DNA of 64,000 bases from an uncultured Bacteroidia bacterium. Its GTDB lineage: Bacteria; CAIWAD01; BS150m-G50. The first letter of the stretch is position 1. Each line of letters begins with the position of its first letter. Shown here piece after piece: positions 1-64,000 of this stretch. The notes below the pieces were generated by a model that ran no database searches, was not told the origin of the DNA, and saw nothing but the letters and a program-made list of their open reading frames with translations. Location of the stretch: contig CAZFEC010000001.1 of NCBI GenBank assembly GCA_964517435.1, positions 7,518 through 71,517 of the forward strand, written 5' to 3'. The position numbers were made by a program, and so were the translations under genes.

Positions 1-1377
1 ACCCTCCGGAGCGCCGCAGCTGGCCCAGAGCACGCGCCCGTGGTGCCGGCTCCGAAAACCGTAAGCGTCCAATCCGAAAATCACCCGTCCCCACTTGGTA
101 CCCTTGATGATTTGCGAGATCATGCCCGCCTGCTGCTTGGCTACTACTTTGCGGCGGATGAAGTCCGCCTCTTCCACCAGGTTGCCCGTACCGTCGGTAA
201 AGGGGGTGAAGCCGAAGTCCTCCAGGTCTTTCCCCTCCTTCAGATTCTCGTAGTAGCCGTCCCCCTTGATGTAGTAAAGGCGGCTGTCGAGTTGGAAACC
301 GCTGCCCAGATCCCTCAGTAGAATCAACTCGAAGTGCGGCTGGCTGAAGTGATCGATGGAATTCTCGTAGTCGGCGTAGTCGTTCTGGCGGCGGTCCTCG
401 GCGTAGAGGGAAGCGGGAATCGCGTTGAAAGCCTGCTGTGATTCTTCAAGGCCGCCGTAGGTGTTGAAGGTGATTCTACCGTCGGTCAGGTAGCGGGTGC
501 CGCTCAGGAAGTAACTGTACATTTCCACGCCAGCGCGATGCCGGAACTCGTCCGTGCCCAGGGTAGAGAAACGGACGCTGAAGGCGCGATCCCTTTGCAG
601 ACCGCTGTTGTAGCCCCAGGCGTAGCTCCGGTAGTTGAAGGAACCGGCGCCCACACTCAACCAGCCGCCGCTGCTCTCCTCGCCGGTGGCGGTGCGCATG
701 TTGACCGTACCGGCGAACTCATTACTGCCCAGAAAGGAGCTGCCGACGCCGCGCACGATCTGGATGTCATCGAGACTGCTGCCCAGGTCCGGCATGTCGA
801 CCCAGTAGACATAATGATCTTCCGGATCGTTGAGCGGGATGCCGTTGATCATCACACCGATCCGACGCTGATCGAAGCCGCGCATCTTGATATCGCGGTA
901 GCCGAAATCGCCTCCGGAATAGGAGAGCACGGTCAGAGCGGGCGCTCCCTCCAGCAGCCCGGTGAGGTCCTGGGCGTAATTGGTCGCCTCCAGTTGCGCC
1001 CGGGGGATGTTGGTGAAGCCGGCGGGGCTGGCCCCTCGTCGCAGCCGGTTGGTGGTGATCACCACCTCCTGATTCGGCAGGATACGCGGCGACAGACGCC
1101 AGATGCGTCCGTTGCTCTCCGGTATCCAGATCTGCACCATCTGCAGCTGGTAACCCAGATGGCTGATGCTGACGGTGTAGCGGTTCGGTTCAAGTCCGCT
1201 CAGGCTGAATGCACCCTCCGCATCGGTTACGGTTCCGGTCCGGCTATCCTGTAGCCAGACATGACAGTTGCCCAAAGGCTGCCCGGTAGCTTCATCCATC
1301 ACCCAGCCGGTGAAATCCACCGCCTGGGATTCTATGTAGAAGCCGAGCAGCAAGAGCAACACAAACCACTGTTTCAT
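1..1377 (-). CDS. TonB-dependent outer-membrane receptor, N-terminal part (gene runs off the window start)
   Basis: Minus-strand frame open from the window edge to ATG at 1377..1375. Translation begins MKQWFVLLLLLGFYIESQA (signal peptide), followed by carboxypeptidase-regulatory-like and Plug-domain motifs (NRLRRGASPAGFTNIP, DIKMRGF, IQIVRGVGSS). Plus-strand track ORFs 40..321 and 538..1254 are antisense shadows. Confidence 0.65.
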   Translation of the reverse strand, partial: MKQWFVLLLLLGFYIESQAVDFTGWVMDEATGQPLGNCHVWLQDSRTGTVTDAEGAFSLSGLEPNRYTVSISHLGYQLQMVQIWIPESNGRIWRLSPRILPNQEVVITTNRLRRGASPAGFTNIPRAQLEATNYAQDLTGLLEGAPALTVLSYSGGDFGYRDIKMRGFDQRRIGVMINGIPLNDPEDHYVYWVDMPDLGSSLDDIQIVRGVGSSFLGSNEFAGTVNMRTATGEESSGGWLSVGAGSFNYRSYAWGYNSGLQRDRAFSVRFSTLGTDEFRHRAGVEMYSYFLSGTRYLTDGRITFNTYGGLEESQQAFNAIPASLYAEDRRQNDYADYENSIDHFSQPHFELILLRDLGSGFQLDSRLYYIKGDGYYENLKEGKDLEDFGFTPFTDGTGNLVEEADFIRRKVVAKQQAGMISQIIKGTKWGRVIFGLDAYGFRSRHHGRVLWASCGAPEG

Positions 1378-1581
1378 GAGAAACCTCGCATTTTGTGTTA
1401 CAAATGACATCGAGTCTGATCTTGGCACTCGGGTCGGATCAAGTAACCTTCTTTACGGGTAAATTGCCAACTCTGCATACGGTAAGCGTCGCAACCACTG
1501 GTTTCTCTTTTGAATTGGAGATGCCGCAGCCTATTTTTCAGGACGATTCCACAAGTTACGTGATACATCCACCGTGCACTC

Positions 1582-3600
1582 ATGATACGACTGACCGATA
1601 TCCGGCTCGCTTTCCCCGACAAGGTGCTCTACCGCGGTATCAATCTCCATCTGCTGCCGAGGGCCCGTTGCGGGCTGGTCGGTGACAATGGGACCGGCAA
1701 GACCACCCTCCTGCGCCTGATTCTGGATGAGATGTCTCCCGACACGGGACAGGTATGGCTACGTGCCGGTTTGCGGATCGGCTACCTGCCGCAGTCCTGG
1801 CAGGGTGACAGCGAGGGGAACCTGCTCAGCTGGACCACCAGCCGGGTGGGTGATCTCAAGCGCACCGAAAAGCGGATCGCGGAGCTGCACCAGTTGCTCG
1901 CCGCCGCACCGGAAGAGTCGCTGCAGACAGCCTACCTCAAGGAACTGGGACTGCTCCAGGAGCAGTTTGAGAGACGCAACGGCTACTTTCTGGAGCACAA
2001 CGCCAAGGTAATCCTGCGGGGGCTGGGCTTCCGTGAACGGGATTTCCAGCGCCCGCTGCAGGAATTCTCCGGGGGCTGGCGCATGCGGGCGGCGCTGGGC
2101 CGGCTGCTGCTGGAGGATCCCGATCTGCTACTGCTGGATGAGCCGACCAACCATCTCGATCTGCCGGCGCTGGAGTGGCTGGAACGCTACCTGCGCAGCT
2201 TTGACGGCGCTCTGCTCGCCATTTCCCATGACCGTTTCTTTCTCGACCGTACGGTGAACCTGATCCTGGAACTCGCCCATACCGATCTGCGTCAGTGGCC
2301 GGGGAATTACAGCAACTTTCTGCGACAGAAAGAGGAGGAGCGGCAGCGGCGCCTGGCTCTGCGTGCTCAGCAGGAGGAGAAGATCACCGAATTGAAGCGC
2401 TTCATCGAACGCTTTCGCTACAAGGCTTCCAAAGCGGCGCAGGTGCAATCCCGGGTCAAGATGCTGGAGAAGATCGAACTGGTCGAGGTGGAACGGGAGA
2501 CCGCCGGCATTCACTTTCACTTCCCGGCGGCGCCGCGTACCGGCGACTGGGTCCTGCGCGTTGAGCAGCTCGGTATGCGGTACGGCGATCTGGAAGTCTT
2601 CCGGGACTTGAGCTTCAATCTGGCCCGCGGTGAAAAGGTCGCCCTGGTTGGCGCCAACGGGGAAGGGAAGTCCACGCTCAGTCGGCTGATCTGTGGCATT
2701 GAGCAACAGGCCGGCGGTGAGCTGGTCCTCGGGCACAACGTCCTGCAGAAGTGGTATTCGCAGGACAGCGAAGAGCAGATGAATCCCGACCTTACCGTTC
2801 TGCAGGAGGTCACCCAGGTGGCCGGTCGCCGCACCCAGACCGAAGTGCGCACCCTGCTGGGCAGCTTTCTATTCAGTGGCGACAGCGTCGACAAGAAGGT
2901 GGCGGTACTCTCCGGCGGGGAGAAGAGCCGCCTGGCCGTCTGCAAGCTGCTGTTCGAGCGGTCGAACTTCCTGGTTCTGGACGAACCGACCAACCACCTC
3001 GACGCCAAAGCGCGGGGAGTGCTGATGGAGGCGTTGCGCGCGTTTCAGGGCGCGTTGTTGATCGTCTCGCACGACCGCTGGTTTCTGGACCGGGTGGTCG
3101 AGCGGGTGCTGATGATAGAACAGGGGATGCTGCTGGACTATCCCGGCAACTACACGGAGTTCCTGTGCTGGCGGGAAGAGCAACTGCAGGCGGAAGCGAC
3201 GGCGGCGGCAGACATGGTGGTGACCTCAGAACAATCCGTTGCCGCCTTATCTCGCAAGGAGGAGCGCAAGCTGCGCACGCAGGAGAAGATCGAACGCCGC
3301 CGCTATCTGCGCGGTTTCAGCGATGCCGTCGCCGCGCAGGAGCAGGAAATCGAACGGCTGAACCTGGAGCTGGGCCGGGTCGAGGAGAAGCTGCTGGACC
3401 CGCAGGTTTACGAGGATCAGGAGCTGTTGAAGAAATACCATCTGAAACACAACCGGCTGCGGAGCGAGAAGCAGTTGGCCGAAACGGCCTGGAGCGAAGC
3501 GGTCGACCGCCTGGCGGCCGCGGAACGGGAAGTGGCCGCCGCGGCGGAGGGTGAACAGTCCCCGCCGTTGACGGGAACGGACGTGAAGGGAGGAGAGTGA
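1582..3600 (+). CDS. ABC-F family ATPase (two ABC domains, no transmembrane domain, C-terminal coiled coil)
   Basis: Two Walker A motifs (GDNGTGKTT, GANGEGKST), two ABC signatures (LSGGWRMR, LSGGEKSR) and two Walker B motifs (LLLLDEPTNHLD, LVLDEPTNHLD). Long charged C-terminal tail. Confidence 0.9.
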   Translation: MIRLTDIRLAFPDKVLYRGINLHLLPRARCGLVGDNGTGKTTLLRLILDEMSPDTGQVWLRAGLRIGYLPQSWQGDSEGNLLSWTTSRVGDLKRTEKRIAELHQLLAAAPEESLQTAYLKELGLLQEQFERRNGYFLEHNAKVILRGLGFRERDFQRPLQEFSGGWRMRAALGRLLLEDPDLLLLDEPTNHLDLPALEWLERYLRSFDGALLAISHDRFFLDRTVNLILELAHTDLRQWPGNYSNFLRQKEEERQRRLALRAQQEEKITELKRFIERFRYKASKAAQVQSRVKMLEKIELVEVERETAGIHFHFPAAPRTGDWVLRVEQLGMRYGDLEVFRDLSFNLARGEKVALVGANGEGKSTLSRLICGIEQQAGGELVLGHNVLQKWYSQDSEEQMNPDLTVLQEVTQVAGRRTQTEVRTLLGSFLFSGDSVDKKVAVLSGGEKSRLAVCKLLFERSNFLVLDEPTNHLDAKARGVLMEALRAFQGALLIVSHDRWFLDRVVERVLMIEQGMLLDYPGNYTEFLCWREEQLQAEATAAADMVVTSEQSVAALSRKEERKLRTQEKIERRRYLRGFSDAVAAQEQEIERLNLELGRVEEKLLDPQVYEDQELLKKYHLKHNRLRSEKQLAETAWSEAVDRLAAAEREVAAAAEGEQSPPLTGTDVKGGE

Positions 3601-5324
3601 TGAAGAAAGTGCTGTTGTGGATTGGTTTGGTCGGGGCGGGGGTGTTTCTCGTCATCATGCTGATGGGTGTGCTGGCGTTGCGCAATCTCGGCAGCGGCAT
3701 TCAGGTGGAACCGAACAGCCTGCTGACGCTTGAGCTGGATAGCGCGATGCCGGATTATGACGCCGGTTCTCTGCGGACCTGGTTCGGTTATCCGCAACCG
3801 ACGATCACCAGTCTCGTGACCGTTATCGATGCGGCCGCCGCGGATGATCATGTCAGCGCCATTCTCCTCGAAACCGACCGGGTCGGCGGCGGTTGGGCCG
3901 GGTTGCGGGCCGTCCGCAACGCGCTGGCGCGCTTCCGTGCCACCGGCAAACCGGTCTATGCCTACCTGCAGATGACGGTCGACCAGGGTTACTACCTGGC
4001 TTCGGTTGCCGACAGTCTCTGGCTGACCCATTCCGCCAGCGGCGGCATTTTTCTGCGCGGCATTGGCTGGGAGCGTGCTTATCTCAAGCAGCTTTTCTCT
4101 AAACTGGGTCTGCGCTTCGAAGTACTCCACGCCGGCGACTACAAGGGCGCCTTCGAGAATTTCGCGCGCGAGAGCATGTCCGGTCCGGTGCGGGAAAACC
4201 TGACCCGTCTGCTGAAAGATGTCTCGGAGGTTTACATCACCGAGATCGCTCGTGACCGGGGCATCGAACCGGAACAGCTGCGAGAATTGCTGCGCGAACG
4301 GGAGTCGCTGTTTATCCACGGCGAGGAAGCGGAGCAACTGGGGCTGGTGGACGGGCGCCTGGACCGGGTGGCGCTGGCGGAGCGGTTGCGGGAACTCTCA
4401 GGCGACTCTCCGCGCCTCGACTTCCAGGAATACCTGAGTACGATCGATGTAGATCAGTGGCGGCGTCTCCGGGAACAGGTGGCGGTAGTGCACCTGGAAG
4501 GAGTGATCACCACGGGATCGGATCTGATCTCCCAGGGTGAGAGCAATATCGACAGTGATACTTTTCTACCGCTGCTGGAAAAGCTGCGGGAATGGGAGCA
4601 GGTGGCCGCCGTGGTGCTGCGTATCAATTCACCCGGCGGTTCCGCCGCGATTTCAGAAGATATCTGGCGGGGGGCGCGCGCCGTGGCCGGCGCTAAACCG
4701 CTGGTGGTTACACTCGGAAACGTCGCCGCCTCCGGCGGCTACTACATCGCCTGCGCGGGGGATTACATCATCGCGCAGCCCAACACCATCACCGGCTCGA
4801 TCGGCGTGGTGGGCATGCTGCTCGACGCCACCACCCTCCTGGACTGGGTGGATGTGAACTACGAACAACTGAGCACTTCTCCGTATCACAGTCTCGGCCA
4901 TCCCGCTTTCGGGCTGGCACGCCGGCAGCGACGTCAGATTGAAGCACTGCTGGGCGACACCTACCTGGAGTTCAAGGAGCGGGTGGCCGCCGGCCGCAAC
5001 CTGACGCTGGTGGAGGTGGAGCAGGTAGCGCAGGGGCAGGTCTGGTCCGGCCGGCAGGCGGTGGAGCTGGCGCTGGTGGACAGTCTCGGCGAGCTGCCGG
5101 ATGCGATCAATCTGGCGGCCAGGCGCGCCGGCCTGGATCCGTCCGTCACTGCCGTCGTGCACTATCCCGCACAGAAGGGGTTTCTGGAGTTGATCACCGA
5201 TCTCGATTTCCGCTCGCTGGTCTGGCCGGACGCCTGGTCGGAAGTGGAGACAGCGCTGAAGCAGGAAGAGGTCGATCTGTTGCGGGAGCTGCTGCAGACC
5301 CGCCTGATCTGGAACCTGGAGTGA
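3597..5324 (+). CDS. sppA: Signal peptide peptidase SppA (protease IV, 67K type)
   Basis: N-terminal TM helix and two ClpP/crotonase-like repeats; the second carries the catalytic-region motif VTLGNVAASGGYYIACAGDYIIAQPNTITGSIGV. The start overlaps the ABC-F stop (GTGATG). Confidence 0.85.
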   Translation: MMKKVLLWIGLVGAGVFLVIMLMGVLALRNLGSGIQVEPNSLLTLELDSAMPDYDAGSLRTWFGYPQPTITSLVTVIDAAAADDHVSAILLETDRVGGGWAGLRAVRNALARFRATGKPVYAYLQMTVDQGYYLASVADSLWLTHSASGGIFLRGIGWERAYLKQLFSKLGLRFEVLHAGDYKGAFENFARESMSGPVRENLTRLLKDVSEVYITEIARDRGIEPEQLRELLRERESLFIHGEEAEQLGLVDGRLDRVALAERLRELSGDSPRLDFQEYLSTIDVDQWRRLREQVAVVHLEGVITTGSDLISQGESNIDSDTFLPLLEKLREWEQVAAVVLRINSPGGSAAISEDIWRGARAVAGAKPLVVTLGNVAASGGYYIACAGDYIIAQPNTITGSIGVVGMLLDATTLLDWVDVNYEQLSTSPYHSLGHPAFGLARRQRRQIEALLGDTYLEFKERVAAGRNLTLVEVEQVAQGQVWSGRQAVELALVDSLGELPDAINLAARRAGLDPSVTAVVHYPAQKGFLELITDLDFRSLVWPDAWSEVETALKQEEVDLLRELLQTRLIWNLE

Positions 5325-5343
5325 GGGAAGTGGCAGGGCGGCT

Positions 5344-6276
5344 TCAGTTGGAAATAGTCGGGTGCTGTTTCTTCCAGACGAGTGAGGCGATAATCGAGAT
5401 CAGCAGTACCACGAAGATAGTCAGCAGTGACGCCATAATCGGAATCTCGTAAAAGCCGCTGATCAGCAGCTTGACACCGATAAAGGTGAGAATGAAAGCC
5501 AACCCGTATTTGAGGTAGTAGAACACCTCGAGGATGTCCGCCAGCACGAAATAGAGTGCCCGCAGACCGAGAATAGCGAAGATGTTCGATGTGTAGACGA
5601 TGAAGACATCCTCGGTTATCGCGAAGATCGCCGGGATCGAGTCGAAGGCGAATACTACATCCGAGACCTCAATCGTCACCAGCACCAGTAGCAGGGGTGT
5701 CGCCACCAGGCGTCCTTTCTGGCGCGTGAAGAATTTCCGCCCGTCGTAGGCACCGCTGATCGGCAGGATGCGCCGCGTCCAGCGCACCACGAAGTTGTCC
5801 TCGGGATGCTCGTTCTCATGCGCGTGCAGCATGCGGTAGCCGGTAAAGACCAGGAAGGCGCCGAAGATATAGAGCACCCAGTGATACTGATGGATCAGCG
5901 CTCCCCCCGCGAAGATCATGATGCTGCGCATGATGATGGCGCCGATGATGCCCCAGACCAGCACCCCATGCTGGTAGCGCGCCTCCACCCGGAAATAACT
6001 GAAGATCATGATGAAGACGAACAGGTTGTCGACGCTGAGTGACTTCTCCAGCAGGTAGCCGGTGAAGAACTGCAGAGCCTGTTCGTTGGTGAAATCGGGA
6101 TGCAGATAGATGCCCAGATTGAACAGCAGCGAAATGGCGATCCAGAAGCAACTCCAACCCAGTGCCTCCTTGATCGAGATCTGATGCGGATTGCGGTTGA
6201 AGACAATCAGGTCTATCCCCAGCATCAGCACGATGAAGGCGTTGAAAATTATCCAGAACCAGATACTCTCGAGCAT
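5344..6276 (-). CDS. TerC-family integral membrane protein (Alx/YkoY-like)
   Basis: Polytopic membrane protein with the TerC hallmark LEKSLSVDNLFVF and a repeated acidic-loop architecture. Confidence 0.85.
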   Translation of the reverse strand: MLESIWFWIIFNAFIVLMLGIDLIVFNRNPHQISIKEALGWSCFWIAISLLFNLGIYLHPDFTNEQALQFFTGYLLEKSLSVDNLFVFIMIFSYFRVEARYQHGVLVWGIIGAIIMRSIMIFAGGALIHQYHWVLYIFGAFLVFTGYRMLHAHENEHPEDNFVVRWTRRILPISGAYDGRKFFTRQKGRLVATPLLLVLVTIEVSDVVFAFDSIPAIFAITEDVFIVYTSNIFAILGLRALYFVLADILEVFYYLKYGLAFILTFIGVKLLISGFYEIPIMASLLTIFVVLLISIIASLVWKKQHPTISN

Positions 6277-6487
6277 GCAGGACCGTCTGTGTGAAGGTTT
6301 TGGTCTGTGAAAAGGCCGGGCGCGGATTGTGGAGCGAAACCGGCATTACGCTGCTGAGCATTACGCTACTGAAGTGAGCGTATCTAAGAAATACAACCGA
6401 ACGCAGGATAGCAAGGGAAGAAAACCGCCGGACAGGCGTCAGGAGTGGCAGCTGCCCGGAGTAGGGCCGCCTCAGCCCCGGCTGGTA

Positions 6488-9223
6488 CTAGTTATCGCGC
6501 GACTGCTCTTCGGCTCGCGTTTCGTTCGTCGCCGGCGAGCTTGAAACGGAGGATGGACTGCCGGTGCCGCCGCTGTACAACTGGCGCAGGATCGCTCTTA
6601 TCTCCTGCAGACGGCTGCTGACCAGATCGGAGAGGTCGGGCGACGCCTCCGCCTGGAGCGCGGTGTTGATTTCGCTCAGTATCGGTTGCAGGCGCTGCTC
6701 CAGGTTCAGGCCCATCCGGCGCAGCGCGCGATCGCGCGATTCGGCCAGTATCTGACGGTCGAACACATCCTCCAGCTGCACCAGAAAACGGCAGGCATCA
6801 GGCCGCTCGGCCGGAAAGGGGCTGATCTGCAGGCTGACTAAAGTGCGGGGCGCATTCCCTCCCGGTTCCAGCCAGAGGTCGTTCAGCTCAAACGGTTGTC
6901 CAGTGCGTACGCAGATCTGGAAGCCCTGGTGCAGCGGCGTATCACGCAACTGCGGGAATCCCTCGAACAATCCCGGCCCGTGCATCAAATCGGGCGGCGC
7001 GCCGAGCAGCTCCCGGGCCCGCCCGTTCACGTGCAGCACCCGGCCCGATTCATCGAGCAGCAGCAGTGCACTCGACACCTGCTGCAGCGAACGGCGGTTG
7101 AATTCTTCCAGGATCTGCAGCTGCTGGGCGTCCCAGGTGAGTTCGGCGCCGGTGCGATGCAGGATGTCCCGCAGGCTGGCCCGCTGTTGCGGTTCGATGT
7201 AGTGATCGGCCATTTCGTCTTCGAAGAAACGCAGGCGCCGGTTGAGCGCCTTATCGACGCTCTGCCGGATATCGGTCATCGCGAAGGGATGGACGATGTA
7301 GTCATCCGCACCCAGGCGGATCGCTTCCACCGCCGTCTGGATGGAGCCATAGTTGGTCAGTACGATCACCGGAATGGTGAGATCGACCGCCTTGATGCGT
7401 CGCACGAAATCGAGTCCCTTGATACCGGGCAGATGCAGGTTGGTGAGGGCCAGATCGCAGTTGCGCTTCTGCAGCGCCTGTAACGCCTCTTCGCCGCTGC
7501 CGTAAGCGGTCACCTCGTAACCCCAGTTTCTGAAGACATCTTCCAGCACGTCGCGCTGGTTGCTCTGGCTGTCGATGATAAAAATGCAGAAGCCGCGTTC
7601 CGTTGTCGCTGGATTCAGCTCCTCCACCTGGCGGCTCTCCAGGTCGCTGCTCTCCGCCGGGCTCGCCTCCACGCCGGTACAATCGATGAACTCGCCGGGC
7701 GGCGTCTGCGCGACTATCTGGCCGGGACCGCGGCGTTTGGCCTGCAGCAGTGCCTGGTCGGCCATCCGCACCAGGTCCCGCGCTTTATACTCGCCGGGAC
7801 ATTGCACGACCATCCCCAGCGACAGGGAAAGCGGGGCGTGGCTGCCGCCCAATTCCAGCTGTTTCACCCCCTGCCGGATGCGGTTGGCCACCAGTATCGC
7901 TCCGTTCAGGTCGGTATCGGGCAGGAGCAGTACGAACTCGTCGCCGCCGTACCGGCCGGCGCTGTCGATATCACGTAAGGATTCCTGCAGCAGGGCGGGG
8001 AGCATCTGCAACACCTGGTCGCCGGTCTGGTGGCCGTAGGTGTCATTGTAGACCTTGAAGAAATCGAGATCGAGCATGATCACTGCCAGGCAGCTGTTCA
8101 GACGCTGCGAACGAGTGATCTCCAGCTCCACCCGTTGCAGCCAGGTGTTGCGCGACATCAGGCCGGTGAGATCGTCGTAGTGGGCGCGACGCGTGTTCTG
8201 GCGGATCTCCAGCGCCTGCGCCAGCGCGATGGCCGCTTCCGTCGTCATCTGCATGATGCGGCGCATGTTGGCTTCGGTCAGCGCCGGTTCGCCGGGATTG
8301 AAGAGATGCAACCGGCCGATGATGCGATAACCGTAGAGCAGTGGAATCACGATCACCGATTTGAACTGCGGGATCCGGGCCAGGAAGTGGTAGGGATGAT
8401 CGGAGCCGAGCTCCCCGATGTTCTCGACCAGCGTGCCCCGCTCGCGGTGGAAGAATGAGTCGCCGCTGCTGCGTTTCAGGTTAACCACCAGCTGGTCGAG
8501 CACCTCCTCAACCAGACCGCGGGCGGCGAAAGTATCGTAACCGCGGTTGAAGTCCTGGAAGACTGTCAACAAGCCGAGATCGGTCTGCAGCAGCTTGAGC
8601 CCCAGGCTGAGCGTGAGGTCGACCAGTTTGTTGAAATCCCGGGTAGAGTTGAATACCCGGAGAGTGGTCACGGCTTCCGGTTGCGAGAAACCGGCGGCGC
8701 CTGGCTGTTCGCACCAGAGTTCGTCCGTCAGCAGCGCGGTCAGTTCCCGCAGGAGTGATTGCAGACGCTCGGCGGCGGGCAGACGCAGACGGCCCTGCCG
8801 GCAACCCGCGCACAACACCCCCCTGACCTCGCCGTCTCCCAGCGGCAGCAGGATGGCATCGGTCAGTTCAGGGCGAACCAGGGCGATGCCTTCCGGCAGC
8901 CTGCCGGCGGTCAGACGTAGAATATTCCCCTCGCGCACAACCTGGCCGGCGGCGCTTGTATCCAGCGGGCAGCGGGCAAAGCGTGTGATTTCTGCCGGCA
9001 GGCCGGTGGCGGTACAGAGGTGGAGGATCTGTTCCTCCCGGTCAAACCTGAGGAGGGAACCGGTCTGCGCGCCCAGCGTTTCCAGACAGAGATTCAACAG
9101 AAGATGGGTAAGTCGATCGTGGAGTTGAAACCGCTCTTCAAGACGGTCCCGTTCGATCAACCCTGTTTGTGGATCCCCCTGCTTTTGCCTGCTGTCGTCG
9201 TTTCCATTACACTTCTTCATCAC
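6488..9223 (-). CDS. Multidomain c-di-GMP signalling protein: GAF-GAF-GGDEF (diguanylate cyclase)-REC-PAS
   Basis: GGDEF domain with RYGGDEFVLLLPDTD; downstream receiver domain with the conserved Asp/Lys pattern (IDSQ...DLALTNLHLPGIKG...DDYIVHPF); GAF-like N-terminal modules and a PAS-like C-terminal region. Confidence 0.8.
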   Translation of the reverse strand: MMKKCNGNDDSRQKQGDPQTGLIERDRLEERFQLHDRLTHLLLNLCLETLGAQTGSLLRFDREEQILHLCTATGLPAEITRFARCPLDTSAAGQVVREGNILRLTAGRLPEGIALVRPELTDAILLPLGDGEVRGVLCAGCRQGRLRLPAAERLQSLLRELTALLTDELWCEQPGAAGFSQPEAVTTLRVFNSTRDFNKLVDLTLSLGLKLLQTDLGLLTVFQDFNRGYDTFAARGLVEEVLDQLVVNLKRSSGDSFFHRERGTLVENIGELGSDHPYHFLARIPQFKSVIVIPLLYGYRIIGRLHLFNPGEPALTEANMRRIMQMTTEAAIALAQALEIRQNTRRAHYDDLTGLMSRNTWLQRVELEITRSQRLNSCLAVIMLDLDFFKVYNDTYGHQTGDQVLQMLPALLQESLRDIDSAGRYGGDEFVLLLPDTDLNGAILVANRIRQGVKQLELGGSHAPLSLSLGMVVQCPGEYKARDLVRMADQALLQAKRRGPGQIVAQTPPGEFIDCTGVEASPAESSDLESRQVEELNPATTERGFCIFIIDSQSNQRDVLEDVFRNWGYEVTAYGSGEEALQALQKRNCDLALTNLHLPGIKGLDFVRRIKAVDLTIPVIVLTNYGSIQTAVEAIRLGADDYIVHPFAMTDIRQSVDKALNRRLRFFEDEMADHYIEPQQRASLRDILHRTGAELTWDAQQLQILEEFNRRSLQQVSSALLLLDESGRVLHVNGRARELLGAPPDLMHGPGLFEGFPQLRDTPLHQGFQICVRTGQPFELNDLWLEPGGNAPRTLVSLQISPFPAERPDACRFLVQLEDVFDRQILAESRDRALRRMGLNLEQRLQPILSEINTALQAEASPDLSDLVSSRLQEIRAILRQLYSGGTGSPSSVSSSPATNETRAEEQSRDN

Positions 9224-10601
9224 CTTTCTCTTTATCCCGGAATCCCAGTTTCATCATCTTCGAATAGAGGGTACCCCGGCTGATCTCCAGAATTTTGGAG
9301 GTCTTGGAGAGGTTCCAGTTCGTCTCATTCAGACAGTGCTCGATCAGAGCCCGCTCCGCTTCCTGCAGCGTGCGCGATTTCAACTGCAGCGTCAGTTCGT
9401 TGTGGTCGCGCTTATGCACCACCTCGCCGGAGAGATCGCTGAGGGAGATCTTGCGGCCTTCCGTCAGCACCACCGCCCGTTCCAGGACATTGCGCAACTC
9501 GCGGATGTTGCCCGGCCAATCGTAGTTCACCAGCGCGTTCATCGCCGATTTGCCGACGGCGTCGATCCGCTTCTTCGTCTCCTCGGCGAACTGGGAGAGG
9601 AAAAAATCGACCAGCAGCGGAATATCCTCGCGGCGCTGACGCAGCGGCGGCACATCTATCGGTATCACGTTGAGGCGATAGTAGAGGTCCTCCCGGAAGG
9701 TTTTGTCCCGGATCAGTTGCGGTAGGTCCTGGTGCGTCGCCGAAATCAGCCGCACGTCGACCTTGATGGACTCAGTGCCGCCCACCCGTTCGAATTCCTG
9801 TGTCTGCAGCACCCGCACCAGCTTGATCTGTGTATGCAGCGGGATGTCGCCGATCTCATCCAGGAAGAGGGTGCCGTCACTGGCCAGCTCGAAGCGGCCC
9901 TTGCGCTGGGAGACGGCGGATGTGAAAGCGCCTTTCTCGTGGCCGAACAGCTCCGACTCCAGGACCCCCTCGGAAAAGGAGGCGCAGGAGGTCTTGATGA
10001 AGGGCTGCGACGACCGGAAGCTGAAGTAATGTATCACATGCGCGAGCAGCTCCTTGCCGGTGCCGCTTTCGCCGGTCAGCAGAATGGAGGAGTTGCTTTT
10101 GGCGGCGGTCGCCACGTTGCGAAAGACGTCCTGGATGGCGGTGGAGTTGCCGATGATGCTGTCGAAGCCGTACTTGCGGCTGAGGTCGGGCAGGAAGAAG
10201 TTGCGGTCGAGAAAGACCTCTTTCTCGCTCTCGATGCGCCGGATGCTGCTCAGCGCTTCGTCCGGGTTGAAAGGCTTGAGGATGTAATCCCACGCTCCTT
10301 TGCGCATCGCCTCCACGGCGCCGTCGACGCTGCCGAAGCCGGTCAGGACGATCACCTTGATGGAAGGGTAGAGGTCATGGACCATGCTGAGCAGTTCCAT
10401 GCCACCGATGCCCGGCATCTTGAGGTCGGTGATCATCAGGTCGTAATTGCCGTTTTCCCGTTCCAGACGATCCAGCGCTTCCTGTCCGGTGGAGGCGGTG
10501 GCAACCTGGTAGCCCTCATCCCGCAGAACATCTCCCATCGACTCGAGCATGTTGATCTCATCATCGACCATTAAGATCTGAAGTTTGCTCTCAGATGACA
10601 T
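9207..10601 (-). CDS. Sigma-54-dependent response regulator (NtrC family: REC-AAA+-HTH)
   Basis: REC domain (MVDDEINM...DLMITDLKMPG), sigma-54 interaction AAA+ domain ([15 protein letters not shown]; GAFTSA motif present as GAFTSAVSQRKGRFELA) and a C-terminal Fis-type HTH. The start overlaps the upstream GGDEF gene by 17 nt. Confidence 0.9.
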   Translation of the reverse strand: MSSESKLQILMVDDEINMLESMGDVLRDEGYQVATASTGQEALDRLERENGNYDLMITDLKMPGIGGMELLSMVHDLYPSIKVIVLTGFGSVDGAVEAMRKGAWDYILKPFNPDEALSSIRRIESEKEVFLDRNFFLPDLSRKYGFDSIIGNSTAIQDVFRNVATAAKSNSSILLTGESGTGKELLAHVIHYFSFRSSQPFIKTSCASFSEGVLESELFGHEKGAFTSAVSQRKGRFELASDGTLFLDEIGDIPLHTQIKLVRVLQTQEFERVGGTESIKVDVRLISATHQDLPQLIRDKTFREDLYYRLNVIPIDVPPLRQRREDIPLLVDFFLSQFAEETKKRIDAVGKSAMNALVNYDWPGNIRELRNVLERAVVLTEGRKISLSDLSGEVVHKRDHNELTLQLKSRTLQEAERALIEHCLNETNWNLSKTSKILEISRGTLYSKMMKLGFRDKEKGDEEV

Positions 10602-10614
10602 GCATTACTCCTGG

Positions 10615-13278
10615 CTATTTGAACGGAATCTTGACGGTGACGACGGTTCCCTTATCCAGCTCGCTGTCGATATGGAGGCTGCCGCCGGTACGTTGAATGA
10701 TTGTATGGGTGAGGGAAAGGCCGAGGCCGGTCCCCTCGCCGGGTGATTTCGTGGTAAAAAACGGATTGAAAACGCTGCTGATCTCTTCCGGCGAGATGCC
10801 GACGCCGGTGTCGCCGAACTTGATATTGACCATGCTGTCGACGACGCTGGTCGAGATGGAGAGCGTGCCGCCGCTCGGCATCGCCTGGGTGGAATTGAGG
10901 ATGATGTTGAGAAACGCCTGTTTCAGCTGGTCCAGGTTCAACATCAGCGGCTTGAGCCGGGCGAAATCGGTTTCGAGGGAAATGTCATTGACCAGCAGCT
11001 CTTTCTGCACCAGGTCGAGCGTATTCTGCAGCAGCTGGTTGATGTCGACCGGTTCCACCTCCGCTTTGGAGATGCGGGAGAAGCTGAGCAGGTTCTCGAT
11101 GATGCGGCGGGAACGCTCCACCTCCGACTTGATGATGCCCAGATGCTTGCGGATGCTGTCGTTGAAGTTGAGTTCGTCCCGTTCCACACAGCTGTTGATG
11201 TAGTAAAGCGAGGAGTTGATGATCCCAAGCGGGTTGCGCAGCTCATGCGCTACGCCCGCGGACAGCTGTCCCAGCCCCGCCAGCTTCTGGCTCTGGATGA
11301 CGGAAAACTCCATCCGCTGCCGCTCGCTGATGTCGCGGTAGAAACTCTGCAGTACCTGCCGCCCCTGGAACTGGGTGACCAGGGCATCATACTCCACCAG
11401 GATCTTGCGACCCTCGGCATGCAGAATCGGAATGTTGTCGTACTTGCCGGCACCGCTCTTCACCGCCTCCTTGAAATTGCGTATCGCCGCATCCCGGTAG
11501 TCATCCGGACGCAGGTCCCAGATACACATCGCCAGCATCTGCTCCCGTGAATAGCCGAACAGCTCCAGCGTGTGCTGGTTGACATCGACGATGCGGCCTT
11601 CCTTCACGTCGGTGAGGATGATGGCGTGGCGGGAGTTATCGAACAGGTTCCGGTAGTTCTGTTCCGTCTGCAGGATCTCGCGGCGCAGCTCCACCTCTTC
11701 AAGGTAGGCGGCGATCTGACCGGCGAAGAGACTGAGCAGATCGATCAGAGCCGAATCCGGCATCAGGCGCCCGCGGGGGTGGTCCAGCAGCAGGAAACCG
11801 GCCGTCTTCCGCGGCTGCCGCAGCGGCAGCACCAGGTGGTGCTGATCGGTCCAGATGAAGTCAGCCAGCGGCACCAGGCCCTCCCGTTCGTGTATCACGA
11901 AGGCGTCCTTTTGCCGGCCGCTGCTCTCAGCGATCTGCAACAGTTGCGGAAGGTTGATGTTCTTGAGCAGCAGGTCCAGTTCTTCCTCGCCGAGACCGGC
12001 GGCATAACGCTCGCGGATGCCGTCCTCGTCGCGCAGCAGGATGACGGCCCGCTGAAAGGAATGGGACTGGACGATTTTGGCGGCGATCACGCGCAGTTTG
12101 TCGTGGGAGGTATCTTCCTCCTGCATCAGGCTGGTGGTATCGACGATCATCGAGAGCTTCTGGCGCGTGAAGGCCAGCTCGCTGCGCTGCCGTTCGATCT
12201 CCGTTTCCAGATCCTTGCGGTAGCTGACGTCGTCGATCTCCATTGCGAAGATCTTCCCATCTTCGGTACGCTTGAACTGGATATCGGCCCAGAAGGAGTC
12301 GTGATCGGGCAACAGGATGCGCGCGTGGAGTGCATCCTCCAGCTGTTCCTCGACGGCGACGGCGGTCAGGTGCCGGGTTTCATCGCCCAGCAGATGGGTC
12401 AATGGTTGACCGATCAGCTCCGCCGGTTGGAGGTCCACCAGCTGTGCCGTCTGTGGCGACACGAAGCGGATCCGGTAGTCGGCGTCGACATGGAGCACGA
12501 GTTTACGGTGAGAATGCCGGGCCGCGACCTCCCCCTCCAGCGGCAGGGAGGTGGGGAGGGTCGACAGGGTGGTGGCGGGCGTGAACCAGGCGGAAAAAAG
12601 CTCTTCCTCCGGGTGGAAGCTGAAATTGCAGATCCATTCTCCGTCGCCGCTCCCCGGGGGCGGCACAACCAGAATAGTGCCGCCGTTCTGCGTCGCAACC
12701 AGCTCGGACCAGTCATCCTGCAGGGGCGGCAAGCTGGTGAAGAGATTGTCGGCTTCTTCCGGCAGCATTTGCCGCAACGCGGGTGAGCACTCCCAGATGT
12801 CACCCGCCTCATTGAAGACCGCCGCCAGCCCCCAGTGGTTGAGCATCACGCCGGTCGCCGTCTTCTCCACTTCACCCTGGTTGCGGACATTGGTCACCAG
12901 TTGAAAACGGGCTTCCGCTTTCTGCAGCGAGGTCTTGAGCACCTCCAGCAGGAACGGTTTCTGCAGGAAATCGACCGCGCCGCAGCGCAGGGCCTGCAGC
13001 ACCGATTCCATGGTGCCGTACCCGGTGGCGACGATGATCTGGATGATGGGGTATTGCTTCTGGAGGATGTCGATAACATCGATACCGGAAATGCCCGGCA
13101 TGTTGAGATCGGTAATGACCAGATCGATCGGCAGGTTGTCCTTCAACATCTGGACCGCCTTCATCCCGTCGCTGGCGGTTTCGACATGATAGCCTTCGCT
13201 GGTCAGGAATTCGGAGAGGACGTGACGGGCATCGGCTTCGTCATCGATAACCAGCACATTCTTCAGATGCGGCATCAA
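10615..13278 (-). CDS. Hybrid sensor histidine kinase (N-terminal REC, PAS/GAF sensor modules, HisKA, HATPase_c)
   Basis: N-terminal receiver (VIDDEADARHV...DLVITDLNMPG), central PAS/GAF region, H-box AHELRNPLGII, and G-box GTGLGLSLTHTII. The TTG at 13278 is in frame with an ATG at 13275, which is preceded by a GGGAGCAGG ribosome-binding site. Confidence 0.85.
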   Translation of the reverse strand: MMPHLKNVLVIDDEADARHVLSEFLTSEGYHVETASDGMKAVQMLKDNLPIDLVITDLNMPGISGIDVIDILQKQYPIIQIIVATGYGTMESVLQALRCGAVDFLQKPFLLEVLKTSLQKAEARFQLVTNVRNQGEVEKTATGVMLNHWGLAAVFNEAGDIWECSPALRQMLPEEADNLFTSLPPLQDDWSELVATQNGGTILVVPPPGSGDGEWICNFSFHPEEELFSAWFTPATTLSTLPTSLPLEGEVAARHSHRKLVLHVDADYRIRFVSPQTAQLVDLQPAELIGQPLTHLLGDETRHLTAVAVEEQLEDALHARILLPDHDSFWADIQFKRTEDGKIFAMEIDDVSYRKDLETEIERQRSELAFTRQKLSMIVDTTSLMQEEDTSHDKLRVIAAKIVQSHSFQRAVILLRDEDGIRERYAAGLGEEELDLLLKNINLPQLLQIAESSGRQKDAFVIHEREGLVPLADFIWTDQHHLVLPLRQPRKTAGFLLLDHPRGRLMPDSALIDLLSLFAGQIAAYLEEVELRREILQTEQNYRNLFDNSRHAIILTDVKEGRIVDVNQHTLELFGYSREQMLAMCIWDLRPDDYRDAAIRNFKEAVKSGAGKYDNIPILHAEGRKILVEYDALVTQFQGRQVLQSFYRDISERQRMEFSVIQSQKLAGLGQLSAGVAHELRNPLGIINSSLYYINSCVERDELNFNDSIRKHLGIIKSEVERSRRIIENLLSFSRISKAEVEPVDINQLLQNTLDLVQKELLVNDISLETDFARLKPLMLNLDQLKQAFLNIILNSTQAMPSGGTLSISTSVVDSMVNIKFGDTGVGISPEEISSVFNPFFTTKSPGEGTGLGLSLTHTIIQRTGGSLHIDSELDKGTVVTVKIPFK

Positions 13279-13301
13279 CCTGCTCCCTCAAGTGTGCAGA
13301 A

Positions 13302-13330
13302 AATATACACCGGCGTGCGAGAGTTGACAA
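13302..13330 (-). promoter_or_regulatory. Sigma-70-type promoter for the kinase/EBP/GGDEF operon
   Basis: On the minus strand: TTGTCA (13330..13325), a 17-nt spacer, then TATATT (13307..13302), about 30 nt upstream of the RBS and start codon. Upstream direct repeats CGACAACTTG (13331..13340 and 13370..13379) and the imperfect palindrome ACAAC-ttgcc-GTTGT look like regulator sites. Confidence 0.4.
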
Positions 13331-13684
13331 CGACAACTTGCCGTTGTGTTCAATTTCCGACAGAAGTATCGACAACTTGAGTGCCGGAATTTAGACAATC
13401 GGAGAGATTATATAAGAAATAGTCTGGGAATATAGTGATGCTCACCTGAAATGTCCGTTTGAAACACCAATAGGAAGCATCACTTGTACGACCGAAGAGC
13501 TGGTGGTGATGCAAAAACTACCTACTGAGGTCTGCGGTCGCTTCAGGTTAGTATTTCCCGAAACAGGTAGCCTGTTCAGACATTTGAGCTGGGAAATACA
13601 ATAGATGGATGCGTACTGAGGTAAGGCGGTTACATTTGGAAACGCAAAGCCGGATGGGTATTGTGACTGTAAAAAGGAGCCGCA

Positions 13685-15136
13685 GTGACAGCCAAGATCA
13701 TCGTTGTATCCGCATATGCCCTGATGATAATCGTGGTTGGTTATCTCGGTTTGCGGCGCACCCGCACCTTCAACGACTTCTTTCTGGGCGGTGGCAACAT
13801 CGGTCCCTGGATGACGGCGTTCACCTATGGAACCGCTTATTTCTCCGCCGTACTGTTCATCGGTTTCGCCGGCAAGGTGGGTTGGGGATTCGGTCTGGCC
13901 GGTCTCTGGATTGCCGTCGGTAACACCCTGGTCGGCGTACTGGGCGTCTGGTGGTTGATCGGCCCCCGCGTCAAGCGGATGGCCACGGAATACGAAGTCA
14001 CCACGATGTCTGAATTTTTCGAACGACGCTATGGGAGCCGCTTTTTCAAACTGCTGGCGGCGATCATCATCTTCGTATTCTTCGTTCCCTATTCCGCGGC
14101 GGTCTTCATGGGGCTCTCCTATCTCTTCACCGCCAACTTCGGGATCGGCTACAGCGCCGCGCTGCTCTTCATGGGCGGCTTCACCGCCGTCTATCTGGTG
14201 ATGGGGGGCTACAAGTCGATGGCGATGATCGACGTCATCTTCGGTATGATCATGTGCGCCGGCGTACTCCTGCTGCTGGGCAGCGTCCTGCAGGCGGGGG
14301 GCGGTTACAATCAGCTGCTGACCGACCTGCGCGCTGTCGATCCGCGACTCACCGGTTGGACCGGACCTCCCGGTTTCTGGCCACTGTTCAGTCTGGTCTT
14401 CCTGACCAGCGTGGCGCCGTTCGCCATGCCGCAACTGGTGCAGAAATTCTACGCCGTCCGCGACCGCCGGGCCATCCGCACCGGTATGATCGCTTCCACG
14501 CTGTTCGCCCTGCTGATCGGCGGTATCGGTTACTTCACCGGCGCTACCATCCGCGTCTTTCTCACACCGGAAGGCAATCCGGCTGCTTTTGAAGCCGGCC
14601 GGCCGTTGTTCGACGCCCTGATGCCGGAGCTGATCGCCACGGTGATACCTCCCTATCTCAGCATCCTTATCCTCCTGTTGATTCTCTCCGCTTCCATGTC
14701 GACCCTCGCGGCGCTGGTGTTGATCTCCAGCTCCGCCCTGACACGGGACTTCTATGCCGGGTTCATCAATCCCGCCGTCAGCGACAGCCGGTTGACCCTG
14801 CTGATGCGGCTGGCCAGCGCCGGTTTCATTCTGCTTTCCGTCCTGCTGGCCTACTACCGTCCCGATACGATCGTCACCATTCTGGGCATCTCCTGGGGCG
14901 CTATCGGGTCGGCATTTCTCGGACCATTTCTCTGGGGTCTGTTCACCCGCTTCAGCAATCGGACCGGCGCCCTGAGCGGCGCGCTGCTGTCGCTGGCGGT
15001 CTGCCTGCTGCTCTACTTCCGCGGGCTCTCCTCGCCGGAGGCGGGTACGATCGGGATGATGGTCTCGCTCGTTTCGGTACCGGTGATAAGCCTGCTCACT
15101 ACCGCCAGAAGGGTGAAGAAAGAGGATCTCTCGTAA
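13685..15136 (+). CDS. Sodium:solute symporter family (SSS/SSF) transporter
   Basis: About 13 TM helices; the N-terminal region has the SSF pattern (VGYLGLRRTRTFNDFFLGGGNIGPWMTAFTYGTAYFSAV). The antisense 582-aa track ORF is spurious. Confidence 0.85.
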   Translation: MTAKIIVVSAYALMIIVVGYLGLRRTRTFNDFFLGGGNIGPWMTAFTYGTAYFSAVLFIGFAGKVGWGFGLAGLWIAVGNTLVGVLGVWWLIGPRVKRMATEYEVTTMSEFFERRYGSRFFKLLAAIIIFVFFVPYSAAVFMGLSYLFTANFGIGYSAALLFMGGFTAVYLVMGGYKSMAMIDVIFGMIMCAGVLLLLGSVLQAGGGYNQLLTDLRAVDPRLTGWTGPPGFWPLFSLVFLTSVAPFAMPQLVQKFYAVRDRRAIRTGMIASTLFALLIGGIGYFTGATIRVFLTPEGNPAAFEAGRPLFDALMPELIATVIPPYLSILILLLILSASMSTLAALVLISSSALTRDFYAGFINPAVSDSRLTLLMRLASAGFILLSVLLAYYRPDTIVTILGISWGAIGSAFLGPFLWGLFTRFSNRTGALSGALLSLAVCLLLYFRGLSSPEAGTIGMMVSLVSVPVISLLTTARRVKKEDLS

Positions 15137-15323
15137 AGCACGCAGAGAAGAGTTTATTGTTAACAGCGATGTTGGCGTATTTTCAGTCAAGCTGTTATCC
15201 CGTAAGTACCATAAATCGAATTCTGCGTTCTTAGCGATCTTTGCGAGAGGATTTCTTCTTCATTGCCTCTTCGTCTACTCCTTTTATATTTCTGCTCCCC
15301 GAATCAAAATCAAGGAGCTGGCA

Positions 15324-17291
15324 ATGCCTCAGAATCTGATAGAGAAAATAGTTCAGCGTTTCGCCGTGGGTCTGGCGGATGGTCAACTGGTACACAGCGG
15401 CGACTACCTTTCCCTGCGTCCGGCGCATGTGCTGACTCATGACAATACCGGCGCGGTCATCCCGAAGTTCCGCTCCATCGGTGCCGCCCGCATGGCGAAT
15501 CCCCGCCAGCCGGTTTTCGCCCTCGACCACAATGTGCAGGACGACGGTGAAGCCAACCTGGCCAAATACGAACGCATCGCCGCTTTTGCCTCCGAAATGG
15601 GCGTCGATTTTTATCCGGCCGGCCGCGGTATCGGCCACCAGATCATGTGCGAAGAGGGCTACGCCTGGCCCGGCACGATGGTGGTCGCCTCCGACAGCCA
15701 TTCCAACATGTACGGCGGTCTGGGCTGCCTCGGCACGCCTATCGTGCGTACCGACGCCGCGGCGATCTGGGCGACCGGACGCACCTGGTGGCAGATCCCA
15801 CCGGTGGCGCGCGTCAAGTTGCGCGGTCGTCTCACCGGCTGTGCCAGCGGTAAGGATGTGATTCTGGCGCTCTGTGGCCTGTTCAACGAGGACCAGGTGC
15901 TGAACCAGGCGCTGGAGTTCACCGGTGAAGGGCTGGCGGATCTCTCGCTCGAACAACGGCTGACCATCGCCAACATGACGACGGAGTGGGGCACCCTGGC
16001 GGGGATCTTCCCGGTCGACGCGGTGACGCTCAACTGGTTACGGGAACGGATTGAAGCCGTGGCGATGCGTGGTCCGGCGGGCGTTCCTTCCGACGCGGAT
16101 AATCCCGACGCGCATCCCCGGCTGAACCGCCGGCACCTGGAAGAGCTGGCGGCGGATCGTCTGGAGGCGGATCCGGACGCGGTCTACACGCAGGAGCTGG
16201 AGCTGGATCTGGCTTCGGTCCGGCCGCTGGTGGCGGGACCGCACCATGTGAAAACCGTAACACCGGTCGCGGCTTTCAGCGCGGAGCGGGTGAAGATCAA
16301 CAAAGCCTATCTCGTCTCCTGCGTCAACAGTCGGGGAGAGGATATCGTCGCCGCCGCTGACAAGATACGCGGCAAACAGGTTGCGCCCGGTGTCGAATTC
16401 TACATTGCAGCCGCCTCCGACGAAATTCAGGCGGCGGCTGAACTGAGCGGTGACTGGCAGGCCCTGCTGGACGCCGGCGCCATCGCCCTGCCGCCGGGGT
16501 GCGGCCCCTGTATTGGTCTGGGCCGGGGCCTGCTGGGTCCGGACGAAGTCGGTATTTCCGCTACCAACCGCAACTTCAAGGGCCGCATGGGCGATGCTTC
16601 CGCGCTGGCTTACCTGGCCTCGCCGGCTGTAGTGGCGGCTTCCGCCGCCGCCGGTTACATCGACTGTCCGGACGCAGAGAGCGGCGAACCACAGGGTGAG
16701 ATCCGCAGGTTCGAACCGCCCACAGCCGCTGCCGACGCGACGGAGCTGCTGCCGAACTTCCCGGTCAGAATCGATGCCGAGCTGCTTTTCTGTCCGCAGG
16801 ACAACCTCAACACCGACGGGATCTACCCCGGCAAGTATACCTACCAGGACGACATCACCCCGGAGCAACAGGCGGAGGTGGTGATGGAGAACTACGATCC
16901 CGCCTTCGGGCAGACGGTGAAGACCGGCGACATCCTGGTCGGCGGTTTCAACTTCGGTACCGGCAGTTCGCGTGAACAGGCCGCCACGGCCCTCAAGCAT
17001 CGCGGCATCCGTCTTGTAATCGCCGGCTCCTTCAGCGAGACCTACAAACGTAACGCGCTCAATAACGGACTGCTCGTTATCGAAGCGCCGCGGCTGGTGG
17101 CCGACCTGAAGGAACGCTGCGGCGAAGAGCAGCTGACGCTGCGCACCGGTCTGAGCGCGCGGGTCGACTTCCAGCGCGCCCTGATCGAAGTTGAGGAGGA
17201 CGTATACCCCTTCGCGGCGGTAGGCGTGGCGGCGCAGGAGTTGATCCTCCTGGGCGGACTGGAAAACTGGGTGAAAGAAAAACTGGATTGA
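15324..17291 (+). CDS. Aconitase-family Fe-S hydro-lyase with fused large (LeuC-like) and small (LeuD-like swivel) subunits
   Basis: Aconitase-family cluster-ligand motifs VASDSHSNMYGG, SCVNSRGEDI and GCGPCIGLG. The C-terminal LeuD-like swivel domain has GDILVGGFNFGTGSSREQAA. Substrate is not assignable from sequence. Confidence 0.8.
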   Translation: MPQNLIEKIVQRFAVGLADGQLVHSGDYLSLRPAHVLTHDNTGAVIPKFRSIGAARMANPRQPVFALDHNVQDDGEANLAKYERIAAFASEMGVDFYPAGRGIGHQIMCEEGYAWPGTMVVASDSHSNMYGGLGCLGTPIVRTDAAAIWATGRTWWQIPPVARVKLRGRLTGCASGKDVILALCGLFNEDQVLNQALEFTGEGLADLSLEQRLTIANMTTEWGTLAGIFPVDAVTLNWLRERIEAVAMRGPAGVPSDADNPDAHPRLNRRHLEELAADRLEADPDAVYTQELELDLASVRPLVAGPHHVKTVTPVAAFSAERVKINKAYLVSCVNSRGEDIVAAADKIRGKQVAPGVEFYIAAASDEIQAAAELSGDWQALLDAGAIALPPGCGPCIGLGRGLLGPDEVGISATNRNFKGRMGDASALAYLASPAVVAASAAAGYIDCPDAESGEPQGEIRRFEPPTAAADATELLPNFPVRIDAELLFCPQDNLNTDGIYPGKYTYQDDITPEQQAEVVMENYDPAFGQTVKTGDILVGGFNFGTGSSREQAATALKHRGIRLVIAGSFSETYKRNALNNGLLVIEAPRLVADLKERCGEEQLTLRTGLSARVDFQRALIEVEEDVYPFAAVGVAAQELILLGGLENWVKEKLD

Positions 17292-17324
17292 CGATTACAT
17301 CGAATTAACGCAGAGGACTATAGA

Positions 17325-18692
17325 ATGGAAAAGTCGATTTCTAGGAAGATGGCTGAGTTCGCGGTGGCGTTGAAGTATGAAGATCTGCCGTCCGCGGTGG
17401 TTGCAGAGGTCAAGCGTTATCTCTACGATTCCATTGGTTGCGCCTACGGTTCGATGGGCACCAGTGATGTCGGTATCATGCACCGGATTCTGGGGGAGAT
17501 GGGTGGCGCGCCGGAGGCGACCATTATCGGTTTCGGCGATAAATTGCCGGTGGTGAATGCGACGTTGCTGAACTCGCTGATGATCCGCGCCCTCGACTAC
17601 AACGACATCTACTGGAAGGAAGATCCCTCCCATCCCTCCGATATCATTCCGGCAGCGCTCTGCACCGGGGAGAAGGTGGGCGCCGACATGCAGGCGGTCA
17701 TCACTGCGATCGTGCTGGCCTATGAGTTCGAGCAGCGCCTCTGTGAATTCGCCAAGCCGGGCGTCCGGGAGCGCAAATGGCATCACGCCACCCTGACGCA
17801 GTTCGTCTCGCCGCTGGTGGCCGGCAAAATGCTGGGGCTGACAGTCGACCAGCTGGTGAATGCGATCGGCATCAACGGATCGCACAACCACACCATCGGC
17901 TGTCCCACAGCGGGCAAGCTGACCATGATGAAGAACACCGTCGATCCGATGGCGGTGCAGAGCGGGGTTTTCGCCGCCCTGATGGCCCAGCAGGGCTACA
18001 GCGGTACGGAACAGGTCTTCGAGGGCAAAGAGGGATTCATGGATGTCTTCGGACCCGACTGGGACACCAGCCTGCTCACCGAGGGATTGGGGGACGATTA
18101 CCGCATTCTGCAATGCAGCATGAAGGCCTTCCCGACCGAGGCGCTGACGCACACTCACCTGACCGCCACCCTCAAAGTGATCTGCGATCACGACATCGCG
18201 CCGGAGGATATCGAGGAAGTGCGGGTAACGACCATCGCCCGGGCGGTGGACATTCTATTCGATCCCCAGAAGTACCGTCCAGAGTCGCGGGAGACCGCCG
18301 ATCATTCGCTGCCGTACTGCCTGGCGGCGGCTATCGTCGATCGCCAGATCACTACCGCATCCTTCTCCGATGCCAAGCTGAAGGATGAGCGGATCTGGCA
18401 GGTCATCGACCGCATCAAGGGTGAGGCTTCGGTCGAGTTCGAGCAGATGTTCCCCGCCAAGCAGCCCTCGCGGGTGGTGATCCGGACTATGGACGGCGCG
18501 GAGCATGAACAGTATCTCGAGTATCCCAAGGGGGACCCGCGCGAACCGATGACCCTGGAAGACCTGGAGCAGAAGTTCAACGCCCTGGCGGACGAGCACT
18601 TCGATCCTGAACGCCTGCGGCGCCTGAAGGAGACAATCTTCGACTGTGATACGCTGACGGTCGCTGACTTCATGGCAGAGCTGGTTAAATAG
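17325..18692 (+). CDS. MmgE/PrpD-family protein (2-methylcitrate dehydratase / cis-aconitate decarboxylase superfamily)
   Basis: Full-length (455 aa) match to the MmgE/PrpD fold (LYDSIGCAYGS, LDYNDIYW, SDIIPAALCTGEK). It lies 33 nt downstream of the aconitase-family gene on the same strand. Confidence 0.85.
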   Translation: MEKSISRKMAEFAVALKYEDLPSAVVAEVKRYLYDSIGCAYGSMGTSDVGIMHRILGEMGGAPEATIIGFGDKLPVVNATLLNSLMIRALDYNDIYWKEDPSHPSDIIPAALCTGEKVGADMQAVITAIVLAYEFEQRLCEFAKPGVRERKWHHATLTQFVSPLVAGKMLGLTVDQLVNAIGINGSHNHTIGCPTAGKLTMMKNTVDPMAVQSGVFAALMAQQGYSGTEQVFEGKEGFMDVFGPDWDTSLLTEGLGDDYRILQCSMKAFPTEALTHTHLTATLKVICDHDIAPEDIEEVRVTTIARAVDILFDPQKYRPESRETADHSLPYCLAAAIVDRQITTASFSDAKLKDERIWQVIDRIKGEASVEFEQMFPAKQPSRVVIRTMDGAEHEQYLEYPKGDPREPMTLEDLEQKFNALADEHFDPERLRRLKETIFDCDTLTVADFMAELVK

Positions 18693-18749
18693 AAGCAGGA
18701 GACAGGAGTCGGTATCGGCATCAGGATCGGTATCGATAATGTTCGTCAA

Positions 18750-19502
18750 TTGACCAGGCAATCGATTACCGACATAATCTGCGGCCGCAACGCCGTGCGG
18801 GAGGCTCTGCAGACCGGCACACCGTGTGAGCGGCTGCTGGTGCAGAAGGGCGCTCAATCCGCACCGGTAAAGGTGATTCTCAGCCTGGCGCGGGAGTCGC
18901 AGCTACCGGTCGAATACCTGCCGGCGGCCGCGCTGAAACGTATCACACAGGTAAACTCTCACCAGGGCGTCGCCCTCCAGATCGCCGCCGCGCCGTATTA
19001 TCCCTCCGAGCAGCTCTCCGAGCTGTGCGAGCAGCCGGGACTGCTGCTCTACCTGGACCGGATTCAGGACCCGCAGAATCTGGGCGCCATCCTGCGCTCC
19101 GCCTGTGCCTACGGCGTGCGCGCCGTTATGCTGCCGTTTCGCAAGGCGGTCGGTCTGACCGCCACTGTCGTCAAGGTCAGTCAGGGGGCCGCCCTCCAGC
19201 TGCCTGTGATACGCCTGCGTTCGCCGCTAACCCGGCTGGCGGAGTTGCGTGACGCCGGTTACCGGCTCTACGGTCTGGACAGCCGCGGCTCCGTTCAGTT
19301 GCCACAGGCGTCATTTCCTTCCCGTTGTGTACTGCTGCTGGGCAGCGAAAGCAGCGGCCTCTCCACGCAGCTGAAGAACCTCTGTGATACACTTCTCACC
19401 ATTCCGATGCCGGGCGGCTTCGAGTCGTTGAATGTTTCCGCCGCGGCGGCGATCGCGCTTTATGAATACGCCCGTCAAGCCGGAGGATCCGCGGATGAAT
19501 GA
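18750..19502 (+). CDS. rlmB: 23S rRNA (guanosine-2'-O)-methyltransferase, SpoU/TrmH family (RlmB-like)
   Basis: N-terminal L30e-like substrate-binding region followed by the SPOUT fold (LYLDRIQDPQNLGAILRSACAYGV; LLLGSESSGLS; ESLNVSAAAAIALYE). Confidence 0.8.
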   Translation: MTRQSITDIICGRNAVREALQTGTPCERLLVQKGAQSAPVKVILSLARESQLPVEYLPAAALKRITQVNSHQGVALQIAAAPYYPSEQLSELCEQPGLLLYLDRIQDPQNLGAILRSACAYGVRAVMLPFRKAVGLTATVVKVSQGAALQLPVIRLRSPLTRLAELRDAGYRLYGLDSRGSVQLPQASFPSRCVLLLGSESSGLSTQLKNLCDTLLTIPMPGGFESLNVSAAAAIALYEYARQAGGSADE

Positions 19503-20277
19503 AGAGCGCCTCTTAGCCGGGTTGCTGGAGATCATGGATCGTCTGCGCGATCCCGGCGGTTGTCCCTGGGACCAGGAGCAGAACATTCACACTTTACGGG
19601 TTTATCTGCTGGAGGAGGTCTACGAGCTAGTAGACGCCATGGACGACGAGAACTGGCCGGTCCTGAAGGAGGAGCTGGGCGATCTGCTCTTCCACATCGT
19701 CTTTCAGACCCGCCTGGCCAAGGAGCTGGGACACTTCACCATGCGGGACGTGATACAAAACATATCGGAGAAGATCACCCGCCGCCACCCGCATGTCTTC
19801 AGCGAGGGTCGCAAACTGGATACTCCCGCCCAGGTTGAAAACCAGTGGGAGTCGCTCAAACTGCGCGAGGGAAAGCGTTCGGTGCTGGGCGGCGTGCCGC
19901 GCAGCCTTTCCGCGCTGGTGCGGGCGTATCGCGTGCAGGAAAAAGCCGCCAGCGTCGGCTTCGAGTGGGATGATGTCGAGGGTGCCGTCGACAAGCTGGA
20001 CGAGGAATACCACGAGTTCCGCGAACGCCTGGAAGAGGCTGACCGCAGCGGCATGCAGGAGGAGATGGGGGATTTCCTCTTCTCGCTGGTTAATGTATCA
20101 CGCTACCTCGGGTTGACACCGGAGGACGCGCTGCGCACGACGGTCAACAAGTTCATCACCCGCTTTCAATATATCGAAAGTAAACTGGCGGAGCGGAACC
20201 AGACCCCCGCCGACGCCTCCCTGTCGGAGATGGACGCGCTGTGGGAGGAAGCCAAGCGCGATCCGCATACCGGCTGA
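19495..20277 (+). CDS. mazG: Nucleoside triphosphate pyrophosphohydrolase MazG
   Basis: Tandem MazG domains (LLEEVYELVDAMD...ELGDLLF; second copy EEMGDFLFSLVNVSRYLGL). The ATG at 19495 overlaps the rlmB stop. Confidence 0.85.
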   Translation: MNEERLLAGLLEIMDRLRDPGGCPWDQEQNIHTLRVYLLEEVYELVDAMDDENWPVLKEELGDLLFHIVFQTRLAKELGHFTMRDVIQNISEKITRRHPHVFSEGRKLDTPAQVENQWESLKLREGKRSVLGGVPRSLSALVRAYRVQEKAASVGFEWDDVEGAVDKLDEEYHEFRERLEEADRSGMQEEMGDFLFSLVNVSRYLGLTPEDALRTTVNKFITRFQYIESKLAERNQTPADASLSEMDALWEEAKRDPHTG

Positions 20278-21041
20278 TGTCCGGCTACGGTTTCCCACCC
20301 GCCTGGCTGGCGGGAACTCCCCTGCAGTTGCCGTTGCGCTACTTCTCCCGCCAGGTGCCGCCCGGCCGCATCCTGTATCAAAGACAGAACAGCATCCTCT
20401 ATCATTACGCCAATCAGCTATTCGGTTGGGGTGAGCTGCCGCCGCCCCCATTGGTCAGCTGGCTGGAGCAGGGCGCGTCGCCGGGGCCGTTCTGGCTGCT
20501 GGCGCCGCCGGAGTGGCAGCCGGCCCTCGCCGCCTGGCTGGCGGGTTCGCGACTCACTCTCGCGGCGGGCGAACAGCAGTTGCTGGCCCTGCGGACTTCT
20601 CCGCCAGAACCGGTGCTGCTGCCCCCCGGCTTCCATTGCGCCCCACTGCGGGAGTATGACAACACGATCGGGGAACTGTATACGTTGTTCGAACGGGAGC
20701 TGCAGCTGCCCGCGAGCGGTTTGGAACCCCGGCAACAACTGGCGTCGGTCAACGAGCATGGCGAAGCCTGGGGTTTGTATCACGAGCGGGAGCTGGCCGG
20801 CAAACTGGATCTCCTCTACCCGGTTGACGACCAGGTCTGGGCCGGTGGCTTGTTTATTCGACCGCCATGGCGAGGCAACAAGCTGGGACGCCGTTTCCTC
20901 CTGCACCTGCTGCAGCAATCCCGCTTCCAGCGGCTCGAAATGCAGATCTCGCCGCAACTGTTGACTTACTACCAGGCGTTGGGATGCCAGCCGCTGTGTG
21001 AATTCATTTGGTACTATCTGAATCCAGTGAAAGTTGTCTGA
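20277..21041 (+). CDS. Hypothetical protein; the C-terminal ~90 aa resemble a GNAT acetyltransferase fold
   Basis: ORF start-coupled to mazG (TGATG). The C-terminus (VWAGGLFIRPPWRGNKLGRRFLLHLLQQSR...YYQALGC) has a GNAT-like beta-alpha pattern. The N-terminal 170 aa have no recognisable motif. Confidence 0.4.
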   Translation: MSGYGFPPAWLAGTPLQLPLRYFSRQVPPGRILYQRQNSILYHYANQLFGWGELPPPPLVSWLEQGASPGPFWLLAPPEWQPALAAWLAGSRLTLAAGEQQLLALRTSPPEPVLLPPGFHCAPLREYDNTIGELYTLFERELQLPASGLEPRQQLASVNEHGEAWGLYHERELAGKLDLLYPVDDQVWAGGLFIRPPWRGNKLGRRFLLHLLQQSRFQRLEMQISPQLLTYYQALGCQPLCEFIWYYLNPVKVV

Positions 21042-21186
21042 TGCGCCTGATTATTGCACAAACGCATATCATGTATTATCATACACTTAGAGACGCTGTT
21101 GTAGAATATTAACCAAAGTTATTTAGGAATAGAACCAGCTTCGCTTTAAGTGCCTGTTATGTAATCACTTTACAACGGACTAGTTC

Positions 21187-21202
21187 CGGCTTGATTCTTG
21201 CT
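21187..21202 (+). promoter_or_regulatory. Candidate sigma-54 (-24/-12) promoter element upstream of the LTD surface-protein gene
   Basis: cGGCttgattcTTGCt has GG and TTGC at the exact consensus spacing of TGGCAC-N5-TTGC(A/T). It sits inside a 257-bp AT-rich intergenic island, about 95 nt before the ATG at 21299. Confidence 0.3.
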
Positions 21203-21298
21203 GCTTAATTTTAAATGAGTGTTGAATTCCTGGTGGCTGACAATTTCAATCAAAAATAGAACTACATAACCACTTCACATTAACAAAATGGAGGAAGC

Positions 21299-24200
21299 AT
21301 GCGTAAACTCATCACCGGATTCATGATTCTGCTGACCGCCTCTTGGGCTATGGCGCTTAACCCGGGCGACCTGGTCGTCAACGAGATCATGCAGAATCCC
21401 GCCGCCGTCGCTGATTCGGATGGCGAGTGGTTTGAGGTTTACAACGCAACCGAACTAACCGTCAATCTGAATGGATTGGTTTTCACAGAAGATGCCTTCG
21501 GCAATATCTTCACAGTCGGAAGTGATGTTCTTATCGACGCCGGTGGCTATGCATTGCTGGCTCGGAATGCCGATCCGCTGGTAAATGGTGGTCTGCCTAC
21601 CGTCGACTATGTGTATCCCGGTGGTTATTATCTGGGTAACAGCTCTGACGAAGTTATCATCCTGGAGATCGTCGGTATCGATACCACTGTCATCGATGAA
21701 GTCTGGTACGACAACGGCGCCACCTTCCCCGATCCCAACGGCGCCAGCATGGCTTTGCTCAGCGTTGACCTGGACAACAACGTCGGTGCCAACTGGTACG
21801 AGGAATCGACCTTTACCTATGGTGACGGCGACTACGGTACTCCCGGCGCCGCCAACCAGCAGGAAGGTTTCCCGCTCATCACCGATGTTTCGCAGGTTCC
21901 CGGTGCTCCGGGCAGCAGCGATGATGTCGACATCACCGCGACCGTCACCGATCCGGCCACCCGAACGGTAGCCAACGTCGATCTCATCTATGATGTAGAT
22001 GGAGCGCCCGCTGTCATCGTCGACATGACTCCCGCTGGCGATATCTACAGCGGCACCATTCCGGCTCAGATTGCCGGCTCCGTCGTCACCTGGCGCATCG
22101 AAGCCACCGATGATGAGGATAACACCTCCTTCTTCGGACCGGTTGTCTACACCGTGGTGGATGTTCCGCTTTACAGCATCTACGATATCCAGTACTCAAC
22201 CGATCCCGATTACCCATCCCCCTATGAAGGGCAAATGGTACAGGTCACCGGTATCGTGACCGCCATCGGCCTCTCCGGCGACGGCAGCTTCTTCCTGCAG
22301 GATGACGAAGCCCCCTGGTGCGGTATCCAGATTTACGGCAACAACGACGGCGTCGCTATCGACGACTCGGTGACCGTCACAGGTATAGTCGAGGAGTATT
22401 ACACCCAGACCGAGCTGCACATCTACGGTTCGGATGTATTCACCATCCACTCCAGTGGCCACACTCCGGTGGAACCGCTGCTGGTTCCGGTCGGCACCGC
22501 TTACACTGAGCCTTACGAATCGGTACTGGTCCGGGTTGAGAATACCACCTGTGTCAGTCTGCCCGATGGCTACGGCGAGTGGGAAATCAGCGATGGCGTG
22601 GACACTGGTCTTGTCGATGACTGGTTCGTCAGCTTCACCCCGACTCTGGAACAGTGCTACGACATTCAGGGTCTGGTTTACTTCTACTATAACTACAAGA
22701 TCTGCCCACGCGACCTGAGCGAGATCACCATCTGCGGCGGCGGCAATCTGCCACCCACCATCACCGACGTCGCGCATGTACCGTTACTCCCGACCAGCGT
22801 CGATATCGTGACCGTCAGCGCGACGGTTACCGATGATGTCGGCGTCGCCAGTGTGGTGCTGAACTACAGTGTGGGCGGCGGCGGTTACGTACCAGTAGCC
22901 ATGACCCCCGGCATTGACGACCTCTACAGCGGTGACATACCGGCACAGGTTGACGGTTCGCATGTGGACTATTACCTCGTCGCCACCGACACGCCCGATG
23001 GGGATACAACTACCAGCGACATCGGATTCTATGATGTCATCGATGTCTACACCTGCGAAGACATCTCCAACATCCGTGTCGTTGACGTGGACGGCGTGCC
23101 GGTGATGGAAGGTCAAGCGGTGATGGTCTGCGGTGTGCTGACCGTCGCCCATGAATTCGGCTCCAGCGGCCCCGGCTATCTGGTTCATGAAACCGGTTCC
23201 GTAGCTTTCCACGGCGGCGTTTTCGGTGATGATACCAGTTTAATTATTGGCGACGAAGTCGAGGTTATCGGTATCGTCGGCGCTTATAACGGCCTGACCC
23301 AGATCCAGGATCCGCCGGTAGTCAACTTCATCGGCCATGTCGGTCCGCCCACTCCCACTGTCGTCACCCTGGCCACACTCGGTGCCGGCGGTGAAGCCTG
23401 GGAAGCGCAGCTGGTAACGGTAGAAGGTGTTACCCTGGTCGATCCGGAGAACTGGCCGGCTGAAGGGGATTACGCCACCGTGATCCTGCAACAGGGCGTC
23501 GATACTTATGACATGTACATTGACCGCGACACCAATATCGACGGTTCAATTGCGCCTACCGGCACCTTCAATGTAACCGGAGTCATCGGCCAGTACGACA
23601 CGACACTGCCTTGGACTGAAGGCTACAACATCTCTCCGCGTATGCTCGATGACGTCGGCGGCGGCGGCGAGCCTCCGGTCGTGACGATCTACGACATCCA
23701 GTACACCACAGATCCCTCCGGCGATTCACCGCTGGCCGGGCAGATGGTTACCACCAGCGGCATCGTCTACGCCGTCTCAGGCGCCGGTTTCTTCATCCAG
23801 GATGACGACGCCACCTGGTCCGGCATCCAGGTCTTCGGCGCCAACAACCAGATTGTGGTTGGTGATGAGGTCACGGTAACCGGCCAGGTTGTCGAGTACT
23901 ACAACTTCACCGAGCTGACCATCAGTGATTCCACCGCTTACACCATCCTGACGAGCGGCAATCCGCTCTATCCTGTAGCGCTGGGAACGATTCCGGCTAT
24001 CTATGTCGAGGACTACGAAGGTGTGTTCGTCGGTGTCCAGAATGTTACCTGCTCAAACATTGATCTGGGATACGGCGAATGGGAAATCACCGACGGTACC
24101 AACCTGGGTGTTGTCAACGACCTGATGTACGCCTATGTGCCAGTACTGGATGAGTGCTTCGACCTGGTACAGGGTGCTCTCACTTACGGTTTCGGTGCTT

Positions 24201-24454
24201 ACAAGATCGAACCGCGCGAGGCGGGTGATATCGTCAACTGTGCCACGCTGGATGCTCCGGTGGTCACCATCACCTATTCCGGCGGCAGTGCCATCCTCAC
24301 CTGGGATCCGGTCGACGGGGCCACCGACTACCGGGTACATGTCAGCACCGAGCCGTACGGCGGCTGGGATGCCGGCACTCTCACCGGCGGTCTGACCACC
24401 TACACCTACCCGTCAACAGGTATGTACTTCTTCCATGTTGTAGCGTTGAACTAG
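21299..24454 (+). CDS. Large secreted/surface protein with an N-terminal lamin-tail domain (LTD), three ExeM/NucH-N-terminal-like beta modules, two Ig-like modules and a C-terminal FN3-like domain
   Basis: Signal peptide MRKLITGFMILLTASWAMA; LTD signature LVVNEIMQNPAAVADSDGEWFEVYN. Internal repeats IYDIQY(S/T)TDP...GQMV...GIV...FF(L/I)QDD occur at ~22170-22640 and ~23680-24140, with a divergent third copy at ~23030-23640. The module pair (P(L/T)ITDV...TVTD...YSG(T/D)IPAQ(I/V)) is duplicated at ~21875-22130 and ~22750-23010. C-terminus is DYRVHVSTEPYGGW...FFHVVALN. No nuclease catalytic domain detected. Confidence 0.75.
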   Translation: MRKLITGFMILLTASWAMALNPGDLVVNEIMQNPAAVADSDGEWFEVYNATELTVNLNGLVFTEDAFGNIFTVGSDVLIDAGGYALLARNADPLVNGGLPTVDYVYPGGYYLGNSSDEVIILEIVGIDTTVIDEVWYDNGATFPDPNGASMALLSVDLDNNVGANWYEESTFTYGDGDYGTPGAANQQEGFPLITDVSQVPGAPGSSDDVDITATVTDPATRTVANVDLIYDVDGAPAVIVDMTPAGDIYSGTIPAQIAGSVVTWRIEATDDEDNTSFFGPVVYTVVDVPLYSIYDIQYSTDPDYPSPYEGQMVQVTGIVTAIGLSGDGSFFLQDDEAPWCGIQIYGNNDGVAIDDSVTVTGIVEEYYTQTELHIYGSDVFTIHSSGHTPVEPLLVPVGTAYTEPYESVLVRVENTTCVSLPDGYGEWEISDGVDTGLVDDWFVSFTPTLEQCYDIQGLVYFYYNYKICPRDLSEITICGGGNLPPTITDVAHVPLLPTSVDIVTVSATVTDDVGVASVVLNYSVGGGGYVPVAMTPGIDDLYSGDIPAQVDGSHVDYYLVATDTPDGDTTTSDIGFYDVIDVYTCEDISNIRVVDVDGVPVMEGQAVMVCGVLTVAHEFGSSGPGYLVHETGSVAFHGGVFGDDTSLIIGDEVEVIGIVGAYNGLTQIQDPPVVNFIGHVGPPTPTVVTLATLGAGGEAWEAQLVTVEGVTLVDPENWPAEGDYATVILQQGVDTYDMYIDRDTNIDGSIAPTGTFNVTGVIGQYDTTLPWTEGYNISPRMLDDVGGGGEPPVVTIYDIQYTTDPSGDSPLAGQMVTTSGIVYAVSGAGFFIQDDDATWSGIQVFGANNQIVVGDEVTVTGQVVEYYNFTELTISDSTAYTILTSGNPLYPVALGTIPAIYVEDYEGVFVGVQNVTCSNIDLGYGEWEITDGTNLGVVNDLMYAYVPVLDECFDLVQGALTYGFGAYKIEPREAGDIVNCATLDAPVVTITYSGGSAILTWDPVDGATDYRVHVSTEPYGGWDAGTLTGGLTTYTYPSTGMYFFHVVALN

Positions 24455-24477
24455 TTTCAGACTGCGACATTAACGAT

Positions 24478-24513
24478 AAAGGGCGGTCCCCCTTGCGGGA
24501 TCGCCCTTTTCTT
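24478..24513 (+). terminator. Rho-independent terminator after the LTD gene
   Basis: AAAGGGCGgtcccccttgcgggatCGCCCTTTTCTT: a GC-rich hairpin followed by a T-run, 24 nt after the stop codon. Confidence 0.5.
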
Positions 24514-24682
24514 ACGCCGGGTGCAATTACCGCGGATACAGTGGACGGATTAGTATGAATATTGCAAAAACCTCAATTCAACGAGACCTGATTCATCATT
24601 ATATTATTATATGACAAATTCTTTTCACTTTAAGCACTTCACTTTTATCAGATAGGGCTACTCCAGGATCGGAAGTGTTCAG

Positions 24683-26776
24683 TTGCTGCCCATTCGCTTC
24701 ACACGGATCCTTACCACGCTTTACTCGCTGCTACTGGCGTCGATGTTGTTCCTGCCGGAACTGTCGACGGCATTTGACGCCCACCGTGAGGGAGAGATGG
24801 TTCTTGAATACCGTTACCGTTTCAACTGCCAGAACCACGTCCCTGACCATCTGCTCGGCGTGATCGCGGTCAGCGGCAACCGGCTGGTGATCAGCGGGAA
24901 TCAGGGTTTAGCTTTGGTGGATCACTCCCTGCTGACCCCGGCCGGAACCGACATCGCCCTCTCCCGGCTCCTGGGTCTGAACGCCCGCGAGGTCTACCTC
25001 TACCAGCAGAACTATCTATTCGTCAATCTCAACGGCACCGGTGTGAATCCCGAAGCCGGTTTCGCTGTGGTCAGGATCGATGGGGACAACCTGACTCCGG
25101 TGACCATCGTCAGCTCCACCGCGGTGTTTTTCGAGAAGATGGCAATCGCGGGTAACTACTTGTACGTGGCCGCGCACAGCGGTGGTTTCCATGTCTATAG
25201 TATCTCCAATCCCGAAGCACCCTACTTTCGCGCTTCGATCCCGACCGGTTTTGTGAACGCCTATGCGGTCGCGGTCGCGGGTGATACCGCCTATGTCGCT
25301 GACGGCGGCGGCGGCTTGAAAGTAGTCGATATCTCGAATCCGCTATCGCCGCTTTTGGTTGGCGGCGAAACACTGGCTACAGCTGTCGGAACAGCGGAGG
25401 ATGTCACCTGTCGGAACGGGAAGGTCTTCCTGGCGGCGGGGGCGTCCGGTGTGGCGGTTTTCGACGGCGCCGATCTGGCCAGCCGGAGGCTGATCGAAGT
25501 CGGCGGTGCGGCGCGCTCTTTCAGCTGGGTGGGAGATCACCTGGCGGTCTCCACCATTCACGGTATCGCCATTCTGGGCGAGGTCGGTGGTGAGTATCAG
25601 CTGGTGGCGAGTGAGATCACCGGACGGCGTGGTCATAATGCCCGTCTGCGTCTGTGCGGCGCCATCGGCACTGCGGGTGACAGCCTGGTGCTCTGCGCCG
25701 ACTGGAACTGCATGGACGTCTATGAACTGATGGAGTTCAACACCGGCAGTCAACCCGACATCAGTTGCGACCGGCAGCGGATTCGTTTTCATCCTGATGG
25801 CGAATCAGTCACGGCCACCGTCTGGAACAATGGCGCCGGGGATCTTCACATCACCGCCGTCAATGTCAATCCACCTTCCTTCAGCAGCGATTTCACGCCG
25901 GTCACATTGCAGCCGGGTGAGAGTCTGGGATTTCAGATCAGTTATAACGGTTCCGCCCAGCAGGACAGCGGTCTGGTACGGATCATGTCCGACGATCCGG
26001 ACGAAAGTCCGTTTCCGATCCAGATCTTCGGCGAGACAGGATACCTGAATCCAGGGGACCAGGCACTCGACTTCACACTGCCGCTCTATACCCGTGATCA
26101 CGGGACCGGGACCTACAGCTGGGAGCCGTTCACCCTTTCAGAGCAGCTGGGAAAAGTGATCTGGTTCCAGGCCTACGGGAGCTGGTGACCTGCCTGCACA
26201 CCCGCGGTCGCGGATATGCAGAACAGCATTGTCAAGGAATTCACAGGCAACCCGCAGGTGCGGCTGGCACTTTTGAATCCAGGTGACAGCCATAGCGAGA
26301 CCCTGGCCTGGACGCAGCACTTCTGGGACAATAACTATTTACGGGGGAGTTTTCTCTACGACAACGACGGCAGCGTTGACTCGTTGTACGAGCAACCCGC
26401 CACCGGCCTGCCTTTCGGGCGCGGTTTCATCATCGACCAGCAGGGTAATGTCGATCTGCCGTTTTTCGGTCACAACCCGCAGATGGTGATCGCGCGGATC
26501 TATGAACTGTTGGAGGACTCACCTCCGACCGCTCCGCAAAACCTCGCCGCGTTTGTAACCGGCGCGGACCTGGAGCTGATGTGGAGCCCGGTCACCGCCG
26601 ATGTCTGGGGTAATCCGATGACGGTCAACCATTACCGCGTGTATCGCGGCCAGGAGCCGTATTTCACTTGTGATGGTGAGCACCTGCTGGGGGAGACCGC
26701 TGACTGCTTTTATACAGTCGCTGGAGCGATGAGTCAGCCCGGTGGCTTCTTCAAGGTAACCGCAGGTTACCCGTAA
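24683..26776 (+). CDS. Candidate selenoprotein: secreted LVIVD-repeat beta-propeller fused to a TlpA/redoxin-like thiol:disulfide oxidoreductase domain (U-x-x-C) and an FN3-like domain; in-frame TGA (Sec?) at 26186..26188
   Basis: Track ORFs 24683..26188 and 26216..26776 share one frame, separated only by the TGA. The redoxin fold spans the TGA: ...GDQALDFTLPLY...LGKVIWFQAYGSW-[TGA]-PACTPAV...GLPFGRGFIIDQQGNV. The TGA therefore replaces the first Cys of W-C-x-x-C. The N-terminus has a signal-peptide-like helix and LVIVD-like propeller repeats (YVAAHSGGFHVYSISNPEAP, AYVADGGGGLKVVDISNPLSP). Confidence 0.55.
26194..26221 (+). promoter_or_regulatory. SECIS-like mRNA hairpin immediately downstream of the in-frame UGA
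   Basis: CUGCA-ca-CCGC-GGUC-GCGG-aua-UGCAG: a 5-bp lower stem, an internal loop, a 4-bp upper stem and a GGUC apical loop. The upper helix starts 13 nt 3' of the UGA, comparable to the ~11-nt spacing and G/U-containing apical loop of the E. coli fdhF bacterial SECIS. Confidence 0.4.
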
Positions 26777-26830
26777 TCGCAGGTTACCCGTAATCGCAGG
26801 TTACCCGTAATCGCAGGTTACCCGTAATCG
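26761..26830 (+). repeat. Tandem 17-bp direct repeat (cgcaggttacccgtaat, 4 copies) spanning the stop codon, followed by a hairpin
   Basis: Four perfect head-to-tail copies starting at 26761, 26778, 26795 and 26812. The unit is not a multiple of 3 and carries TAA in shifting frames. Each copy has the palindrome-related GGTTACC, and the preceding GGTAACC can pair with it. A hairpin AGTCTCAgcgctgagTGAGACT follows at ~26833..26854. Confidence 0.8.
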
Positions 26831-26894
26831 CCAGTCTCAGCGCTGAGTGAGACTACCGCGTTCGTATGTGTCGGATCCTGATTCAACCTCGGGA

Positions 26895-27916
26895 TCAGGT
26901 AATCCCGAGGTACTTCCGCAGGCTTTCTATCTGGACGTCGGTGCCCAGTACTACCATCTGATCGCCCGTTTCGAGCAGCGTCCTCGCGTTAGCCACCTCC
27001 AGCTGGTCCGCCGCCTGCTTGCGACCGACATGATGAGGATCCCGTCGGTACGCTTGCGGATGTCGGTGTCATGCAGCTGCTTGTCGACGCAGGGGGCGTC
27101 GGGCGGTATTTCAACTTGCACCATGCGGTAGTCGGTCTCGCCGCGGGTGACGAAGGTGTCCAGGAAGTCGGCGACGGCCGGCTGCAGCATCATGGCCGCC
27201 ATGCGGCGCCCGCCGATCAGCGATGGCGAGATCACCTTGTCGGCGCCGGCCTGCTGCAGCTTCTTGTCGGCATGCGGTTCGATTCCCTTGGTGATGATAT
27301 TGAGAGTGGGATTCATTTCACGCGCGGTCAGCACTACGTAGAGGTTGGCCGCATCGCTGTCGAGAGTCGTCAGCAATCCCTGCGCGTGTTCTATGCCGCT
27401 GCGCCACAGGGTCTCCTCATGGGTGACGTCCGCTTCGATCACCAGCAGATCGCCGGCGCGAGCCTCCTCGCACCGTGCCGCGTTCTTCTCGATGATGACG
27501 ATATCGAGGTTGGCACTGGTGAAGGAGCGAGCCAGTTCGGCGCCGACATGGCCGTATCCGCAGATGATATAGTGTTCCCGCAGTTTGCTGATCAGAGTGT
27601 CCATTTTTCTGCCTCGCAAGAAATCCTGAATAACACCGGAGGTGATGGCGGCGGTCAGGGTGGAAAGGATGAACCCCGCCAGACCGACACCGGCCAGAAC
27701 ATAGAAAATCGTGAAATACTGACCCGCGACGCTGAGTTCGTGAACTTCGCCGAAACCGACGGTGGTCAGAGCGATAACCGACATGTAGAACGCATCGAGC
27801 GGACTCTACCCCTCCAGCAGCATGTAGCCGCTGGCGCCGATTCCGATCAGCACCAGCAGCATCGCGGGCAGCGCCAGTAGGCGCGGGCGGGAAATCGAAT
27901 GCGTTTTAAGTATCAT
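26895..27916 (-). pseudogene. RCK/TrkA-domain potassium channel gene, apparently inactivated (in-frame TAG at a conserved Trp plus a probable 3' frameshift)
   Basis: Minus-strand translation from ATG 27916 gives MILKTHSISRPRLLALPAMLLVLIGIGASGYMLLEG-[TAG at 27808..27806]-SPLDAFYMSVIALTTVGFGE (selectivity filter), then a TrkA-N Rossmann motif (IICGYGHVG). K+ channels have EGW-S..DA.Y at this point, so TGG to TAG is inferred. The track ORF 26951..27784 ends in non-protein-like sequence (ASRRRTSWRWLTRGRCSKRAIRW). A +1 frame continues with a typical TrkA-C ending (ANARTLLETGDQMVVLGTDVQIESLRKYLGIT) to a TGA at 26897..26895. Confidence 0.5.
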
Positions 27917-27921
27917 GTCGC

Positions 27922-29475
27922 CTACAGGGGAATGTTGCCATGTTTCTTGCCGGGATTTGCGTCAGCCTTGTTCCGGAGCATCCGGAAGGAGTGTATCACG
28001 TTTTCACGCGTGTTTTCCGGTTCGATGACATCGTCGATGTAACCGCGCTCCGCCGCGCGATAGGGATTGGCGAAATGCTCGGTGTACTGCTTGACGTAGC
28101 CCTCTTCCGCGGCCTTGGGATCGGCGGCGGCGGCGATTTCCTTCTTGAAGATGATCTCAACCGCGCCCTTGGGCCCCATCACGGCGATTTCGGCGGTGGG
28201 CCAGGCCAGGTTGATGTCGCCGCGGATATGCTTTGAACTCATGACGTCGTACGCACCGCCGTACGCCTTGCGGGTAATGACGGTTACCTTGGACACGGTC
28301 GCTTCGCAGTAGGCGTAGAGCAGCTTGGCGCCGTGCGCGATGATGCCGCCCCATTCCTGGTCGGTGCCCGGCAGGAATCCCGGTACATCGACGAAGGTCA
28401 GCAGCGGTATGTTGAAGGCGTCGCAGAAGCGGATAAAGCGCGCCGCTTTGCGGCTGGAATCGCAGTCCAGCACGCCCGCCAGCGCCGCCGGCTGATTGGC
28501 GATCACCCCGACCGACTCTCCGTTCAGCCGGGCGAAACCGATGATGATGTTGACGGCAAAATCGGCGTGCACCTCCATGAAATCACCGTTATCCACCACG
28601 GCGGTGACCACCTCCCGCATCTCGTAGGGCTGGTTGGGATTGTCCGGTATGATACTCTTGAGGCTCTCGTCGCGACGGTTGACAGGATCGCTGCAGGCCT
28701 GGGGCGGTGTGGTTTCGAGGTTGTTCTGTGGAATGAAGGAGAGCAGACGGCGCAGCTGCTGCAGCGCCTCTACTTCCGAGTCTACGGTGAAATGTGATAC
28801 ACCGCTGCGGGTGGCGTGCGTGTCGGCACCACCCAGTTCCTCCGAGGTGACCGTCTCGTGTGTCACGGTTTTCACCACCTTGGGACCGGTCACGAACATG
28901 TAGCTGCTCTTGCGTACCATCATCACGAAATCGGTAATCGCCGGCGAATAGACGGCGCCCCCGGCCGAGGGTCCCATGATGACGGAGATCTGCGGCACGA
29001 CGCCGGAGGCCAGGGTGTTGCGCAGGAAGATATCGGCGTAGGCGCCCAGCGACACCACTCCCTCCTGCACCCGCGCGCCGCCGGAGTCGTTCAGCCCGAT
29101 GATCGGCGCGCCGTTCTTCATCGCCATGTCCATCATCTTGGTGATCTTCTGGCCGTGCGCCTCCGACAGGGAACCGCCGAAGACGGTGAAGTCCTGCGCG
29201 AAGACATAGACCAACCGGTCCCGCACATAGCCGTAACCGGTGACGACTCCGTCGCCGGCGTAGCGCTGCCGGTCCAGCCCGAAATCAGTCGCCCGGTGGG
29301 TGACGAACATATCCAGCTCCCGGAAGGTGCCGGCGTCGAAGAGCAGGTCGATCCGTTCGCGAGCGGTCAGTTTGCCTTTTTCATGCTGGCTGTCGATCCG
29401 CTTCTGACCGCCGCCCAGACGGGCCGCTTCCCGTTTTTCCTGGAGCAGTTTGCGTTTCTCTTCCATCGCTGTCAC
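27922..29475 (-). CDS. pccB: Acyl-CoA carboxylase carboxyltransferase subunit (propionyl-CoA carboxylase beta / methylmalonyl-CoA carboxyltransferase family)
   Basis: Full-length two-domain carboxyltransferase (N- and C-terminal crotonase-like halves; [10 protein letters not shown]; [12 protein letters not shown]; [29 protein letters not shown]). Confidence 0.9.
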
Positions 29476-29507
29476 CTGGCTTTATGGTTGAGTGTGATAC
29501 ACTAAGT

Positions 29508-32066
29508 CTACTCCTGTGCCCAGACGATCAATCCCGGACAAAGCGGATTCGCCAGCTCCGGATGGTGCGGCAGCACGCGTACGTTGAAGCCGAACCGTCC
29601 GCTGGCGCTGCAGGGCAGTTCACCGCGCCAGGTGGTGGGGGAACCGGCTTTGACCAACTCCATCTCCGTGGTCTGACCTTTGGGCAGGTTTCCGGAACCG
29701 TCTACGCGTCCGAAGTAGAGCTGAACGGAGACCTCTTCCGGTTTGAGACCGCCGAGAGCCACCCGGCAGGTGATTTCGACCCGGTCGCCGGAGACCAGTT
29801 CATCCAGTCCCGCCGTTTTGATCCTGGAGATTTTCACCTTCGACCAGTGCTGCTGCAAACGCTGGCGCCAGGCGGCGAAGTCGCGGGTGAGTTCCCAGCC
29901 GTTGTCGGTGAAACGCCTGGCGCGTTCCCAGCCCGGCAGGTAGTAAAGCTCACTGTATTCCTTCAGCATCCGGTCGGTGTTGAAGACAGGGCAGAGGTCG
30001 CGCAACGAGGCCTTCATCCGGTCGACCCAGAGGCGCGGCACATCATGACTGTCCCGCTGGTAGAAGAGCGGGACGATTTCATGCTCGAGCAGGTCGTAGA
30101 TGTTGTTGGCGTCCAGTTCGTCCTGCAGTTCCGGCTCGGTGTAATCCTCATCGCGTCCAATGGCCCAACCGGTCTCGGGACTGTAGCCCTCCACCCACCA
30201 GCCGTCCAGGACACTGAGATTCAGGCCGCCGTTCGGCAGCACCTTCATCCCGCTGGTGCCGGAGGCTTCCAGCGGGCGGCGCGGCGTGTTCAACCAGACA
30301 TCCACTCCCTGTACCAGAGTGCGGGCGAGGTTCATATCGTAATCTTCCAGAAAGACCATCTTCTCCTGCAGACCGTGCAGCTTGATGAACTGGATCAACT
30401 CCCGGATCAACTCCTTGCCGCTGTCGTCGCGGGGATGCGCCTTGCCGGCAAAGACAAACTGGAGTGGCCGGGACTGGTGGGAGAGCAGGCGTAGCAGACG
30501 CTCCGGATGCCGCAGCAGCAGGGTCGCCCGTTTATAGGTAGCGAAACGACGTGCGAAGCCGATGGTCAACGCACCCGGATCGAGCACCTCGGCGGCGGTC
30601 GCCACCTGCTGCCTGGAAGCGCCTTTCGCCTCCAGCTGTCGCGCCAAGCGGTTGCGCGCGAAGGAAACCAGGTTGCTGCGGAGGTTCTGGTGTACGCGCC
30701 ACAGCTCCGCCTGCGGGATGGTATCGATTTTCTGCCAGATCTCCGACTTGGTGGTACGCTTCTGCCAGTGCGGTCCCAGGTAGCGGTTGAAGAGCCAGAT
30801 CATCTCGCGGCTGATCCAGGTCAGCAGGTGGATACCGTTGGTGATCGAATCGATCGGTATCTCCTGCCGGGGCACGGCGGGCCAGCGGTGGGACCACATG
30901 CGACGCGCCACCTCCCCGTGCAGGCGACTGACGCCGTTAATGCTGGATGCGAAATTCATCGCCAGGTAGGCCATGTTGAAGGGATCGTCCGCCGCGGAGT
31001 CCTCATGATGACCCAGCGCCTGAAACTCCTTCGCGCTCAAACCGAGCGGCTCACGCAGCTGCTCCGAATAACGGGTGAGCAGCTCCACCGGGAATTCGTC
31101 GATGCCGGCGGGTACCGGCGTATGGGTGGTGAAGAGGGTGCTGTTGCGGATCAGGGTGTTGGCCTCCAGGAAGGAGAGCCCCTCCCCCTGCATCAGGTCG
31201 GCCGCCCGCTCCACGGCCAGAAAAGCGGAGTGTCCTTCGTTCATGTGATACAGCGTCGGCTGCAGGTTCATCGCGGTCAGCGCCCTTACGCCGCCGACCC
31301 CCAGCATGATCTCCTGGCGGATCCGGTTCTCCTTGTCGCCGCCGTAGAGACGCCGGGTGATGCGACGGTCCTCCGGCGTATTCTCCTCCAGGTTGCTGTC
31401 CAGCAGAAAGAGCCGGGCGCGACCGACGCGCACCTCCAGAATGCGCGCTTTCACGGTGCGGCCGGGGTAAGGCACCTCGATCTGCAGCCAGCGCCCGTCT
31501 TTACCCCGCACCGGCTCCATCGGCAGATTATAAAAATCGGTCCGGGGATAGCGCTCCTGCTGCCAGCCGTCCACATTCAGGTATTGCGAAAGGTACCCTT
31601 CCTGGTAAAGGAGTCCGATCCCGATCAGCGGTACACCCAGGTCGGAAGCGGATTTTAGGAAGTCGCCGGCGAGAATACCCAGACCGCCGGAGTAGACGGT
31701 CAGGCTTTCGACGATCCCGAATTCCATCGAGAAGTACGCCACCAGATCCCCGGCATGTTGGGAAAACTTTTTCGTGAACCAGGTGGTATCGCTCAGATAA
31801 CTGCGCAGGTTCTCCACGCACTGCTGCATATGGGCGAGGAAAGAATCATCCTGCGCCAGCTCCTGCAGGCGCTCATCCTGGCTTTCACCCAGCAGCTGGA
31901 TCGGATTGTGATTCGAACTCTCCCAGCGGTCGCGATCGATACGACCGAACAGGTCGCGACTCTCGCTGTTCCAGGCCCAGGCGAGATTGTTGGCCAGCTC
32001 CAGCAGTGGCGCCAGTTCCGGCGGCAGATGCGGTTTTACTCTGAATGTACTGACAACGGTGGTCAT
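29508..32066 (-). CDS. glgP: Alpha-glucan phosphorylase (GT35 glycogen/maltodextrin phosphorylase family, ~850-aa GlgP type)
   Basis: N-terminal DUF3417-like region followed by a GT35 core with conserved blocks (YFSMEFGI; GGLGILAGDFLKSASDLGVP; TNGIHLLTW; EASGTSGMK for the PLP lysine). Confidence 0.9.
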   Translation of the reverse strand: MTTVVSTFRVKPHLPPELAPLLELANNLAWAWNSESRDLFGRIDRDRWESSNHNPIQLLGESQDERLQELAQDDSFLAHMQQCVENLRSYLSDTTWFTKKFSQHAGDLVAYFSMEFGIVESLTVYSGGLGILAGDFLKSASDLGVPLIGIGLLYQEGYLSQYLNVDGWQQERYPRTDFYNLPMEPVRGKDGRWLQIEVPYPGRTVKARILEVRVGRARLFLLDSNLEENTPEDRRITRRLYGGDKENRIRQEIMLGVGGVRALTAMNLQPTLYHMNEGHSAFLAVERAADLMQGEGLSFLEANTLIRNSTLFTTHTPVPAGIDEFPVELLTRYSEQLREPLGLSAKEFQALGHHEDSAADDPFNMAYLAMNFASSINGVSRLHGEVARRMWSHRWPAVPRQEIPIDSITNGIHLLTWISREMIWLFNRYLGPHWQKRTTKSEIWQKIDTIPQAELWRVHQNLRSNLVSFARNRLARQLEAKGASRQQVATAAEVLDPGALTIGFARRFATYKRATLLLRHPERLLRLLSHQSRPLQFVFAGKAHPRDDSGKELIRELIQFIKLHGLQEKMVFLEDYDMNLARTLVQGVDVWLNTPRRPLEASGTSGMKVLPNGGLNLSVLDGWWVEGYSPETGWAIGRDEDYTEPELQDELDANNIYDLLEHEIVPLFYQRDSHDVPRLWVDRMKASLRDLCPVFNTDRMLKEYSELYYLPGWERARRFTDNGWELTRDFAAWRQRLQQHWSKVKISRIKTAGLDELVSGDRVEITCRVALGGLKPEEVSVQLYFGRVDGSGNLPKGQTTEMELVKAGSPTTWRGELPCSASGRFGFNVRVLPHHPELANPLCPGLIVWAQE

Positions 32067-32375
32067 AGGAACTCCCCGGCTATACCTGTGAAGTGAGACA
32101 CAGTTCAGCTGCTGCGAACTTGAGTATTAATAAAGCGTCCAGCAACAAAATGCGCACGTAAATCACCGTTTTCAGGAACGCCTTGCATGGGGACCGTGGC
32201 ACATGCTAATTCAAGATGTACAAGTGATAAGTGACGAATGAGTACTTACTTTGATTTTCTCGTTCGCATGAGGAATCGCTGCAGCAGCTCGTATCGCGGT
32301 CACGCTTGTTGTATCCCGACACATCGGGATGTGACAAGCTTCGTCACATGATAATTCCTGGGGCAAAGAATAAGC

Positions 32376-33038
32376 TTGAAGATTAAAACTCTTATTCTCC
32401 ATATTTCAATTTTTCTGATGACGCTGTTTTTCCGGTTTTTCTTCAAGCTGGAGGTAAACAGCGCGGCCAGACCGCCACAGGCGGGGCGTTTGATTCTGGC
32501 CGCCAATCACCAGTCCTACTGGGACCCGCCACTGCTGGGGGTTTCCGTGCGCCGCCAGCTGTTCTTTGTCGCCAAGAAGCAACTCTTTGCGAGGTTGCCG
32601 GTACGCCTGCTGCTGCGGTCACTCAACAGCATTCCCCTTGATCGACGCGGCCTCAGTCCGCAGACACTGCGGCGCCTGGAAGCGATCCTCGATCAGGGAG
32701 ACGCGCTGGTTATTTTTCCGGAGGGTACCCGTTCCCGGACCGGCGAGATAGGACCGGGGCGCGAAGGTATCGGTTTGCTGGCCCTGCAGACGCAGGCCGA
32801 CATACAACCGGTCTACATTGACGGCACGCGCCACGCCTGGCCGAAACTCTGGCAGCGCCGCCGTCTCTATCTGAGCTTCGGTCCGATCATTCCGATTTCC
32901 TCTTATCTCGCTGCCCCGGAACCACGCCGTGAGGTGATGCGCCGGTTGCGTGACGAAGTGATGTCCGGCATTCGCGAATTGCGGCGCCAGAGTCAGGCGG
33001 CGCTATCCGATCAGGTCGAAAGAGCCGGATCGGATTGA
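32376..33038 (+). CDS. plsC: 1-acyl-sn-glycerol-3-phosphate acyltransferase
   Basis: Acyltransferase motif I (ANHQSYWDPPLL) and motif III (FPEGTRSRTGE); N-terminal TM helix. Confidence 0.85.
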   Translation: MKIKTLILHISIFLMTLFFRFFFKLEVNSAARPPQAGRLILAANHQSYWDPPLLGVSVRRQLFFVAKKQLFARLPVRLLLRSLNSIPLDRRGLSPQTLRRLEAILDQGDALVIFPEGTRSRTGEIGPGREGIGLLALQTQADIQPVYIDGTRHAWPKLWQRRRLYLSFGPIIPISSYLAAPEPRREVMRRLRDEVMSGIRELRRQSQAALSDQVERAGSD

Positions 33039-33201
33039 TCCGCCCGTTGTACCAGGGCACCGTCGCGCCGCTCGTTAGAGTGAAAGTGACAACTATCGAT
33101 CTGAACTGTCCGATCTGAATCGTCCGATCTGATTCGGTCGATTTTAAGCGTATTGAGATCGGCATCATAAACCGTAAGACACTCGCGGGAACAGTCCCGG
33201 G

Positions 33202-36045
33202 GTGTATGCAAATCAACCGGAGGAACAAACCGAAATGCTGGAAGAAACCAAAAACCAAAACAACCAAACCCCTGAAGAAAAACCTGAGAGTACACCGGAG
33301 ACCGAAACTGAGGCCACTCCCGTCCAGCCGGAAACGGCGGACGACGCATCCCCGCCGGCCGAGGAGCAACCGGCTGCAACTGAAAGTGTTCCTGATCAAG
33401 CCGAGCAGACCGAACCGGCTGAGCAGACAGAGCAGGCTGAATCGACTGATCCGGCAACGGAAGTTGCGACTGATCCCGCAACGGAAGTTGCGACTGAGCC
33501 CGCAACACCAGTTGCGACTGAGCCCGCTGCACCAGCTGCGATTGTGCCCGCTGCACCAGTTGCGACTGATCCCGCAACACCAGCTGCGACTGAGCCTGCA
33601 ACACCAGTTGCGACTGAGCCCGCTACGCCAGTTGCGACTGAGCCCGCAACACCAGTTGCGACTGAGCCCGCTGCACCAGTTGCGACTGAGCCTGCAGCGC
33701 CAGCTGCGACTGACCCCGCTGCGCCAGCTGCGACTGACCCCGCAACGCCAGCTGCGACTGATTCCGTAGCTGAGGTTGTAACCATCCCGACCAGCATCGA
33801 GGAGATGATCGCTTCGGAAGATGTGATCTACACCGACCAGGAGCGGGAGGAACTCGCCCGCATGTACGACGACACCCTGCAGGAGATCCACGCCGAGAGC
33901 ATCATCTCCGGCAAAATCGTCGGCATCACCGACCGTGAGATCTCCGTCGACATCGGTTTCAAGTCAGACGGTGTCATCCCCCGCGAAGAAATCGACGACA
34001 TCTCCAACTACAAGATCGGTGACGAGCTGGAAGTCTACATCGACAAGATGGAGAACTCCGACGGCCAGCTGTTACTCTCCAAGAAGAAAGCCGACTTCGA
34101 ACGGACCTGGAGTGATATTCTCAGCAAGGACAAGAGCGGTGAGACACTGGAAGCGCGTTGCATCCGCCGGATCAAGGGAGGCATCATCGTCGATATCAAC
34201 GGCGTGGAAGCCTTTATGCCCGGTTCCCAGATCGATATCCACCCGGTACGCGATTTCGACGCCCTCATCGGCAAGGTGATGGACTGCCGCATCGTCAAGA
34301 TCAACGAAGCGCGCAAGAACATCGTGGTCTCCCGTAAGGTGATCATCGAAGAGGATATGCGCGAAGTGCGCGAGCGGGTGCTGAAGGAGCTGGAGGTGGG
34401 CCAGGTGCGCGAAGGCGTGGTGAAGAACATCACCAATTTCGGCGTCTTCATCGATCTGGGCGGCGTAGATGCGCTGCTGCACATCACCGACCTCTCCTGG
34501 GGCCGCATCAACCATCCTTCCGAGATCGTCAAGCTGGATCAGAAGCTGGCGGTCAAGGTGCTCGACTTCGATCGGGAACGGCAACGGATTTCCGTCAGCT
34601 ACAAAGAGCTGCAGCCGCATCCCTGGGATGGTATCGAGGACCGCTATCCGGTCGACAGCCGCGTCAAGGGCAAGGTGGTTTCCATCACCCGCTACGGTGT
34701 CTTTGTGGAACTGGAGCCGGGTATCGAGGGTTTGATCCACATTTCGGAAATGTCATGGACTCAGCACATCAAGCATCCATCGCAGCTGGTCAACATCGGT
34801 GAGGAAATCGAGTGCGTCGTTCTGGCGGTCCAGAAAGAGGATCACAAGATCTCCCTCGGTCTGAAGCAGGTGGACCCCAATCCCTGGATCGAATACGAAA
34901 CCAAATATGTTAAGAATTCCCGCCACACCGGTATCGTGCGCGACCTGGTTCCGTTCGGCGTCTTTGTCGAGCTGGAAGACAACGTAGACGGCTTGATTCA
35001 CATCAGCGATCTCTCCTGGACGCGTAACGTGCGCCACCCCGGCGAACTGGTGAAAAAGGGCGACAAGATAGAGGTGATGGTCCTCAACTTCGACAAGGAT
35101 GAGCGCCGCATCTCGCTCGGTCACAAACAGCTGTTCGAGAACCCCTGGGACAAGTTCGTCTCCGAATTCAATATCGGCGACTCGATTTCAACCGAGATCG
35201 TCAAGGTAATCGAGAAGGGCGTCCTGGTGAAAATCTACGAAGACCTGGAAGGTTTCATCCCCAACTCCAAGCTCGCCCTGGTCGACGAGGAGGGAAAACG
35301 CCGTTCGGCGCAGGAGGGTGAAACCATCATAGCCAAGGTGCTGGAATTCGACCCCCGCAGCAAAAAGCTGATCCTCTCCTCGCAGGAAGCGCGGATGTCG
35401 CAGGATGAGCGTGATGTGGCTGAGTACAAGAAGAAGTCGCGCGGCTCTGCTGCCGGCGGCACGATCGGCGATGCGATCGGTGAGGCGCTCCTGAAATCGC
35501 GGGTCACGGCCGACAAACCGGCGCCGGAAACTGAAGCTGTGCCGGAAGAGAAAGCTGAAGCCGACGCGCCCGCTGAGGTTCCGGTAGTTGAAGAGACTCC
35601 GGAAGCTCCCGCAACTGAAGCTGAAGCACCGGCGGAGACAACCGAGGAACCGGCGGAAGCTGCGGAGGAATCGGCTGAAGCTGCCGAGGAATCGGCTGAA
35701 GTTGCCGAGGAACCAGCGGAAGTTGCCGAGGAACCGGCTGAGGTTGCCGAGGAATCGGCGGAAGCTGCCGATGAATCGGTTGAAGTTGCTGAGGAACCAG
35801 CGGAAGCTGAAACAGCGGCTGATGTTGAAGAAGCGGCACCGGTGGAAGATGAGCCGGTTGCTGAAGTTGAATCAGAAGAGGTTGCTGAGGCTGTAACTGA
35901 AGAAACAGCGCCGGCGGAAGACGAACCTGCGGCAGCAGCTGAGGAGGTGCCGGCCGCAGCGGAAGAACCCGCCGCATCGGAACCGGCACCGGAAACCGAC
36001 GCTCCTGAAACTGGGACGGAACCGGAGGAGCCGGAAGAGAAGTAA
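33202..36045 (+). CDS. rpsA: 30S ribosomal protein S1 with long low-complexity N- and C-terminal extensions
   Basis: Six consecutive S1 (OB-fold) repeats with canonical spacing (SGKIVGITDREISVDIGFKSDGVIP; EGVVKNITNFGVFIDLGG; VKGKVVSITRYGVFVEL; etc.). The core is flanked by a ~190-aa Pro/Ala/Thr/Glu-rich N-terminal segment (T/A)PVATEPA x ~12 and a ~190-aa Glu/Ala/Pro-rich C-terminal tail (EEPAEVAE repeats), both encoded by 24-bp tandem DNA repeats. Confidence 0.85.
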   Translation: MYANQPEEQTEMLEETKNQNNQTPEEKPESTPETETEATPVQPETADDASPPAEEQPAATESVPDQAEQTEPAEQTEQAESTDPATEVATDPATEVATEPATPVATEPAAPAAIVPAAPVATDPATPAATEPATPVATEPATPVATEPATPVATEPAAPVATEPAAPAATDPAAPAATDPATPAATDSVAEVVTIPTSIEEMIASEDVIYTDQEREELARMYDDTLQEIHAESIISGKIVGITDREISVDIGFKSDGVIPREEIDDISNYKIGDELEVYIDKMENSDGQLLLSKKKADFERTWSDILSKDKSGETLEARCIRRIKGGIIVDINGVEAFMPGSQIDIHPVRDFDALIGKVMDCRIVKINEARKNIVVSRKVIIEEDMREVRERVLKELEVGQVREGVVKNITNFGVFIDLGGVDALLHITDLSWGRINHPSEIVKLDQKLAVKVLDFDRERQRISVSYKELQPHPWDGIEDRYPVDSRVKGKVVSITRYGVFVELEPGIEGLIHISEMSWTQHIKHPSQLVNIGEEIECVVLAVQKEDHKISLGLKQVDPNPWIEYETKYVKNSRHTGIVRDLVPFGVFVELEDNVDGLIHISDLSWTRNVRHPGELVKKGDKIEVMVLNFDKDERRISLGHKQLFENPWDKFVSEFNIGDSISTEIVKVIEKGVLVKIYEDLEGFIPNSKLALVDEEGKRRSAQEGETIIAKVLEFDPRSKKLILSSQEARMSQDERDVAEYKKKSRGSAAGGTIGDAIGEALLKSRVTADKPAPETEAVPEEKAEADAPAEVPVVEETPEAPATEAEAPAETTEEPAEAAEESAEAAEESAEVAEEPAEVAEEPAEVAEESAEAADESVEVAEEPAEAETAADVEEAAPVEDEPVAEVESEEVAEAVTEETAPAEDEPAAAAEEVPAAAEEPAASEPAPETDAPETGTEPEEPEEK

Positions 36046-36065
36046 ACTCTGTTTGTAATCAAACC

Positions 36066-36100
36066 GGCCTGCCCGCCACCAGCGTGCAGGCCTTTTTTTT
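36066..36100 (+). terminator. Rho-independent terminator downstream of rpsA
   Basis: GGCCTGCccgccaccagcgtGCAGGCC followed by TTTTTTTT, 20 nt after the rpsA stop. Confidence 0.6.
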
Positions 36101-36134
36101 CTGTACGTACCACCCCTGCGCAAGGATAATCACC

Positions 36135-37484
36135 ATGCCGACCGTCGCTGCCTATACTTTCGGTTGCAAGCTTAACCACTACGAGACCGGCGTCGCCCTC
36201 AGCCGGCTGGTAGAGGCCGGTTGGCGCGAGGTGAGCCTGTCGGAGATCCCGGATCTGGTGATCATCGACACCTGTACCGTCACCGCACGGGCGGATTTCA
36301 AGGCGCGCCAGAAGATCCGTCAGCTGCGCCGCCGCTGCCCCGGCGCTTACCTGCTGGTCTGTGGTTGCCTCGCCCAGCGGGATGCGGAGATGATAGCCGC
36401 CATCCCCGGCGTACAGCTGATTCTCGGCAACCGGGAGAAGCTCGATCCGCTCCGGCACCTCGATTGGGATCGATTTGTATCACAATCCCGCTCGATCTCG
36501 TCAACTCCGCGTAAAGCGGTGGCACCGCTGCCGAAGGGGGATCGTCTGCAACCGGTAGCGCCTCCGCAGTTCAACCGGCAGACCCGCGGCTTCCTCAAGA
36601 TCCAGGACGGCTGTGATACATTCTGCTCCTTCTGCATCGTACCCCATGTGCGGGGACGTTCCCGTTCGCTGCCGCCGCGCGATGTCGTGGATGGTGCGCG
36701 GCGCCTGGTCGAAGCCGGCTACCGCGAACTGGTACTGACCGGGGTCCATATCGGCGACTACGGCCGCGACCTGACGGAGGAGATCGATCTGGCCCGGCTG
36801 CTGAGGCTGCTGGCGGAGAGCACCTCCCTGCCGCGCCTGCGGATATCGAGCATCGAACCGTGGGATATCAGTGAAGCGCTGGTGCGCAGCATGGCGGAGC
36901 TGCCTTTCGTCATGCCGCATCTGCATACCGCGGTTCAGTCCGGGAGTGACACCGTGCTGCACCGGATGAAGCGCCGTACCAGTGCCGCGACCATGCGCGA
37001 GACGCTGACGATGGTGGAGGAGCTGCTGCCGGGCACTGCTATCGGCACCGATCTGTTGACCGGTTTTCCGGGCGAGTCAGCGGCGGAACACACTGAGACC
37101 CGGCAGTTCGTCCAGCAGCAGGCGTTCGCCTATCTGCATGTCTTCCCGTTTTCAGTCCGGGAAGGGACGCCGGCGGCGCGACTGCCGGAACAGCTACCTG
37201 CCGAATGCAAGCGGGAGCGTACCGACAGCCTGCTGCGCTTGGACGCCGAGCTACGGCGGGCGTTCCTCGAACGGCATCTCCATACCGAAACGGAGGTGCT
37301 GGTGGAGAGTAAGCTGAGCGACGGGCACTATTCCGGGCGCACCTCTCATTATATACAGGTGGCACTGCCGCAGCATCTCGTCCAGCCGAATCGCATCGTG
37401 CGCGTGCGGTTAATAGCGTTTAACGGCCGGATCGCGCTGGCCATACCGGTAGCGCACACCGCCCCGGAAACAAGCGCTCCCTGA
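36135..37484 (+). CDS. mtaB: Radical-SAM methylthiotransferase, MiaB/RimO/MtaB family (MtaB-like)
   Basis: N-terminal MTTase domain (YTFGCKLNHYET), radical-SAM CxxxCxxC (DGCDTFCSFCIVP) and a C-terminal TRAM-like domain. The ATG at 36135 is chosen because the track start at 36084 lies inside the rpsA terminator. Confidence 0.8.
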   Translation: MPTVAAYTFGCKLNHYETGVALSRLVEAGWREVSLSEIPDLVIIDTCTVTARADFKARQKIRQLRRRCPGAYLLVCGCLAQRDAEMIAAIPGVQLILGNREKLDPLRHLDWDRFVSQSRSISSTPRKAVAPLPKGDRLQPVAPPQFNRQTRGFLKIQDGCDTFCSFCIVPHVRGRSRSLPPRDVVDGARRLVEAGYRELVLTGVHIGDYGRDLTEEIDLARLLRLLAESTSLPRLRISSIEPWDISEALVRSMAELPFVMPHLHTAVQSGSDTVLHRMKRRTSAATMRETLTMVEELLPGTAIGTDLLTGFPGESAAEHTETRQFVQQQAFAYLHVFPFSVREGTPAARLPEQLPAECKRERTDSLLRLDAELRRAFLERHLHTETEVLVESKLSDGHYSGRTSHYIQVALPQHLVQPNRIVRVRLIAFNGRIALAIPVAHTAPETSAP

Positions 37485-37567
37485 CAGTCTTATACCAGCG
37501 GTTGACATATTCACGGTGAGGTGGTAGAATTCACTGCCGTTCCGGAACCGTCAGCGAGAAAGGCTCT

Positions 37568-39388
37568 ATGGACATTCCACTCAAACAACAACTGCGTGAA
37601 GCTCTGGCGCAGGTCATACAGAATACACTGGCGGTGGAGATCAGTGTCTCCGCTATCAAGTTCGACCGCCCGCCCGAGACGGTCGAGGGCGATCTGGCTT
37701 TTGCCTGCTTCCCTCTGGCCAAACTGGCCCGCAAGGCTCCCCAGCAGATTGCGGCGGAGCTGGCACCACAATGTGGTACATTACCAGGTATCGCCGCCGC
37801 CGCCGCTGCCGGCGGCTATCTCAACCTCACTCTGCAGACAAGTCACTGGTTCGCCGCCGCGGTGCGGCACCTGTTGACCGAGGAGCAACCGGAGCGCGCT
37901 ACGACGGCGCCGCAGAGAATCGTCATCGAATACTCCTCGCCCAACACCAACAAGCCGCAGCACCTGGGGCATGTCCGCAACAATGTCCTGGGTGAGTCCC
38001 TCGCGGCGCTGCTGGCAGCCTGCGGCCACGAGGTCAAGCGGGTGAATCTGATCAACGATCGCGGAATTCACATCTGCCGTTCGATGCTGGCCTGGCAGAA
38101 GCTGGGCGACGGTGAAACCCCCGCCGGCAGCGATGAGAAGGGCGATCACCTGGTCGGACGTTATTACGTCGCTTTCAGCCGTGAGCTCGAACGCGAGCGG
38201 CAAGCCTACCTGGAGGCAAAGAACCTGGTACCGGCTGAGCTGAGCGAGGAGGAAACGGCCACGGTGGAAAAGGAATTCCTCGCCCAGTCCACCTGGCAAC
38301 AGGCAGCCGTGCAGATGCTGCAGCGCTGGGAGCAGGGCGACAGCGACGTCCGCGAACTGTGGCAGACCATGAACGACTGGGTCTATGCCGGTTTCGAGGA
38401 GACCTATGCCCGCTACGGAATCGAGTTCGATCGCCTCTACTATGAGAGCGATACTTACCTGCTGGGGCGCAGCGTGATCGAGCAGGCGCTGGCGGATGGC
38501 CTGGTGGAGCGGCGGCAGGATGGTTCCGTCTGGATCTCCCTGCCGGAGGCGGAGCTGGAGGACAAGCTGCTGCTGCGCAGTAACGGCACTTCCGTTTACA
38601 TTACCCAGGATGTGGGCACCGCCCTGCAGCGTTACGACGATTACAGTTTCGACCGCCAGCTCTACATCGTCGGCAACGAACAGCGTTACCATTTCCGCGT
38701 ACTCTTCGCCATTCTCAAGCAGCTGGGACACACCTGGGCGGACAACCTGGAACATGTCGCCTATGGTATGGTCAACCTGCCGCAGGGCAAACTGAAGAGC
38801 AGGGAGGGCACCGCCGTCGATGCCGACGACCTTCTGAACACGGTCAAAGCGGCTGCCCGGCGGGTTATGACCGAGTCTGAACGCCGCCAGGATTTCAGCG
38901 AACAGGAAATGGACGAGGTGTCGGAACAGCTGGCACTGGGCGCCATCAAGTATTACCTGCTGCGGGTGTCCGCCGTCCAGGATCTCCTCTACGATCCGGA
39001 GCAGTCGGTGGATCTGAACGGCACCACCGGACCGTATCTGCAGTACGCGCACGCCCGCATGGCTTCGCTCCTGCGCAAATCCGCCTATACCTGCAGTGAG
39101 ACGCTGGAGTTTACTCTCGAAAGTGACGTGGAACGGGAGCTGCTGCTGAAGCTGCTGGAATACAGCGACAGCGTCAGGCAGGCGGCGGAATCACGCAATC
39201 CCTCCCGTCTGGCGCAATACCTTTACGAACTTTCCCGCGGCTTCAATCGCTTCTGGCACGATCATCCCATCCTGCAGGCTGAAAGCGCAACGGTACGCGA
39301 TCAGCGTCTGGCCTTGACGGCTGCATGCCGGCGCGTCCTGCAGCGGGGACTGGGTCTGCTCGGTATTCCCACCCCGGAGCGCATCTGA
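37568..39388 (+). CDS. argS: Arginine--tRNA ligase
   Basis: Class-I HIGH-type motif (SPNTNKPQHLGHVRNNVLGES), Arg-tRNA-synthetase N-terminal additional domain and C-terminal DALR anticodon-binding domain; 606 aa. Confidence 0.9.
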   Translation: MDIPLKQQLREALAQVIQNTLAVEISVSAIKFDRPPETVEGDLAFACFPLAKLARKAPQQIAAELAPQCGTLPGIAAAAAAGGYLNLTLQTSHWFAAAVRHLLTEEQPERATTAPQRIVIEYSSPNTNKPQHLGHVRNNVLGESLAALLAACGHEVKRVNLINDRGIHICRSMLAWQKLGDGETPAGSDEKGDHLVGRYYVAFSRELERERQAYLEAKNLVPAELSEEETATVEKEFLAQSTWQQAAVQMLQRWEQGDSDVRELWQTMNDWVYAGFEETYARYGIEFDRLYYESDTYLLGRSVIEQALADGLVERRQDGSVWISLPEAELEDKLLLRSNGTSVYITQDVGTALQRYDDYSFDRQLYIVGNEQRYHFRVLFAILKQLGHTWADNLEHVAYGMVNLPQGKLKSREGTAVDADDLLNTVKAAARRVMTESERRQDFSEQEMDEVSEQLALGAIKYYLLRVSAVQDLLYDPEQSVDLNGTTGPYLQYAHARMASLLRKSAYTCSETLEFTLESDVERELLLKLLEYSDSVRQAAESRNPSRLAQYLYELSRGFNRFWHDHPILQAESATVRDQRLALTAACRRVLQRGLGLLGIPTPERI

Positions 39389-39399
39389 ACGGAGTAGTC

Positions 39400-40269
39400 A
39401 TGCTGACCATCCGCCTGCTCCTGCTGTTGTTCCTCGCCTGCCGGGCACAAGCCGCGGCACCGGTTGTAGTGGTTGTCAGCGTGCCGCCGCAAGCCTGGCT
39501 GGTTGAGCAGCTCGCCGGCGACCTGGTGCGGGTTGCGACCATGGTCCCGTCGGGGAACTCTCCCGCCACCTGGGATCTGATTCCGAGTCAGCGCCGCGAT
39601 CTGGACCGGGCCACCCTCTACTTCCGGATCGGCCATCCCGCTTTTCTGCTGGAATCCCGCCAGATCGATCCCCATCTGGCAGTACATCCGGAAATACGCG
39701 TCGTCGATCTTTTCCAACCGGCGGTCGCCGCCGCTCACCGCAGCGACCCGGGGGCGGAACTCGATCCACATGTCTGGATGAGCCCGGCGCTCATGCGCGC
39801 TTCACTGGTTCCGTTGACCGCCGGTCTGGCCGCGCTGCTGCCAGAGCAGGTAGAGCTGCTGCAGAGTAATCAGCGCCGTCTGGAACAGGCGGTGGACTCG
39901 CTCGATCTGGAACTGCGCACAAAGCTCGCCCCGCTGGAACAGCGCACATTCATGGTGCAGCATCCCGCCTGGGGCTGGTTCGCGAGCGAATACGGTCTGC
40001 GGCAGATCGCGCTGGAACACGAGGGCAAGGATCATTCGCCGGCACACCTGGTCGAGCTGATCGAGCTGGCCCGGGAAATCCGGCCGCGGGCGGTGTTCGT
40101 TCAACGCGGGTTTTCACAGCGCGCGGCGCTGACTCTGGCGCAGGAGACAGGCGCCGCCGTCATCGAACTCGATCCGCTGGCGGCGGACTGGCTGACGAAC
40201 ATGTATCACCTCGCCGAGCGGCTGCGGACCGCCCTGATGCCTTTACCTGTCGAGCAGGGGAGACCTTGA
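39400..40269 (+). CDS. Metal (Zn/Mn) ABC transporter substrate-binding protein, ZnuA/TroA family
   Basis: Signal peptide MLTIRLLLLLFLACRAQAAAP. Cluster-9 SBP pattern (VVVSVPPQAWLVEQLAGDLVRVATMVPSGNSPATWD; DPHVWMSP). Confidence 0.8.
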   Translation: MLTIRLLLLLFLACRAQAAAPVVVVVSVPPQAWLVEQLAGDLVRVATMVPSGNSPATWDLIPSQRRDLDRATLYFRIGHPAFLLESRQIDPHLAVHPEIRVVDLFQPAVAAAHRSDPGAELDPHVWMSPALMRASLVPLTAGLAALLPEQVELLQSNQRRLEQAVDSLDLELRTKLAPLEQRTFMVQHPAWGWFASEYGLRQIALEHEGKDHSPAHLVELIELAREIRPRAVFVQRGFSQRAALTLAQETGAAVIELDPLAADWLTNMYHLAERLRTALMPLPVEQGRP

Positions 40270-40270
40270 C

Positions 40271-41047
40271 ATGACTGATGCCGCACCGGTGCTGGAAGTT
40301 CGCGATGTCTCCTTCGCCTACGGCGACACACCGGTGTTGAGCGAGGTCAACCTCACTATCCGCCAGCGGGATCACCTGGTGATCCTGGGACCGAACGGCG
40401 GCGGCAAAACGACGCTGGCCCGTCTGATCCTTGGCCTGCTCACACCGGATCGCGGCACGATCGTGTACCTGCAGCCGGAGTTGCGTCACCGCATCGGTTA
40501 TGTTCCCCAGCACAGCGCATTCGAACAGTGGTTTCCACTGCGGGTGCGGGAAGTGGTGCGGATGGGACGGTTGGCGCAACGGGGCATCCTGCGGCCGTTC
40601 CGTCGGGAGGACAACAGACTGACGGATCGCATGCTGGAATCGCTCCAGATCACCGACCTGGCCGCGCTGCCGGTAGGCTCGCTCTCCGGCGGGCAACTGC
40701 AACGGGTCCTGATCGCGCGCGCCCTGATCGCGGAACCGGCGCTGCTGATTCTGGACGAACCCACCGCCTCCATCGACGCGGAATCGCGGACGCAACTGCG
40801 GGAGCTGCTGTCGGAACTCAACCGCCGCATTCCGATCGTCATGATCACGCACGACATGACGGCAGTCGCCGCCGACGTGCGCAGCATCGCCTGCGTCAAC
40901 CGCCGGCTCTATTACCACCGGGCGGGCGAACTCAGCAGTGAGACGATCAGCCGCGTCTACGGCTGTCCCGTCGATCTGCTCGCTCACGGTGTGCCGCACC
41001 GGGTGCTGGGAGACCACGAGCATCCGGGGGAGGATCGGGATGAGTGA
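40271..41047 (+). CDS. Metal ABC transporter ATP-binding protein (ZnuC-like)
   Basis: Walker A GPNGGGKTT, signature LSGGQLQRVLIARAL, Walker B LLILDEP. Confidence 0.85.
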   Translation: MTDAAPVLEVRDVSFAYGDTPVLSEVNLTIRQRDHLVILGPNGGGKTTLARLILGLLTPDRGTIVYLQPELRHRIGYVPQHSAFEQWFPLRVREVVRMGRLAQRGILRPFRREDNRLTDRMLESLQITDLAALPVGSLSGGQLQRVLIARALIAEPALLILDEPTASIDAESRTQLRELLSELNRRIPIVMITHDMTAVAADVRSIACVNRRLYYHRAGELSSETISRVYGCPVDLLAHGVPHRVLGDHEHPGEDRDE

Positions 41048-41870
41048 ACTGTTCGGATTCGAGTTCATGCGCAACGCGCTGCTCAGCGGTTTACTCGCCA
41101 GCGTGCTCTGCGGACTCCTCGGAACCTTTCTGGTGGTAAGACGCCTGGTCTTCATCAGCGGCGGGATCAGCCACTCCGCTTTCGGCGGGCTGGGCCTGTT
41201 CTACTTCCTGGGATACAATCCGCTGCTGGGCGGAGTGATCGCAGCTGTAGCGTCGGCACTGCTGCTGGCCGGCATCCCCGCTTCCCGGCGCTACTCCACC
41301 GACGCCTTCATTGGCGTACTCTGGGCGGGGGGCATGGCGCTCGGCATCCTCTGCGTGGCGCTCACACCGGGTTACGCACCCAACCTGCTGGGTTATCTCT
41401 TCGGCAGCATTCTCACGGTCACCACCGGCGATCTCGGACTGACCGCTGTAATAACCGGTGCCGTTCTACTCTTCCTGCTGCTCTTCTACAAGGAGCTGCT
41501 CGCCCTGGCGCTGGACGAAGAGTTTGCCCGGGTGCAGGGAGTGCCCGCCGGCAGTCTCCAGGCTCTACTGCTGGTTCTGACCGCCCTGGCGGTGGTGACC
41601 CTGATCCAGGTCGTCGGGGTCATCCTGGTCATCGCGCTGTTCACGATACCGCCCTTGATCGCGTTACGTCTGAGTCACCGTTTCAGCCTCATCCTCATCT
41701 ACTCCATCCTGACCGGTATGGTAATGACCAGCGGGGGATTGCTCCTCTCCTACTATCTGGATCTACCATCCGGGCCGGCGATCATACTCCTGGGCACTCT
41801 CCTGCTGTTGGTCGTCATCGGAGGCGACAGGCTGCGTATAATCCGTGCCCGGAGCGGCAATCTTGATTGA
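41040..41870 (+). CDS. Metal ABC transporter permease (ZnuB-like)
   Basis: ABC-3 family permease with 8-9 TM helices. Start-coupled to the ATPase gene (ATG at 41040 overlaps its stop). Confidence 0.8.
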   Translation: MSELFGFEFMRNALLSGLLASVLCGLLGTFLVVRRLVFISGGISHSAFGGLGLFYFLGYNPLLGGVIAAVASALLLAGIPASRRYSTDAFIGVLWAGGMALGILCVALTPGYAPNLLGYLFGSILTVTTGDLGLTAVITGAVLLFLLLFYKELLALALDEEFARVQGVPAGSLQALLLVLTALAVVTLIQVVGVILVIALFTIPPLIALRLSHRFSLILIYSILTGMVMTSGGLLLSYYLDLPSGPAIILLGTLLLLVVIGGDRLRIIRARSGNLD

Positions 41871-42474
41871 GTACCTGCCCCCGGTCAGTTCCGACGGCAA
41901 GCGGGTGTTGCTGCTGGACAACTACGATTCCTTCACCTTCAATATCGTGCAGGCGCTGCTGCGGCTTGGAGCCGCGGTGGTGGTGTATCGCCACGATGCG
42001 GTGCCATTGGAACTCACCGGCCGCGGCTTTACCCATCTGGTGATTTCACCCGGGCCCTGCCGGCCGGAGGATACCGGTCTCGCCGGTGAGCTGGTGCGGC
42101 GCTGGGCGGGCAGGCTGCCGCTGCTGGGCGTCTGTCTCGGACATCAGCTCCTGGCGACGCTCTGGAATGGCCGGGTAGGGCGGGTGACACCGGTACACGG
42201 CAAATGCGACACGGTCCGCCATTTCGGTCGGGGCTGGCATCGCGAACTGCCGGAGCGTTTCCCCGCGGCGCGTTATCACTCGCTGGCGGTGCTTGAAACG
42301 GGAGCGGAATTCGAGATCACCGCCCTCAATGACGAAGGTTTAATCATGGGAATGCGCCACCGCCGTCTCGCTGCGCTGGAGGGCGTGCAATACCACCCGG
42401 AATCTTTCCTGACACCGAGCGGTGAACAGTTCTTCCGCAATTTTCTCGACGCGAAGATCGAGGCGGAACGATGA
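41845..42474 (+). CDS. pabA: Glutamine amidotransferase component of aminodeoxychorismate/anthranilate synthase (PabA/TrpG)
   Basis: Class-I GATase (LLLDNYDSFTFNIVQ; catalytic Cys in GVCLGHQLL; H/E in the YHPES region). Start uncertain; an in-frame GTG at ~41905 is an alternative. Confidence 0.8.
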   Translation: MPGAAILIEYLPPVSSDGKRVLLLDNYDSFTFNIVQALLRLGAAVVVYRHDAVPLELTGRGFTHLVISPGPCRPEDTGLAGELVRRWAGRLPLLGVCLGHQLLATLWNGRVGRVTPVHGKCDTVRHFGRGWHRELPERFPAARYHSLAVLETGAEFEITALNDEGLIMGMRHRRLAALEGVQYHPESFLTPSGEQFFRNFLDAKIEAER

Positions 42475-43874
42475 AGACAACACCGTCACCTCCACAGATT
42501 TTCGCCGCCGAGCGGCATCCGCTGGGCCAACTGTCGACCGGGCAACTGGTCGGCTTGATCGACAAACTCGCGGAGCGGCAGGCAGTTGGAACCGCCGCTC
42601 TGATCGGTGGCGGCTGGCGGCGGGAGCTGGTGGCCCTGACGCCGCAACTGCGGCTGCAGGTTTCCGGAGTAGTTGCCCGGCTGGAGACACCGGGCGGGAG
42701 TCACAAGCTCGAGGATCTCGCAGCCGCCCTTGAGTTCCTGCATACGACCTCCCCGGAGGCGGACACGACCTGCGGCCTCTGGATCGGCGCCATAGCCTAC
42801 GAAGCGCTGCATGAACTGGAGCGGATCGCTCGTTGCCCGCTCGATCCGTTTCACGCGCCCGATCTTGATTTTCACTTCGCCGACACCCTGTTGACCCGCG
42901 ACCCGTCCACCGGCGAGGCGGAGTTGCTGCTGCTGGAAACAAACTACAGCTCCACACCGGTGGCGGAGCGGCGCCGGGAATGGCTGCCTTTCTGCCGGGA
43001 AGCGGCTGCCGCCGCGCCTTCACCACCTTTCAGCGGTGAGCTTTTCACTCAACCCCGACCGCTGCTGCCGTTCGCGCAATACCTGGAGCGGGTAGAGCGC
43101 ATCCAGGAATACATCCGCGCCGGCGATGTCTACCAGGTCAACTTCACCTATCCGGTGGCGGCCGAGTTGGCGGCGGGCGCCACCGGAGGCGATATCCTGT
43201 CTCGCCTGCTGCCCGCCGGCAACGCCGGTTGGGGGGCGCTGCTGCGCGACGGCGAACGCGAGGTGGTTTCGCTCTCACCGGAGTCATTCCTGGAGTGCAC
43301 GGAGCGCAGCCTGGTCAGCCGCCCGATCAAGGGCACCGCGCCCCGGGACAGCGATGCAGTCGCGGAGCGGGCGCAGCGCCGGCACCTGCTCGCCAGCGTC
43401 AAGGACCACGCGGAACTCAGCATGATCGTCGACCTGGTGCGGAACGATCTGGGCCGGATCTGCCGGGCGGGAACCGTGGAGGTCGCGGCGCACGCCCAAC
43501 TGCTGGAGCTGCCCGCGCTCTACCATCTGTTCAGCGAGATCAGGGGCATTCTGGACGCACCCGCTGCCGCCGTTCTGCCTGCGCTCTTTCCAGGCGGTTC
43601 GATCACCGGCGCGCCGAAAATCCGCGCCATGCAGATCATCAGCGAGCTGGAAGCGTGCCGCCGCGGTGTTTACACGGGTGCGATCGGCTGGATCGGGCTG
43701 AACGGTACTCTGCAGTTCAACATCGCGATCCGGACCCTGCAGCGCTTTGGAGAACAGTGGCACCTCTCCACCGGCGGCGGCATCGTACACGACTCTTCTC
43801 CGCAGGCCGAGCTGCAGGAGTCGCTGCAGAAACTCTATTCTTTCTCGGGAATCAGACTGGCGGAGTCGTCGTGA
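42471..43874 (+). CDS. pabB: Aminodeoxychorismate synthase component I (chorismate-binding enzyme family, PabB-like)
   Basis: Chorismate-binding domain motifs (FPGGSITGAPKIRAMQIISELE; RGVYTGAIGW). Start-coupled to pabA. Confidence 0.8.
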   Translation: MKTTPSPPQIFAAERHPLGQLSTGQLVGLIDKLAERQAVGTAALIGGGWRRELVALTPQLRLQVSGVVARLETPGGSHKLEDLAAALEFLHTTSPEADTTCGLWIGAIAYEALHELERIARCPLDPFHAPDLDFHFADTLLTRDPSTGEAELLLLETNYSSTPVAERRREWLPFCREAAAAAPSPPFSGELFTQPRPLLPFAQYLERVERIQEYIRAGDVYQVNFTYPVAAELAAGATGGDILSRLLPAGNAGWGALLRDGEREVVSLSPESFLECTERSLVSRPIKGTAPRDSDAVAERAQRRHLLASVKDHAELSMIVDLVRNDLGRICRAGTVEVAAHAQLLELPALYHLFSEIRGILDAPAAAVLPALFPGGSITGAPKIRAMQIISELEACRRGVYTGAIGWIGLNGTLQFNIAIRTLQRFGEQWHLSTGGGIVHDSSPQAELQESLQKLYSFSGIRLAESS

Positions 43875-44629
43875 TGACGCAGAAGGGCATGGTTGCATCG
43901 ACACCAATACCGTTAACCTGGCAGCGGGGAGGCGAAGTGGGCAGCGGCAACGAACTGCCGGGCGAACTGGCGCAGCTCCGGGAAGGGCTCCTGGAAACGA
44001 TCGCCATCCGTCAGGGGCGGCCGCTCTGGTTGCACCGGCATTGCCTGCGATTGCGGGAAGCACTGCACACCTGCTATGGCAGGGCTTTAACGCCGTTCCG
44101 GATTCACCAGCGGCTGCGGGCCGCCTGGCGCGGCCGGGACGGCAGGCTGCGTTGCCTTGCAGATCCTCGGGGTGAAATCACCCTTATCTTCCAGCCGGAG
44201 CAACCGCTGCTGACGCCGTTGCAGGTCTGTCTGCTGGAGGTGAAACAACCGCTTGGCGCTTTTAAAACCCTCGACCGGCGCCGTCACGATTCGCTGCGGC
44301 AACGCGCCAGCGCGGCGGAAGGCGAGGAGGCTTTGCTGTTCCAGGAGGGAGAGCTGCTGGAGGGCACTTACACGAATGTCTTTCTCCACGACCGGCACGG
44401 CTGGCACACGCCGCCCGCCGACGGTCGCATCCTGCCCGGCATCGCCCGGGAGGTGATCCTGCTCCACCTGCGCCGCTCCGGCATCGCCGTTGCAGAACGC
44501 CCGTTCCCCGTCGCGGCTCTGAGCGACTGCGACCGCATTGTTCTCTGCAACGCCCTGCGTGGTATCATACCGGTGCGACGGGTGATACTTCCGGACGGAA
44601 CCGTACTATTCGGCGCGCAACCGGACTAA
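43874..44629 (+). CDS. pabC: Aminodeoxychorismate lyase-like class IV (fold type IV) aminotransferase (PabC-like)
   Basis: Starts at an ATG overlapping the pabB stop (GTGATGA). Fold-type-IV pattern (EGTYTNVFL...ILPGIAREVIL). Its position after pabA-pabB supports the assignment. Confidence 0.6.
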   Translation: MTQKGMVASTPIPLTWQRGGEVGSGNELPGELAQLREGLLETIAIRQGRPLWLHRHCLRLREALHTCYGRALTPFRIHQRLRAAWRGRDGRLRCLADPRGEITLIFQPEQPLLTPLQVCLLEVKQPLGAFKTLDRRRHDSLRQRASAAEGEEALLFQEGELLEGTYTNVFLHDRHGWHTPPADGRILPGIAREVILLHLRRSGIAVAERPFPVAALSDCDRIVLCNALRGIIPVRRVILPDGTVLFGAQPD

Positions 44630-45502
44630 GAACAGATGAGGCCAGTTCTTACCGGTCAGCCAGAGTAGCTTGCGCTGTGCATCCCAGGCAATCCCGTTAA
44701 GAATCTGCTCTTTACCACGCGTCGGGATCAATTCGACCAGAGGACCGGCATCGATGATACCGGTAACCTGACCGTCCTCCGGTGAAATCCGCAGAATGAA
44801 GTCCTCGCCGTAGATATTGGCCAGGATCTGTCCTTCCACCAGTTCCAGTTCATTCAATCCCGGCAGCGGCAGATTGCCCAGCTTGACTTCCACCTGGTAG
44901 ATCAGGCTGAAATCGTTGGGGTCGCGGAAGAAGAGCCGGTGACTGCCGTCGCTCTGTACCAGCAATCCTTCATAAACAGTCAATCCCCAGCCGGCGCTGT
45001 AGTTGCACAGTTCCGGCAGGGGCTCAAGTTGGGCATCCCAGCGCAGCACGATCCCGTTCTGCCAGGTCAGCTGGTAGAAGCATCCTTCCAGCCAGGCCAG
45101 TCCCTCGCCGAAATAATCGGATGGCAACTCCCGCCGCAGGAGTATTTCACCGTTGTCCGGTGACAGCCGGCGCAGCGTCGAGAATCCGGCCAGGCCGGTA
45201 CTCTCGTAGAGATAGCCGTCCGGTGCCAGCACCAGACCCTGGGTGAAGGCATCGGTTGCATGAGGCAGGCTCTCCACCACCTCCAGCTGCAGAAGCGGGA
45301 CGCCGAATTGCTCCGCCAGGACGGCTGGCTGGACAGCCAGTACTATTGACGTCCACAGGAGTGGAAAGCACACCAGCAGTCCGTACCAGCGTAACAAGCT
45401 TCCGATTCTTCTAAGACTGGATTGCATGCTCGAAAGCACTCCTTTACTGCGGTCTATAGCCCTGTCGCGAAAGTTCCATTCCGGAAGCCGCGTACCTATC
45501 AT
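44606..45502 (-). CDS. Glutaminyl-peptide cyclotransferase (plant/bacterial beta-propeller type)
   Basis: N-terminal TM/signal segment; PF05096-like pattern (LPHATDAFTQGLVLAPDGYLYESTGLAGFSTLRRL; FGEGLAWLEGCFYQLTWQNGIVLRWD). Confidence 0.75.
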   Translation of the reverse strand: MIGTRLPEWNFRDRAIDRSKGVLSSMQSSLRRIGSLLRWYGLLVCFPLLWTSIVLAVQPAVLAEQFGVPLLQLEVVESLPHATDAFTQGLVLAPDGYLYESTGLAGFSTLRRLSPDNGEILLRRELPSDYFGEGLAWLEGCFYQLTWQNGIVLRWDAQLEPLPELCNYSAGWGLTVYEGLLVQSDGSHRLFFRDPNDFSLIYQVEVKLGNLPLPGLNELELVEGQILANIYGEDFILRISPEDGQVTGIIDAGPLVELIPTRGKEQILNGIAWDAQRKLLWLTGKNWPHLFLVRLRAE

Positions 45503-46366
45503 GACTGTCTACCAATGAGTCGCGCCGCGATTTACGAATCAAGTGATTCAACCGCGGATCTGCACTGGTGCAGGTCACGTGGAAATGCATCCCGTCAGAT
45601 GTGAAGCTTCAATCGCAGCGTCAGCCAACACGTCAGCCGAAGCGCAAGCCGAAGCGTCAGCCGTTCTGGACAGCTTTCGTCCGGAACTGGACACGATTGT
45701 CGTTTGCTGGGAGCGGGCTGGAGAATATCGATCACCGCAGGCCGCTCTGACAACCGCTCCCGCCGGTGTCAACCAGCGGTGACATCTCAGGCGATCGGCG
45801 GGTTCCCTGCCGTTGTTGATTCTTGATATACAAAGAGTTAACCGACAATTCCGATTGGCATGTTCTTTGTGTACGCACCAATACAGTTGGGTGCCCCCCC
45901 TGTCGCCCCTCCGGTCCTCACTCTCAGGCCCGCATACAACCTCATTGAACTTCATGCGCACCCGCGTTGCAACCACCTTCCACCGGAGGAGGTGGTTGCT
46001 GATCTTCATACGGGCGTATCCGGACAGGCAAGGTCGTGAAGCGGCTTCAGCAGGTGCTTGGGCGAGTTTCCGCTGTAATCCGCCGGCCGGATTTTACTTG
46101 GAAAAGTTATCGTGCAGTTCTAGTTTTTAAGTAGCAAATCCGCGCTTGTGGACCGGTATTATCTCGCATCTCTGAACCAGGAGTGTTCGCAATCGACTGC
46201 TTGCGCCCCCTCCGGGAAAGTGTTACCGGCTCCTGTTCAACAGCCAGTCCCAGGCGTGGTTCCGCGCTCGTCCTTAAGAGGCGACGCTCCCATTTCCAGA
46301 TATTTGCCATAAATCGCATCAAACTCCACGATCCCGTCGTTGCGATCTGGAGCTAAAGGAGTCAGT

Positions 46367-47428
46367 ATGAATATACCGATCACGAAAGCCACCGCCAGCC
46401 GACTACCGACCACCGATCTTTCCGATCCCGGTTTCGGATTGATCTTCACGGATCACATGGTGCAAGCCTTCCATGAGAACGGTAGTTGGGGCGAACCGGA
46501 GATCATACCCTACGGTCCCATGCGGCTCGATCCCGGCACCTGCATGTTGCATTACGGACAAGCGGTTTTCGAAGGACTGAAGGCTTTTCCCACCGACAAC
46601 GGTCATATCAACATCTTCCGCCCCGACAAGCATTACGAACGTTTCAATCGTTCCTGTCAACGCCTCTGTATTCCCGAAATCCCGGAGCACTACTTCACGG
46701 ACGCGCTGCCGGAGCTGCTGCAACTTGACCGGAACTGGCTCCCCCAGCAGGACGGTCAGGCGATGTATATTCGCCCCTTTGTCTTCGGTGATGAGAGTTT
46801 TCTCGGCGTCAAGCCGGCCAAGCGCTACCGCTTCCTGATCATCCTCTCGCCCGTCGGCGCCTACTATGCCGAAGGTATCAAGCCGGTCAAGCTGATGGCC
46901 TCACCCCGGTTCGTACGCGCCGTCCAGGGCGGAGTCGGCGAGGCGAAGACACCCGCCAACTATGCCGCCAGCCTGCTGCCGGCCAGCGAGGCGATGGCGT
47001 CAGGCTTCACTCAGGTGCTCTGGCTTGATGCGCACCAACATGAGTACGTCGAAGAGGTGGGAACGATGAATATCTTCTTCCTGATCGGCGATACTCTGAT
47101 CACTTCCCCCCTGGCGGGAACCATCCTGGGTGGTGTGACCCGGATGTCGGTCATCGCTTTAGCGAAAGAGTGGGGCCTCAATATCGAAGAACGCCCCCTC
47201 AGCATCAAGGAGGTGTTCGAGGCCAGTCGCAGCGGTGAGTTGAAGGAAGTCTTCGGCACCGGCACCGCCGCCGTCATCTCCCCGGTCGGGTTGATTCACC
47301 ACGAGGGTGAGGAGATCCAGATCACGGATGAAATCGGGCCCCTGGCCCAGCGTTTCTATGACTATATCACCGGCGTACAGTACGGCCGCGCGGCGGACGA
47401 CCATGGCTGGGTGACCTATCTCGATTAA
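46367..47428 (+). CDS. ilvE: Branched-chain amino acid aminotransferase
   Basis: Fold-type-IV aminotransferase; the ~355-aa IlvE-type N-terminus (GFGLIFTDHMV) and a conserved Lys region. RBS AAAGGAG precedes the ATG at 46367. Confidence 0.85.
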   Translation: MNIPITKATASRLPTTDLSDPGFGLIFTDHMVQAFHENGSWGEPEIIPYGPMRLDPGTCMLHYGQAVFEGLKAFPTDNGHINIFRPDKHYERFNRSCQRLCIPEIPEHYFTDALPELLQLDRNWLPQQDGQAMYIRPFVFGDESFLGVKPAKRYRFLIILSPVGAYYAEGIKPVKLMASPRFVRAVQGGVGEAKTPANYAASLLPASEAMASGFTQVLWLDAHQHEYVEEVGTMNIFFLIGDTLITSPLAGTILGGVTRMSVIALAKEWGLNIEERPLSIKEVFEASRSGELKEVFGTGTAAVISPVGLIHHEGEEIQITDEIGPLAQRFYDYITGVQYGRAADDHGWVTYLD

Positions 47429-47463
47429 ACAGCCAGTCCTGCTGCGGCTGGATTGAAAGGAGC

Positions 47464-48984
47464 ATGTACCAGATGATGGATTTCCTGAAGCAACTGGGTA
47501 TCGAACCTGTAAACTCCGGTGTATACGCCGGCGAATGGCTGGAAGGTAAGGGTGGGGAACTTCAGAGCCTGAATCCCCACAACAACGAAGTCATCGCTAC
47601 GGTGCGTCAGGCCGATCCGGAAGAGTACAACCGGGTGGTCGAAGTGGCGCAGGCGCACTATGAAAAGTGGCGGCGGCTGCCGGCTCCGAAGCGGGGCGAG
47701 GTCATCCGTCAGATGGGCGACGCGCTGCGCGCCAGCAAGGATTCGCTGGGACGCCTGGTTACGCTGGAATGCGGTAAGAGCCTGCAGGAAGGGTGGGGCG
47801 AAGTGCAGGAGATGATCGACATCTGCGACTTTGCCGTCGGACTCTCCCGCCAGCTTTACGGATTGACCATGCATTCGGAACGGGCCAACCATCGCATGTA
47901 CGAACAGTGGCACCCGCTGGGTCCCATCGGCCTGGTCACCGCTTTCAACTTCCCGGTCGCGGTCTGGGCCTGGAACAGCGCCATCGCCGGAGTCTGCGGC
48001 GATGCCTGCGTCTGGAAGCCCTCCTCCAAGACACCGCTGACGGCCATCGCCACTCAGAACATCGTCAACCCGGTCCTCGCCAAGCACGGCTTCGACGGTT
48101 TGTTCAACATGGTGGTGGGTCGCGGCAGCAGCATCGGTGAGTTGCTGATCGCGGATGAGCGCCTGCCGTTGATCTCCGCAACCGGCTCCACCCGCATGGG
48201 CCGCCGCATCGGCAACATCGTCGCCGACCGGTTCGGCCGTTCCCTGCTGGAGCTGGGCGGCAATAACGCCATCATCGTGACGCCGCAGGCCGATCTCAAA
48301 CTGACAATCCCGGCGATCCTCTTCGGTGCCGTCGGCACTGCCGGCCAGCGCTGCACGTCCACACGCCGCATCATCGTCCACAGTAGCGTCAGGGAGCAGC
48401 TGGTGGAGCGCCTGGTTAAAGCCTACGCCCAGATCACGATCGGCGATCCCCTCGATACCGCCAATCTGATGGGTCCGTTGATTGACGATACCGCCCTGCA
48501 GGTGATGCAGGACGCCATCGGCAAGGCCAAAGCGGAAGGGGGCGAGGTTATCTACGGCGGCGAGCCGATCGACGGTACCGGCAATTACGTCCATCCCTGC
48601 ATCATGTCCGCCCGCAACGATTTCACTATCGTCCAGGAGGAGACCTTCGCACCGATCCTCTACATCATGGAATACGACACCCTGGAAGAGGCACTCCGGT
48701 TGCACAACGGTGTCCCGCAAGGACTTTCTTCAGCTATCTTCACGGAGAACTTGAAGGAAGCGGAGTACTTCCTCTCGCATGTCGGTTCCGACTGCGGTAT
48801 CGCCAACGTCAACATCGGTACCTCCGGTGCTGAAATCGGCGGTGCTTTCGGAGGGGAGAAAGAAACCGGCGGTGGGCGCGAATCCGGTTCCGATGCCTGG
48901 AAGATCTACATGCGCCGGCAGACCAACACCATCAACTGGTCCGATGAGCTGCCCCTCGCTCAGGGAATCAAATTCGGCGACTAG
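47464..48984 (+). CDS. Aldehyde dehydrogenase, ALDH7 (antiquitin / piperideine-6-carboxylate dehydrogenase)-like
   Basis: ALDH fold with catalytic Cys (GQRCTSTRR) and Glu (LELGGNNA). The N-terminal region is most similar to the ALDH7 subfamily (VYAGEWLEGKGGELQSLNPHNNEVIA). Confidence 0.8.
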   Translation: MYQMMDFLKQLGIEPVNSGVYAGEWLEGKGGELQSLNPHNNEVIATVRQADPEEYNRVVEVAQAHYEKWRRLPAPKRGEVIRQMGDALRASKDSLGRLVTLECGKSLQEGWGEVQEMIDICDFAVGLSRQLYGLTMHSERANHRMYEQWHPLGPIGLVTAFNFPVAVWAWNSAIAGVCGDACVWKPSSKTPLTAIATQNIVNPVLAKHGFDGLFNMVVGRGSSIGELLIADERLPLISATGSTRMGRRIGNIVADRFGRSLLELGGNNAIIVTPQADLKLTIPAILFGAVGTAGQRCTSTRRIIVHSSVREQLVERLVKAYAQITIGDPLDTANLMGPLIDDTALQVMQDAIGKAKAEGGEVIYGGEPIDGTGNYVHPCIMSARNDFTIVQEETFAPILYIMEYDTLEEALRLHNGVPQGLSSAIFTENLKEAEYFLSHVGSDCGIANVNIGTSGAEIGGAFGGEKETGGGRESGSDAWKIYMRRQTNTINWSDELPLAQGIKFGD

Positions 48985-49038
48985 TGGGATCCGGGCTCTG
49001 CAGGCCGGCGCCCCGACGCCGATTGAGAAGGAAAGTCT

Positions 49039-49890
49039 ATGCTGACCATTGAGCAGATCGTTCAGGATGTGCAATCGCTGCCGATGCTGAACGAGGTGGT
49101 GACCAAACTGCTGCGCCTCCTGGAGGATCCGGAGGTCAGCGTCAATGAGGTTTCCGATCTGATCAACCTCGACCAGGGTCTGACGGCGGACATCCTCAAA
49201 CTCTGTAATTCGGCTTGCTTCGGTCTGCCCCGGCGGATCGATTCGATTCATCACGCCGCCGTCCTCCTGGGTACCGATATTCTCTTCGAGTTGACCCTGA
49301 CCGCCATCGCCGGCAACTACCTGGCGGAGGCGCAGCGGGGTTACTCGCTGCCGCAGGGAGTACTGTGGCACTTCTCCCTGGCCTGTGCCATCGCTTCCGG
49401 TCTCCTGGCCGAGGAACTCCGGTTCCCGGACCGCCAGTGTCTCTATACCGCCGCGCTGCTGCAGGAAGTGGGGAAGCTGATTCTCGATCCCTACCTTGAA
49501 CCCCTCGCGGAGGATCTGGGCCGGTTGGTGCTGGAAGAGAAGACCGATTTCTGCGTGGCGGAACGGCAACTGCTTGGAGTCGACCATGCCGAGGCGGGAG
49601 GCGCCATGCTCAGCCATTGGAAACTGCCGGACCGGATCAGCGCCGCCGTCAAGTACCACCACCAGCCGGAAGCCAACGACATCAGCCGCGAGCTCTCCGA
49701 CCTGATTCAACTCTCCGATATGCTGGTGGAATCGCTGGGGATGAAGGCTTTCCGTGAGAGCGCCTGCTACGCCCTGGATGTTGTGCTTTTCGAGCAGGCC
49801 GGTGTCGCGTCAGACCGTATTCCAGAGCTGACCGAGGCGTTGAGCACCCGCCTGACCGAAGCGGAGGAATTAATTCACAGGCCGGCCTGA
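49039..49890 (+). CDS. HDOD-domain signalling protein
   Basis: HDOD pattern (LPMLNEVVTKLLRLLEDPEVSVNEVSDLINLDQGLTADILKLCNSACFGLPRRIDSIHHAAVLLGTDIL). Confidence 0.8.
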   Translation: MLTIEQIVQDVQSLPMLNEVVTKLLRLLEDPEVSVNEVSDLINLDQGLTADILKLCNSACFGLPRRIDSIHHAAVLLGTDILFELTLTAIAGNYLAEAQRGYSLPQGVLWHFSLACAIASGLLAEELRFPDRQCLYTAALLQEVGKLILDPYLEPLAEDLGRLVLEEKTDFCVAERQLLGVDHAEAGGAMLSHWKLPDRISAAVKYHHQPEANDISRELSDLIQLSDMLVESLGMKAFRESACYALDVVLFEQAGVASDRIPELTEALSTRLTEAEELIHRPA

Positions 49891-49955
49891 ATATTCAGCC
49901 CGCTTCGCGAAGTGGAGGAGTTAATTCGCAGGCCCGCCTGTCTCCCAGCCCGCCG

Positions 49956-51323
49956 CTACTCGAGTTTGAACTTGCGAATGCGGTAGCGCAGTGTTTCCCG
50001 GGAGAGACCGAGCCGCCTGGCGGCCTGGCTGACGTTGTAGCGGGATTGCTCCAGTACCTCCTTGATGATCTGCTTTTCGTGCTCCACCAGGGAGAAACCC
50101 TCCTGCGGAATCATTAAACCGTTGTGGTTGTTCGATCGGGCCGTTTCCACAGTGTTGCCTTCCCGGTGCAGATACAAGTGATCGGGATCGATCCAGTCCT
50201 GACTCTCCACCAGCACCGCCCGTTCCAGCGCGTTGCGCAGCTCCCGGATATTGCCGGGCCAGTGATAATTCCGCATCGCCTCCCGCGCACCATCGGTCAG
50301 CCCCTGAATCTGCTTGCGGTATTCCAGGTTGAATTCACTGATGAAGTGCTCCGCCAGCAGAATGGCATCCTCTTTCCGCTCCCGTAGCGGCGGCAGCTCC
50401 AGCGTCAACACATTGAGGCGGTAATAGAGGTCTTCCCGGAAGCGTCCCTCCTTGATCATCTTTTCGAGGTCGCGGTGAGTCGCCGCGATGAAGCGGATAT
50501 CCACTTCCATGTTGGCGGTGCCGCCGAGACGGCGGATCGCCTTCTGCTCCAGCACCCGCAGCAGCTTGGCCTGCAGCTCCAGTTCCATGTCGCCGATTTC
50601 ATCCAGGAAGAAGGTGCCGCCGGAGGCCTTTTCAATCAGACCGATTTTTCGCTGACGGGCGTCTGTGAAAGCACCCTTCTCATATCCGAACAATTCCGAT
50701 TCCAGCAGGGTGGTGGGCATGGCGGAACAGTTAATCTCGAGAAACGGTTCTTTCGAACGCGTGGAGTGTTTGTGGATGGCGTGCGCCAGCAGCTCTTTGC
50801 CGGTCCCGGTTTCCCCTTTGATCAGCACGGTGGCGCTGGGACTGGCCGCCACGCGCGGCACCATGTCGAGCACCTTCCTGAAAGCGGGTGAATCACCCAG
50901 CATGCTGGGCGGTTCCAGCTTGCGTTGCCGGCTGGCCAGGATGTCGCGATCGCGTTCCAGCTTGCGCTGGGTGACGGCGTGTTCGATAATCAGGCGCAGG
51001 CGTTCCAGCTGGAGCGGTTTGGTAATGAAATCGTAGGCGCCCAGCTTCATCGATTTGACCACCATTTCGGTGTCGGTGTAGCCGGTGATCATGATCACCG
51101 GCAGGTCGGCGTCGGTCTCCCGGATCTTGCCGAGGAGATCCAGGCCGGAGATGCCGGGCAACTGTATATCGAGTAGAATCAGTTCGGGCGATTGTTCGTT
51201 AAAGGCGTTGAGAGCTTCCTCCGCATCCTTGAAGAGGTCGACCCGGTGCCCCTGATCGGTCAGGAATAGATCCAGCATCCGCCGGATATCCTGGCCATCA
51301 TCCACGACGAAAATGTGACTCAT
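49956..51323 (-). CDS. Sigma-54-dependent response regulator (NtrC/Fis family: REC-AAA+-HTH)
   Basis: REC domain ([10 protein letters not shown]...[10 protein letters not shown]), AAA+ sigma-54 activator domain ([15 protein letters not shown]; GAFTDA) and a C-terminal HTH. Confidence 0.9.
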
Positions 51324-51385
51324 ACTAATACCCGCTTGGCTTGGCGCCGCCTCTTCTCAGCCGGCGACGATTGTATCACAGTGTA

Positions 51386-52489
51386 TCACAATGTATCACG
51401 AATATGCAGATAGCTGCGATAGCGCTGCGCGGTCAGCGTCCCCGCTTCGACCGCTGCTTTGACAGCGCAATCCGGCTCCGCCAGATGCTGGCAACTGCTG
51501 AAGCGGCAGTCTCCCGCCCGGGCGACGAACTCCGGGAAGTAGTCGCGCAATTCCCGGGGATCTATGTTCCACAGCTCGAACAGATTCAGCCCTGGCGTGT
51601 CCACCAGATAGCCCTGATCGCGGTAGGGCAGCAGGATGGCCCGGGTGGTCGTGTGTCGCCCCTTGCGGGAGGAGCTGATGATGGCTCCCACCTTGAGGTC
51701 GAGCGAAGGATCCAGCCGGTTGGCCAGCGATGATTTACCGACGCCGCTCTGACCGGCCAGCACGGTCAGTTTCTCCCGCAGGAGCTGGTCCAGCTCCGCC
51801 AGTCCCTGACCGGTCTCGGCGCTGGTCAGTAATACCCGGAACCCGGCGGCTTGATAGACTTCCTGCAACGGTTCCCCGGTACCGGCGTCCAGGTCGATCT
51901 TGTTGATGCAGAGGACCGCCGGCAGGCTCTGAACAGCGGCGGCGATCAGCACCCGGTCGAGGAACTCCGGCTTGGGACGGGGATCAGCGCAACTGGTCAC
52001 CAGCAACAGCTGGTCGACGTTGGCCACTAGCACCTGCTCGATGTCGGGATGCAGGCGGGAGGCACGGCTCAGACGCAACCCGCGCGGGTGGATTTCGGTG
52101 ATGACGCCTTCGCCCGACGGCGCCAGCTGGATATCCACCCGGTCGCCGACAGCGAGCGGTGTTGAATCGTTGGAGTTGATCCGCGTGGTGGAGCGCAACC
52201 GGCAGATGTGATCCTTTCCATCGCTGTTCACCCGCACCGTCCGTCCCATGTATTCCACGACCCGGCCCATCTGAGCCTGGCCGGTCAGTTCCGGCTGCGA
52301 CGACTGGTCCGATACCGTGCGCTGCATCTCTTCGGCGATGTCGTCGGCGATCTCTTCCAGGTCTTCGCCCCGGCGGTCGGTCGACTGCAGCGCCCGGGTG
52401 CGCGCAGCCTCCCGGCGGGCATCGCGCTTATCCCATTCCTGGCGTTGCTGGCGGCGGCGACGTTTGCCGGTGCGCAATTGACGTGGCAT
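51386..52489 (-). CDS. rsgA: Ribosome small-subunit-dependent GTPase A
   Basis: Circularly permuted GTPase motifs (NKIDL; GQSGVGKSSLAN) and a C-terminal Zn-finger (CRFSSCQHLAEPDCAV). An Arg/Lys-rich N-terminal extension is present. Confidence 0.85.
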   Translation of the reverse strand: MPRQLRTGKRRRRQQRQEWDKRDARREAARTRALQSTDRRGEDLEEIADDIAEEMQRTVSDQSSQPELTGQAQMGRVVEYMGRTVRVNSDGKDHICRLRSTTRINSNDSTPLAVGDRVDIQLAPSGEGVITEIHPRGLRLSRASRLHPDIEQVLVANVDQLLLVTSCADPRPKPEFLDRVLIAAAVQSLPAVLCINKIDLDAGTGEPLQEVYQAAGFRVLLTSAETGQGLAELDQLLREKLTVLAGQSGVGKSSLANRLDPSLDLKVGAIISSSRKGRHTTTRAILLPYRDQGYLVDTPGLNLFELWNIDPRELRDYFPEFVARAGDCRFSSCQHLAEPDCAVKAAVEAGTLTAQRYRSYLHIRDTL

Positions 52490-52492
52490 CGC

Positions 52493-53833
52493 TCACTCCT
52501 CCCCGTCGGAATTGGAAGCGGCGTAGCCGGCGGGCGCGGTCAGTTGGTCGAAACGGACGGCCTGACTGATACCGCTCTTCTCGTCGATGAAGAGCAGGAT
52601 GACCGCACCTAGCGCGAAAAACACCAGCAACGCCAGCATACCGCTGCGCAGATCGCCGGTCCAGAGGATGATCAAACCGTAGAGCAGAGGGCCCAGGATG
52701 GTCGCGAATTTGCCGGAGACAGCGAAGAACCCGAAGAACTCGGCGCTCATGTGCTCCGGCGTAAAGAGCCGCTGCATGGAACGTGATACAGATTGCGAGC
52801 CGCCCATCACCAGCCCGGCCAGGGATCCCAGTATCCAGTATTCCTGTTTGGGTTCCAGCCAGATGCCCAGCTTGTACGCCCAGATCAACAGCAGCGACCA
52901 GATCACCATCTGCAACAGCAGCATCGGACGGTGACCGGTCCGGTCGGCAAGGCGTCCGAAGAGCAGGGCGCCCAGCAGCGCCGTACCCTGCACCATCAGG
53001 AAGAACAGGATCAACTCGCCAACCTGCATGCCCAGTACCTGCGCACCGAAAATTGAGGCCATGATGATCACGGTTTCCACGCCGTCGTTGTAGAGCAGGA
53101 AGGCCAGCAGGAACCTGAGCAGCTGTGGCAGCTGGTGGATGCGCTGGAAAGTGGTGCGCAACCGCCGCCAGCCGATTTTAAAGTAACCGCCCATTTCGCC
53201 GGCGGCGATCAGCGGCCGCCGGTCCCGGATGTGGCGGAACAGGGGCAGGCTGAACAGGAACCACCAGACGCTGACGGTCAGGAAGGTCATCTGTTCGGTG
53301 TAGCCGGGCAGAAACTTGAAGGCCAGGAAGTTCAACACCAGCAGCAGACCGCCCCCCAGGTAGCCGGCCGCGTAACCGAGGCCGGAAATCCAACCCGCTT
53401 CCTTCAGGCTGCTGATGTCGATAAGGAATGAGTTGTAGAAGACGTTGGCGCCGGCGAAACCGATGTTGCTCAGAATGAACCAGCCCGCCGCCCACTTGAC
53501 GCCGCCCGCCTGGCTGAAGTACAGCATGATGGTGGCGCCGATACCAAGCAGGGCGCAGATGATCAGGTAGCGGCGGCGGCGCCCGGAATAGTCGGCCAGA
53601 GCACCTAGCAGTGGCGATCCGATCGCCACCACCGTCATGGAGATTGCGACGATGAAGTTGAAGAGCGCCGCGCCGGGAAGATGCAGTTCCCAGCCGAACA
53701 GCTGCCATTCCACGCCGGCGACGCCACCGGCGACAGTCTGCGCGAAGAACTTGTTAAAGATCACCGCCAGGATGATGACGGCATAGGCCGAGTTAGCGAA
53801 GTCATAGAGGACCCAGGCGTAGGTGCGCTTCAT
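52493..53833 (-). CDS. MFS transporter (UMF1/Atg22-like family)
   Basis: 12 TM helices. The start is reassigned to the ATG at 53833 (MKRTYAWVLYDFANSAY...), overlapping the cdaA stop; the track's longer ORF adds an Arg-rich non-protein-like extension. Confidence 0.8.
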   Translation of the reverse strand: MKRTYAWVLYDFANSAYAVIILAVIFNKFFAQTVAGGVAGVEWQLFGWELHLPGAALFNFIVAISMTVVAIGSPLLGALADYSGRRRRYLIICALLGIGATIMLYFSQAGGVKWAAGWFILSNIGFAGANVFYNSFLIDISSLKEAGWISGLGYAAGYLGGGLLLVLNFLAFKFLPGYTEQMTFLTVSVWWFLFSLPLFRHIRDRRPLIAAGEMGGYFKIGWRRLRTTFQRIHQLPQLLRFLLAFLLYNDGVETVIIMASIFGAQVLGMQVGELILFFLMVQGTALLGALLFGRLADRTGHRPMLLLQMVIWSLLLIWAYKLGIWLEPKQEYWILGSLAGLVMGGSQSVSRSMQRLFTPEHMSAEFFGFFAVSGKFATILGPLLYGLIILWTGDLRSGMLALLVFFALGAVILLFIDEKSGISQAVRFDQLTAPAGYAASNSDGEE

Positions 53834-54630
53834 GCCTGCTGCACTCTCAGGGTCGGGGTGATGTCGCCGGCCTCCAGCAACAGGGCCGTGAGGTAGGTGC
53901 GCAGCTGCTCGCCGTCGCTGACCGGTACGAAGTCGCCGGCCAGCGCCAGGGTGATGTGACCGGTTTCCTCCGAGACGATGACCGTCACCGCGTCGGATTC
54001 CTCCGAAACACCGAGACCGGCGCGATGACGCGTGCCGCAGATGGTTTCGAACTGCGGATTGCTGGAGATGGGCAGGGTGCACTTCGCCGCCACGATCCGG
54101 TTGCGTTCGATGATGACGGCTCCGTCATGCAGGGGAGTACGGGGAAAGAAGAGCGAGACCAGCAGCGGCGCTTTGACCGCCGCATCGATTCGAATACCGG
54201 TTTCGGTGATCATCTTAAGGCCGACCTCGCGGCAGATCACGATCAGGCCGCCATACTGGCGCCGGGCGAGTTCCTCTGCCGCGGCGGCCACTTCCTCGAT
54301 CGGATCAGCCTCCGAGATGTTGAAGAAACGCCGGAAGATGTTCGTCTGTCCGAGTTGAATCAGGAAGCGCCTCAGTTCCGGGTGGAAGATGATGATCAGC
54401 GCGATCACCCAGATGGCGGCGAAATTCTGGAAGATCACCGACATGACAGAGAGGTTGAAGATGCGGACCAGGAAGGAGAGCACCAGCAGCAGCACCAATC
54501 CCGTGATCATGGCGGATGCCCGTGTACCGCGCACCAGTCTCAACAGCTGGTAATAGAGCGCGCCGACCAGCAGTACGTCGAGCAGATCCCAGATGGTGAA
54601 GGGGATGAAACCGACATGGAACAGTGTCAT
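53830..54630 (-). CDS. cdaA: Diadenylate cyclase (c-di-AMP synthase) CdaA
   Basis: Three N-terminal TM helices and a DAC domain with conserved motifs (LHDGAVIIERNRIVAAKCTLP; GTRHRAGLGVSEESDAVTVIVSEETG). Confidence 0.85.
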   Translation of the reverse strand: MTLFHVGFIPFTIWDLLDVLLVGALYYQLLRLVRGTRASAMITGLVLLLVLSFLVRIFNLSVMSVIFQNFAAIWVIALIIIFHPELRRFLIQLGQTNIFRRFFNISEADPIEEVAAAAEELARRQYGGLIVICREVGLKMITETGIRIDAAVKAPLLVSLFFPRTPLHDGAVIIERNRIVAAKCTLPISSNPQFETICGTRHRAGLGVSEESDAVTVIVSEETGHITLALAGDFVPVSDGEQLRTYLTALLLEAGDITPTLRVQQA

Positions 54631-55331
54631 GCCTTGTCTCCCTGACTGAGGGTCGGTTTGAATTCGGCCAGGTAAAGCGGTTCCGCGGCGGCCAGATCGC
54701 GGCTGCCGTGACGCGCTATCTCCTCGCAGCCCAGGTGATGGAGCCAGGCCAGCGACAAGCCCGGTTGGGGCGCCGGCAGCAGGTTGAAACGGCAGCTGTC
54801 CAGCCGGGCGTCGACCTCCGGCAGTACCCCCGCGAACTCACCGACCAGGTAGGCCGCGTCGGGCAGCCGTCCTAAATCATCCGCTTTCAGGACAAACGGT
54901 TCCGCCGTGCGCTGCACGATCGAATCCCGCTTGCGGTAGGCAGCGGTGAATACGGCATCGCGACGGTAATAAACACAGGGATAGATGTCGGCCACCGGGG
55001 CCGTTACGTTGCGGGCCAGGGTGTCCAAAGTAGAAACGCCGGTGTATTCAACCGGCGTCTCGTTCTCCTCCGTGTAGAAAAGACCCTTCAGAAAAGCGAG
55101 TCCGACCCGCAGACCGGTAAACGAGCCGGGACCGTGCGCGAGGATCACGCGGTTCAGCTCCGGTAACGTCAGCTCCAGTTCCGCCAGCATCGCCGCCAGA
55201 TAGTCGCCGAGAACCTCGCCGGAGCGACGCAGATTGCCCCAGCTTCGCTCGAGTGCCATTTCCCCCTCCTGGTAGATCGCCAGGGCAGAGGGGGCGGTAG
55301 CACAGTTTAGAACCAGTGTGTTGCGGCTCAT
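54627..55331 (-). CDS. tsaB: tRNA threonylcarbamoyladenosine biosynthesis protein TsaB (YeaZ-like, inactive Kae1/TsaD paralogue)
   Basis: ASKHA-fold N-terminal half only (~230 aa) with a Gly-rich TsaB-like pattern (RVILAHGPGSFTGLRVGLAFLKGL). Stop overlaps the cdaA start. Confidence 0.65.
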   Translation of the reverse strand: MSRNTLVLNCATAPSALAIYQEGEMALERSWGNLRRSGEVLGDYLAAMLAELELTLPELNRVILAHGPGSFTGLRVGLAFLKGLFYTEENETPVEYTGVSTLDTLARNVTAPVADIYPCVYYRRDAVFTAAYRKRDSIVQRTAEPFVLKADDLGRLPDAAYLVGEFAGVLPEVDARLDSCRFNLLPAPQPGLSLAWLHHLGCEEIARHGSRDLAAAEPLYLAEFKPTLSQGDKA

Positions 55332-56427
55332 CGGCTGAACTTTCGGTTATCAGGTGGATCCAGCTGCAATATGATTATTATCGACAGACGAACCAAGGAT
55401 ATTTGGTGATATGCACCAGGTTGGTTCTTTTTTGGAGGAGCAAGAAAGAATGCTCACAGAACCACGAATTCGAATCTGCAATTTCTGAACTGACTTGTTG
55501 GCATCATCGCCTTGCGTTTGTTGGGCTCATACATTAACGCGAATAGGATTGGTATCTTTTCGGGATTCGGAATCGGTATCGGAATTCGGTTTTCAACAGC
55601 AGTCAATTAACCGCGAATGAACGCGCTTTCGAACCTGTAACGGTTGAATAAACCCGCACGATAGTCTGCCTTGTGCCGAAGGCACTGGAATAGACGCTAA
55701 TTTGGGTTAGTATGGTGCCGGGATTCGGAATCGGGATCGGTATCGGTCCTAGAAACGTCATTAATGAGAGATAATGTCTGGTGTTGAGCCCGAAAACAGC
55801 AGGTGCGTAAACAGTCGCGTTCATTCTCGGTTCAATAGGTAATCTCAATCGAATGCCCGAGGTCGAGGCCGGAGCAATAGCAATTCGCGACCATTCGTGG
55901 TTCCAGGATATCCCAGCTTCACATTAACCCATCTCACATAAAGCAATCCTTCACCGATATCCCAAATATCGTTGCTGGCCAACGAGATCGCGCGTCATCC
56001 AATCTCCCTGTCTTGAGATCGCTCCCATTTGTTTACATAATATATCTTATGCGAACATACTGATATTTTAAACCGGCTGCCATAGCGCCTCCTGCGCTCT
56101 TCCCTGTCGTGTGGAAAACCGGTTTGATAACTCGGTTTTTTCATTTTTTTGACGATTCCCCCGATTTTCCGGTTATCCGGTCTCTGAAAGCGTGACGAGG
56201 CGGCGCCTGGGATAGATCCCACTCCGAGCAGCTCGCCGGAACCAATACCTGTCCCCCGGCCCAATTTTCGTAAAAAGTTGACATGCGAATCCTTTTTTCC
56301 GAAATTGGGTTAAATACCGGTCCGATACTGAAATCCCCCGGTAAGCGCCCGGAATGGCTCAAACCTGATCGCAACAGGCTGCAGATTCGCACTTGATCAT
56401 CATCGTGGTGATTTCATTCGCGCTTGA

Positions 56428-59034
56428 ATGCGACGCGACCCTGCAAAACAGATGGAATCCAGCTTGACGGAACACCCTGCCCTTTGCCTCGCCGATAAGT
56501 TCTACCAGCTTTCCTTCCCTTCATTCCTTTCAGCTGTAAATCGTGTCACAACCTTTGCTATCTCTATAATTATCATTCTGTTGGGACTGCTGCCGTTCTG
56601 TCCACCTGCTTTCTCGCAAACCGAGGGTGCTCAGACCGACAGCATCTACGCCGTCAACCTCCTGCCGGTCGCTGACTGGCAGTTCGTTGCCGATAGTAAA
56701 GCTGCGGGTGATGAAGGCAAATCTGTTTCACTTCCCTTTATCCTTTTAGACGGATTGGCGCAACAGTTCAATCTCAGTTGCGAGTTCTCGCTTCCGCCGG
56801 ACAGCAACCGTATCTACCTGCTACGATTCGACGGCATCAATCACGCCTGCCGCATCACTATCAACGATCGCTTTCTCCACAGTCACGCCCTGGGCAACGC
56901 CCCATTCCAACTGGAAATCCCGGGTGAAATGCTGCGTCTGGGAGAGTCCAATGAACTGCGACTGAACATCGACAACTACCTAGACTACAAGCGTACAGTC
57001 CCTTCCCTGAGCGGCAACCAGCAACCCCGCAATGAAACCGGTCTCATACGCACTGTCGAACTGCTGTCGATGTCGGAGGTATACATCAGTGCCATCGAGC
57101 TGTTCCAGGAGCCGCTGTCCCGGGACCGCCGCCGGCTGGAAGCGCGGGTGACCCTGCGCAATGGAGCAACTGCCGTCGGTCTGGCGCCGGCCGTTGAATA
57201 CCAGATCACGCTGGAAGTGGAGGGCAGATCCACGCGCCTGACTGTGCCGCTGCACCCGCAGTCGACCGCGGTCAGCAGTCTGGAGTTGACCCTGCGCGAT
57301 GTGCCGACCTGGAGTATCAGCGAGCCGCGACTGGTGCCGGTGCGGTTCATTCTACACGATCCGGACGGCGTCCGACTGGATCAACGCTCGTTCGCTTACG
57401 GTTTTCGCGATCTGGAGGTGAACGAAGGTGAGCTGCAACTCAACCGGGAACCGTTCGAGTTGCAGGGGCTGGTCTACCATCTCGATGGCGAGGCGGGACA
57501 GCTGCTGACGGAACAGCAGCTGACCAATGATGTGGAGCTGATCAAGAATCTGGGTTTCAACACGATCCTGCTCCAGGGATCCTGCGCGCCGCGCGAACTG
57601 CTGAGAGTCTGCGATCGCAGCGGGCTTTTCGTGATCGACAACCTGCCGGTCGAGCACCCCACCCGTGCGCAGCTGCAGAGTGAGCCGTTCAATCAGGCGG
57701 CGGCGGCCTACCTGGTGTCGCTGCTGGAGCGGGATTGCAGCCATCCCTCCCTGCTGGCGCTGAACCTGCTTACCGGTGGTCAGCTGGGCACTGAGGCCAC
57801 GGAAACCTACCTGGCACAGCTGGCCGCGGTCCTGCCGGATCGGGCGCCCTTGACCGCCGGGCGTTTCATCACCGTCACCCACGCGCCGGGTCCCTTTCCC
57901 GCTTTGCTGTTTCTGGACGGACGGCAACCGATGGCGGAATTGGCACTGCAACCGGATCAGGTGTGGTTGGCGGGCGGCATCGGCCTGCTGGCGGAGGCGG
58001 ACAACCGCACCGGTTACGCCGATCCCTTTTCGGAGATCCATCAGGCGCACGCACTCGATCTGCTGTTACAGGAATATGCCGCCAGCGTGGGCTACGCCGG
58101 CCTGCTGCTGCACAGTTTCTCCGACTGGCACACCGCCCATCCGCTGCTCTGGGGCACCGATCCGCGCGATCTCAGCCTGCGGACGGACGGGCTCTACACC
58201 ATCGACCGTCAGGAGAAAATCGCCGCCCGGGTGGTGCATTCCCATCTCACCAGCGCCGCGCTGCCACCCCTGACCCGCGGCGATTACCAGGCTACCACTC
58301 CGATCTGGCCGGCGATCATTCCCCTCCTGCTGCTGCTCTTCCTGGTGATCGCCATGAAGCACAACAACATCCTGGCGCTCAATCTCAAACGCTCCCTGGT
58401 CCATGTCGAGGGTTTTTATCTCGACATCCAGGCCCGCCGCATTCAGCAACAGGGCCAGGGAATCTTCATTGCGCTGATCAACAGCCTGATGCTGGCTTCG
58501 CTTCTGGCGGTCACCTTCTACTTCTTCCGCAAGAACCTGCTCTTCGACGAGATCCTGACCCTGCTCATGCCGTACGCCGGTTTCAAGACCCTTTTCATAC
58601 GCCTGAGCTGGCAACCGCTCCTGATGGCGCTCTACAGCGGCCTGGTTCTCTTCCTGCTGCAGTGGATCACCGGTCTGCTTCTCTTTCTGCTGGGGCTCAT
58701 CTTCGGCAGCACCACGACGCTGCGGCAGATCCTGCAGTACCTCTTCTGGTCGGCCGCACCCCTGCTCTTCCTGCTCCCGGTCGCGGTGGCCGCCGGTCAC
58801 CTGCTGGCGATTTCAAGCGGTACGGTCATCCTGCTGCTGTTGCTGGCGATCTTCGCGCTCTGGCACCTGGTACGCCTCTACCGGATCTCGCATTTCGCCT
58901 ACCCCGCCCATCACGGCAAGGTGATCGCGGTACTGCTGGTGCTGTTGGTGCTGCTACTCGCGGGATTCTTCTTCTACTACGAAACCGGCCTGGCTTTCAC
59001 CGACCGACTGCGGTATCTGTTGGGGGTGTATTGA
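56428..59034 (+). CDS. Membrane protein with an N-terminal GH2-like (beta-galactosidase-fold) extracytoplasmic domain and a C-terminal Yip1-like polytopic membrane domain
   Basis: Signal/anchor helix, then a GH2 sugar-binding jelly-roll (YLLRFDGINHACRITINDRFLHSHALGNAPFQLEIPGEMLRLGESNELRLNIDN), an Ig-like sandwich and a TIM-barrel start (LNREPFELQGLVYHLDGEAG...NLGFNTILLQGSCAPRELLRVCDRSGLFVIDNLPVE). The canonical acid/base NE motif is not evident (HPSLLALNLLTGG). The C-terminal ~280 aa are 5-6 Leu-rich TM helices. Confidence 0.55.
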   Translation: MRRDPAKQMESSLTEHPALCLADKFYQLSFPSFLSAVNRVTTFAISIIIILLGLLPFCPPAFSQTEGAQTDSIYAVNLLPVADWQFVADSKAAGDEGKSVSLPFILLDGLAQQFNLSCEFSLPPDSNRIYLLRFDGINHACRITINDRFLHSHALGNAPFQLEIPGEMLRLGESNELRLNIDNYLDYKRTVPSLSGNQQPRNETGLIRTVELLSMSEVYISAIELFQEPLSRDRRRLEARVTLRNGATAVGLAPAVEYQITLEVEGRSTRLTVPLHPQSTAVSSLELTLRDVPTWSISEPRLVPVRFILHDPDGVRLDQRSFAYGFRDLEVNEGELQLNREPFELQGLVYHLDGEAGQLLTEQQLTNDVELIKNLGFNTILLQGSCAPRELLRVCDRSGLFVIDNLPVEHPTRAQLQSEPFNQAAAAYLVSLLERDCSHPSLLALNLLTGGQLGTEATETYLAQLAAVLPDRAPLTAGRFITVTHAPGPFPALLFLDGRQPMAELALQPDQVWLAGGIGLLAEADNRTGYADPFSEIHQAHALDLLLQEYAASVGYAGLLLHSFSDWHTAHPLLWGTDPRDLSLRTDGLYTIDRQEKIAARVVHSHLTSAALPPLTRGDYQATTPIWPAIIPLLLLLFLVIAMKHNNILALNLKRSLVHVEGFYLDIQARRIQQQGQGIFIALINSLMLASLLAVTFYFFRKNLLFDEILTLLMPYAGFKTLFIRLSWQPLLMALYSGLVLFLLQWITGLLLFLLGLIFGSTTTLRQILQYLFWSAAPLLFLLPVAVAAGHLLAISSGTVILLLLLAIFALWHLVRLYRISHFAYPAHHGKVIAVLLVLLVLLLAGFFFYYETGLAFTDRLRYLLGVY

Positions 59035-59154
59035 GAAAGAAGATAGAAGACAGGAGACAGAAGGTGAAGCTATTGCCTGGATCATAGTAGCGTTGAATCG
59101 CTAACTGTGATCACATTCTGTCTTCTGTCTCCTACATTCTATCTTCTTGTCATG

Positions 59155-60597
59155 CTACTTGATTCCCACCTCGATATTGCGGAACCGCGCCGGCGAGGAG
59201 GCGTGTGTCATCTCGGCGGTCTGGCCCGGCTGTCCCTTGCCGCAGTTGTCTACGCCGTGCAGCTCCCAATACTTGTAGTTGCAGATCGCGTCGCAGGAGT
59301 TCCAGAATTCAGGCGTGATTGACTGGTAGTTCGGGTTCTTGAGAATCTGTCCCAGCTTTCCACCCTTGACTTCGCGTGCCAGCTCGCATCCGAACTGGAA
59401 GTTGAGCCGCTCCTGGTCGATCGACCAGGACTTGTTAGTCTCCATGTAAATGGCGCCATCGGAGTCGGCGAGCATATCGTCCCATTCCCAGTCACCCGGC
59501 ATCAGGCTCAGATTACAGATACGGGTGATCGGCAGATGGAACCAGCCCTCCGCCCGGTTGGAACCCTGACTACGCTCCAGGCCGATCTGTGCGGCCAGTT
59601 CGCGGTTGGTCATGTAGCCGCGGAGGGTCCCCTCCTGCACGATGTGCCAGCGTTGCGCCTTGACGCCGTCGTCGTCGTAGCCGGCCGTGGCCAGGCCGCC
59701 CGGGAGGGTAGCGTCCGCCACCAGGTTAACGATTTCCGCGCCGTAGCGGAAGTTGTTCAGCTTCTCAGTCGTGGCGAAGGAGGTGCCGGCGTAGTTGGCT
59801 TCATAACCCAGCACGCGATCCAGCTCGGTGGCGTGACCGACCGATTCGTGGATCTGCAGAACCAGCTGGCTGGGGTGCAGGATCAGATCGCGGCGACCGG
59901 AAGGAACGACAGGCGCCGTCAACAGGGCGATCGCCTCTTCGCGAATGCGTTCAGCGTTGGCCAGCAGCGGCAGTGACCGCACGAATTCGTAGCCGGCAGC
60001 CATGTAGTTGCCGCCATGCGTGCCGGGCCAGGAACGGATCTGCATGTCGTCGTTGCCGACCGCGGTGGCGGAATAACCGACGCCGCTGCGCAGCAACACC
60101 TGTTCGATATCCGCCCCTTCACTGTTGAGATAATGTTGATGTTCGCGTCGGAAGGACATGCGCCCTTCCGCAACCTTGATTCTGTCGTCGACCCGCAGGA
60201 TCGCGTCGATCTCCAGCAGCAACTCCAGCTTCTCCTCGAGGGGAACGGTGAAGGGATCCTCCTGGTAGGGAGTCTGCCAGAAATCGTGATGCGGCGGTTC
60301 CGGAGCCAGCTGTACCCGCTCGCGATTGAAGGCGGACGCCGCCCTGGCAGTTGCTACCGCCGACGCCGTGGTCTGCTCGATATCGCCCGTGCCGAACAGG
60401 TTGTTGGAAGCGAAACCCCAGGCGCCCCCGACCAGGACGCGGATGCCGTAACCGAGGCTCTCGTTGACGACATGGCCGCCGACCTGACCGTTGCGGGTGA
60501 GGATACCTTCGTTGCGGATATCGATGACGCGTACGTCGACCCAGTCCGCTCCCTGTGCCAGTGCACTGTCCAGGGCTAACTTGGCATGGTCTCTCAT
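59155..60597 (-). CDS. tldD: Metalloprotease TldD
   Basis: TldD/PmbA fold with the TldD-specific HESVGHATELD metal-binding motif; 480 aa. Confidence 0.85.
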   Translation of the reverse strand: MRDHAKLALDSALAQGADWVDVRVIDIRNEGILTRNGQVGGHVVNESLGYGIRVLVGGAWGFASNNLFGTGDIEQTTASAVATARAASAFNRERVQLAPEPPHHDFWQTPYQEDPFTVPLEEKLELLLEIDAILRVDDRIKVAEGRMSFRREHQHYLNSEGADIEQVLLRSGVGYSATAVGNDDMQIRSWPGTHGGNYMAAGYEFVRSLPLLANAERIREEAIALLTAPVVPSGRRDLILHPSQLVLQIHESVGHATELDRVLGYEANYAGTSFATTEKLNNFRYGAEIVNLVADATLPGGLATAGYDDDGVKAQRWHIVQEGTLRGYMTNRELAAQIGLERSQGSNRAEGWFHLPITRICNLSLMPGDWEWDDMLADSDGAIYMETNKSWSIDQERLNFQFGCELAREVKGGKLGQILKNPNYQSITPEFWNSCDAICNYKYWELHGVDNCGKGQPGQTAEMTHASSPARFRNIEVGIK

Positions 60598-60607
60598 AGG
60601 ACAGCTC

Positions 60608-61948
60608 CTAGAAGTTGGTGGTGGAAGAGAACTTGAAACCGTTGACCTTCAGCGCGGGGACGATGAAACCGCCCCCGAAAAACGCACTGGCGAGAATCGT
60701 GTCGCGCCCAATCAGTTCGACTGAATTCAACACGCGCAACACCGAATCGGTGAAGCGAAGATTGTGAACCGGATGGGAAATCCTGCCGTCCTCGATAGCG
60801 AAGACGCCGTCCCGTGTCATGCCGGTGATGGACAACTCGCGCGGGTTGACGACGTTGGTGTAGTGGAAATGCGTCACCAGCAGACCCCGGGAGGTGGAGG
60901 CGATCATCTCCTCCAGCGTGGAATCCCCCGGCTGCAGACAGAGGTTGCCGGGATAGCCGCCGCCCGGATTGGGCGCGGGAAAGCCGTGCCCGGTGGATTC
61001 GGTGTCGGCTCGCTTCGCTGTCCGGCGATCATGTGCGACATGACGCAGGATCCCCTGCTCGATAAACGGCAGCGTCCGCTTGGGTAGTCCTTCTCCGTCG
61101 AACGGTGCCGAATTCATGCGGGGATGGAAGGGATCATCCATGATGGTGATGTTCTCGCCGGCGATCTTCTCCCCCAGTTTGCCGGACAGGGGTCCGGTGC
61201 CCTCCAGGTAATCCAGCCCGCCGAAACCGAGCCAGGTGAGGAACAGCAGGAAGTCGGTGACCGCGGCGGGCGGCATCACCACCGTGTATTCCCCCGGTTC
61301 CACCGGTTGCGGTTTATCCGCGCGCAGGCAGATATCGGTTGCCTGGCGGGCCAGCTCCTCCGGCTTGAGGTCCCCGGTGCACTTGGCGTTATCTTCCGCC
61401 CAGCCTGAGACCTCCCCCCTGGCCACCGTGATGGAGAACTCCGCTTCTGTGGCGGCGTGATAGTGGAACATCCCGGCGGAGTTGCCGATGGCGTACTGGG
61501 AATGGGAGGTGCTGTAGATGCCGGCTCCCTCCAGGCCCTGCTCCGGCAGCCCCTGCAGTGCGGCGGCGATTGCCTCCGCCTTGGCGGTCGGGGTAAGGGT
61601 CACGGTCGCCTCATCCACCTGAGGTTGTTCCGCGATTTCGATCTGTTCCTGCAGCGGCAGGCACTCCGGGTCAGCCTTCTGCACCTTGGCGGAGGCGGCG
61701 GCCGCGGCGATAGCACGCGCGAGCGATTCGCGGTCGAAGCGTCCGGTGTTGACGACGCCGTTCCTGCCGTCCAGCAGCACGCGGATGGTGAGACTGCTCT
61801 CGCCCTGCGAGATGTTCTGTCGGATTTCGTTGTTGGCGAAACGGGACAATCCCTCGTTTTCGCTGGAGTAGACCAGCTCTACCTGTTGACCGGCGGCCAG
61901 GTCGATAACCTGCTCCAGCAGTTCCTGCACCTCGTCTCGGCTTTTCAT
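60608..61948 (-). CDS. pmbA: Metalloprotease PmbA (TldE)
   Basis: TldD/PmbA family paralogue (446 aa) lacking the HExxxH-like motif, directly downstream of tldD on the same strand. Confidence 0.8.
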   Translation of the reverse strand: MKSRDEVQELLEQVIDLAAGQQVELVYSSENEGLSRFANNEIRQNISQGESSLTIRVLLDGRNGVVNTGRFDRESLARAIAAAAASAKVQKADPECLPLQEQIEIAEQPQVDEATVTLTPTAKAEAIAAALQGLPEQGLEGAGIYSTSHSQYAIGNSAGMFHYHAATEAEFSITVARGEVSGWAEDNAKCTGDLKPEELARQATDICLRADKPQPVEPGEYTVVMPPAAVTDFLLFLTWLGFGGLDYLEGTGPLSGKLGEKIAGENITIMDDPFHPRMNSAPFDGEGLPKRTLPFIEQGILRHVAHDRRTAKRADTESTGHGFPAPNPGGGYPGNLCLQPGDSTLEEMIASTSRGLLVTHFHYTNVVNPRELSITGMTRDGVFAIEDGRISHPVHNLRFTDSVLRVLNSVELIGRDTILASAFFGGGFIVPALKVNGFKFSSTTNF

Positions 61949-61961
61949 ATGCAGCTCCGGT

Positions 61962-63374
61962 TTATTCGCGTTCGTTGTTTTCCAGTTGCCGGCGATAGGC
62001 CGCGGCCCGCCGGCGCATTATTTCAGCTTCCTCCGGGTCCAGCTCCTCCAGAACGATGACGATGTGATCCAGGATCTCCAGCTGTTCCGGCGACAGGCGT
62101 AGTGCCTGCTGGAGGTAGGCCAGCGCCTTTTCCGGTTCTCCCCGCCGGTAGTGGATCCAGCCGATGGTGTCCAGAAACGAGGGATTCTCCGGCTCGATTT
62201 CCAGCGAAAGGCGCGAATAATGCAGCGCCTCGTCGAGTTCCGTTTCGGAAACGGCGGTCGAGTCATCCACCAGCAGGTAGGCATAGTTGTTCATCAGGGT
62301 GGCGTCTTCCAGCTCCATATCGATCAGCAGGTAGCGGAAGTGCGCCAGGGCTTTGGCTCTGTAGCCGGCATGGCGCTGATAGAATTCGCTCAGATAGAAA
62401 TCGGCGGTCAACTCGTCGGTTAACTCGCGCAGCTCGAGCAGCAGCTCTTCCGCCGCTGCCAGACTGTCGCGCGCTTCCTCCAGCGTGGCCAGCTCCAGCA
62501 TCAACTCCGGTTGCAGCGGAAAGCGCTCCAGCCCCTCCACCAGGGTGAGATAGGCGGCGCTGTCGTCGTCGAGCGAATTGCGCTGGAAGTAGGCCAGCGA
62601 ATACCAGGCTTCCACCCGGTCCTGATTGGCGGCACAGGCCCGCAGCAGCAGCTTTGCGGCCGCGGGCAGGCGCTCCGCCCTCAACAGCAGGTCGGTCTGC
62701 AGGAGCTGCAGGTGGAACGCGGCGGGTTGCTCCCCGCCAAGCCGGCGGAGGAAGGCCAACTCCCGATCGACGCTTTCCCGTTCCTCGACCAACCGATGAT
62801 AGACGGTGAGTATTTCCACCTCGGGCAGGTAACCCCGCGCCAGAAAGCGGTGGAAGACTTCCAGAAAGGCGTCCCCGTCAGCCTTGACGGCGTAGAGTTC
62901 CAACAGGAGGGAGAGCAACTCCTCTTCACCGTAGTCGGGATCGTTCCGTTCCTCCTCCGTCATCGCGTTCAGCAGGAACTCGATCTGACCGATGGTGGCC
63001 GGCAGGTCGCCCAGGTGGTGGTAGACGATGGCCAGCCGGGAGCGCAGTTGGTGGTTCAGCGGTTCCCGGTGCAGCACGAACCGGGTGTGCTTGATAAAAC
63101 TCTCGTATTCGCCCAGCCGCAGGTAGTTCTCCGCCAGGGCGCGGCGGATCTCCACCGAGGTGGAATCATGCAGCAACGCCAGGTTGTACTCGTAGACGGC
63201 GCGGCGGGGATCCCGCAGGCTTTCCTGCCAGGCGCCCCGGACTACATGCTTCAGCGCTTCTTTCTGCAACTGGACCGGTTCCGCCGGAGCCGGCGGCCGT
63301 TGCAGGAGGGGTGAACATCCGGACAGCCAGAACAGCAGGAAGGCGAAGAGGGGGATGACAAAGCGGTGCATCAA
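61962..63374 (-). CDS. Tetratricopeptide-repeat lipoprotein
   Basis: Lipoprotein signal (FAFLLFWLSGCSP) followed by multiple TPR-like helical repeats (W/LG/Y/A/F/A/P positions). Confidence 0.7.
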   Translation of the reverse strand: MMHRFVIPLFAFLLFWLSGCSPLLQRPPAPAEPVQLQKEALKHVVRGAWQESLRDPRRAVYEYNLALLHDSTSVEIRRALAENYLRLGEYESFIKHTRFVLHREPLNHQLRSRLAIVYHHLGDLPATIGQIEFLLNAMTEEERNDPDYGEEELLSLLLELYAVKADGDAFLEVFHRFLARGYLPEVEILTVYHRLVEERESVDRELAFLRRLGGEQPAAFHLQLLQTDLLLRAERLPAAAKLLLRACAANQDRVEAWYSLAYFQRNSLDDDSAAYLTLVEGLERFPLQPELMLELATLEEARDSLAAAEELLLELRELTDELTADFYLSEFYQRHAGYRAKALAHFRYLLIDMELEDATLMNNYAYLLVDDSTAVSETELDEALHYSRLSLEIEPENPSFLDTIGWIHYRRGEPEKALAYLQQALRLSPEQLEILDHIVIVLEELDPEEAEIMRRRAAAYRRQLENNERE

Positions 63375-64000
63375 TCTCCCCCGATTCCGAACAGGCCGAT
63401 GCGAAGCAGATCGTTGCGCAGCGCAATCAGCATCAGGAAGAGCAACAACACCAGACCGACCTGTTGAATACGGATTTTGAGCGTCAATGAGATCGGCCGT
63501 CTGATCAGCGCTTCGATGGAATTGATGACGATATGACCGCCGTCGAGAACCGGCAACGGCAGCAGGTTGAGAAATCCGATATGCAGGGAGATCACCGCGA
63601 TGAAGGAGAGAAAGGACAGCAGCCCGCTGCGCGCCGCTTCACCCGAGAGCTGCGCGATGAAGATCGGCCCGCCCAGGTCGCCGAGCGAGGCTTCTCCCTT
63701 GATGAGAATGATCACATGGGAAATGGAAAGGCGCAAGAGACTGTAGGATTGTCGCGTCGAGATGGCGATCGCATCCAGCCAGTCGGCGTCGCGCTGATGC
63801 ACCCGGGGCGCGATACCGATCAGACCGACTTCCGTCAGTTCCCCATCGATCAGGATGCGGTCCGGTTCCGGTATCAGGGTGTCGACAAAGACGGCTTCGT
63901 TCCGCTCGATCGTGAGCATGATTTCCCGTCCCGGGTTGGCATGAATGCCGTCACGCAGGTTTTCCCAGTTGTGCAAAGGCGTGTCGTTCAGGCGCAGAAT
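63371..64000 (-). CDS. rseP: RIP zinc metalloprotease RseP (site-2 protease, M50 family), C-terminal part; gene continues past the window end
   Basis: C-terminal M50 region with the conserved LNLLPLPVLDGGH motif and a PDZ-like segment. The minus-strand frame stays open to the window edge. Stop overlaps the TPR gene start. Confidence 0.75.
   Translation of the reverse strand: MLRLNDTPLHNWENLRDGIHANPGREIMLTIERNEAVFVDTLIPEPDRILIDGELTEVGLIGIAPRVHQRDADWLDAIAISTRQSYSLLRLSISHVIILIKGEASLGDLGGPIFIAQLSGEAARSGLLSFLSFIAVISLHIGFLNLLPLPVLDGGHIVINSIEALIRRPISLTLKIRIQQVGLVLLLFLMLIALRNDLLRIGLFGIGGD

Follow-up and report, generated by a model that had tools for sequence, protein, structure and literature searches.

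The window analysed here is a stretch of 64,000 nucleotides from an uncultured Bacteroidia bacterium (GCA_964517435.1, CAZFEC010000001.1:7518-71517). The locus comprises three genes on the plus strand, with a group of regulator genes on the minus strand:

6488-13278, minus strand: GGDEF/response-regulator, sigma-54 activator, and hybrid kinase genes
13685..15136, plus strand: sodium:solute symporter (SSS) gene; Pfam SSF
15137..15323, plus strand: spacer between the symporter and homoaconitase genes, with a weak sigma-70-like match at 15263-15290 (consensus scan)
15324..17291, plus strand: Lys4/LysF-type homoaconitase gene (655 aa; Pfam Aconitase and Aconitase_C)
17325..18692, plus strand: MmgE/PrpD-superfamily gene (Pfam MmgE_PrpD_N and MmgE_PrpD_C)

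The coordinates of all three open reading frames match metagenome gene calls made independently. The initial annotation of this DNA had placed them exactly and on the right strand, and its Pfam domains and the Fe-S ligand motifs of the 15324-17291 protein (SCVNS and GCGPCIG) were recovered as claimed. The symporter and homoaconitase genes are 187 bp apart, and 33 bp separate the homoaconitase stop codon from the PrpD-like gene. An AGGAG ribosome-binding site was found 5' of the homoaconitase ATG. The spacer 15137..15323 may hold a promoter region of the homoaconitase/PrpD-like pair's own; the match at 15263-15290 was scored with a sigma-70 consensus, from which FCB-group promoters possibly differ. 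A riboswitch search returned no hit.

The three genes had been described as lying directly downstream of a two-component/sigma-54 operon. The regulator genes are in fact encoded on the minus strand, in divergent orientation, and a 406-bp spacer divides them from the plus-strand genes. The -24/-12 motif (TGGCAC-N5-TTGCW, up to one mismatch) was absent from 13279-13684 and 15137-15323, and elsewhere in the window it occurs five times, as often as expected by chance. As had been noted, prpB- and prpC-like genes are absent near the pair. Genes for homocitrate synthase, LysX, and LysW were found neither in the 64-kb window nor in its 5-10 kb flanks, and HICDH and the other late lysine genes (of the LysW-X-Z-Y-J-K or Lys2/9/1 sets) were missing there as well.

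Sequence relationships of the two enzymes

The 15324-17291 protein scored 848.8 bits against the NCBIfam homoaconitase equivalog TIGR00139 (cut-off 529.9). The runner-up model, aconitate hydratase PRK07229, gave 353 bits with a cut-off of 612; all aconitase models remained below their cut-offs (353/612, 177/825, 148/686, and 92/782), as did the LeuC/LeuD models (TIGR00170, 161 vs 560; TIGR02084, 90 vs 246). The protein aligned end to end with Saccharomyces cerevisiae Lys4p (53% identity, 683 bits, 686 aligned columns) and was 55-57% identical to four further fungal Lys4 proteins, whereas M. jannaschii HacA reached only 226 bits. The [4Fe-4S] ligands C333, C393, and C396 and the catalytic D124-S125-H126 were invariant in 13 bacterial and 5 fungal sequences. 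The swivel-domain loop P502-G-K-Y-T-Y507 and D509 do not vary among the bacterial sequences and are identical in fungal Lys4, and the substrate-loop pattern DN(L/I)NTDGI(Y/F)PGKYTY is common to both; the loop reads YTYQ in the 15324-17291 protein vs YLRT in methanogen HacB and YLVY or YLVM in IPMI. Judged by its sequence, the protein is an orthologue-level relative of the fungal homoaconitase Lys4, and its predicted reaction is the interconversion of cis-homoaconitate and homoisocitrate. The initial description as a fused LeuC-LeuD was thus correct as to architecture and wrong as to family.

As in fungal Lys4/LysF (EC 4.2.1.36), aconitase domains 1-3 and the swivel domain are joined in one polypeptide, unlike the two-subunit HacAB (LysT/LysU) of Thermus and archaea. 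The bacterial protein differs from the fungal enzymes in having no mitochondrial presequence and in carrying a 14-15-residue insertion (RGPAGVPSDADNPDA). In addition, its gene adjoins a PrpD-family gene, a partner that fungi do not have; in fungi, aconitase (Aco1/Aco2/AcoA) carries out the first half-reaction. Lys4p and LysF use homoaconitate and homoisocitrate as substrates but do not use homocitrate, nor does the Thermus homoaconitase (PMC3556520).

The 17325-18692 protein passed the Pfam gathering thresholds for PF03972 (234 bits) and PF19305 (150 bits) and has the same superfamily fold domains as PrpD. All PrpD equivalogs were below their cut-offs (NF006943, 81/575; TIGR02330, 61/458; NF042438, 66/950), and E. 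coli PrpD scored only 57 bits. The nearest solved (PDB) members of the superfamily were IDS-epimerase, IRG1, and CAD, but the similarity to them is distant (83-93 bits). Among homologues from several phyla (n=20), column identity averaged 85%, and identity over 80 genome loci was 68-77%. The protein belongs to a compact and uncharacterised but very conserved MmgE/PrpD clade, at a large distance from true PrpD. The earlier view that neither enzyme is a canonical LeuCD or PrpD is borne out by these scores: the hydratase did not group with LeuCD, nor the PrpD-like protein with true PrpD beside prpBC.

Carboxylate-binding residues of the CAD/PrpD type are kept in the PrpD-like protein (H103, H153, K203, K267, and H276), and of the eight residues that define the human CAD active site, H103, H159, K207, K272, and H277 have conserved counterparts in its clade; most of the residues compared are superfamily-wide and do not discriminate between functions. 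CAD Y318 aligns with an invariant F312 of the clade, which counts against a homocitrate dehydratase.

Conservation of the gene pair and its neighbourhood

Of the 83 FCB-group loci compared, from Zixibacteria, Ignavibacteria, Melioribacteraceae, Marinimicrobia/Fidelibacterota, and others, about 72 have the homoaconitase gene adjacent to the PrpD-like gene, on its upstream side. The two genes form a conserved two-gene unit across several phyla, and their treatment as a functional pair in the initial annotation is upheld. The neighbourhood comparison suggested there also separated the pair from its surroundings in the window. None of the 80 genome loci, and no metagenome locus of another lineage, has the symporter, kinase, or activator next to the pair. 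The symporter adjoins the pair only in the lineage of the window organism (contigs of the window itself and contig P0006); the arrangement recurs in one relative with 80% PrpD identity, and a close relative whose gene order is otherwise the same, rlmB and mazG included, has neither the symporter gene nor a remnant of it. Conservation of the regulator genes is limited to the synteny of the lineage as a whole, which takes in housekeeping genes as well. This shared synteny around the pair reflects common ancestry, not function, and the symporter is an adjacent gene outside the conserved unit. Its scores were below the equivalog cut-offs for PutP (180/516), PanF (163/328), MctP (47/625), and ActP (28-34/750-1099); of the models scored, only Pfam SSF passed. 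The claims of a dedicated importer and of control by the neighbouring sensor and sigma-54 activator are therefore not sustained.

No gene for homocitrate synthase, LysX, or LysW was found within 10 kb of the pair in 86 loci. The same 86 loci had no prpC/GltA-like (citrate/methylcitrate-synthase) gene within 10 kb, nor did the window contain one, and a PEP-mutase-family gene was absent from every annotated context of the pair. In 36 loci, the cluster includes a dehydrogenase that, among solved structures, matches T. thermophilus homoisocitrate dehydrogenase best (249 bits), and the pair's operon encodes a citrate-lyase-like CitD/E-CitF complex in 41 loci. Six-gene clusters comprise a CitD/E fusion, CitF, a small 177-aa protein, the homoaconitase, the dehydrogenase, and the PrpD-like protein. 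The CitD-CitE fusion and CitF of these related loci, which the window does not share, give full-length matches to the models, as expected of citrate lyase CitDEF; unlike citrate lyase genes, they share an operon with homoaconitase, PrpD-like, and HICDH-like genes. None of citC, citG, and citX was seen beside the CitDEF-like genes in the related loci inspected. Both the homoaconitase and the PrpD-like protein are encoded in Calditrichia MAGs.

The Melioribacter roseus cluster contains MROS_2219 (MmgE/PrpD), MROS_2220 (homoaconitase), and MROS_2223 (dehydrogenase), and the three proteins were detected together in 3/3 fermentative replicates (PMC5492636 Table S2). Separately from this cluster, the genome encodes aconitate hydratase (MROS_1507), NADP-IDH (MROS_1410), and LeuC (MROS_0234, in a leu/ilv cluster); MROS_1507 and MROS_1410 were both found in the proteome. 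The MROS_0161-0166 region comprises LysJ-, LysZ-, and LysY-like genes, LysX, and a gene of the IPM/homocitrate-synthase family. HCS, HICDH, and late lysine genes occur together in the genome of M. roseus and in part in that of C. abyssi, for which an Hcs and LysWXZYJ locus was described with the homoaconitase and HICDH steps left without assignment (PMC5317091).

Metabolic role of the pair

With moderate confidence, we propose as the most likely role that the pair isomerises homocitrate to homoisocitrate in lysine biosynthesis by the alpha-aminoadipate (AAA) route, the PrpD-like protein acting as the dehydratase. The PrpD-family enzyme, without an Fe-S cluster, would dehydrate (R)-homocitrate to cis-homoaconitate, which the Lys4-type [4Fe-4S] homoaconitase would interconvert with homoisocitrate; the product of the HICDH-like gene in the operons of related lineages would finish the route to 2-oxoadipate. 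The PrpD-like partner is proposed for the first step because Lys4-type enzymes cannot dehydrate homocitrate, and by analogy it would be a homocitrate <-> cis-homoaconitate dehydratase. The parallel is the methylcitrate cycle, in which PrpD passes 2-methyl-cis-aconitate to aconitase; the analogy with PrpD-plus-aconitase chemistry drawn in the initial annotation remains the best available model. In both cases, a cluster-free dehydratase would make a cis-aconitate analogue that an aconitase-family enzyme rehydrates. The pair differs from methylcitrate-cycle PrpD systems in having no prpB or prpC, in its partner (a homoaconitase, not AcnB/AcnA), and in its proposed substrate (homocitrate, not 2-methylcitrate). 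The genomic partners, namely the homoaconitase and the HICDH-like gene, suggest C7-tricarboxylate hydro-lyase chemistry, not decarboxylation or epimerisation. The sequence comparisons show that the first enzyme is an orthologue of Lys4, that the pairing is conserved, and that the transporter and regulators are not conserved with it; what the PrpD-like enzyme acts on and, in the window organism, the biosynthetic direction are inferred.

In M. roseus, the pair coexists with a separate aconitase, IDH, and LeuC, which argues strongly against an aconitase or leucine role; together with the HCS-LysX-LysY-LysZ-LysJ-like cluster, it points to AAA lysine synthesis. Like the Thermus/archaeal AAA pathway (HCS, HacAB, HICDH, and LysW-X-Z-Y-J-K), M. 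roseus and C. abyssi have LysX-type late genes and an HCS-like gene; unlike that pathway, the proposed one has an extra PrpD-family gene. Homocitrate is dehydrated by ordinary aconitase in fungi and, in vitro, in Thermus. Since ordinary aconitase can serve, and M. roseus has one, a dedicated homocitrate dehydratase is not strictly needed. A purely biosynthetic reading also leaves the CitD/E-CitF complex in the pair's operon (41 loci) unaccounted for. A further point against the AAA reading is that genes for homocitrate synthase, LysX, and LysW are missing from the window, from its 5-10 kb flanks, and from the 10 kb around the pair in all 86 loci.

I. album was reported to be without any complete lysine pathway and to have citrate-lyase-like genes, which are those flanking the pair's cluster in its relatives; in its genome paper, IALB_1146/1147 were annotated as citrate lyase. 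The gap in its lysine pathway and the retained lyase genes count against the AAA reading.

We regard a reversible or catabolic chain-shortening route as rather unlikely. Here, 2-oxoadipate from lysine/aminoadipate breakdown would be converted by reductive carboxylation to homoisocitrate, then to cis-homoaconitate and homocitrate, and a citrate-lyase-like 'homocitrate lyase' would split the latter into acetate and 2-oxoglutarate; in reverse, the same enzymes would build homocitrate from acetate without acetyl-CoA. Consistent with this, the six-gene clusters occur in two gene orders across lineages (Ignavibacteria/Melioribacteraceae, Fidelibacterota, and other MAGs), and the lyase subunits all score below the true citrate-lyase cut-offs (CitE, 300/443; CitD, 52/63.5; CitF, 496/501). 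Moreover, in Calditrichota the PrpD-like gene stays beside CitDE while the homoaconitase gene is located elsewhere, an acetyl-CoA synthetase gene lies near the pair in about 9 loci, and I. album, the reported lysine auxotroph, retains the lyase. Against it, a homocitrate lyase has, to our knowledge, never been reported, the pair in the window and in Zixibacteria-type loci has no lyase or dehydrogenase within 10 kb, and the HCS-like gene beside LysX makes a biosynthetic use sufficient in M. roseus; sequence does not tell the direction of flux. It is similarly doubtful that the FCB group has a six-gene module with a dedicated homocitrate dehydratase that interconverts acetate + 2-oxoglutarate and 2-oxoadipate + CO2. 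Such a module would consist of the PrpD-like protein, the Lys4-type homoaconitase, the HICDH-like dehydrogenase, the small protein, and the CitD/E-CitF-like complex, and it would serve either lysine/2-oxoadipate catabolism through 'homocitrate lyase', with the upper AAA pathway running backwards, or CoA-independent homocitrate synthesis.

It is improbable that the pair works as a two-enzyme aconitase, in which the PrpD-like protein would interconvert citrate and cis-aconitate and the Lys4-like protein cis-aconitate and isocitrate, and in which both, with the dehydrogenase and citrate lyase encoded nearby, would make up part of a TCA or reverse-TCA cycle. Many loci do have citrate-lyase-like and IDH-family genes in the pair's operon, and the I. 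album authors speculated that their citrate lyase closes a reverse TCA cycle. NCBIfam NF006943 annotates E. coli PrpD as a bifunctional 2-methylcitrate dehydratase/aconitate hydratase, and A. fumigatus LysF turns over isocitrate and citrate at measurable rates (PMC3556520 Table 1). However, M. roseus has its own expressed aconitate hydratase and NADP-IDH, a COG1048 aconitase and a monomeric IDH are listed for C. abyssi, the substrate loop is that of the homoaconitate-specific fungal Lys4, no aconitase model reached its cut-off, and a standard aconitase requires no partner.

The inducible module of the initial annotation, in which the three genes and the kinase/sigma-54 activator would import and degrade a substituted di- or tricarboxylate of the itaconate, citramalate, or methylaconitate type, is very improbable. 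The common strand and short gaps (187 and 33 bp) of the symporter and enzyme genes, the recurrence of the arrangement in one relative, and the cis-aconitate decarboxylases among the nearest solved relatives of the PrpD-like protein speak for it. It conflicts with the finding that symporter, kinase, and activator do not accompany the pair outside the window lineage, the absence of the symporter in the syntenic relative, the opposite strand of the regulator genes, the lack of a -24/-12 motif 5' of either gene or of a riboswitch, and the orthology of the hydratase with homoaconitases (53-57% identity and a shared loop with the fungal enzymes). The coexistence of the M. roseus cluster with a LysX/HCS-type lysine cluster and separate aconitase, IDH, and LeuC likewise argues against a catabolic route. 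As a gene pair it holds up, but its meaning is another one and probably for the most part biosynthetic. Finally, a LeuCD replacement in leucine/isoleucine (citramalate) biosynthesis or a methylcitrate-cycle PrpD/Acn pair, which the LeuC-plus-LeuD architecture and the MmgE/PrpD superfamily of the second protein might suggest, is scarcely credible: the LeuC, LeuD, and PrpD models are all far under their cut-offs, LeuC of M. roseus is separate in the leu/ilv cluster, I. album has no leu or ilv genes at all, whereas the pair's cluster persists in its relatives, and no locus has a PrpC/GltA-like gene within 10 kb.

The enzyme converting homocitrate to cis-homoaconitate in the AAA pathway is a long-standing question, as the fungal and Thermus homoaconitases are incapable of this step. 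For fungi, it was shown that the aconitase of the TCA cycle can take over this step; no assigned in-vivo homocitrate dehydratase was found for bacteria in the accessible literature. The PrpD-family gene, strictly conserved next to a homoaconitase of fungal type in hundreds of species of the FCB group, is a concrete and cheaply testable candidate. If the proposed AAA role is true, it corrects a systematic misannotation as '2-methylcitrate dehydratase', 'Aconitase A', or '3-isopropylmalate dehydratase', which distorts the metabolism reconstructed for Zixibacteria, Ignavibacteria, Calditrichota, and Marinimicrobia, for example where lysine auxotrophy is called or a 'complete TCA cycle' is claimed. 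The 53-57% identity of these bacterial homoaconitases to fungal Lys4 is relevant, too, to how the lysine pathway of fungi originated.

Organization of the locus

The initial annotation had delimited three plus-strand ORFs, which were borne out exactly; metagenome contigs of identical sequence, for which genes had been called independently, carry the same three. The signalling genes beside them were defined by ORF and domain assignment.

Genes of the window at the locus
6488-9223, minus strand: GGDEF/receiver protein (GAF-GGDEF-receiver-PAS)
9207-10601, minus strand: sigma-54 activator (EBP)
10615-13278, minus strand: hybrid kinase (HK; N-terminal receiver, GAF, PAS)
13685-15136, plus strand: symporter, 483 aa, GTG start; Pfam SSF
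15324-17291, plus strand: aconitase-family protein (ACN), 655 aa; Pfam Aconitase and Aconitase_C
17325-18692, plus strand: PrpD-like protein, 455 aa; Pfam MmgE_PrpD_N and MmgE_PrpD_C

The ACN stop and the PrpD-like start are 33 bp apart, and the two genes are probably co-transcribed. The enzyme genes had been placed downstream of the regulator operon; since the regulators lie on the minus strand, the two groups are in fact divergent across a 406-bp spacer. The sigma-54 promoter search found no -24/-12 motif upstream of the symporter gene or of ACN, nor in the adjacent spacer of the kinase/activator/GGDEF genes, and no riboswitch or Rfam element was detected upstream of the symporter gene or ACN.

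Outside the lineage of the window, the symporter, kinase, and activator never adjoin the pair in the genome and metagenome loci examined; within it, GGDEF-EBP-HK and, divergently, ACN-PrpD-RlmB-MazG-...-LTD protein are syntenic. The symporter gene is present in one close relative and missing in another (locus L092), where its site is an 866-bp non-coding spacer (L092:5142-6006) with no gene remnant; the region is otherwise syntenic (EBP 90%, PrpD-like protein 83%, and ACN 76% identical). The symporter gene is an insertion that varies between lineages, and the regulators share no more than synteny with the pair. Because neither is a neighbour elsewhere and the symporter is variable, the conserved unit is the ACN and PrpD-like pair. 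The proposals of an importer dedicated to the pair and of sigma-54/sensor control of the three genes are unsupported, given the distribution of the symporter for the former and the divergent, motif-free, and non-conserved placement of the regulators for the latter.

The order of the kinase, activator, and GGDEF genes (6488-13278) is kept in two close relatives with readable contigs. Beyond the pair, the longest rlmB-like and mazG-like ORFs (18750-20277) overlap by 71 bp (19432-19502), and their annotated starts are uncertain because public gene calls pick different starts for both. Further on lie a 1051-aa lamin-tail-domain (LTD) protein (21299-24454), found at the same position in close relatives, and an LVIVD-repeat protein (24683-26188); both are probably cell-surface proteins with no tie to the enzyme pair.

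Identity of the two enzymes

ACN scored 848.8 bits against the NCBIfam model TIGR00139 (fungal-type homoaconitase equivalog, cut-off 529.9), and the NCBIfam LeuC, LeuD, HacA/B, and aconitase models all stayed under their own cut-offs; its initial description as a LeuCD fusion thus named the wrong family. The best solved-structure matches were much weaker: M. jannaschii HacA (226 bits), the IPMI large subunit (197 bits), and mitochondrial aconitase (165 bits). Pairwise comparison with yeast Lys4p gave 53% identity end to end (683 bits), and a multiple alignment of 13 bacterial and 5 fungal sequences gave 55-57% identity to the five fungal Lys4 proteins, of which yeast Lys4p is one. The query used to retrieve the fungal proteins was 99% identical to S. 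cerevisiae Lys4p. A loop of the swivel domain fixes substrate specificity in this family, as established for the methanogen enzymes. ACN has GKYTYQDD in this loop, HacB has YLRT, and the small subunit of IPMI has YLVY; P502-G-K-Y-T-Y507 does not vary among the 13 bacterial and 5 fungal sequences. The Fe-S motifs quoted in the initial annotation are present, with three cysteines invariant in homologues. Based on the TIGR00139 score, the identity to fungal Lys4, and the loop match, ACN is very probably a Lys4/LysF-type homoaconitase. It adds a bacterial member to an enzyme family that is already known, and the NCBI pipeline already names it homoaconitase. The bacterial enzymes differ from fungal Lys4 in carrying a 14-15-residue insertion (RGPAGVPSDADNPDA, residues ~248-262) that fungi lack; they are 53-57% identical to fungal Lys4, a level high enough to hint at a bacterial (FCB-group) connection of the fungal LYS4 gene.

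Judged by sequence scores, the PrpD-like protein belongs to the MmgE/PrpD superfamily, yet is not PrpD. The PrpD equivalog models gave 61-81 bits (cut-offs 458-950), E. coli PrpD was a 57-bit match, and the closest solved relatives were IDS-epimerase, B. subtilis IRG1, and cis-aconitate decarboxylases (83-93 bits). Its clade, represented by 20 homologues from Zixibacteria, Ignavibacteria, Bacteroidota, and others, showed 73-83% identity and 85% mean column identity; among 1.8 billion cluster representatives, the next clusters stood at 55, 50, 46, and 44%, then at 30-35%. No named or eukaryotic relatives were found among the nearest clusters of that set (37-55% identity), and those looked up were environmental proteins with automatic labels and one Bathyarchaeia MAG protein. 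Public labels for the clade are '2-methylcitrate dehydratase' or 'MmgE/PrpD family protein'. Of the active-site residues of CAD, H103, H159, K207, K272, and H277 have conserved counterparts, and Y318 is replaced by Phe. Such residues are mostly superfamily-wide and hence no pointer to the reaction; the protein appears to have the usual carboxylate-binding active site.

Gene neighbourhoods across species

A one-genome-per-species scan detected the PrpD-like protein in at least 560 species; the best 80 loci were examined together with metagenome loci, and the counts are based on 83 non-redundant loci. In about 72 of the 83, ACN lies upstream of the PrpD-like gene and in the same orientation, so the two had been correctly recognised as a real pair. 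A conserved 177-aa protein is encoded directly upstream of ACN in 55 loci (e.g., L074:6988-7521 and L091:9461-9994); comparison with Pfam and the PDB gave it no significant match beyond a faint likeness to HD domains. An isocitrate/homoisocitrate-dehydrogenase-family gene occurs in 36 loci, a CitD-CitE fusion in 41, and CitF in 38. The closest solved relative of the cluster dehydrogenase is the T. thermophilus homoisocitrate dehydrogenase (HICDH, 249 bits), followed by small NAD-IDHs; it reached no NCBIfam cut-off, and its specificity loop is ambiguous between C6 and C7 substrates.

Commonest gene architectures around the pair (small, 177-aa protein), and the order in one complete genome
dehydrogenase-small-ACN-PrpD-CitDE-CitF: 29 loci
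small-ACN-PrpD: 19 loci
ACN-PrpD: 11 loci
CitDE-CitF-small-ACN-dehydrogenase-PrpD: complete Fidelibacterota genome

The full module of six genes (Iso_dh-family dehydrogenase, 177-aa protein, ACN, PrpD-like protein, CitD-CitE fusion, and CitF) was found in two gene orders in Ignavibacteria, Melioribacteraceae, Fidelibacterota, and other MAGs; examples, all outside the window, are L089:5892-14279, L091:6605-14533, L018, and L074. An acetyl-CoA synthetase gene is located near it in about 9 loci. The lyase, dehydrogenase, and small-protein genes are all absent from the window. Searches with E. coli LeuA, GltA, and RimK as queries found no homologues of homocitrate/isopropylmalate synthase, citrate synthase, or RimK/LysX around the pair, either in the 86 loci searched or in the window, so that the neighbourhoods show no linkage of the pair to synthase or late lysine genes.

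Proposed function of the pair

Lys4p and LysF are active on cis-homoaconitate and homoisocitrate and inactive on homocitrate, as is the Thermus homoaconitase, and the first half-reaction in fungi is supplied by an aconitase (PMC3556520). Lys4-type enzymes cannot perform this step, ACN and the PrpD-like gene are nearly always side by side and probably transcribed together, and the methylcitrate cycle is an exact precedent. On these grounds, the PrpD-like partner may be the homocitrate dehydratase; we give dehydration of (R)-homocitrate an even chance of being its reaction. In the methylcitrate cycle, PrpD forms the aconitate analogue, which is then rehydrated by an aconitase, and the same division of labour is proposed here. 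This analogy had been drawn correctly at the outset: the coupled hydro-lyase pair stands, and the substrate class, transporter, regulation, and catabolic role suggested with it are not supported.

The PrpD-like enzyme would convert (R)-homocitrate to cis-homoaconitate, the 655-aa enzyme would, by orthology, use a [4Fe-4S] cluster to interconvert cis-homoaconitate and homoisocitrate, and, in related loci only, the HICDH-like dehydrogenase would yield 2-oxoadipate. The pair and the dehydrogenase fit the homocitrate-to-2-oxoadipate segment of the alpha-aminoadipate (AAA) pathway, and an AAA-pathway homoaconitase with a candidate homocitrate dehydratase seems, on balance, the best explanation. Literature searches turned up nothing tying a PrpD-family protein to homocitrate or the AAA pathway, no PrpD-family homocitrate dehydratase, and nothing on homoaconitase in the phyla carrying the pair.

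The role in the window organism is extrapolated from relatives; the rest of the AAA pathway was found neither in the 64-kb window nor 5-10 kb past each end. Melioribacter roseus has, under consecutive tags, citrate lyase beta (MROS_2218), MmgE/PrpD (MROS_2219), homoaconitase (MROS_2220), and '3-isopropylmalate dehydrogenase' (MROS_2223) (PMC5492636, Table S2), a set arranged as in the M. roseus MAG locus L059. Another cluster in the same table (MROS_0161-0166), with LysJ-, LysZ-, and LysY-like genes, LysX, and an IPM/homocitrate-synthase-family gene, corresponds in gene content to the late AAA pathway of Thermus type together with homocitrate synthase. The genome paper of Caldithrix abyssi describes a like locus, with Hcs plus LysWXZYJ and the other steps left unassigned (PMC5317091), and Calditrichia MAGs encode both ACN and the PrpD-like protein.

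MROS_2219, MROS_2220, and MROS_2223 were each detected in 3/3 maltose-fermentation and 0/3 aerobic-acetate replicates (PMC5492636), which is expression and co-detection, not regulation, the aerobic data set being shallower. Fermentation-only detection may reflect oxygen sensitivity, regulation, or just that shallower data set. The LysJ-like aminotransferase MROS_0161 was likewise seen only in maltose-fermenting cells, and the LysX-, LysZ-, and LysY-like proteins under both conditions (PMC5492636). No DAP-specific enzyme was among the detected M. roseus proteins, a weak indication confined to the proteome.

A possible but improbable alternative is that the module links acetate and 2-oxoglutarate with 2-oxoadipate, in either direction, via a 'homocitrate lyase'. 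The citrate-lyase-like complex shares an operon with the pair in many lineages, its subunits are all under the citrate-lyase cut-offs, and the gene order mirrors the pathway order (lyase, PrpD-like protein, homoaconitase, dehydrogenase). In Calditrichota, the PrpD-like gene stays beside CitDE, with the homoaconitase gene elsewhere. I. album, a reported lysine auxotroph, nevertheless carries the lyase genes IALB_1146/1147, which fits this alternative. A leucine/citramalate (LeuCD) role was dropped on the separate M. roseus LeuC (MROS_0234, inside a leu/ilv cluster), and I. album, without leu/ilv or DAP genes, also speaks against a leucine role. A split-aconitase role in the TCA cycle was dropped on the separate aconitate hydratase (MROS_1507) and NADP-isocitrate dehydrogenase (MROS_1410) of M. 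roseus (PMC5492636, Table S2).

If the PrpD-like protein does act as a homocitrate dehydratase beside the homoaconitase, it would represent a third solution to homocitrate dehydration, after the bifunctional archaeal HACN and the fungal aconitase. The gene pair, widespread and mis-annotated, bears on an old open step of lysine biosynthesis, in a pathway that is itself known.

Follow-up and report, generated by a model that had tools for sequence, protein, structure and literature searches.

The gene at 21299..24454 of the window (the whole stretch of DNA that was analysed, 64,000 nucleotides) encodes a 1051-residue repeat protein, and the explanation that we consider on balance the probable one is that it is a sigma-54-driven gene for a secreted, non-catalytic protein that captures nucleic acid. 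Conservation of sequence across lineages makes it highly probable that the element at 21188-21201 is a sigma-54 promoter, and nucleic acid is put forward tentatively as the ligand of the protein, by analogy with the extracellular DNases to which its modules are homologous. The features of the gene and its flanking regions are as follows.

21042..21298, + strand: AT-rich intergenic regulatory region, 257 bp, 36.2% GC
21048..21070, + strand: conserved block TGATTATTGCACAAACGCAT, lying about 150 nt 5' of the predicted start and a candidate site for an activator (UAS)
21183..21202, + strand: sigma-54-type -24/-12 element GTTC-CGGCTT-GATTC-TTGCT (GG at 21188-21189, GC at 21200-21201)
21214..21221, + strand: conserved AATGAGTG, about 13 nt 3' of the -12 GC, where transcription is predicted to start
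21271..21283, + strand: leader motif CACTTCACATTAA, directly 5' of the Shine-Dalgarno sequence; conserved in the ortholog L001
21290..21294, + strand: Shine-Dalgarno sequence GGAGG, 4 nt 5' of the ATG
21299..24454, + strand: coding sequence, 1051 aa, ATG start; LTD (lamin-tail domain) / tandem-OB repeat protein, predicted to be secreted
24478..24513, + strand: intrinsic terminator, hairpin AAAGGGCGGTCCC / GGGATCGCCCTTT then TCTT

The Shine-Dalgarno sequence lies in a context, TGGAGGAA(G/T)CATGCGTAAACTC, that is kept in the orthologs, and the terminator begins 24 nt past the stop codon, with 13-nt arms of 92% complementarity and a loop of 6 nt. Genes neighbouring the coding sequence are GNAT-like, LVIVD/AhpC and TrkA-channel genes, and those on the same strand upstream are SpoU-MazG-GNAT; no terminator was found upstream of the promoter, so the gene might also be expressed by read-through from these same-strand genes. 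The genome belongs to Candidatus Delongbacteria, a candidate phylum of which little is known, and the coding sequence would form a self-contained transcription unit ending at the hairpin at 24478-24513.

The sequence-only reading had drawn attention to the AT-rich 257-bp gap upstream of the gene, and that gap does have the lowest GC content among the 19 intergenic gaps of the window (the runner-up has 41.7%); the background of ~65% GC against which it was set was an overestimate, as the window measures 60.3%. Scanning of 21042..21298 revealed no terminator-like site, no short inverted repeat and no Rfam family. Within the block at 21048..21070, TTG(C/T)ACA-N3-(G/T)CAT is kept in alignments of the window and two ortholog lineages (L001/L005 and L006), and the block was not found in the more distant lineages examined, its conservation being confined to the close clade; a search for upstream activator motifs across lineages found none common to five or more of them. 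The AATGA within 21214..21221 is invariant in alignment A2, and its position relative to the -12 GC is the usual geometry at sigma-54 promoters. The leader motif CACTTCACATTAA has a second exact copy at 24635, ahead of the next gene, and six matches with at most two mismatches compared with 1.64 expected.

Taken alone, the sigma-54 motif of the window is no better than chance. The sequence cGGCttgattcTTGCt is located exactly at 21187..21202, as had been reported, with its GG and GC exactly 10 nt apart and TTGC at -12, and it scores 8/11 against TGGCAC-N5-TTGCW, the -24 region matching by GGC only. In the window, GG-N10-GC was seen 1052 times (~1013 expected) and 89 sites score at least 8/11, while shuffling the intergenic region produces an equally good site in 7-8.5% of cases.

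The claim of sigma-54 control, for which that single site (8/11, equalled in ~8% of shuffles) is insufficient, is nevertheless strongly supported by conservation across lineages and by negative controls of spacing, strand and outgroup. The 16-mer CGGCTTGATTCTTGCT of the window recurs without change in two Delongbacteria ortholog lineages whose proteins are 67-70% identical (70% for L001/L005 and 67% for L006), although the flanking intergenic DNA has diverged and synonymous sites are saturated between the genes (pS 0.67-0.71, dS 1.65-2.26). GGCA(T/C)-N5-TTGC is also found 5' of the start codon in four lineages that have diverged more, and in three of these the gene has different neighbours. 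The element reads CGGCAC-N5-TTGCT in L004, 237 nt before the start codon; at 105-123 nt before the start codon it reads AGGCAT-N5-TTGCC in L015, GGGCAT-N5-TTGCT in L016 and L017, and AGGCAT-N5-TTGCA in L018. Sense-strand GGC-N8-TTGC was present in all eight of the family upstream regions examined (six lineages, several gene neighbourhoods). On the sense strand, with GG and GC spaced canonically, 8/8 regions scored at least 8/11; with other spacings or on the antisense strand, 17/104 cells did (16%). In shuffles, the probability per region that a site arises anywhere was 0.07-0.29, falling to ~0.01 when the site has to lie at 90-115 nt. Such a site was found at none of six LTD/OB homologue loci from other phyla. 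Like known -24/-12 promoters, the family has GG and GC 10 nt apart and TTGC(T) at -12, on the sense strand and ~100 nt before the start codon, and enhancer-binding protein (EBP) genes are present in the genome that carries the window element. The lineage consensus, nGGCAY-N5-TTGCT, differs from that of sigma-54 in being without T at -26, which occurs in no lineage of the family, and the clade of the window departs from it in reading GGCTT at -24.

Two sigma-54 enhancer-binding proteins had been noted in the window, and both were confirmed by domain searches.

9207..10601, - strand: sigma-54 enhancer-binding response regulator; Sigma54_activat (230 bits), Response_reg and HTH_8
49956..51323, - strand: sigma-54 enhancer-binding response regulator; Sigma54_activat (238 bits), Response_reg and HTH_8

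Proteins of this type usually act with sigma-54 only, and the two provide genomic context for the promoter at 21188-21201, being candidate activators at most. The first has a Walker A motif and the loop GAFTSA, and the second has the loop GAFTDA, in place of GAFTGA. The GAFTDA loop is listed as a functional variant in D. vulgaris, compatible with activation (PMC4641369). No RpoN-box open reading frame was found in the window or in 18 fetched loci. Under sigma-54 (RpoN) control, transcription would begin near 21213, an ATP-dependent enhancer-binding protein would bind upstream in the AT-rich, probably bendable, spacer, and expression would switch on only once that activator senses its signal.

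Two other accounts of the upstream region have to be weighed against a sigma-54 promoter. Possibly, the conserved block serves a repressor or activator as operator, or a different alternative sigma factor as promoter, and its likeness to a -24/-12 element is accidental; this would accord with the 8/11 score and the T missing at -26 in all lineages, with the lack of rpoN in the window and the 18 loci and the non-canonical EBP loops, and with the further conserved blocks nearby at 21048-21070, 21214-21221 and 21271-21283. We regard it as unlikely, because GGC and TTGC kept at a fixed 10-nt GG-GC spacing about a variable spacer are the signature of sigma-54, unlike that of an operator with a palindrome, the signal is tied to spacing and strand, and EBPs are frequent in the genome (two in 64 kb). 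It is more improbable still that the motif arose by chance in an AT-rich spacer, with expression coming from a housekeeping promoter or from read-through of the SpoU-MazG-GNAT genes. The p of ~0.08 for the isolated site, the weak sigma-70-like hexamers at 21055-21082 and the lack of an upstream terminator would all suit such an origin, but the element is perfectly conserved despite saturated divergence and recurs in independent contexts (8/8 against the 16% background), and sigma-70-like sites are no commoner than in shuffles (6 versus 3.1 +/- 1.7) and are not conserved.

The protein that the sigma-54 promoter would express is composed of a signal peptide and seven modules.

21299..21355, + strand: signal peptide, residues 1-19 (MRK / hydrophobic core / AMA-LN), read from the sequence; AF2 helix at residues 2-17
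21356..21871, + strand: lamin-tail domain region, residues 20-191; Pfam PF00932
21872..22153, + strand: module B1, all-beta sandwich, residues 192-285; ~50% identical to B2
22154..22756, + strand: module A1, tandem OB-fold pair, residues 286-486
22757..23044, + strand: module B2, all-beta sandwich, residues 487-582; from the B1 repeat and AF2
23045..23665, + strand: module A2 (A'), a diverged pair of OB folds in tandem, residues 583-789; 27% identical to A1
23666..24262, + strand: module A3, tandem OB pair, residues 790-988; 45-48% identical to A1
24263..24451, + strand: conserved beta-sandwich at the C-terminus, residues 989-1051; resembles FN3 in motif only

The order LTD-B-A-B-A'-A followed by a C-terminal sandwich, and the internal duplication that it had been taken to indicate, were upheld by self-repeat identities (B, residues 192-285 with 486-580, ~50%; A, 290-485 with 793-987, ~48%; A', 603-714, ~30%). 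The sequence-only reading was also correct in recognising a signal peptide, which has no lipobox Cys, and an LTD, which exceeds the Pfam gathering score (37.4 bits versus 34.3; residues 21-123, profile positions 4-96 of 109); the AF2 model of the LTD region was poor with a 10-sequence alignment. Its two interleaved Ig-like modules correspond to the B1 and B2 beta sandwiches; the AF2 model of B1 has seven strands (block pLDDT mostly 76-91), and HMM matches of module B are weak only (CBM_56). The proposal of three ~150-aa ExeM/NucH-like modules needed more revision, as N-terminal positions ~15-113 of the 546 in the ExeM_NucH_DNase profile do match three times, but the modules are ~200 aa long and each is an OB-fold pair, and the IYDIQ...FFxQDD signature is present in two copies and missing from one of the three. 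Module A2 scores 252 bits with the local HMM. In module A, a closed barrel of five beta-strands can be superposed on known OB folds, and its fold matches are nucleic-acid-binding OB and HIN domains.

The description of the C-terminal domain as FN3-like stands in part: a Pfam search of the last 100 residues at E<=10 returned no family, hence no FN3 HMM match, but AF2 predicts a beta-sandwich (block pLDDT 81-89 across most of the domain) and there is a weak match to PDB 3mpc (E 0.16). Six of its residues are invariant in the orthologs (L1000, W1002, Y1011, F1044, V1047 and A1049), and no T9SS sorting domain (Por_Secre_tail / TIGR04183-type HMM) was matched at the C-terminus. The absence of a nuclease catalytic domain was substantiated, with neither PF03372 nor PF19580 found at E<=1 in the 1051-aa protein, no EEP or other nuclease domain, and seven modules that tile the whole chain.

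The mature protein has only 2 K and 10 R compared with 150 D+E (K+R 1.2%, D+E 14.5%), a net charge of ~ -138 that places it far from the other proteins of the window, and each OB module has a net charge of -25 to -28. Low K+R is common to all orthologs (1.2-1.9%). A typical DNA-binding surface is charged the other way, and this extreme acidity argues against simple DNA binding. Acidity does not separate DNA-associated modules from others, because the OB modules of EEP-bearing relatives are equally acidic (net -20 to -32).

The product would be exported via its predicted Sec signal peptide, and presumably carried beyond it, as a non-catalytic, extremely acidic chain in the order LTD, Ig-like, tandem-OB, Ig-like, tandem-OB, tandem-OB and C-terminal sandwich. 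Its tandem-OB modules are homologous to the OB pair adjoining the nuclease domain in ExeM/NucH/SpnA-type extracellular DNases, and they resemble the DUF5689/DdbD surface DNA receptor of Bacteroidota. Most likely, the chain would capture or tether nucleic acid outside the cell in a multivalent manner, on the surface or within the matrix, and serve scavenging, uptake or the building of matrix, with binding probably mediated by divalent cations. The label of surface or adhesion factor given earlier is vague; the evidence indicates more specifically the substrate-binding portion of extracellular DNases.

In a rival account, the promoter is right but the product is a polyanionic surface or matrix protein, whether an adhesin, a cation- or mineral-binding protein, an S-layer-like coat or a glycan or protein binder, with OB and LTD folds re-used. 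Consistent with this are the net charge and low K+R conserved in all orthologs, the weak match of module B to CBM_56, and the finding that T9SS surface cargo makes up 6/8 of the sampled nuclease-less relatives. Oligosaccharide-binding domains have been reported to accompany LTDs (Mans et al., cited in PMC6085458), and SpnA OB1-2 are proposed to bind complement components or host proteins and not DNA (PMC13601614), OB folds also being binders of sugars and proteins. We consider this account possible though not probable: the OB modules of EEP-bearing relatives are just as acidic, among sequence relatives studied experimentally the nearest are substrate-binding regions of DNases, and the folds match nucleic-acid-binding OB and HIN domains. 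That the gene is a decaying ExeM/NucH nuclease, now without the catalytic domain and without an independent function, is extremely improbable. Its architecture does equal the N-terminal part of LTD-OB-EEP nucleases, but the full-length architecture is retained in at least six lineages at 38-70% identity, dN/dS versus the orthologs is 0.11-0.13, a conserved promoter, Shine-Dalgarno sequence and terminator belong to the gene itself, and nuclease-less relatives are common (8/10 sampled).

The protein can be compared with several known systems. The likeness to HIN-200 proteins (AIM2, p202, p204 and MNDA) is a structural analogy only, at 7-16% identity, and HIN domains are basic whereas the OB module here is strongly acidic. 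Uncharacterised T9SS-sorted multi-OB surface proteins of FCB-group bacteria (for example P0110, P0122, P0127 and P0131) are likewise nuclease-less and have two to four of the same modules, but they end in the sorting domains Por_Secre_tail, FlgD_ig or CHU_C, whereas this protein starts with an LTD and ends in a different, conserved and unassigned beta-sandwich; these four relatives and P0101 match T9SS sorting-domain HMMs. DUF5689 (PF18942) matched residues 683-786, within A2, at 21.4 bits, below its gathering score of 28.6, and was matched by 4/28 module homologues at E<=0.01 (best E 5e-6), which suggests a remote relationship only. DUF5689 is the DdbD of a Bacteroides DNA-utilisation locus, for which surface DNA binding is a structural prediction, and the DUF5689 protein RA0C_RS04920 of Riemerella is required for natural transformation. 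Both DdbD and this protein are non-catalytic, extracytoplasmic tandem-OB (HIN/p202-like) units, proposed as surface holders of DNA; unlike DdbD, this protein has no lipoprotein signal and no neighbouring TonB-dependent transporter, and has three modules and an LTD.

The closest counterparts are the ExeM / NucH / Xds / SpnA-type endonucleases (NF033681; COG2374), which also have a Sec signal, an N-terminal LTD and an OB-fold pair, and with which the protein has in common the motifs IxxIQ...SP..GQ.V..G.V...FF.QD...GDEV.V.G.V.EY..TE. The whole protein scores 76.4 bits against NCBIfam NF033681, whose curated cut-off is 300, and so is not a member. The module profile matched SpnA (PDB 9sf8) at its first OB domain (E 1.4e-9) and weakly a second time further along the chain, A3 residues 806-890 aligning with that first OB domain (chain residues 10-108 of the construct), and local HMM and Pfam searches found the same modules in tandem in the true LTD-EEP nucleases P0019, P0044 and P0049. 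In ExeM, the OB region is essential for activity (PMC6085458), and in SpnA, OB2 and OB3 are essential for DNA binding and cleavage according to earlier work cited in PMC13601614. Unlike these enzymes, the protein has no EEP domain, it carries three OB pairs interspersed with Ig-like sandwiches, and it is far more acidic and lysine-poor. Judged from its sequence, it resembles the substrate-binding half of the ExeM/NucH endonucleases, outside the nuclease family.

The LTD gene, whose product carries a lamin-tail domain (LTD), lies on the plus strand behind a housekeeping run of aconitase, PrpD, SpoU methylase and MazG genes; the last ORF before it, weakly GNAT-like, ends at 21041. The 257-bp gap between that ORF and the LTD gene has a GC content of 36.2%; among the window's 19 intergenic gaps of 60 bp or more, none is lower. 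This bears out the AT-rich upstream region described in the sequence-only reading, although the window as a whole is 60.3% GC rather than the ~65% given there. The main features are as follows.

9207-10601 (-), NtrC-type sigma-54 enhancer-binding protein (EBP)
21042-21298, AT-rich gap
21187-21202 (+), 16-mer CGGCTTGATTCTTGCT, predicted sigma-54 -24/-12 element
21299-24454 (+), LTD gene, 1051 aa, ATG start with GGAGG just 5'
24478-24513, 13-nt inverted repeat and T-run, 24 nt past the LTD stop codon
24683-26776 (+), probable selenoprotein gene
49956-51323 (-), second NtrC-type EBP

The inverted repeat, found in an inverted-repeat search, is a good intrinsic terminator, so that at the 3' end the LTD gene appears to be monocistronic. 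A terminator scan returned none between the LTD gene and the upstream same-strand genes, and it also missed the terminator at 24478-24513. An Rfam search of the LTD leader gave no match. We rejected the AT-rich region as a horizontal island since the order aconitase-PrpD-SpoU-MazG-hypothetical gene-LTD is conserved and the GC content of the gene is near background. Possibly, the AT-rich spacer serves DNA bending for looping.

The sequence-only reading had placed an exactly spaced sigma-54 site at 21187-21202. The GG-N10-GC and TTGC elements are indeed present, but the 16-mer matches TGGCAC-N5-TTGCW at only 8 of 11 positions, a level reached by 89 sites in the window and by a site in 7-8.5% of dinucleotide shuffles of the LTD spacer. 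In addition, GG-N10-GC occurs 1052 times in the window against about 1013 expected, and this pattern was rejected as promoter evidence by itself; the stand-alone p of the site is about 0.08. The case for the element comes instead from comparison with relatives. In the syntenic loci with 70% (L001-L003/L005) and 67% (L006) identical orthologs, the intergenic DNA is heavily diverged and the 16-mer is identical, flanked by conserved GTT(C/T) on the 5' side and AATGA about 13 nt to the 3' side. Synonymous sites of the adjacent genes are saturated (pS 0.67-0.71, dS 1.65-2.26), so 16 identical bases would not be expected in neutral DNA. More diverged family members, most of them in other gene neighbourhoods, also have the element.

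Elements upstream of more distant family loci (locus; element; distance from GC to start codon)
L004; CGGCAC-AATCC-TTGCT (10/11); 237 nt
L015; AGGCAT-GAAAA-TTGCC; 106 nt
L016; GGGCAT-AATTA-TTGCT; 105 nt
L017; GGGCAT-AGCTT-TTGCT; 107 nt
L018; AGGCAT-GATTC-TTGCA; 123 nt

GGC and TTGC are thus constant across lineages at fixed spacing while the spacer varies, which, read from the alignments, is the pattern of a sigma-54 site. At the canonical spacing on the sense strand, a match of at least 8/11 was found in all eight regions, compared with 17 of 104 control cells (spacings N2-N8 except N5, or the antisense strand). The per-region shuffle probability was 0.07-0.29 for any site and about 0.01 for one 90-115 nt from the ATG, a range that was chosen post hoc. 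Six loci of LTD/OB homologues from other phyla had no site within 450 nt. A promoter scan found six sigma-70-like sites against 3.1 +/- 1.7 in shuffles, none of which is conserved. Taken together, we consider it likely that the element at 21187-21202 is a functional sigma-54 promoter, and alternative-sigma control, raised earlier as a possibility, now has better support from cross-lineage conservation and the spacing and strand controls than could have been known from one sequence.

The only family gene lacking a site encodes P0005 and follows the gene for P0007, its tandem partner, at a distance of 169 nt. These paralogues (P0007, 1116 aa; P0005, 1333 aa, with a second LTD match in the precomputed Pfam list) lie on the 3.72-Mb contig ERZ21862645:ctg38548l (L014/L015), and the presence of a -24/-12 element before the first gene alone suggests that they form an operon.

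Both EBPs expected in the window were found, and both are response regulators. Their sigma-54 contact loops read GAFTSA (9207-10601) and GAFTDA (49956-51323) versus the canonical GAFTGA; GAFTDA is reported as one of the functional variants in Desulfovibrio vulgaris (PMC4641369), and a literature search found no GAFTSA variant. An RpoN-box search of the window and the fetched comparison loci found no rpoN. A TTG(C/T)ACA-N3-(G/T)CAT block at 21048-21070, a candidate UAS, is conserved only within the close clade, and no activator motif was common to at least five lineages (9-mers, up to one mismatch). In L004, L016 and L017 the LTD gene lies 3' of a conserved block of M16 peptidase, dUTPase, polysaccharide deacetylase and MerR-family regulator genes, which in L016 and L017 alone also includes PNPase, and the regulator nearest to the LTD gene is of the MerR family rather than an EBP. 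FG-GAP and S49 peptidase genes follow the LTD gene in L016 and L017.

The region downstream of the LTD gene yielded a separate observation. ORFs 24683..26188 (an LVIVD beta-propeller of 501 aa) and 26216..26776 (186 aa) share a reading frame, with only the TGA at 26186-26188 between them. Translation through this TGA would yield ...VIWFQAYGSW-U-PAC..., a UxxC motif of the thioredoxin-fold type. When Cys is substituted for U, the junction matches Pfam AhpC-TSA at 35.8 bits (gathering score 26). A hairpin (26194-26221, CUGCA-CAC-CCGC[GGUC]GCGG-AUA-UGCAG) begins 6 nt after the UGA, with an energy z-score of only -1.08. L006 (6327-8510) shows no difference in the TGA, the surrounding sequence or the hairpin. 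Judging from the sequence, 24683-26776 (+) is probably a secreted selenoprotein of ~696 aa that was split by ORF callers. This LVIVD/AhpC gene lies between the LTD and TrkA-type channel genes in the window (24455-26950) and L006 (6160-8510); it is absent from L001-L003 and the P0003 locus, where the channel gene directly follows the LTD gene (L001 9157-9324), an insertion or deletion within otherwise conserved synteny. A leader motif, CACTTCAC(A/T)TT(A/T)A, occurs at 21271-21283, 24621-24647, 32083-32095 (-) and 55915-55927. Exact copies lie in the LTD leader and ahead of the LVIVD gene; the latter position also holds a degenerate tandem copy, and a 2-mismatch copy lies 17 nt 5' of the GlgP start codon. 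Allowing up to two mismatches, there were six matches versus 1.64 expected, a count reached in 1 of 100 shuffles, and the motif may be a leader/translation element or a regulator site.

The architecture of the LTD protein holds up, with minor corrections. A standard Sec signal lacking a lipobox forms the N-terminus (MRKLITGFMILLTASWAMA|LN), which AlphaFold2 (AF2) models as a helix at residues 2-17, and Pfam LTD matches residues 21-123 with 37.4 bits against a gathering score of 34.3. The NCBIfam profile ExeM_NucH_DNase has three matches, all within about positions 15-113 of its 546, which upholds the repeated ExeM/NucH-type N-terminal module claimed from the sequence, although the unit is about 200 aa and not ~150. 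Their total of 76 bits is far under the 300-bit cut-off, and Pfam found no EEP (nuclease catalytic) or other nuclease domain, in agreement with the initial reading. A BLASTP self-comparison with masked chunks identified two copies of an Ig-like module B (residues 192-285 and 486-580, about 50% identity), two of module A (290-485 and 793-987, about 48%) and a divergent A' (603-714+, about 30%). A local HMM set the A bounds at 286-486, 583-789 and 790-988. The predicted order with internal duplication therefore stands as SP-LTD-B-A-B-A'-A followed by a C-terminal sandwich. The LTD was unresolved in the full-length AF2 model because the alignment was shallow, and Foldseek with that model gave only generic, uninformative multi-sandwich matches (TM <= 0.12).

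The C-terminal beta-sandwich (989-1051) is conserved. Pfam had no match to the last 100 residues even at E<=10, and the FN3 and T9SS-CTD assignments were dropped accordingly; what remains is AF2 strands and PDB 3mpc at E 0.16, so that "FN3-like" is an impression. The LTD protein (24251-24451) and the neighbouring probable selenoprotein (26501-26773) both end in a small beta-sandwich, neither with a Pfam family, sharing the pattern L.W.PV...YRV...EPY...FF.V.A (BLASTP E 7e-4, 31% over 45 aa), which may be a lineage-specific domain of exported proteins. A pseudogene or remnant was rejected based on conserved architecture and a dN/dS of 0.11-0.13 versus the 67-70% orthologs, indicating purifying selection.

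An alignment of 28 module A copies, used as input for AF2, gave a model of two successive small beta-barrels (pLDDT 92.1, pTM 0.87). Residues Y82, T86, E119, E122 and R186 of the module are conserved. Foldseek matched it to tandem-OB units, including Teb1-AB and the p204 and MNDA HIN-dsDNA complexes. The module A profile also matched PDB 9sf8/9sf9 (E 1.4e-9 in the first barrel, weak in the second), Streptococcus pyogenes nuclease A (SpnA), for which cryo-EM resolves OB3, OB4 and the nuclease domain (PMC13601614). According to earlier work cited in PMC13601614, SpnA cannot do without OB2 and OB3 in either DNA binding or cleavage. Shewanella ExeM requires its equivalent double-OB region, termed "YhcR-like", for activity but can dispense with its LTD (PMC6085458).

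The charge of the LTD protein complicates the choice of ligand. The mature protein has 2 Lys and 10 Arg versus 150 Asp+Glu, a net charge of about -138, with each OB module at -25 to -28, which is unlike a simple DNA-binding surface and favours the main rival, a ligand other than nucleic acid. Orthologs (P0002-P0007, P0040, P0043, P0057) have 0-4 Lys in 825-1308 residues, and across the family K+R is 1.2-1.9% and D+E 11-16%. Other window proteins have ordinary composition, the depletion being much stronger than in its other secreted proteins. Against the rival, however, OB modules of nuclease-bearing relatives are equally acidic (-20 to -32), and ExeM was assayed with Ca2+ and Mg2+, stated by its authors to support nucleolytic activity (PMC6085458); cation-bridged nucleic-acid binding therefore stays plausible. 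With confidence lowered, we regard nucleic acid as a possible but somewhat doubtful ligand. Even if the ligand is not DNA, such extreme Lys/Arg depletion remains unusual in the design of an OB-fold protein.

A combined "harpoon" reading, in which the family is a dedicated non-enzymatic extracellular nucleic-acid binder, is unlikely to hold in every step. A polyanionic lysine-poor chain, with three HIN-like tandem-OB units and an LTD, would be produced only in response to a sigma-54/EBP signal, for instance nutrient limitation, would bind DNA via bridging Ca2+/Mg2+, and would either pass the DNA to nucleases or uptake systems encoded by separate genes or cross-link it into a matrix. If true, its thousands of nuclease-less relatives would belong with it to a class of bacterial surface DNA receptors, related to DdbD/DUF5689, that is widespread but has gone unrecognised.

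The nearest full-length relatives (70, 64-67 and 53% identity) are in Candidatus Delongbacteria MAGs and related metagenome bins, and a metagenome scan for further orthologs added one locus, L018. Module A itself abounds in metagenomes, for the most part in proteins that lack a nuclease domain. In an exhaustive profile search, E<=1e-3 was reached by 16,748 cluster representatives bearing the module and E<=1e-30 by 2,214, and 2-7 copies per protein were frequent. Tandem modules are also present in the EEP-bearing P0019, P0044 and P0049. Among ten top matches sampled, two had an EEP and eight did not, indicating that nuclease-less multi-OB proteins are common but uncharacterised; six of the eight have a T9SS sorting domain at the C-terminus. 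The LTD protein differs from them in its LTD and conserved C-terminal beta-sandwich.

Extracellular DNA is a major source of phosphorus and nitrogen and a biofilm scaffold. To our knowledge, Delongbacteria is a candidate phylum with no cultured members. The locus is nothing categorically new; its value lies in a regulatory prediction that is clean and concerns an unstudied phylum, in the very unusual charge of the protein and in its connection to surface DNA receptors, an emerging class. The promoter is among few well-supported predictions for Delongbacteria, and its lineage-specific consensus, nGGCAY-N5-TTGCT, could serve to map the sigma-54 regulon of their genomes.

Surface DNA receptors without catalytic activity are a recent proposal. 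DdbD (DUF5689), from Bacteroidales, is predicted to bind DNA at the surface as the partner of a TonB-dependent transporter in a Bacteroides DNA-utilisation locus (bioRxiv 10.1101/2025.03.18.642099), and a DUF5689-linked Riemerella gene is required for natural transformation (PMC8459023). Weak DUF5689 matches, at 21.4 bits in the LTD protein and with a best E of 5e-6 among the four of 28 module homologues that gave one, link module A to both, although the LTD protein is below the Pfam threshold and thus not a member by that standard. Unlike the ExeM/NucH nucleases, it has no catalytic domain and scores under their cut-off, and it is therefore not a member of that family either. The description that fits best is a triplicated form, lacking the nuclease, of the substrate-binding half of ExeM/NucH/SpnA-type extracellular DNases, that half being here an independent, conserved and separately regulated gene of Candidatus Delongbacteria with a probable sigma-54 promoter. 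By analogy, its mode of action is most plausibly that of the DNA-holding parts of ExeM/NucH/SpnA and of the DUF5689 systems.

Follow-up and report, generated by a model that had tools for sequence, protein, structure and literature searches.

Does the in-frame TGA of this locus end a gene, or does it specify an amino acid in the middle of one? In the window, by which we mean the whole 64,000-nucleotide stretch of DNA analysed, from an uncultured Bacteroidia bacterium, two ORFs in the same frame (24683..26188 and 26216..26776) are separated by nothing but the TGA at 26186-26188, as the original prediction had stated and as translation of the ORFs confirms. The upstream ORF runs for 501 amino acids from a TTG start to that TGA, and all public assemblies call the gene as a pair, 501 or 481 aa followed by 186 aa. 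Translated through the TGA, the sequence around it reads ...GKVIWFQAYGSW-*-PAC-TPAVADMQN..., which gives W-U-P-A-C (flanking residues ...AYGSW-U-PACTPAVADMQNSIVK). The TGA thus occupies the first-Cys slot of a redoxin W-C-x-x-C motif, and the earlier claim that it falls exactly on the nucleophilic cysteine agrees with homologues, which have WCPAC there. We believe, on the strength of the sequence, that 24683-26776 is very probably one gene for a 697-residue selenoprotein that would incorporate selenocysteine at the UGA and be exported (Table 1). Support for the candidate selenoprotein first proposed comes from the pairing of TGA with cysteine codons across homologues, from a downstream frame under selection, and from a hairpin that is constrained only in the TGA forms.

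Table 1. Features of the propeller-redoxin locus, in window coordinates
Feature	Position	Strand	Basis or remark
Read-through CDS (predicted)	24683..26776	+	697 codons; TTG start 24683, Sec codon 502, TAA stop 26774-26776
Alternative start of the propeller-redoxin CDS	ATG 24743	+	gives 481-aa upstream piece
Putative Sec-type signal peptide, residues 1-33	24683..24781	+	RFTR basic residues, hydrophobic core ILTTLYSLLLASMLFL, AFDA; by eye
LVIVD-repeat beta-propeller, ~residues 38-350	24794..25732	+	Pfam LVIVD (PF08309), 61.9 bits vs cutoff 20.2
Ig-like beta-sandwich, choice-of-anchor D / HYDIN-VesB type, ~residues 357-452	25751..26038	+	sub-cutoff profile matches
TlpA/ResA-like redoxin, thioredoxin fold, ~residues 455-612	26045..26518	+	AhpC-TSA profile; W-U-P-A-C active site
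UGA as predicted selenocysteine, residue 502	26186..26188	+	CxxC attacking-nucleophile position; TGA 34/46 loci, TGT/TGC 12/46
Cys505 (TGC), presumed resolving Cys of U-P-A-C	26195..26197	+	sequence alignment
SECIS-like hairpin	26194..26221	+	comparative conservation
Hairpin lower stem	26194-26198 pairs 26217-26221	+	
Hairpin upper stem, CCGC/GCGG	26202-26205 pairs 26210-26213	+	
Hairpin apical loop, GGUC	26206-26209	+	
C-terminal tail, ~85 residues, possibly FN3/Ig-like beta-sandwich	26519..26773	+	low-confidence all-beta model
17-bp tandem repeat GTAATCGCAGGTTACCC, 4.5 copies	26756..26831	.	overlaps last codons and stop codon of the propeller-redoxin gene

Read through the TGA, the product would begin with a signal peptide and continue with an LVIVD beta-propeller and an Ig-like domain, after which would come a TlpA/ResA-type redoxin with the active site W-U-P-A-C and a lineage-specific tail. 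Hydrophobic leaders are also present at the N-termini of homologues. Structure was modelled on P0008, a Cys orthologue 41% identical to the window protein, and its AlphaFold2 model (pTM 0.84) has all-beta blades at residues 36-357 (pLDDT mostly >90) that Foldseek matches to 7- and 8-bladed propellers with E ~1e-14, a beta-sandwich at residues 366-455, and a beta-alpha-beta fold at residues 471-620 whose helix begins directly after the active-site motif. In the window protein itself the Ig-like domain gives weak matches, under cutoff, to Pfam PF22544 (E=6.5e-4, residues 374-425) and to NCBIfam choice_anch_D (NF012200; E=1.2e-4), and in the homologue alignment it terminates in an invariant SxDPDExPxPI motif. 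The redoxin scores 33.4 bits with Pfam AhpC-TSA (PF00578; cutoff 26) and 21.5 bits, under the cutoff of 26.6, with the Redoxin profile PF08534. Because the AhpC-TSA match spans residues 457-590, the domain straddles residue 502, as would be expected of the single thioredoxin fold that had been proposed to cross the TGA. The LPFGR loop of the redoxin, invariant in 23 sequences, is presumed to be the cis-Pro loop, in which the proline would take the cis conformation; the Cys505 column holds Ser in L018 and Thr in L035.

At the C-terminal end the picture is less complete. The architecture claimed in the original prediction stands for the LVIVD propeller and the redoxin, both recovered by Pfam; its FN3 tail is a candidate assignment, with no Pfam match at E<=1 and an all-beta AlphaFold model of low confidence (pLDDT 34-54). 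The tail is common only to the closest relatives, L016 and P0122, and is 40% identical to that of L016. The tandem repeat at the end of the gene is one copy shorter in L080 and L081 than in the window and L082.

The comparison with other genomes is what gives the TGA its meaning. Some 50 database homologues, 38-69% identical to the window protein, all end at exactly the same Trp before the TGA, and six full-length homologues carry WCPAC at the same position. In 46 related genome loci the codon is TGA in 34 and TGT or TGC in 12, and it is TGA in the syntenic relative L016. The cysteine that orthologues had been expected to show at this column is therefore found both in the six WCPAC proteins and in the 12 loci with TGT or TGC. 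The TGA loci span about ten phyla and include Thermodesulfobacteriota, Fibrobacteraceae, Cloacimonadota, Eisenbacteria, Planctomycetota, Gemmatimonadota, Thermoanaerobaculia, Marinimicrobia/Fidelibacterota, Calditrichota and others; the Cys-codon loci belong to Bacteroidales and relatives and to Phycisphaerales, and in a neighbour-joining tree the Cys forms make up two clades nested among the Sec forms. In every TGA form this codon divides the thioredoxin fold, which is continuous in the Cys forms, and the two halves, for which constant existence as separate genes had been considered, never occur as independent genes with complete domains.

Against this background it is hard to argue that the TGA is an error of sequencing or assembly and that the true codon is TGC, TGT or TGG. 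Nothing beyond the general possibility of such errors in metagenome assemblies speaks for it, whereas the TGA stands in an identical context in L080-L082, and the split into 481 or 501 plus 186 aa recurs, with the identical TGA, across at least 17 contigs; these come from eight or more JGI and ENA samples that were assembled independently. Since the codon recurs in independent assemblies, we do not take it for a read or assembly error; the earlier judgement to that effect is borne out by no fewer than 17 independent contigs of the organism, all from metagenomes, and we regard the chance of an error as negligible.

The reading frame 3' of the TGA leads to the same codon from the other side. It stays open for 129-469 codons in loci whose contig reaches a stop, and a single tblastx alignment with L016 spans the TGA, with 67.6% identity over 660 codons. 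Amino-acid identity with L016 is 77% downstream of the TGA versus 70% upstream, and with distant loci 58% downstream versus 45-53% upstream; the downstream part has a non-synonymous difference (pN) of 0.16-0.28 against a synonymous difference (pS) of 0.53-0.91 and, judged from these alignments, is under purifying selection. In many lineages, C-terminal sorting or anchor domains lie 3' of the TGA, and the tails found at this place in other lineages are FlgD-Ig/T9SS-like, dockerin-like or IPTL-CTERM-like. Such ends would be useless to the protein unless the UGA were read through, and they therefore lend read-through further support.

These data bear directly on the suspicion that the gene is a pseudogene, in which a nonsense mutation has turned the TGC or TGT of a Cys-type propeller-redoxin gene into TGA and left the downstream ORF as a decaying remnant. 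A single third-position change from G, C or T to A would suffice to make a TGA, and the decay that had been reported next door is real: a K+ channel gene lies next to this one, on the minus strand, and has TAG at 27806-27808 where the syntenic L016 has TGG, so this genome does tolerate broken genes. That nonsense mutation is, however, unrelated to the TGA at 26186-26188. The same TGA occurs in 34 loci of about ten phyla, L016 among them, with the downstream frame intact everywhere, free of frameshifts or extra stops in the relatives, better conserved than the upstream part, and with pN far below pS. For this gene, then, we dismiss the pseudogene caveat that had been attached to it; with the same TGA in 34 loci and an intact, selected downstream frame, decay is highly implausible.

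Nor do the data favour the annotation found in every database, under which a propeller protein of 501 residues is followed by a distinct protein of 186 residues with ATG 26216 as its start. The ATG does exist, within the conserved ADMQN motif, and the downstream piece is called as a gene in many assemblies. Such an arrangement would nonetheless break the thioredoxin fold after strand beta1 and before helix alpha1, at the cost of the CxxC, and would leave a downstream piece with no signal peptide despite its secretion and anchor domains; the stretch of nine codons from the TGA to ATG 26216 is conserved in frame, and the Cys-form orthologues are single continuous proteins. We consider it very improbable that the pair represents two genes, although a little less so than a nonsense mutation, and we return to a single gene read through its UGA.

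If the UGA is read as selenocysteine, a signal for doing so might be expected nearby, and a candidate for it is a hairpin, CCGC-GGUC-GCGG, at +17 to +28 counted from the U of UGA. Across 29 sequences, 97% of upper-stem cells are paired. In the TGA forms the third-position entropy of codons +5 to +8 is 0.24-0.26 bits, whereas in the Cys forms it is 1.45-2.0 bits at those three of the four where the most common residue is a four-fold degenerate one (at the other it is Glu). Of 26 TGA forms, 25 agree at the four-fold degenerate third positions of the hairpin's Pro, Ala, Val and Ala codons (22 of 23 at Pro); third positions at these codons vary freely in the Cys forms, some of whose codons specify other residues altogether. 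In a subgroup from Marinimicrobia and Calditrichota a hairpin of different sequence lies at the same place, and L010 has a compensatory CUGC/GCAG in the upper stem; in L010 and in this subgroup both strands have changed, with pairing kept and GU always in the loop. Three pairs change on both sides, and covariation is thin because the stem scarcely varies. At the same time, single-sequence folding of the hairpin region does no better than shuffled sequence (z = -0.2), so the argument for a SECIS rests on comparative data, and Rfam reports no SECIS or other relevant family, either in the whole window at gathering thresholds or in a 220-nt region at permissive E-values.

The hairpin may be set beside the classical example of E. 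coli fdhF, in which, according to Huttenhofer and Bock, a stem-loop reportedly begins about 11 nt after the UGA, its upper stem short and made of G:C pairs, its apical loop GGUC, with the G and U said to contact SelB. The window hairpin resembles the fdhF element in the place where it begins, in its GGUC loop and in its short upper stem of G:C pairs, and differs from it in having no obvious bulged U, a loop 1 nt closer to the UGA and a weak lower stem. More generally, bacterial SECIS elements are stem-loops lying directly 3' of the UGA whose small apical loop includes a G, and the position of the window hairpin and its small GU-containing loop agree with these features (PMC1088965).

A more subtle alternative accepts read-through and dispenses with selenocysteine: the UGA might be decoded by a near-cognate Trp or Cys tRNA, or be reassigned in the lineage, with the hairpin merely stimulating read-through. 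What can be said for it is that the Sec machinery is not found in the window or the loci examined. By eye, no selA, selB, selC or selD is recognised in the 64-kb window; ARAGORN finds no tRNA, and hence no tRNA-Sec, in the window or in 34 loci; and tblastn with approximate E. coli SelD and SelB queries finds neither protein in the window or the first 79 loci. That search returned one weak GTPase match, in an unrelated locus. On the other side, roughly one in two of the window's other long ORFs, well-conserved genes included, terminates normally at TGA, and the code is therefore not reassigned; the phyla that carry the gene are varied and use the standard code. The codon stands for the catalytic CxxC cysteine and alternates only with Cys codons, which is the signature of Sec rather than of Trp or Gly, and the hairpin, by its position and small GU-containing loop, fits a bacterial SECIS (PMC1088965). 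We therefore judge read-through by any residue other than selenocysteine to be improbable, if somewhat less so than the readings weighed above, and retain selenocysteine as the residue that this UGA very probably specifies.

The surroundings of the gene add little to this. A scan of the window for in-frame TGAs flanked on either side by long ORFs yields no other convincing selenoprotein candidate, and many spurious TGA-split ORF pairs, a consequence of the 60% G+C. When ORFs from about 40 neighbourhoods are clustered, no family besides the gene itself recurs in more than six, and no CcdA/DsbD-like gene is among the recurrent neighbours; the electron donor of the redoxin could be encoded elsewhere. 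A cluster of sulfatase/DUF1566-like neighbours is specific to Bacteroidales. The arginyl-tRNA synthetase of the organism has its best named match in Candidatus Delongbacteria, with 68% identity.

The general course of events at this gene can nonetheless be outlined. Consider a ribosome that reaches the UGA at 26186-26188. The hairpin 3' of the codon would act as bacterial SECIS elements do and bring in SelB with its Sec-tRNA(Sec), the UGA would be decoded as selenocysteine, and translation would then run on for 195 codons. In the finished protein, Sec502 would act as the attacking nucleophile and Cys505 would resolve the intermediate by way of a selenenylsulfide, which would make the protein an extracytoplasmic oxidoreductase of the thiol:disulfide type. 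The propeller and Ig-like module most likely bind or position a protein or surface substrate.

The gene appears to add a new, so far unannotated protein to the UxxC thioredoxin-fold selenoproteins, a class already recognised and the commonest one known in bacteria. A broader claim, on which we are nearly evenly divided and slightly sceptical, is that it represents an unrecognised family of exported or surface multi-domain selenoproteins in about ten phyla, with Sec ancestral, replaced twice by Cys, and with both the catalytic core and the sorting signal encoded 3' of the UGA. If this is so, selenium supply would decide between a complete, targeted enzyme and a truncated propeller, and the whole family would stand mis-annotated in public databases as pairs of hypothetical proteins. 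On the reading favoured here, mis-annotation is already systematic: about 50 protein clusters are cut at the Trp, and further 'hypothetical proteins' form another set that starts MQNTIVKEF (the 186-residue downstream piece of the window begins MQNSIVKEF). Recognition of the Sec codon would correct gene models in many uncultured lineages, namely Marinimicrobia, Cloacimonadota, Planctomycetota, Eisenbacteria, Gemmatimonadota and the Delongbacteria-like organism from which the window comes. It would also bring a large exported protein into a selenoproteome made up mostly of small cytoplasmic redox proteins. Since the redoxin is tethered to a putative binding platform, often with a surface-sorting signal, selenol chemistry outside the cell in low-oxygen habitats, and how far it depends on selenium supply, would come within reach of experiment. 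Knowledge of Sec decoding itself is left unaltered by this gene.

How, then, does the protein compare with known systems? Its N-terminal two thirds resemble the LVIVD and choice-of-anchor surface proteins (PF08309; TIGR04312 choice_anch_B; NF012200), and the same propeller and Ig-like module recurs in numerous large proteins that bacteria secrete and that have T9SS or FlgD-Ig tails. Among the matches listed, other LVIVD proteins have no redoxin Pfam domain, except for the family's own Cys forms, and we know of no other LVIVD protein with selenocysteine. The closest solved structures by sequence are those of Etrx1/2, ResA and CcmG/DsbE (4evm, 4hqs, 2yp6, 3c71, 2b1l; E=5e-4 to 0.03). With TlpA, ResA and CcmG (DsbE), and with pneumococcal Etrx1 and Etrx2, the window protein shares its predicted extracytoplasmic location, the W-C-x-x-C motif and the cis-Pro loop, at low identity. 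These proteins are Cys-based and single-domain, are held by membrane or lipid anchors, and are supplied with electrons by CcdA/DsbD; the window protein, unlike them, has the predicted Sec, a propeller fusion and no linked CcdA/DsbD gene. Closer in chemistry are the Prx-like thiol:disulfide oxidoreductase selenoproteins, which combine PF00578 with a UxxC motif (PMC13188914, Table 1), are described in PMC1088965 and appear as 'Prx-like 1/3' among the selenoproteins of PMC2398784. In the literature searched, LVIVD, choice-of-anchor, type IX secretion and WUPAC were not found together with selenoproteins, and with published Prx-like/Redoxin family selenoproteins (WP_010940744.1, HEU0032618.1) the window protein shares at least the Pfam domain and the UxxC motif. 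Like the Prx-like selenoproteins, the window protein has an AhpC/TSA-Redoxin fold, Sec in place of the first CxxC cysteine, as we read it, a hairpin after the UGA, and Cys homologues; unlike them, it would hold its redoxin as the third module of an exported protein of about 700 residues that ends in a variable sorting tail.

As originally predicted, the gene consists of two open reading frames that share a frame and are parted only by a TGA (table), and translation straight across this codon gives ...LGKVIWFQAYGSW-*-PACTPAVADMQNSIVKEF.... With Cys put in place of the stop, a Pfam search of the protein recovers LVIVD repeats (61.9 bits, cutoff 20.2), a weak match to a HYDIN/VesB-type Ig-like domain at residues 374-425, and an AhpC-TSA domain at residues 457-590 (33.4 bits, cutoff 26); no NCBIfam model attains its cutoff. 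Because the AhpC-TSA match covers 457-590, a single thioredoxin-fold domain spans residue 502, where the TGA occupies the first-Cys position of W-C-x-x-C. Thus, both the LVIVD propeller plus redoxin architecture and the fold straddling the TGA hold up.

Features of the candidate selenoprotein gene (window positions) and of the AlphaFold2 model of its Cys-form orthologue P0008 (residues)
Feature	Position	Strand	Basis or detail
Upstream ORF	24683..26188	+	TTG start and 501 codons before the TGA at 26186-26188
Downstream ORF	26216..26776	+	Same frame as 24683..26188
Hairpin upper stem and loop, CCGC-GGUC-GCGG	26202-26213 (positions 17-28, U of UGA = 1)	+	Sequence, alignment
Hairpin lower stem (weaker)	26194-26198 with 26217-26221 (positions 9-13 with 32-36)	+	Base pairing
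P0008 signal peptide	N-terminal helix		AlphaFold2
P0008 beta-propeller	36-357		AlphaFold2
P0008 beta-sandwich	366-455		AlphaFold2
P0008 thioredoxin fold	471-620		AlphaFold2
P0008 C-terminal beta-sandwich	635-709		AlphaFold2

Exact copies of the 501-residue product and of the 186-residue frame after it, split identically each time, occur on at least 17 contigs, which stem from several JGI samples and from two ENA assemblies, and the TGA context is identical in three contigs compared base by base (99.9-100% identity to the window). L016 (CAZCRT010000004.1), which belongs to a different species, shows synteny over window 15.8-37.3 kb (~60-88% amino-acid identity) and has TGA at the same codon. 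Together, these contigs and L016 rule out a sequencing error or private mutation; the original prediction had argued that neither would single out this one codon. Genome-wide reassignment of TGA is excluded as well, since TGA serves as the ordinary stop for about half of the window's remaining long ORFs.

The same codon recurs across a broad family. Protein searches returned ~50 clusters (38-69% identical, 430-630 residues), nearly all of which terminate in W at the TGA column, and six full-length homologues of 660-710 residues with WCPAC there. Among the genomes scanned, one per species, 34 of 46 family-encoding loci carry TGA at the codon and 12 carry TGT or TGC; Cys-containing orthologues thus have their Cys at precisely the expected column. 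Going by record titles, TGA forms belong to Thermodesulfobacteriota, Fibrobacteraceae, Cloacimonadota, Eisenbacteria, Planctomycetota, Gemmatimonadota, Thermoanaerobaculia, Marinimicrobia/Fidelibacterota, Calditrichota and unclassified MAGs. The Cys forms make up two clades, one of Bacteroidales with Kapabacteria and Spirochaetaceae, the other of Phycisphaerales. Because both Cys clades nest among Sec forms in a neighbour-joining tree, this simple distance tree suggests an ancestral Sec that gave way to Cys on at least two occasions. Two TGA loci replace the resolving Cys while keeping the TGA and hairpin, one with Ser (L018 11414, W-U-P-A-S) and one with Thr (L035 9605, W-U-P-Y-T), a hint that a resolving Cys may not always be required.

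Downstream of the TGA the frame is open in every TGA locus, and on contigs that extend to a stop the open stretch is 129-469 codons long. The first ~110 codons complete the redoxin fold, with LPFGR, W, R, I and LL invariant in 23 sequences; beyond it lie lineage-specific ends, including FlgD-Ig or T9SS-type tails (...GIYFVRL...KIVLVR), dockerin-like tails and, at family locus L007, an IPTL-CTERM-like anchor. Such C-terminal sorting signals would be meaningful only if ribosomes pass the UGA, which argues from sequence that the region 3' of the TGA is translated. Amino-acid identity between the window and L016 is 77% downstream of the TGA and 70% upstream, and with three distant loci 58% and 45-53%, respectively; downstream comparisons with four relatives give a non-synonymous difference (pN) of 0.16-0.28 and a synonymous one (pS) of 0.53-0.91.

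The strongest argument for a SECIS-like element lies in synonymous-site constraint at codons +5 to +8. In TGA forms these encode Pro-Ala-Val-Ala, all four-fold degenerate, and 25 of 26 sequences share the third base at each (22 of 23 for the Pro codon), an entropy of 0.24-0.26 bits; the remaining four-fold sites in these genes mostly show 0.8-1.9 bits. The majority residues in the 11 Cys forms examined are Ser-Ala-Glu-Ala (PVIA in a second clade); their three four-fold degenerate codons are free to vary (1.8-2.0 bits), and the Glu codon is invariant GAA. Since third bases are frozen in TGA forms only, the PAVA peptide is a by-product of a TGA-dependent RNA constraint. In the alignment of 29 TGA loci, 97% of upper-stem cells are paired, and L010, from Cloacimonadota, has both strands altered with pairing kept (CUGC-AGUU-GCAG). 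A divergent Marinimicrobia/Calditrichota subgroup has a hairpin at the equivalent place (UCCG-GAGUUUU-CGGA or GUCCGC-AGUUG-GCGGAC) with GU in the loop. The near-invariant stem leaves little true covariation; a single-sequence fold of the region is not superior to shuffled sequence, and neither the hairpin region nor the window matches a SECIS model or any other relevant Rfam family. The SECIS loop of E. coli fdhF is GGUC, the same as the loop in this hairpin.

Among the NCBI, JGI and ENA records retrieved, TGA-form members appear as split or truncated gene calls. Gene callers take the Met of a conserved A-D-M-Q-N (ATG at window 26216, and the equivalent site in many loci) as the start of a downstream 'hypothetical protein'; this Met falls within the lower stem of the hairpin. 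As a result, the databases contain a set of artefactual 180-220-residue proteins starting MQNTIVKEF.

The window contains no tRNA gene, no second selenoprotein candidate and, among its ~45 long ORFs read by eye, none resembling SelA, SelB or SelD. ARAGORN found no tRNA in any of the 34 family loci scanned among L001-L046 (~0.5 Mb in total), and tblastn with approximate E. coli queries found no SelD or SelB homologue in the first 79 loci. Zero tRNAs is below expectation for this much bacterial DNA, and may reflect chance or a limit of the method. By its arginyl-tRNA synthetase the organism lies closest to Candidatus Delongbacteria (68% identity), in the FCB group.

For structure, the orthologue P0008 (41% identical to the studied protein) was modelled from a 73-sequence alignment (mean pLDDT 87, pTM 0.84). 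Its propeller resembles generic 7- and 8-bladed propellers, and among solved structures the redoxin domain is closest in sequence to the pneumococcal surface thioredoxins Etrx1/Etrx2, ResA and CcmG/DsbE. In the best-supported mechanism, Sec would be inserted at codon 502 in a SelB-dependent manner, the protein would be exported via the Sec pathway, the selenolate would attack a disulfide, sulfenate or similar substrate, and Cys505 would resolve the adduct to a selenenylsulfide. Substrate binding, or anchoring of the enzyme at a surface, is the probable role of the propeller and Ig module. Neither a CcdA/DsbD-type partner nor any other conserved neighbour was found around the family loci.

The gene's surroundings have features of their own. 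A 17-bp tandem repeat (GTAATCGCAGGTTACCC, 4.5 copies, window 26756-26831), each unit with the palindrome GGTTACC, overlaps the last five codons and TAA stop; one copy is missing from assemblies L080 and L081, and the repeat runs off the end of contig L082. The suspected decay of a neighbouring gene is confirmed: a minus-strand K+ channel gene (Ion_trans_2 + TrkA_N, 26951-27916) is broken by an in-frame TAG (27806-27808) where L016 has TGG (EGWS pore-helix motif). All assemblies call the gene in two pieces, an M1-helix fragment of 36 residues and the remaining 277 residues, and the TAG looks like a fixed nonsense mutation. Upstream (21299-24454, plus strand) lies the gene of a 1051-residue secreted protein that carries a lamin-tail domain and is weakly similar to ExeM/NucH extracellular nucleases. 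Weak resemblance also links its last ~70 residues to the selenoprotein tail (W-x-P-V ... Y-R-V, pairwise E=0.003), and the shared tail may be a lineage-specific C-terminal domain of exported proteins. A ribosomal protein S1 homologue (33202-36045, plus strand) is extended at either end by long acidic stretches of low complexity that contain ATEPATPV-type and AEEPAE-type repeats; JGI calls on other assemblies are shorter (746 residues). At Cys-form Bacteroidales loci L019, L021, L022, L025 and L027 the gene adjoins sulfatase and DUF1566-like (Lcl C-terminal domain) T9SS proteins, an association not present at Sec-form loci.

Established families, mostly predicted ones, already cover UxxC selenoproteins with AhpC/TSA, Redoxin or TlpA-type folds; examples are 'Prx-like thiol:disulfide oxidoreductase' (PF00578) and 'Redoxin family protein' (PF08534) (PMC13188914 Table 1, PMC1088965, PMC2398784). 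The redoxin part may already be counted under the 'Prx-like' or 'Redoxin' names by homology-based selenoprotein pipelines; the fusion of an LVIVD propeller, Ig-like domain and sorting tails to a UxxC redoxin was not described in the literature searched. The defining features of the UxxC redoxin selenoprotein class are present in this gene.
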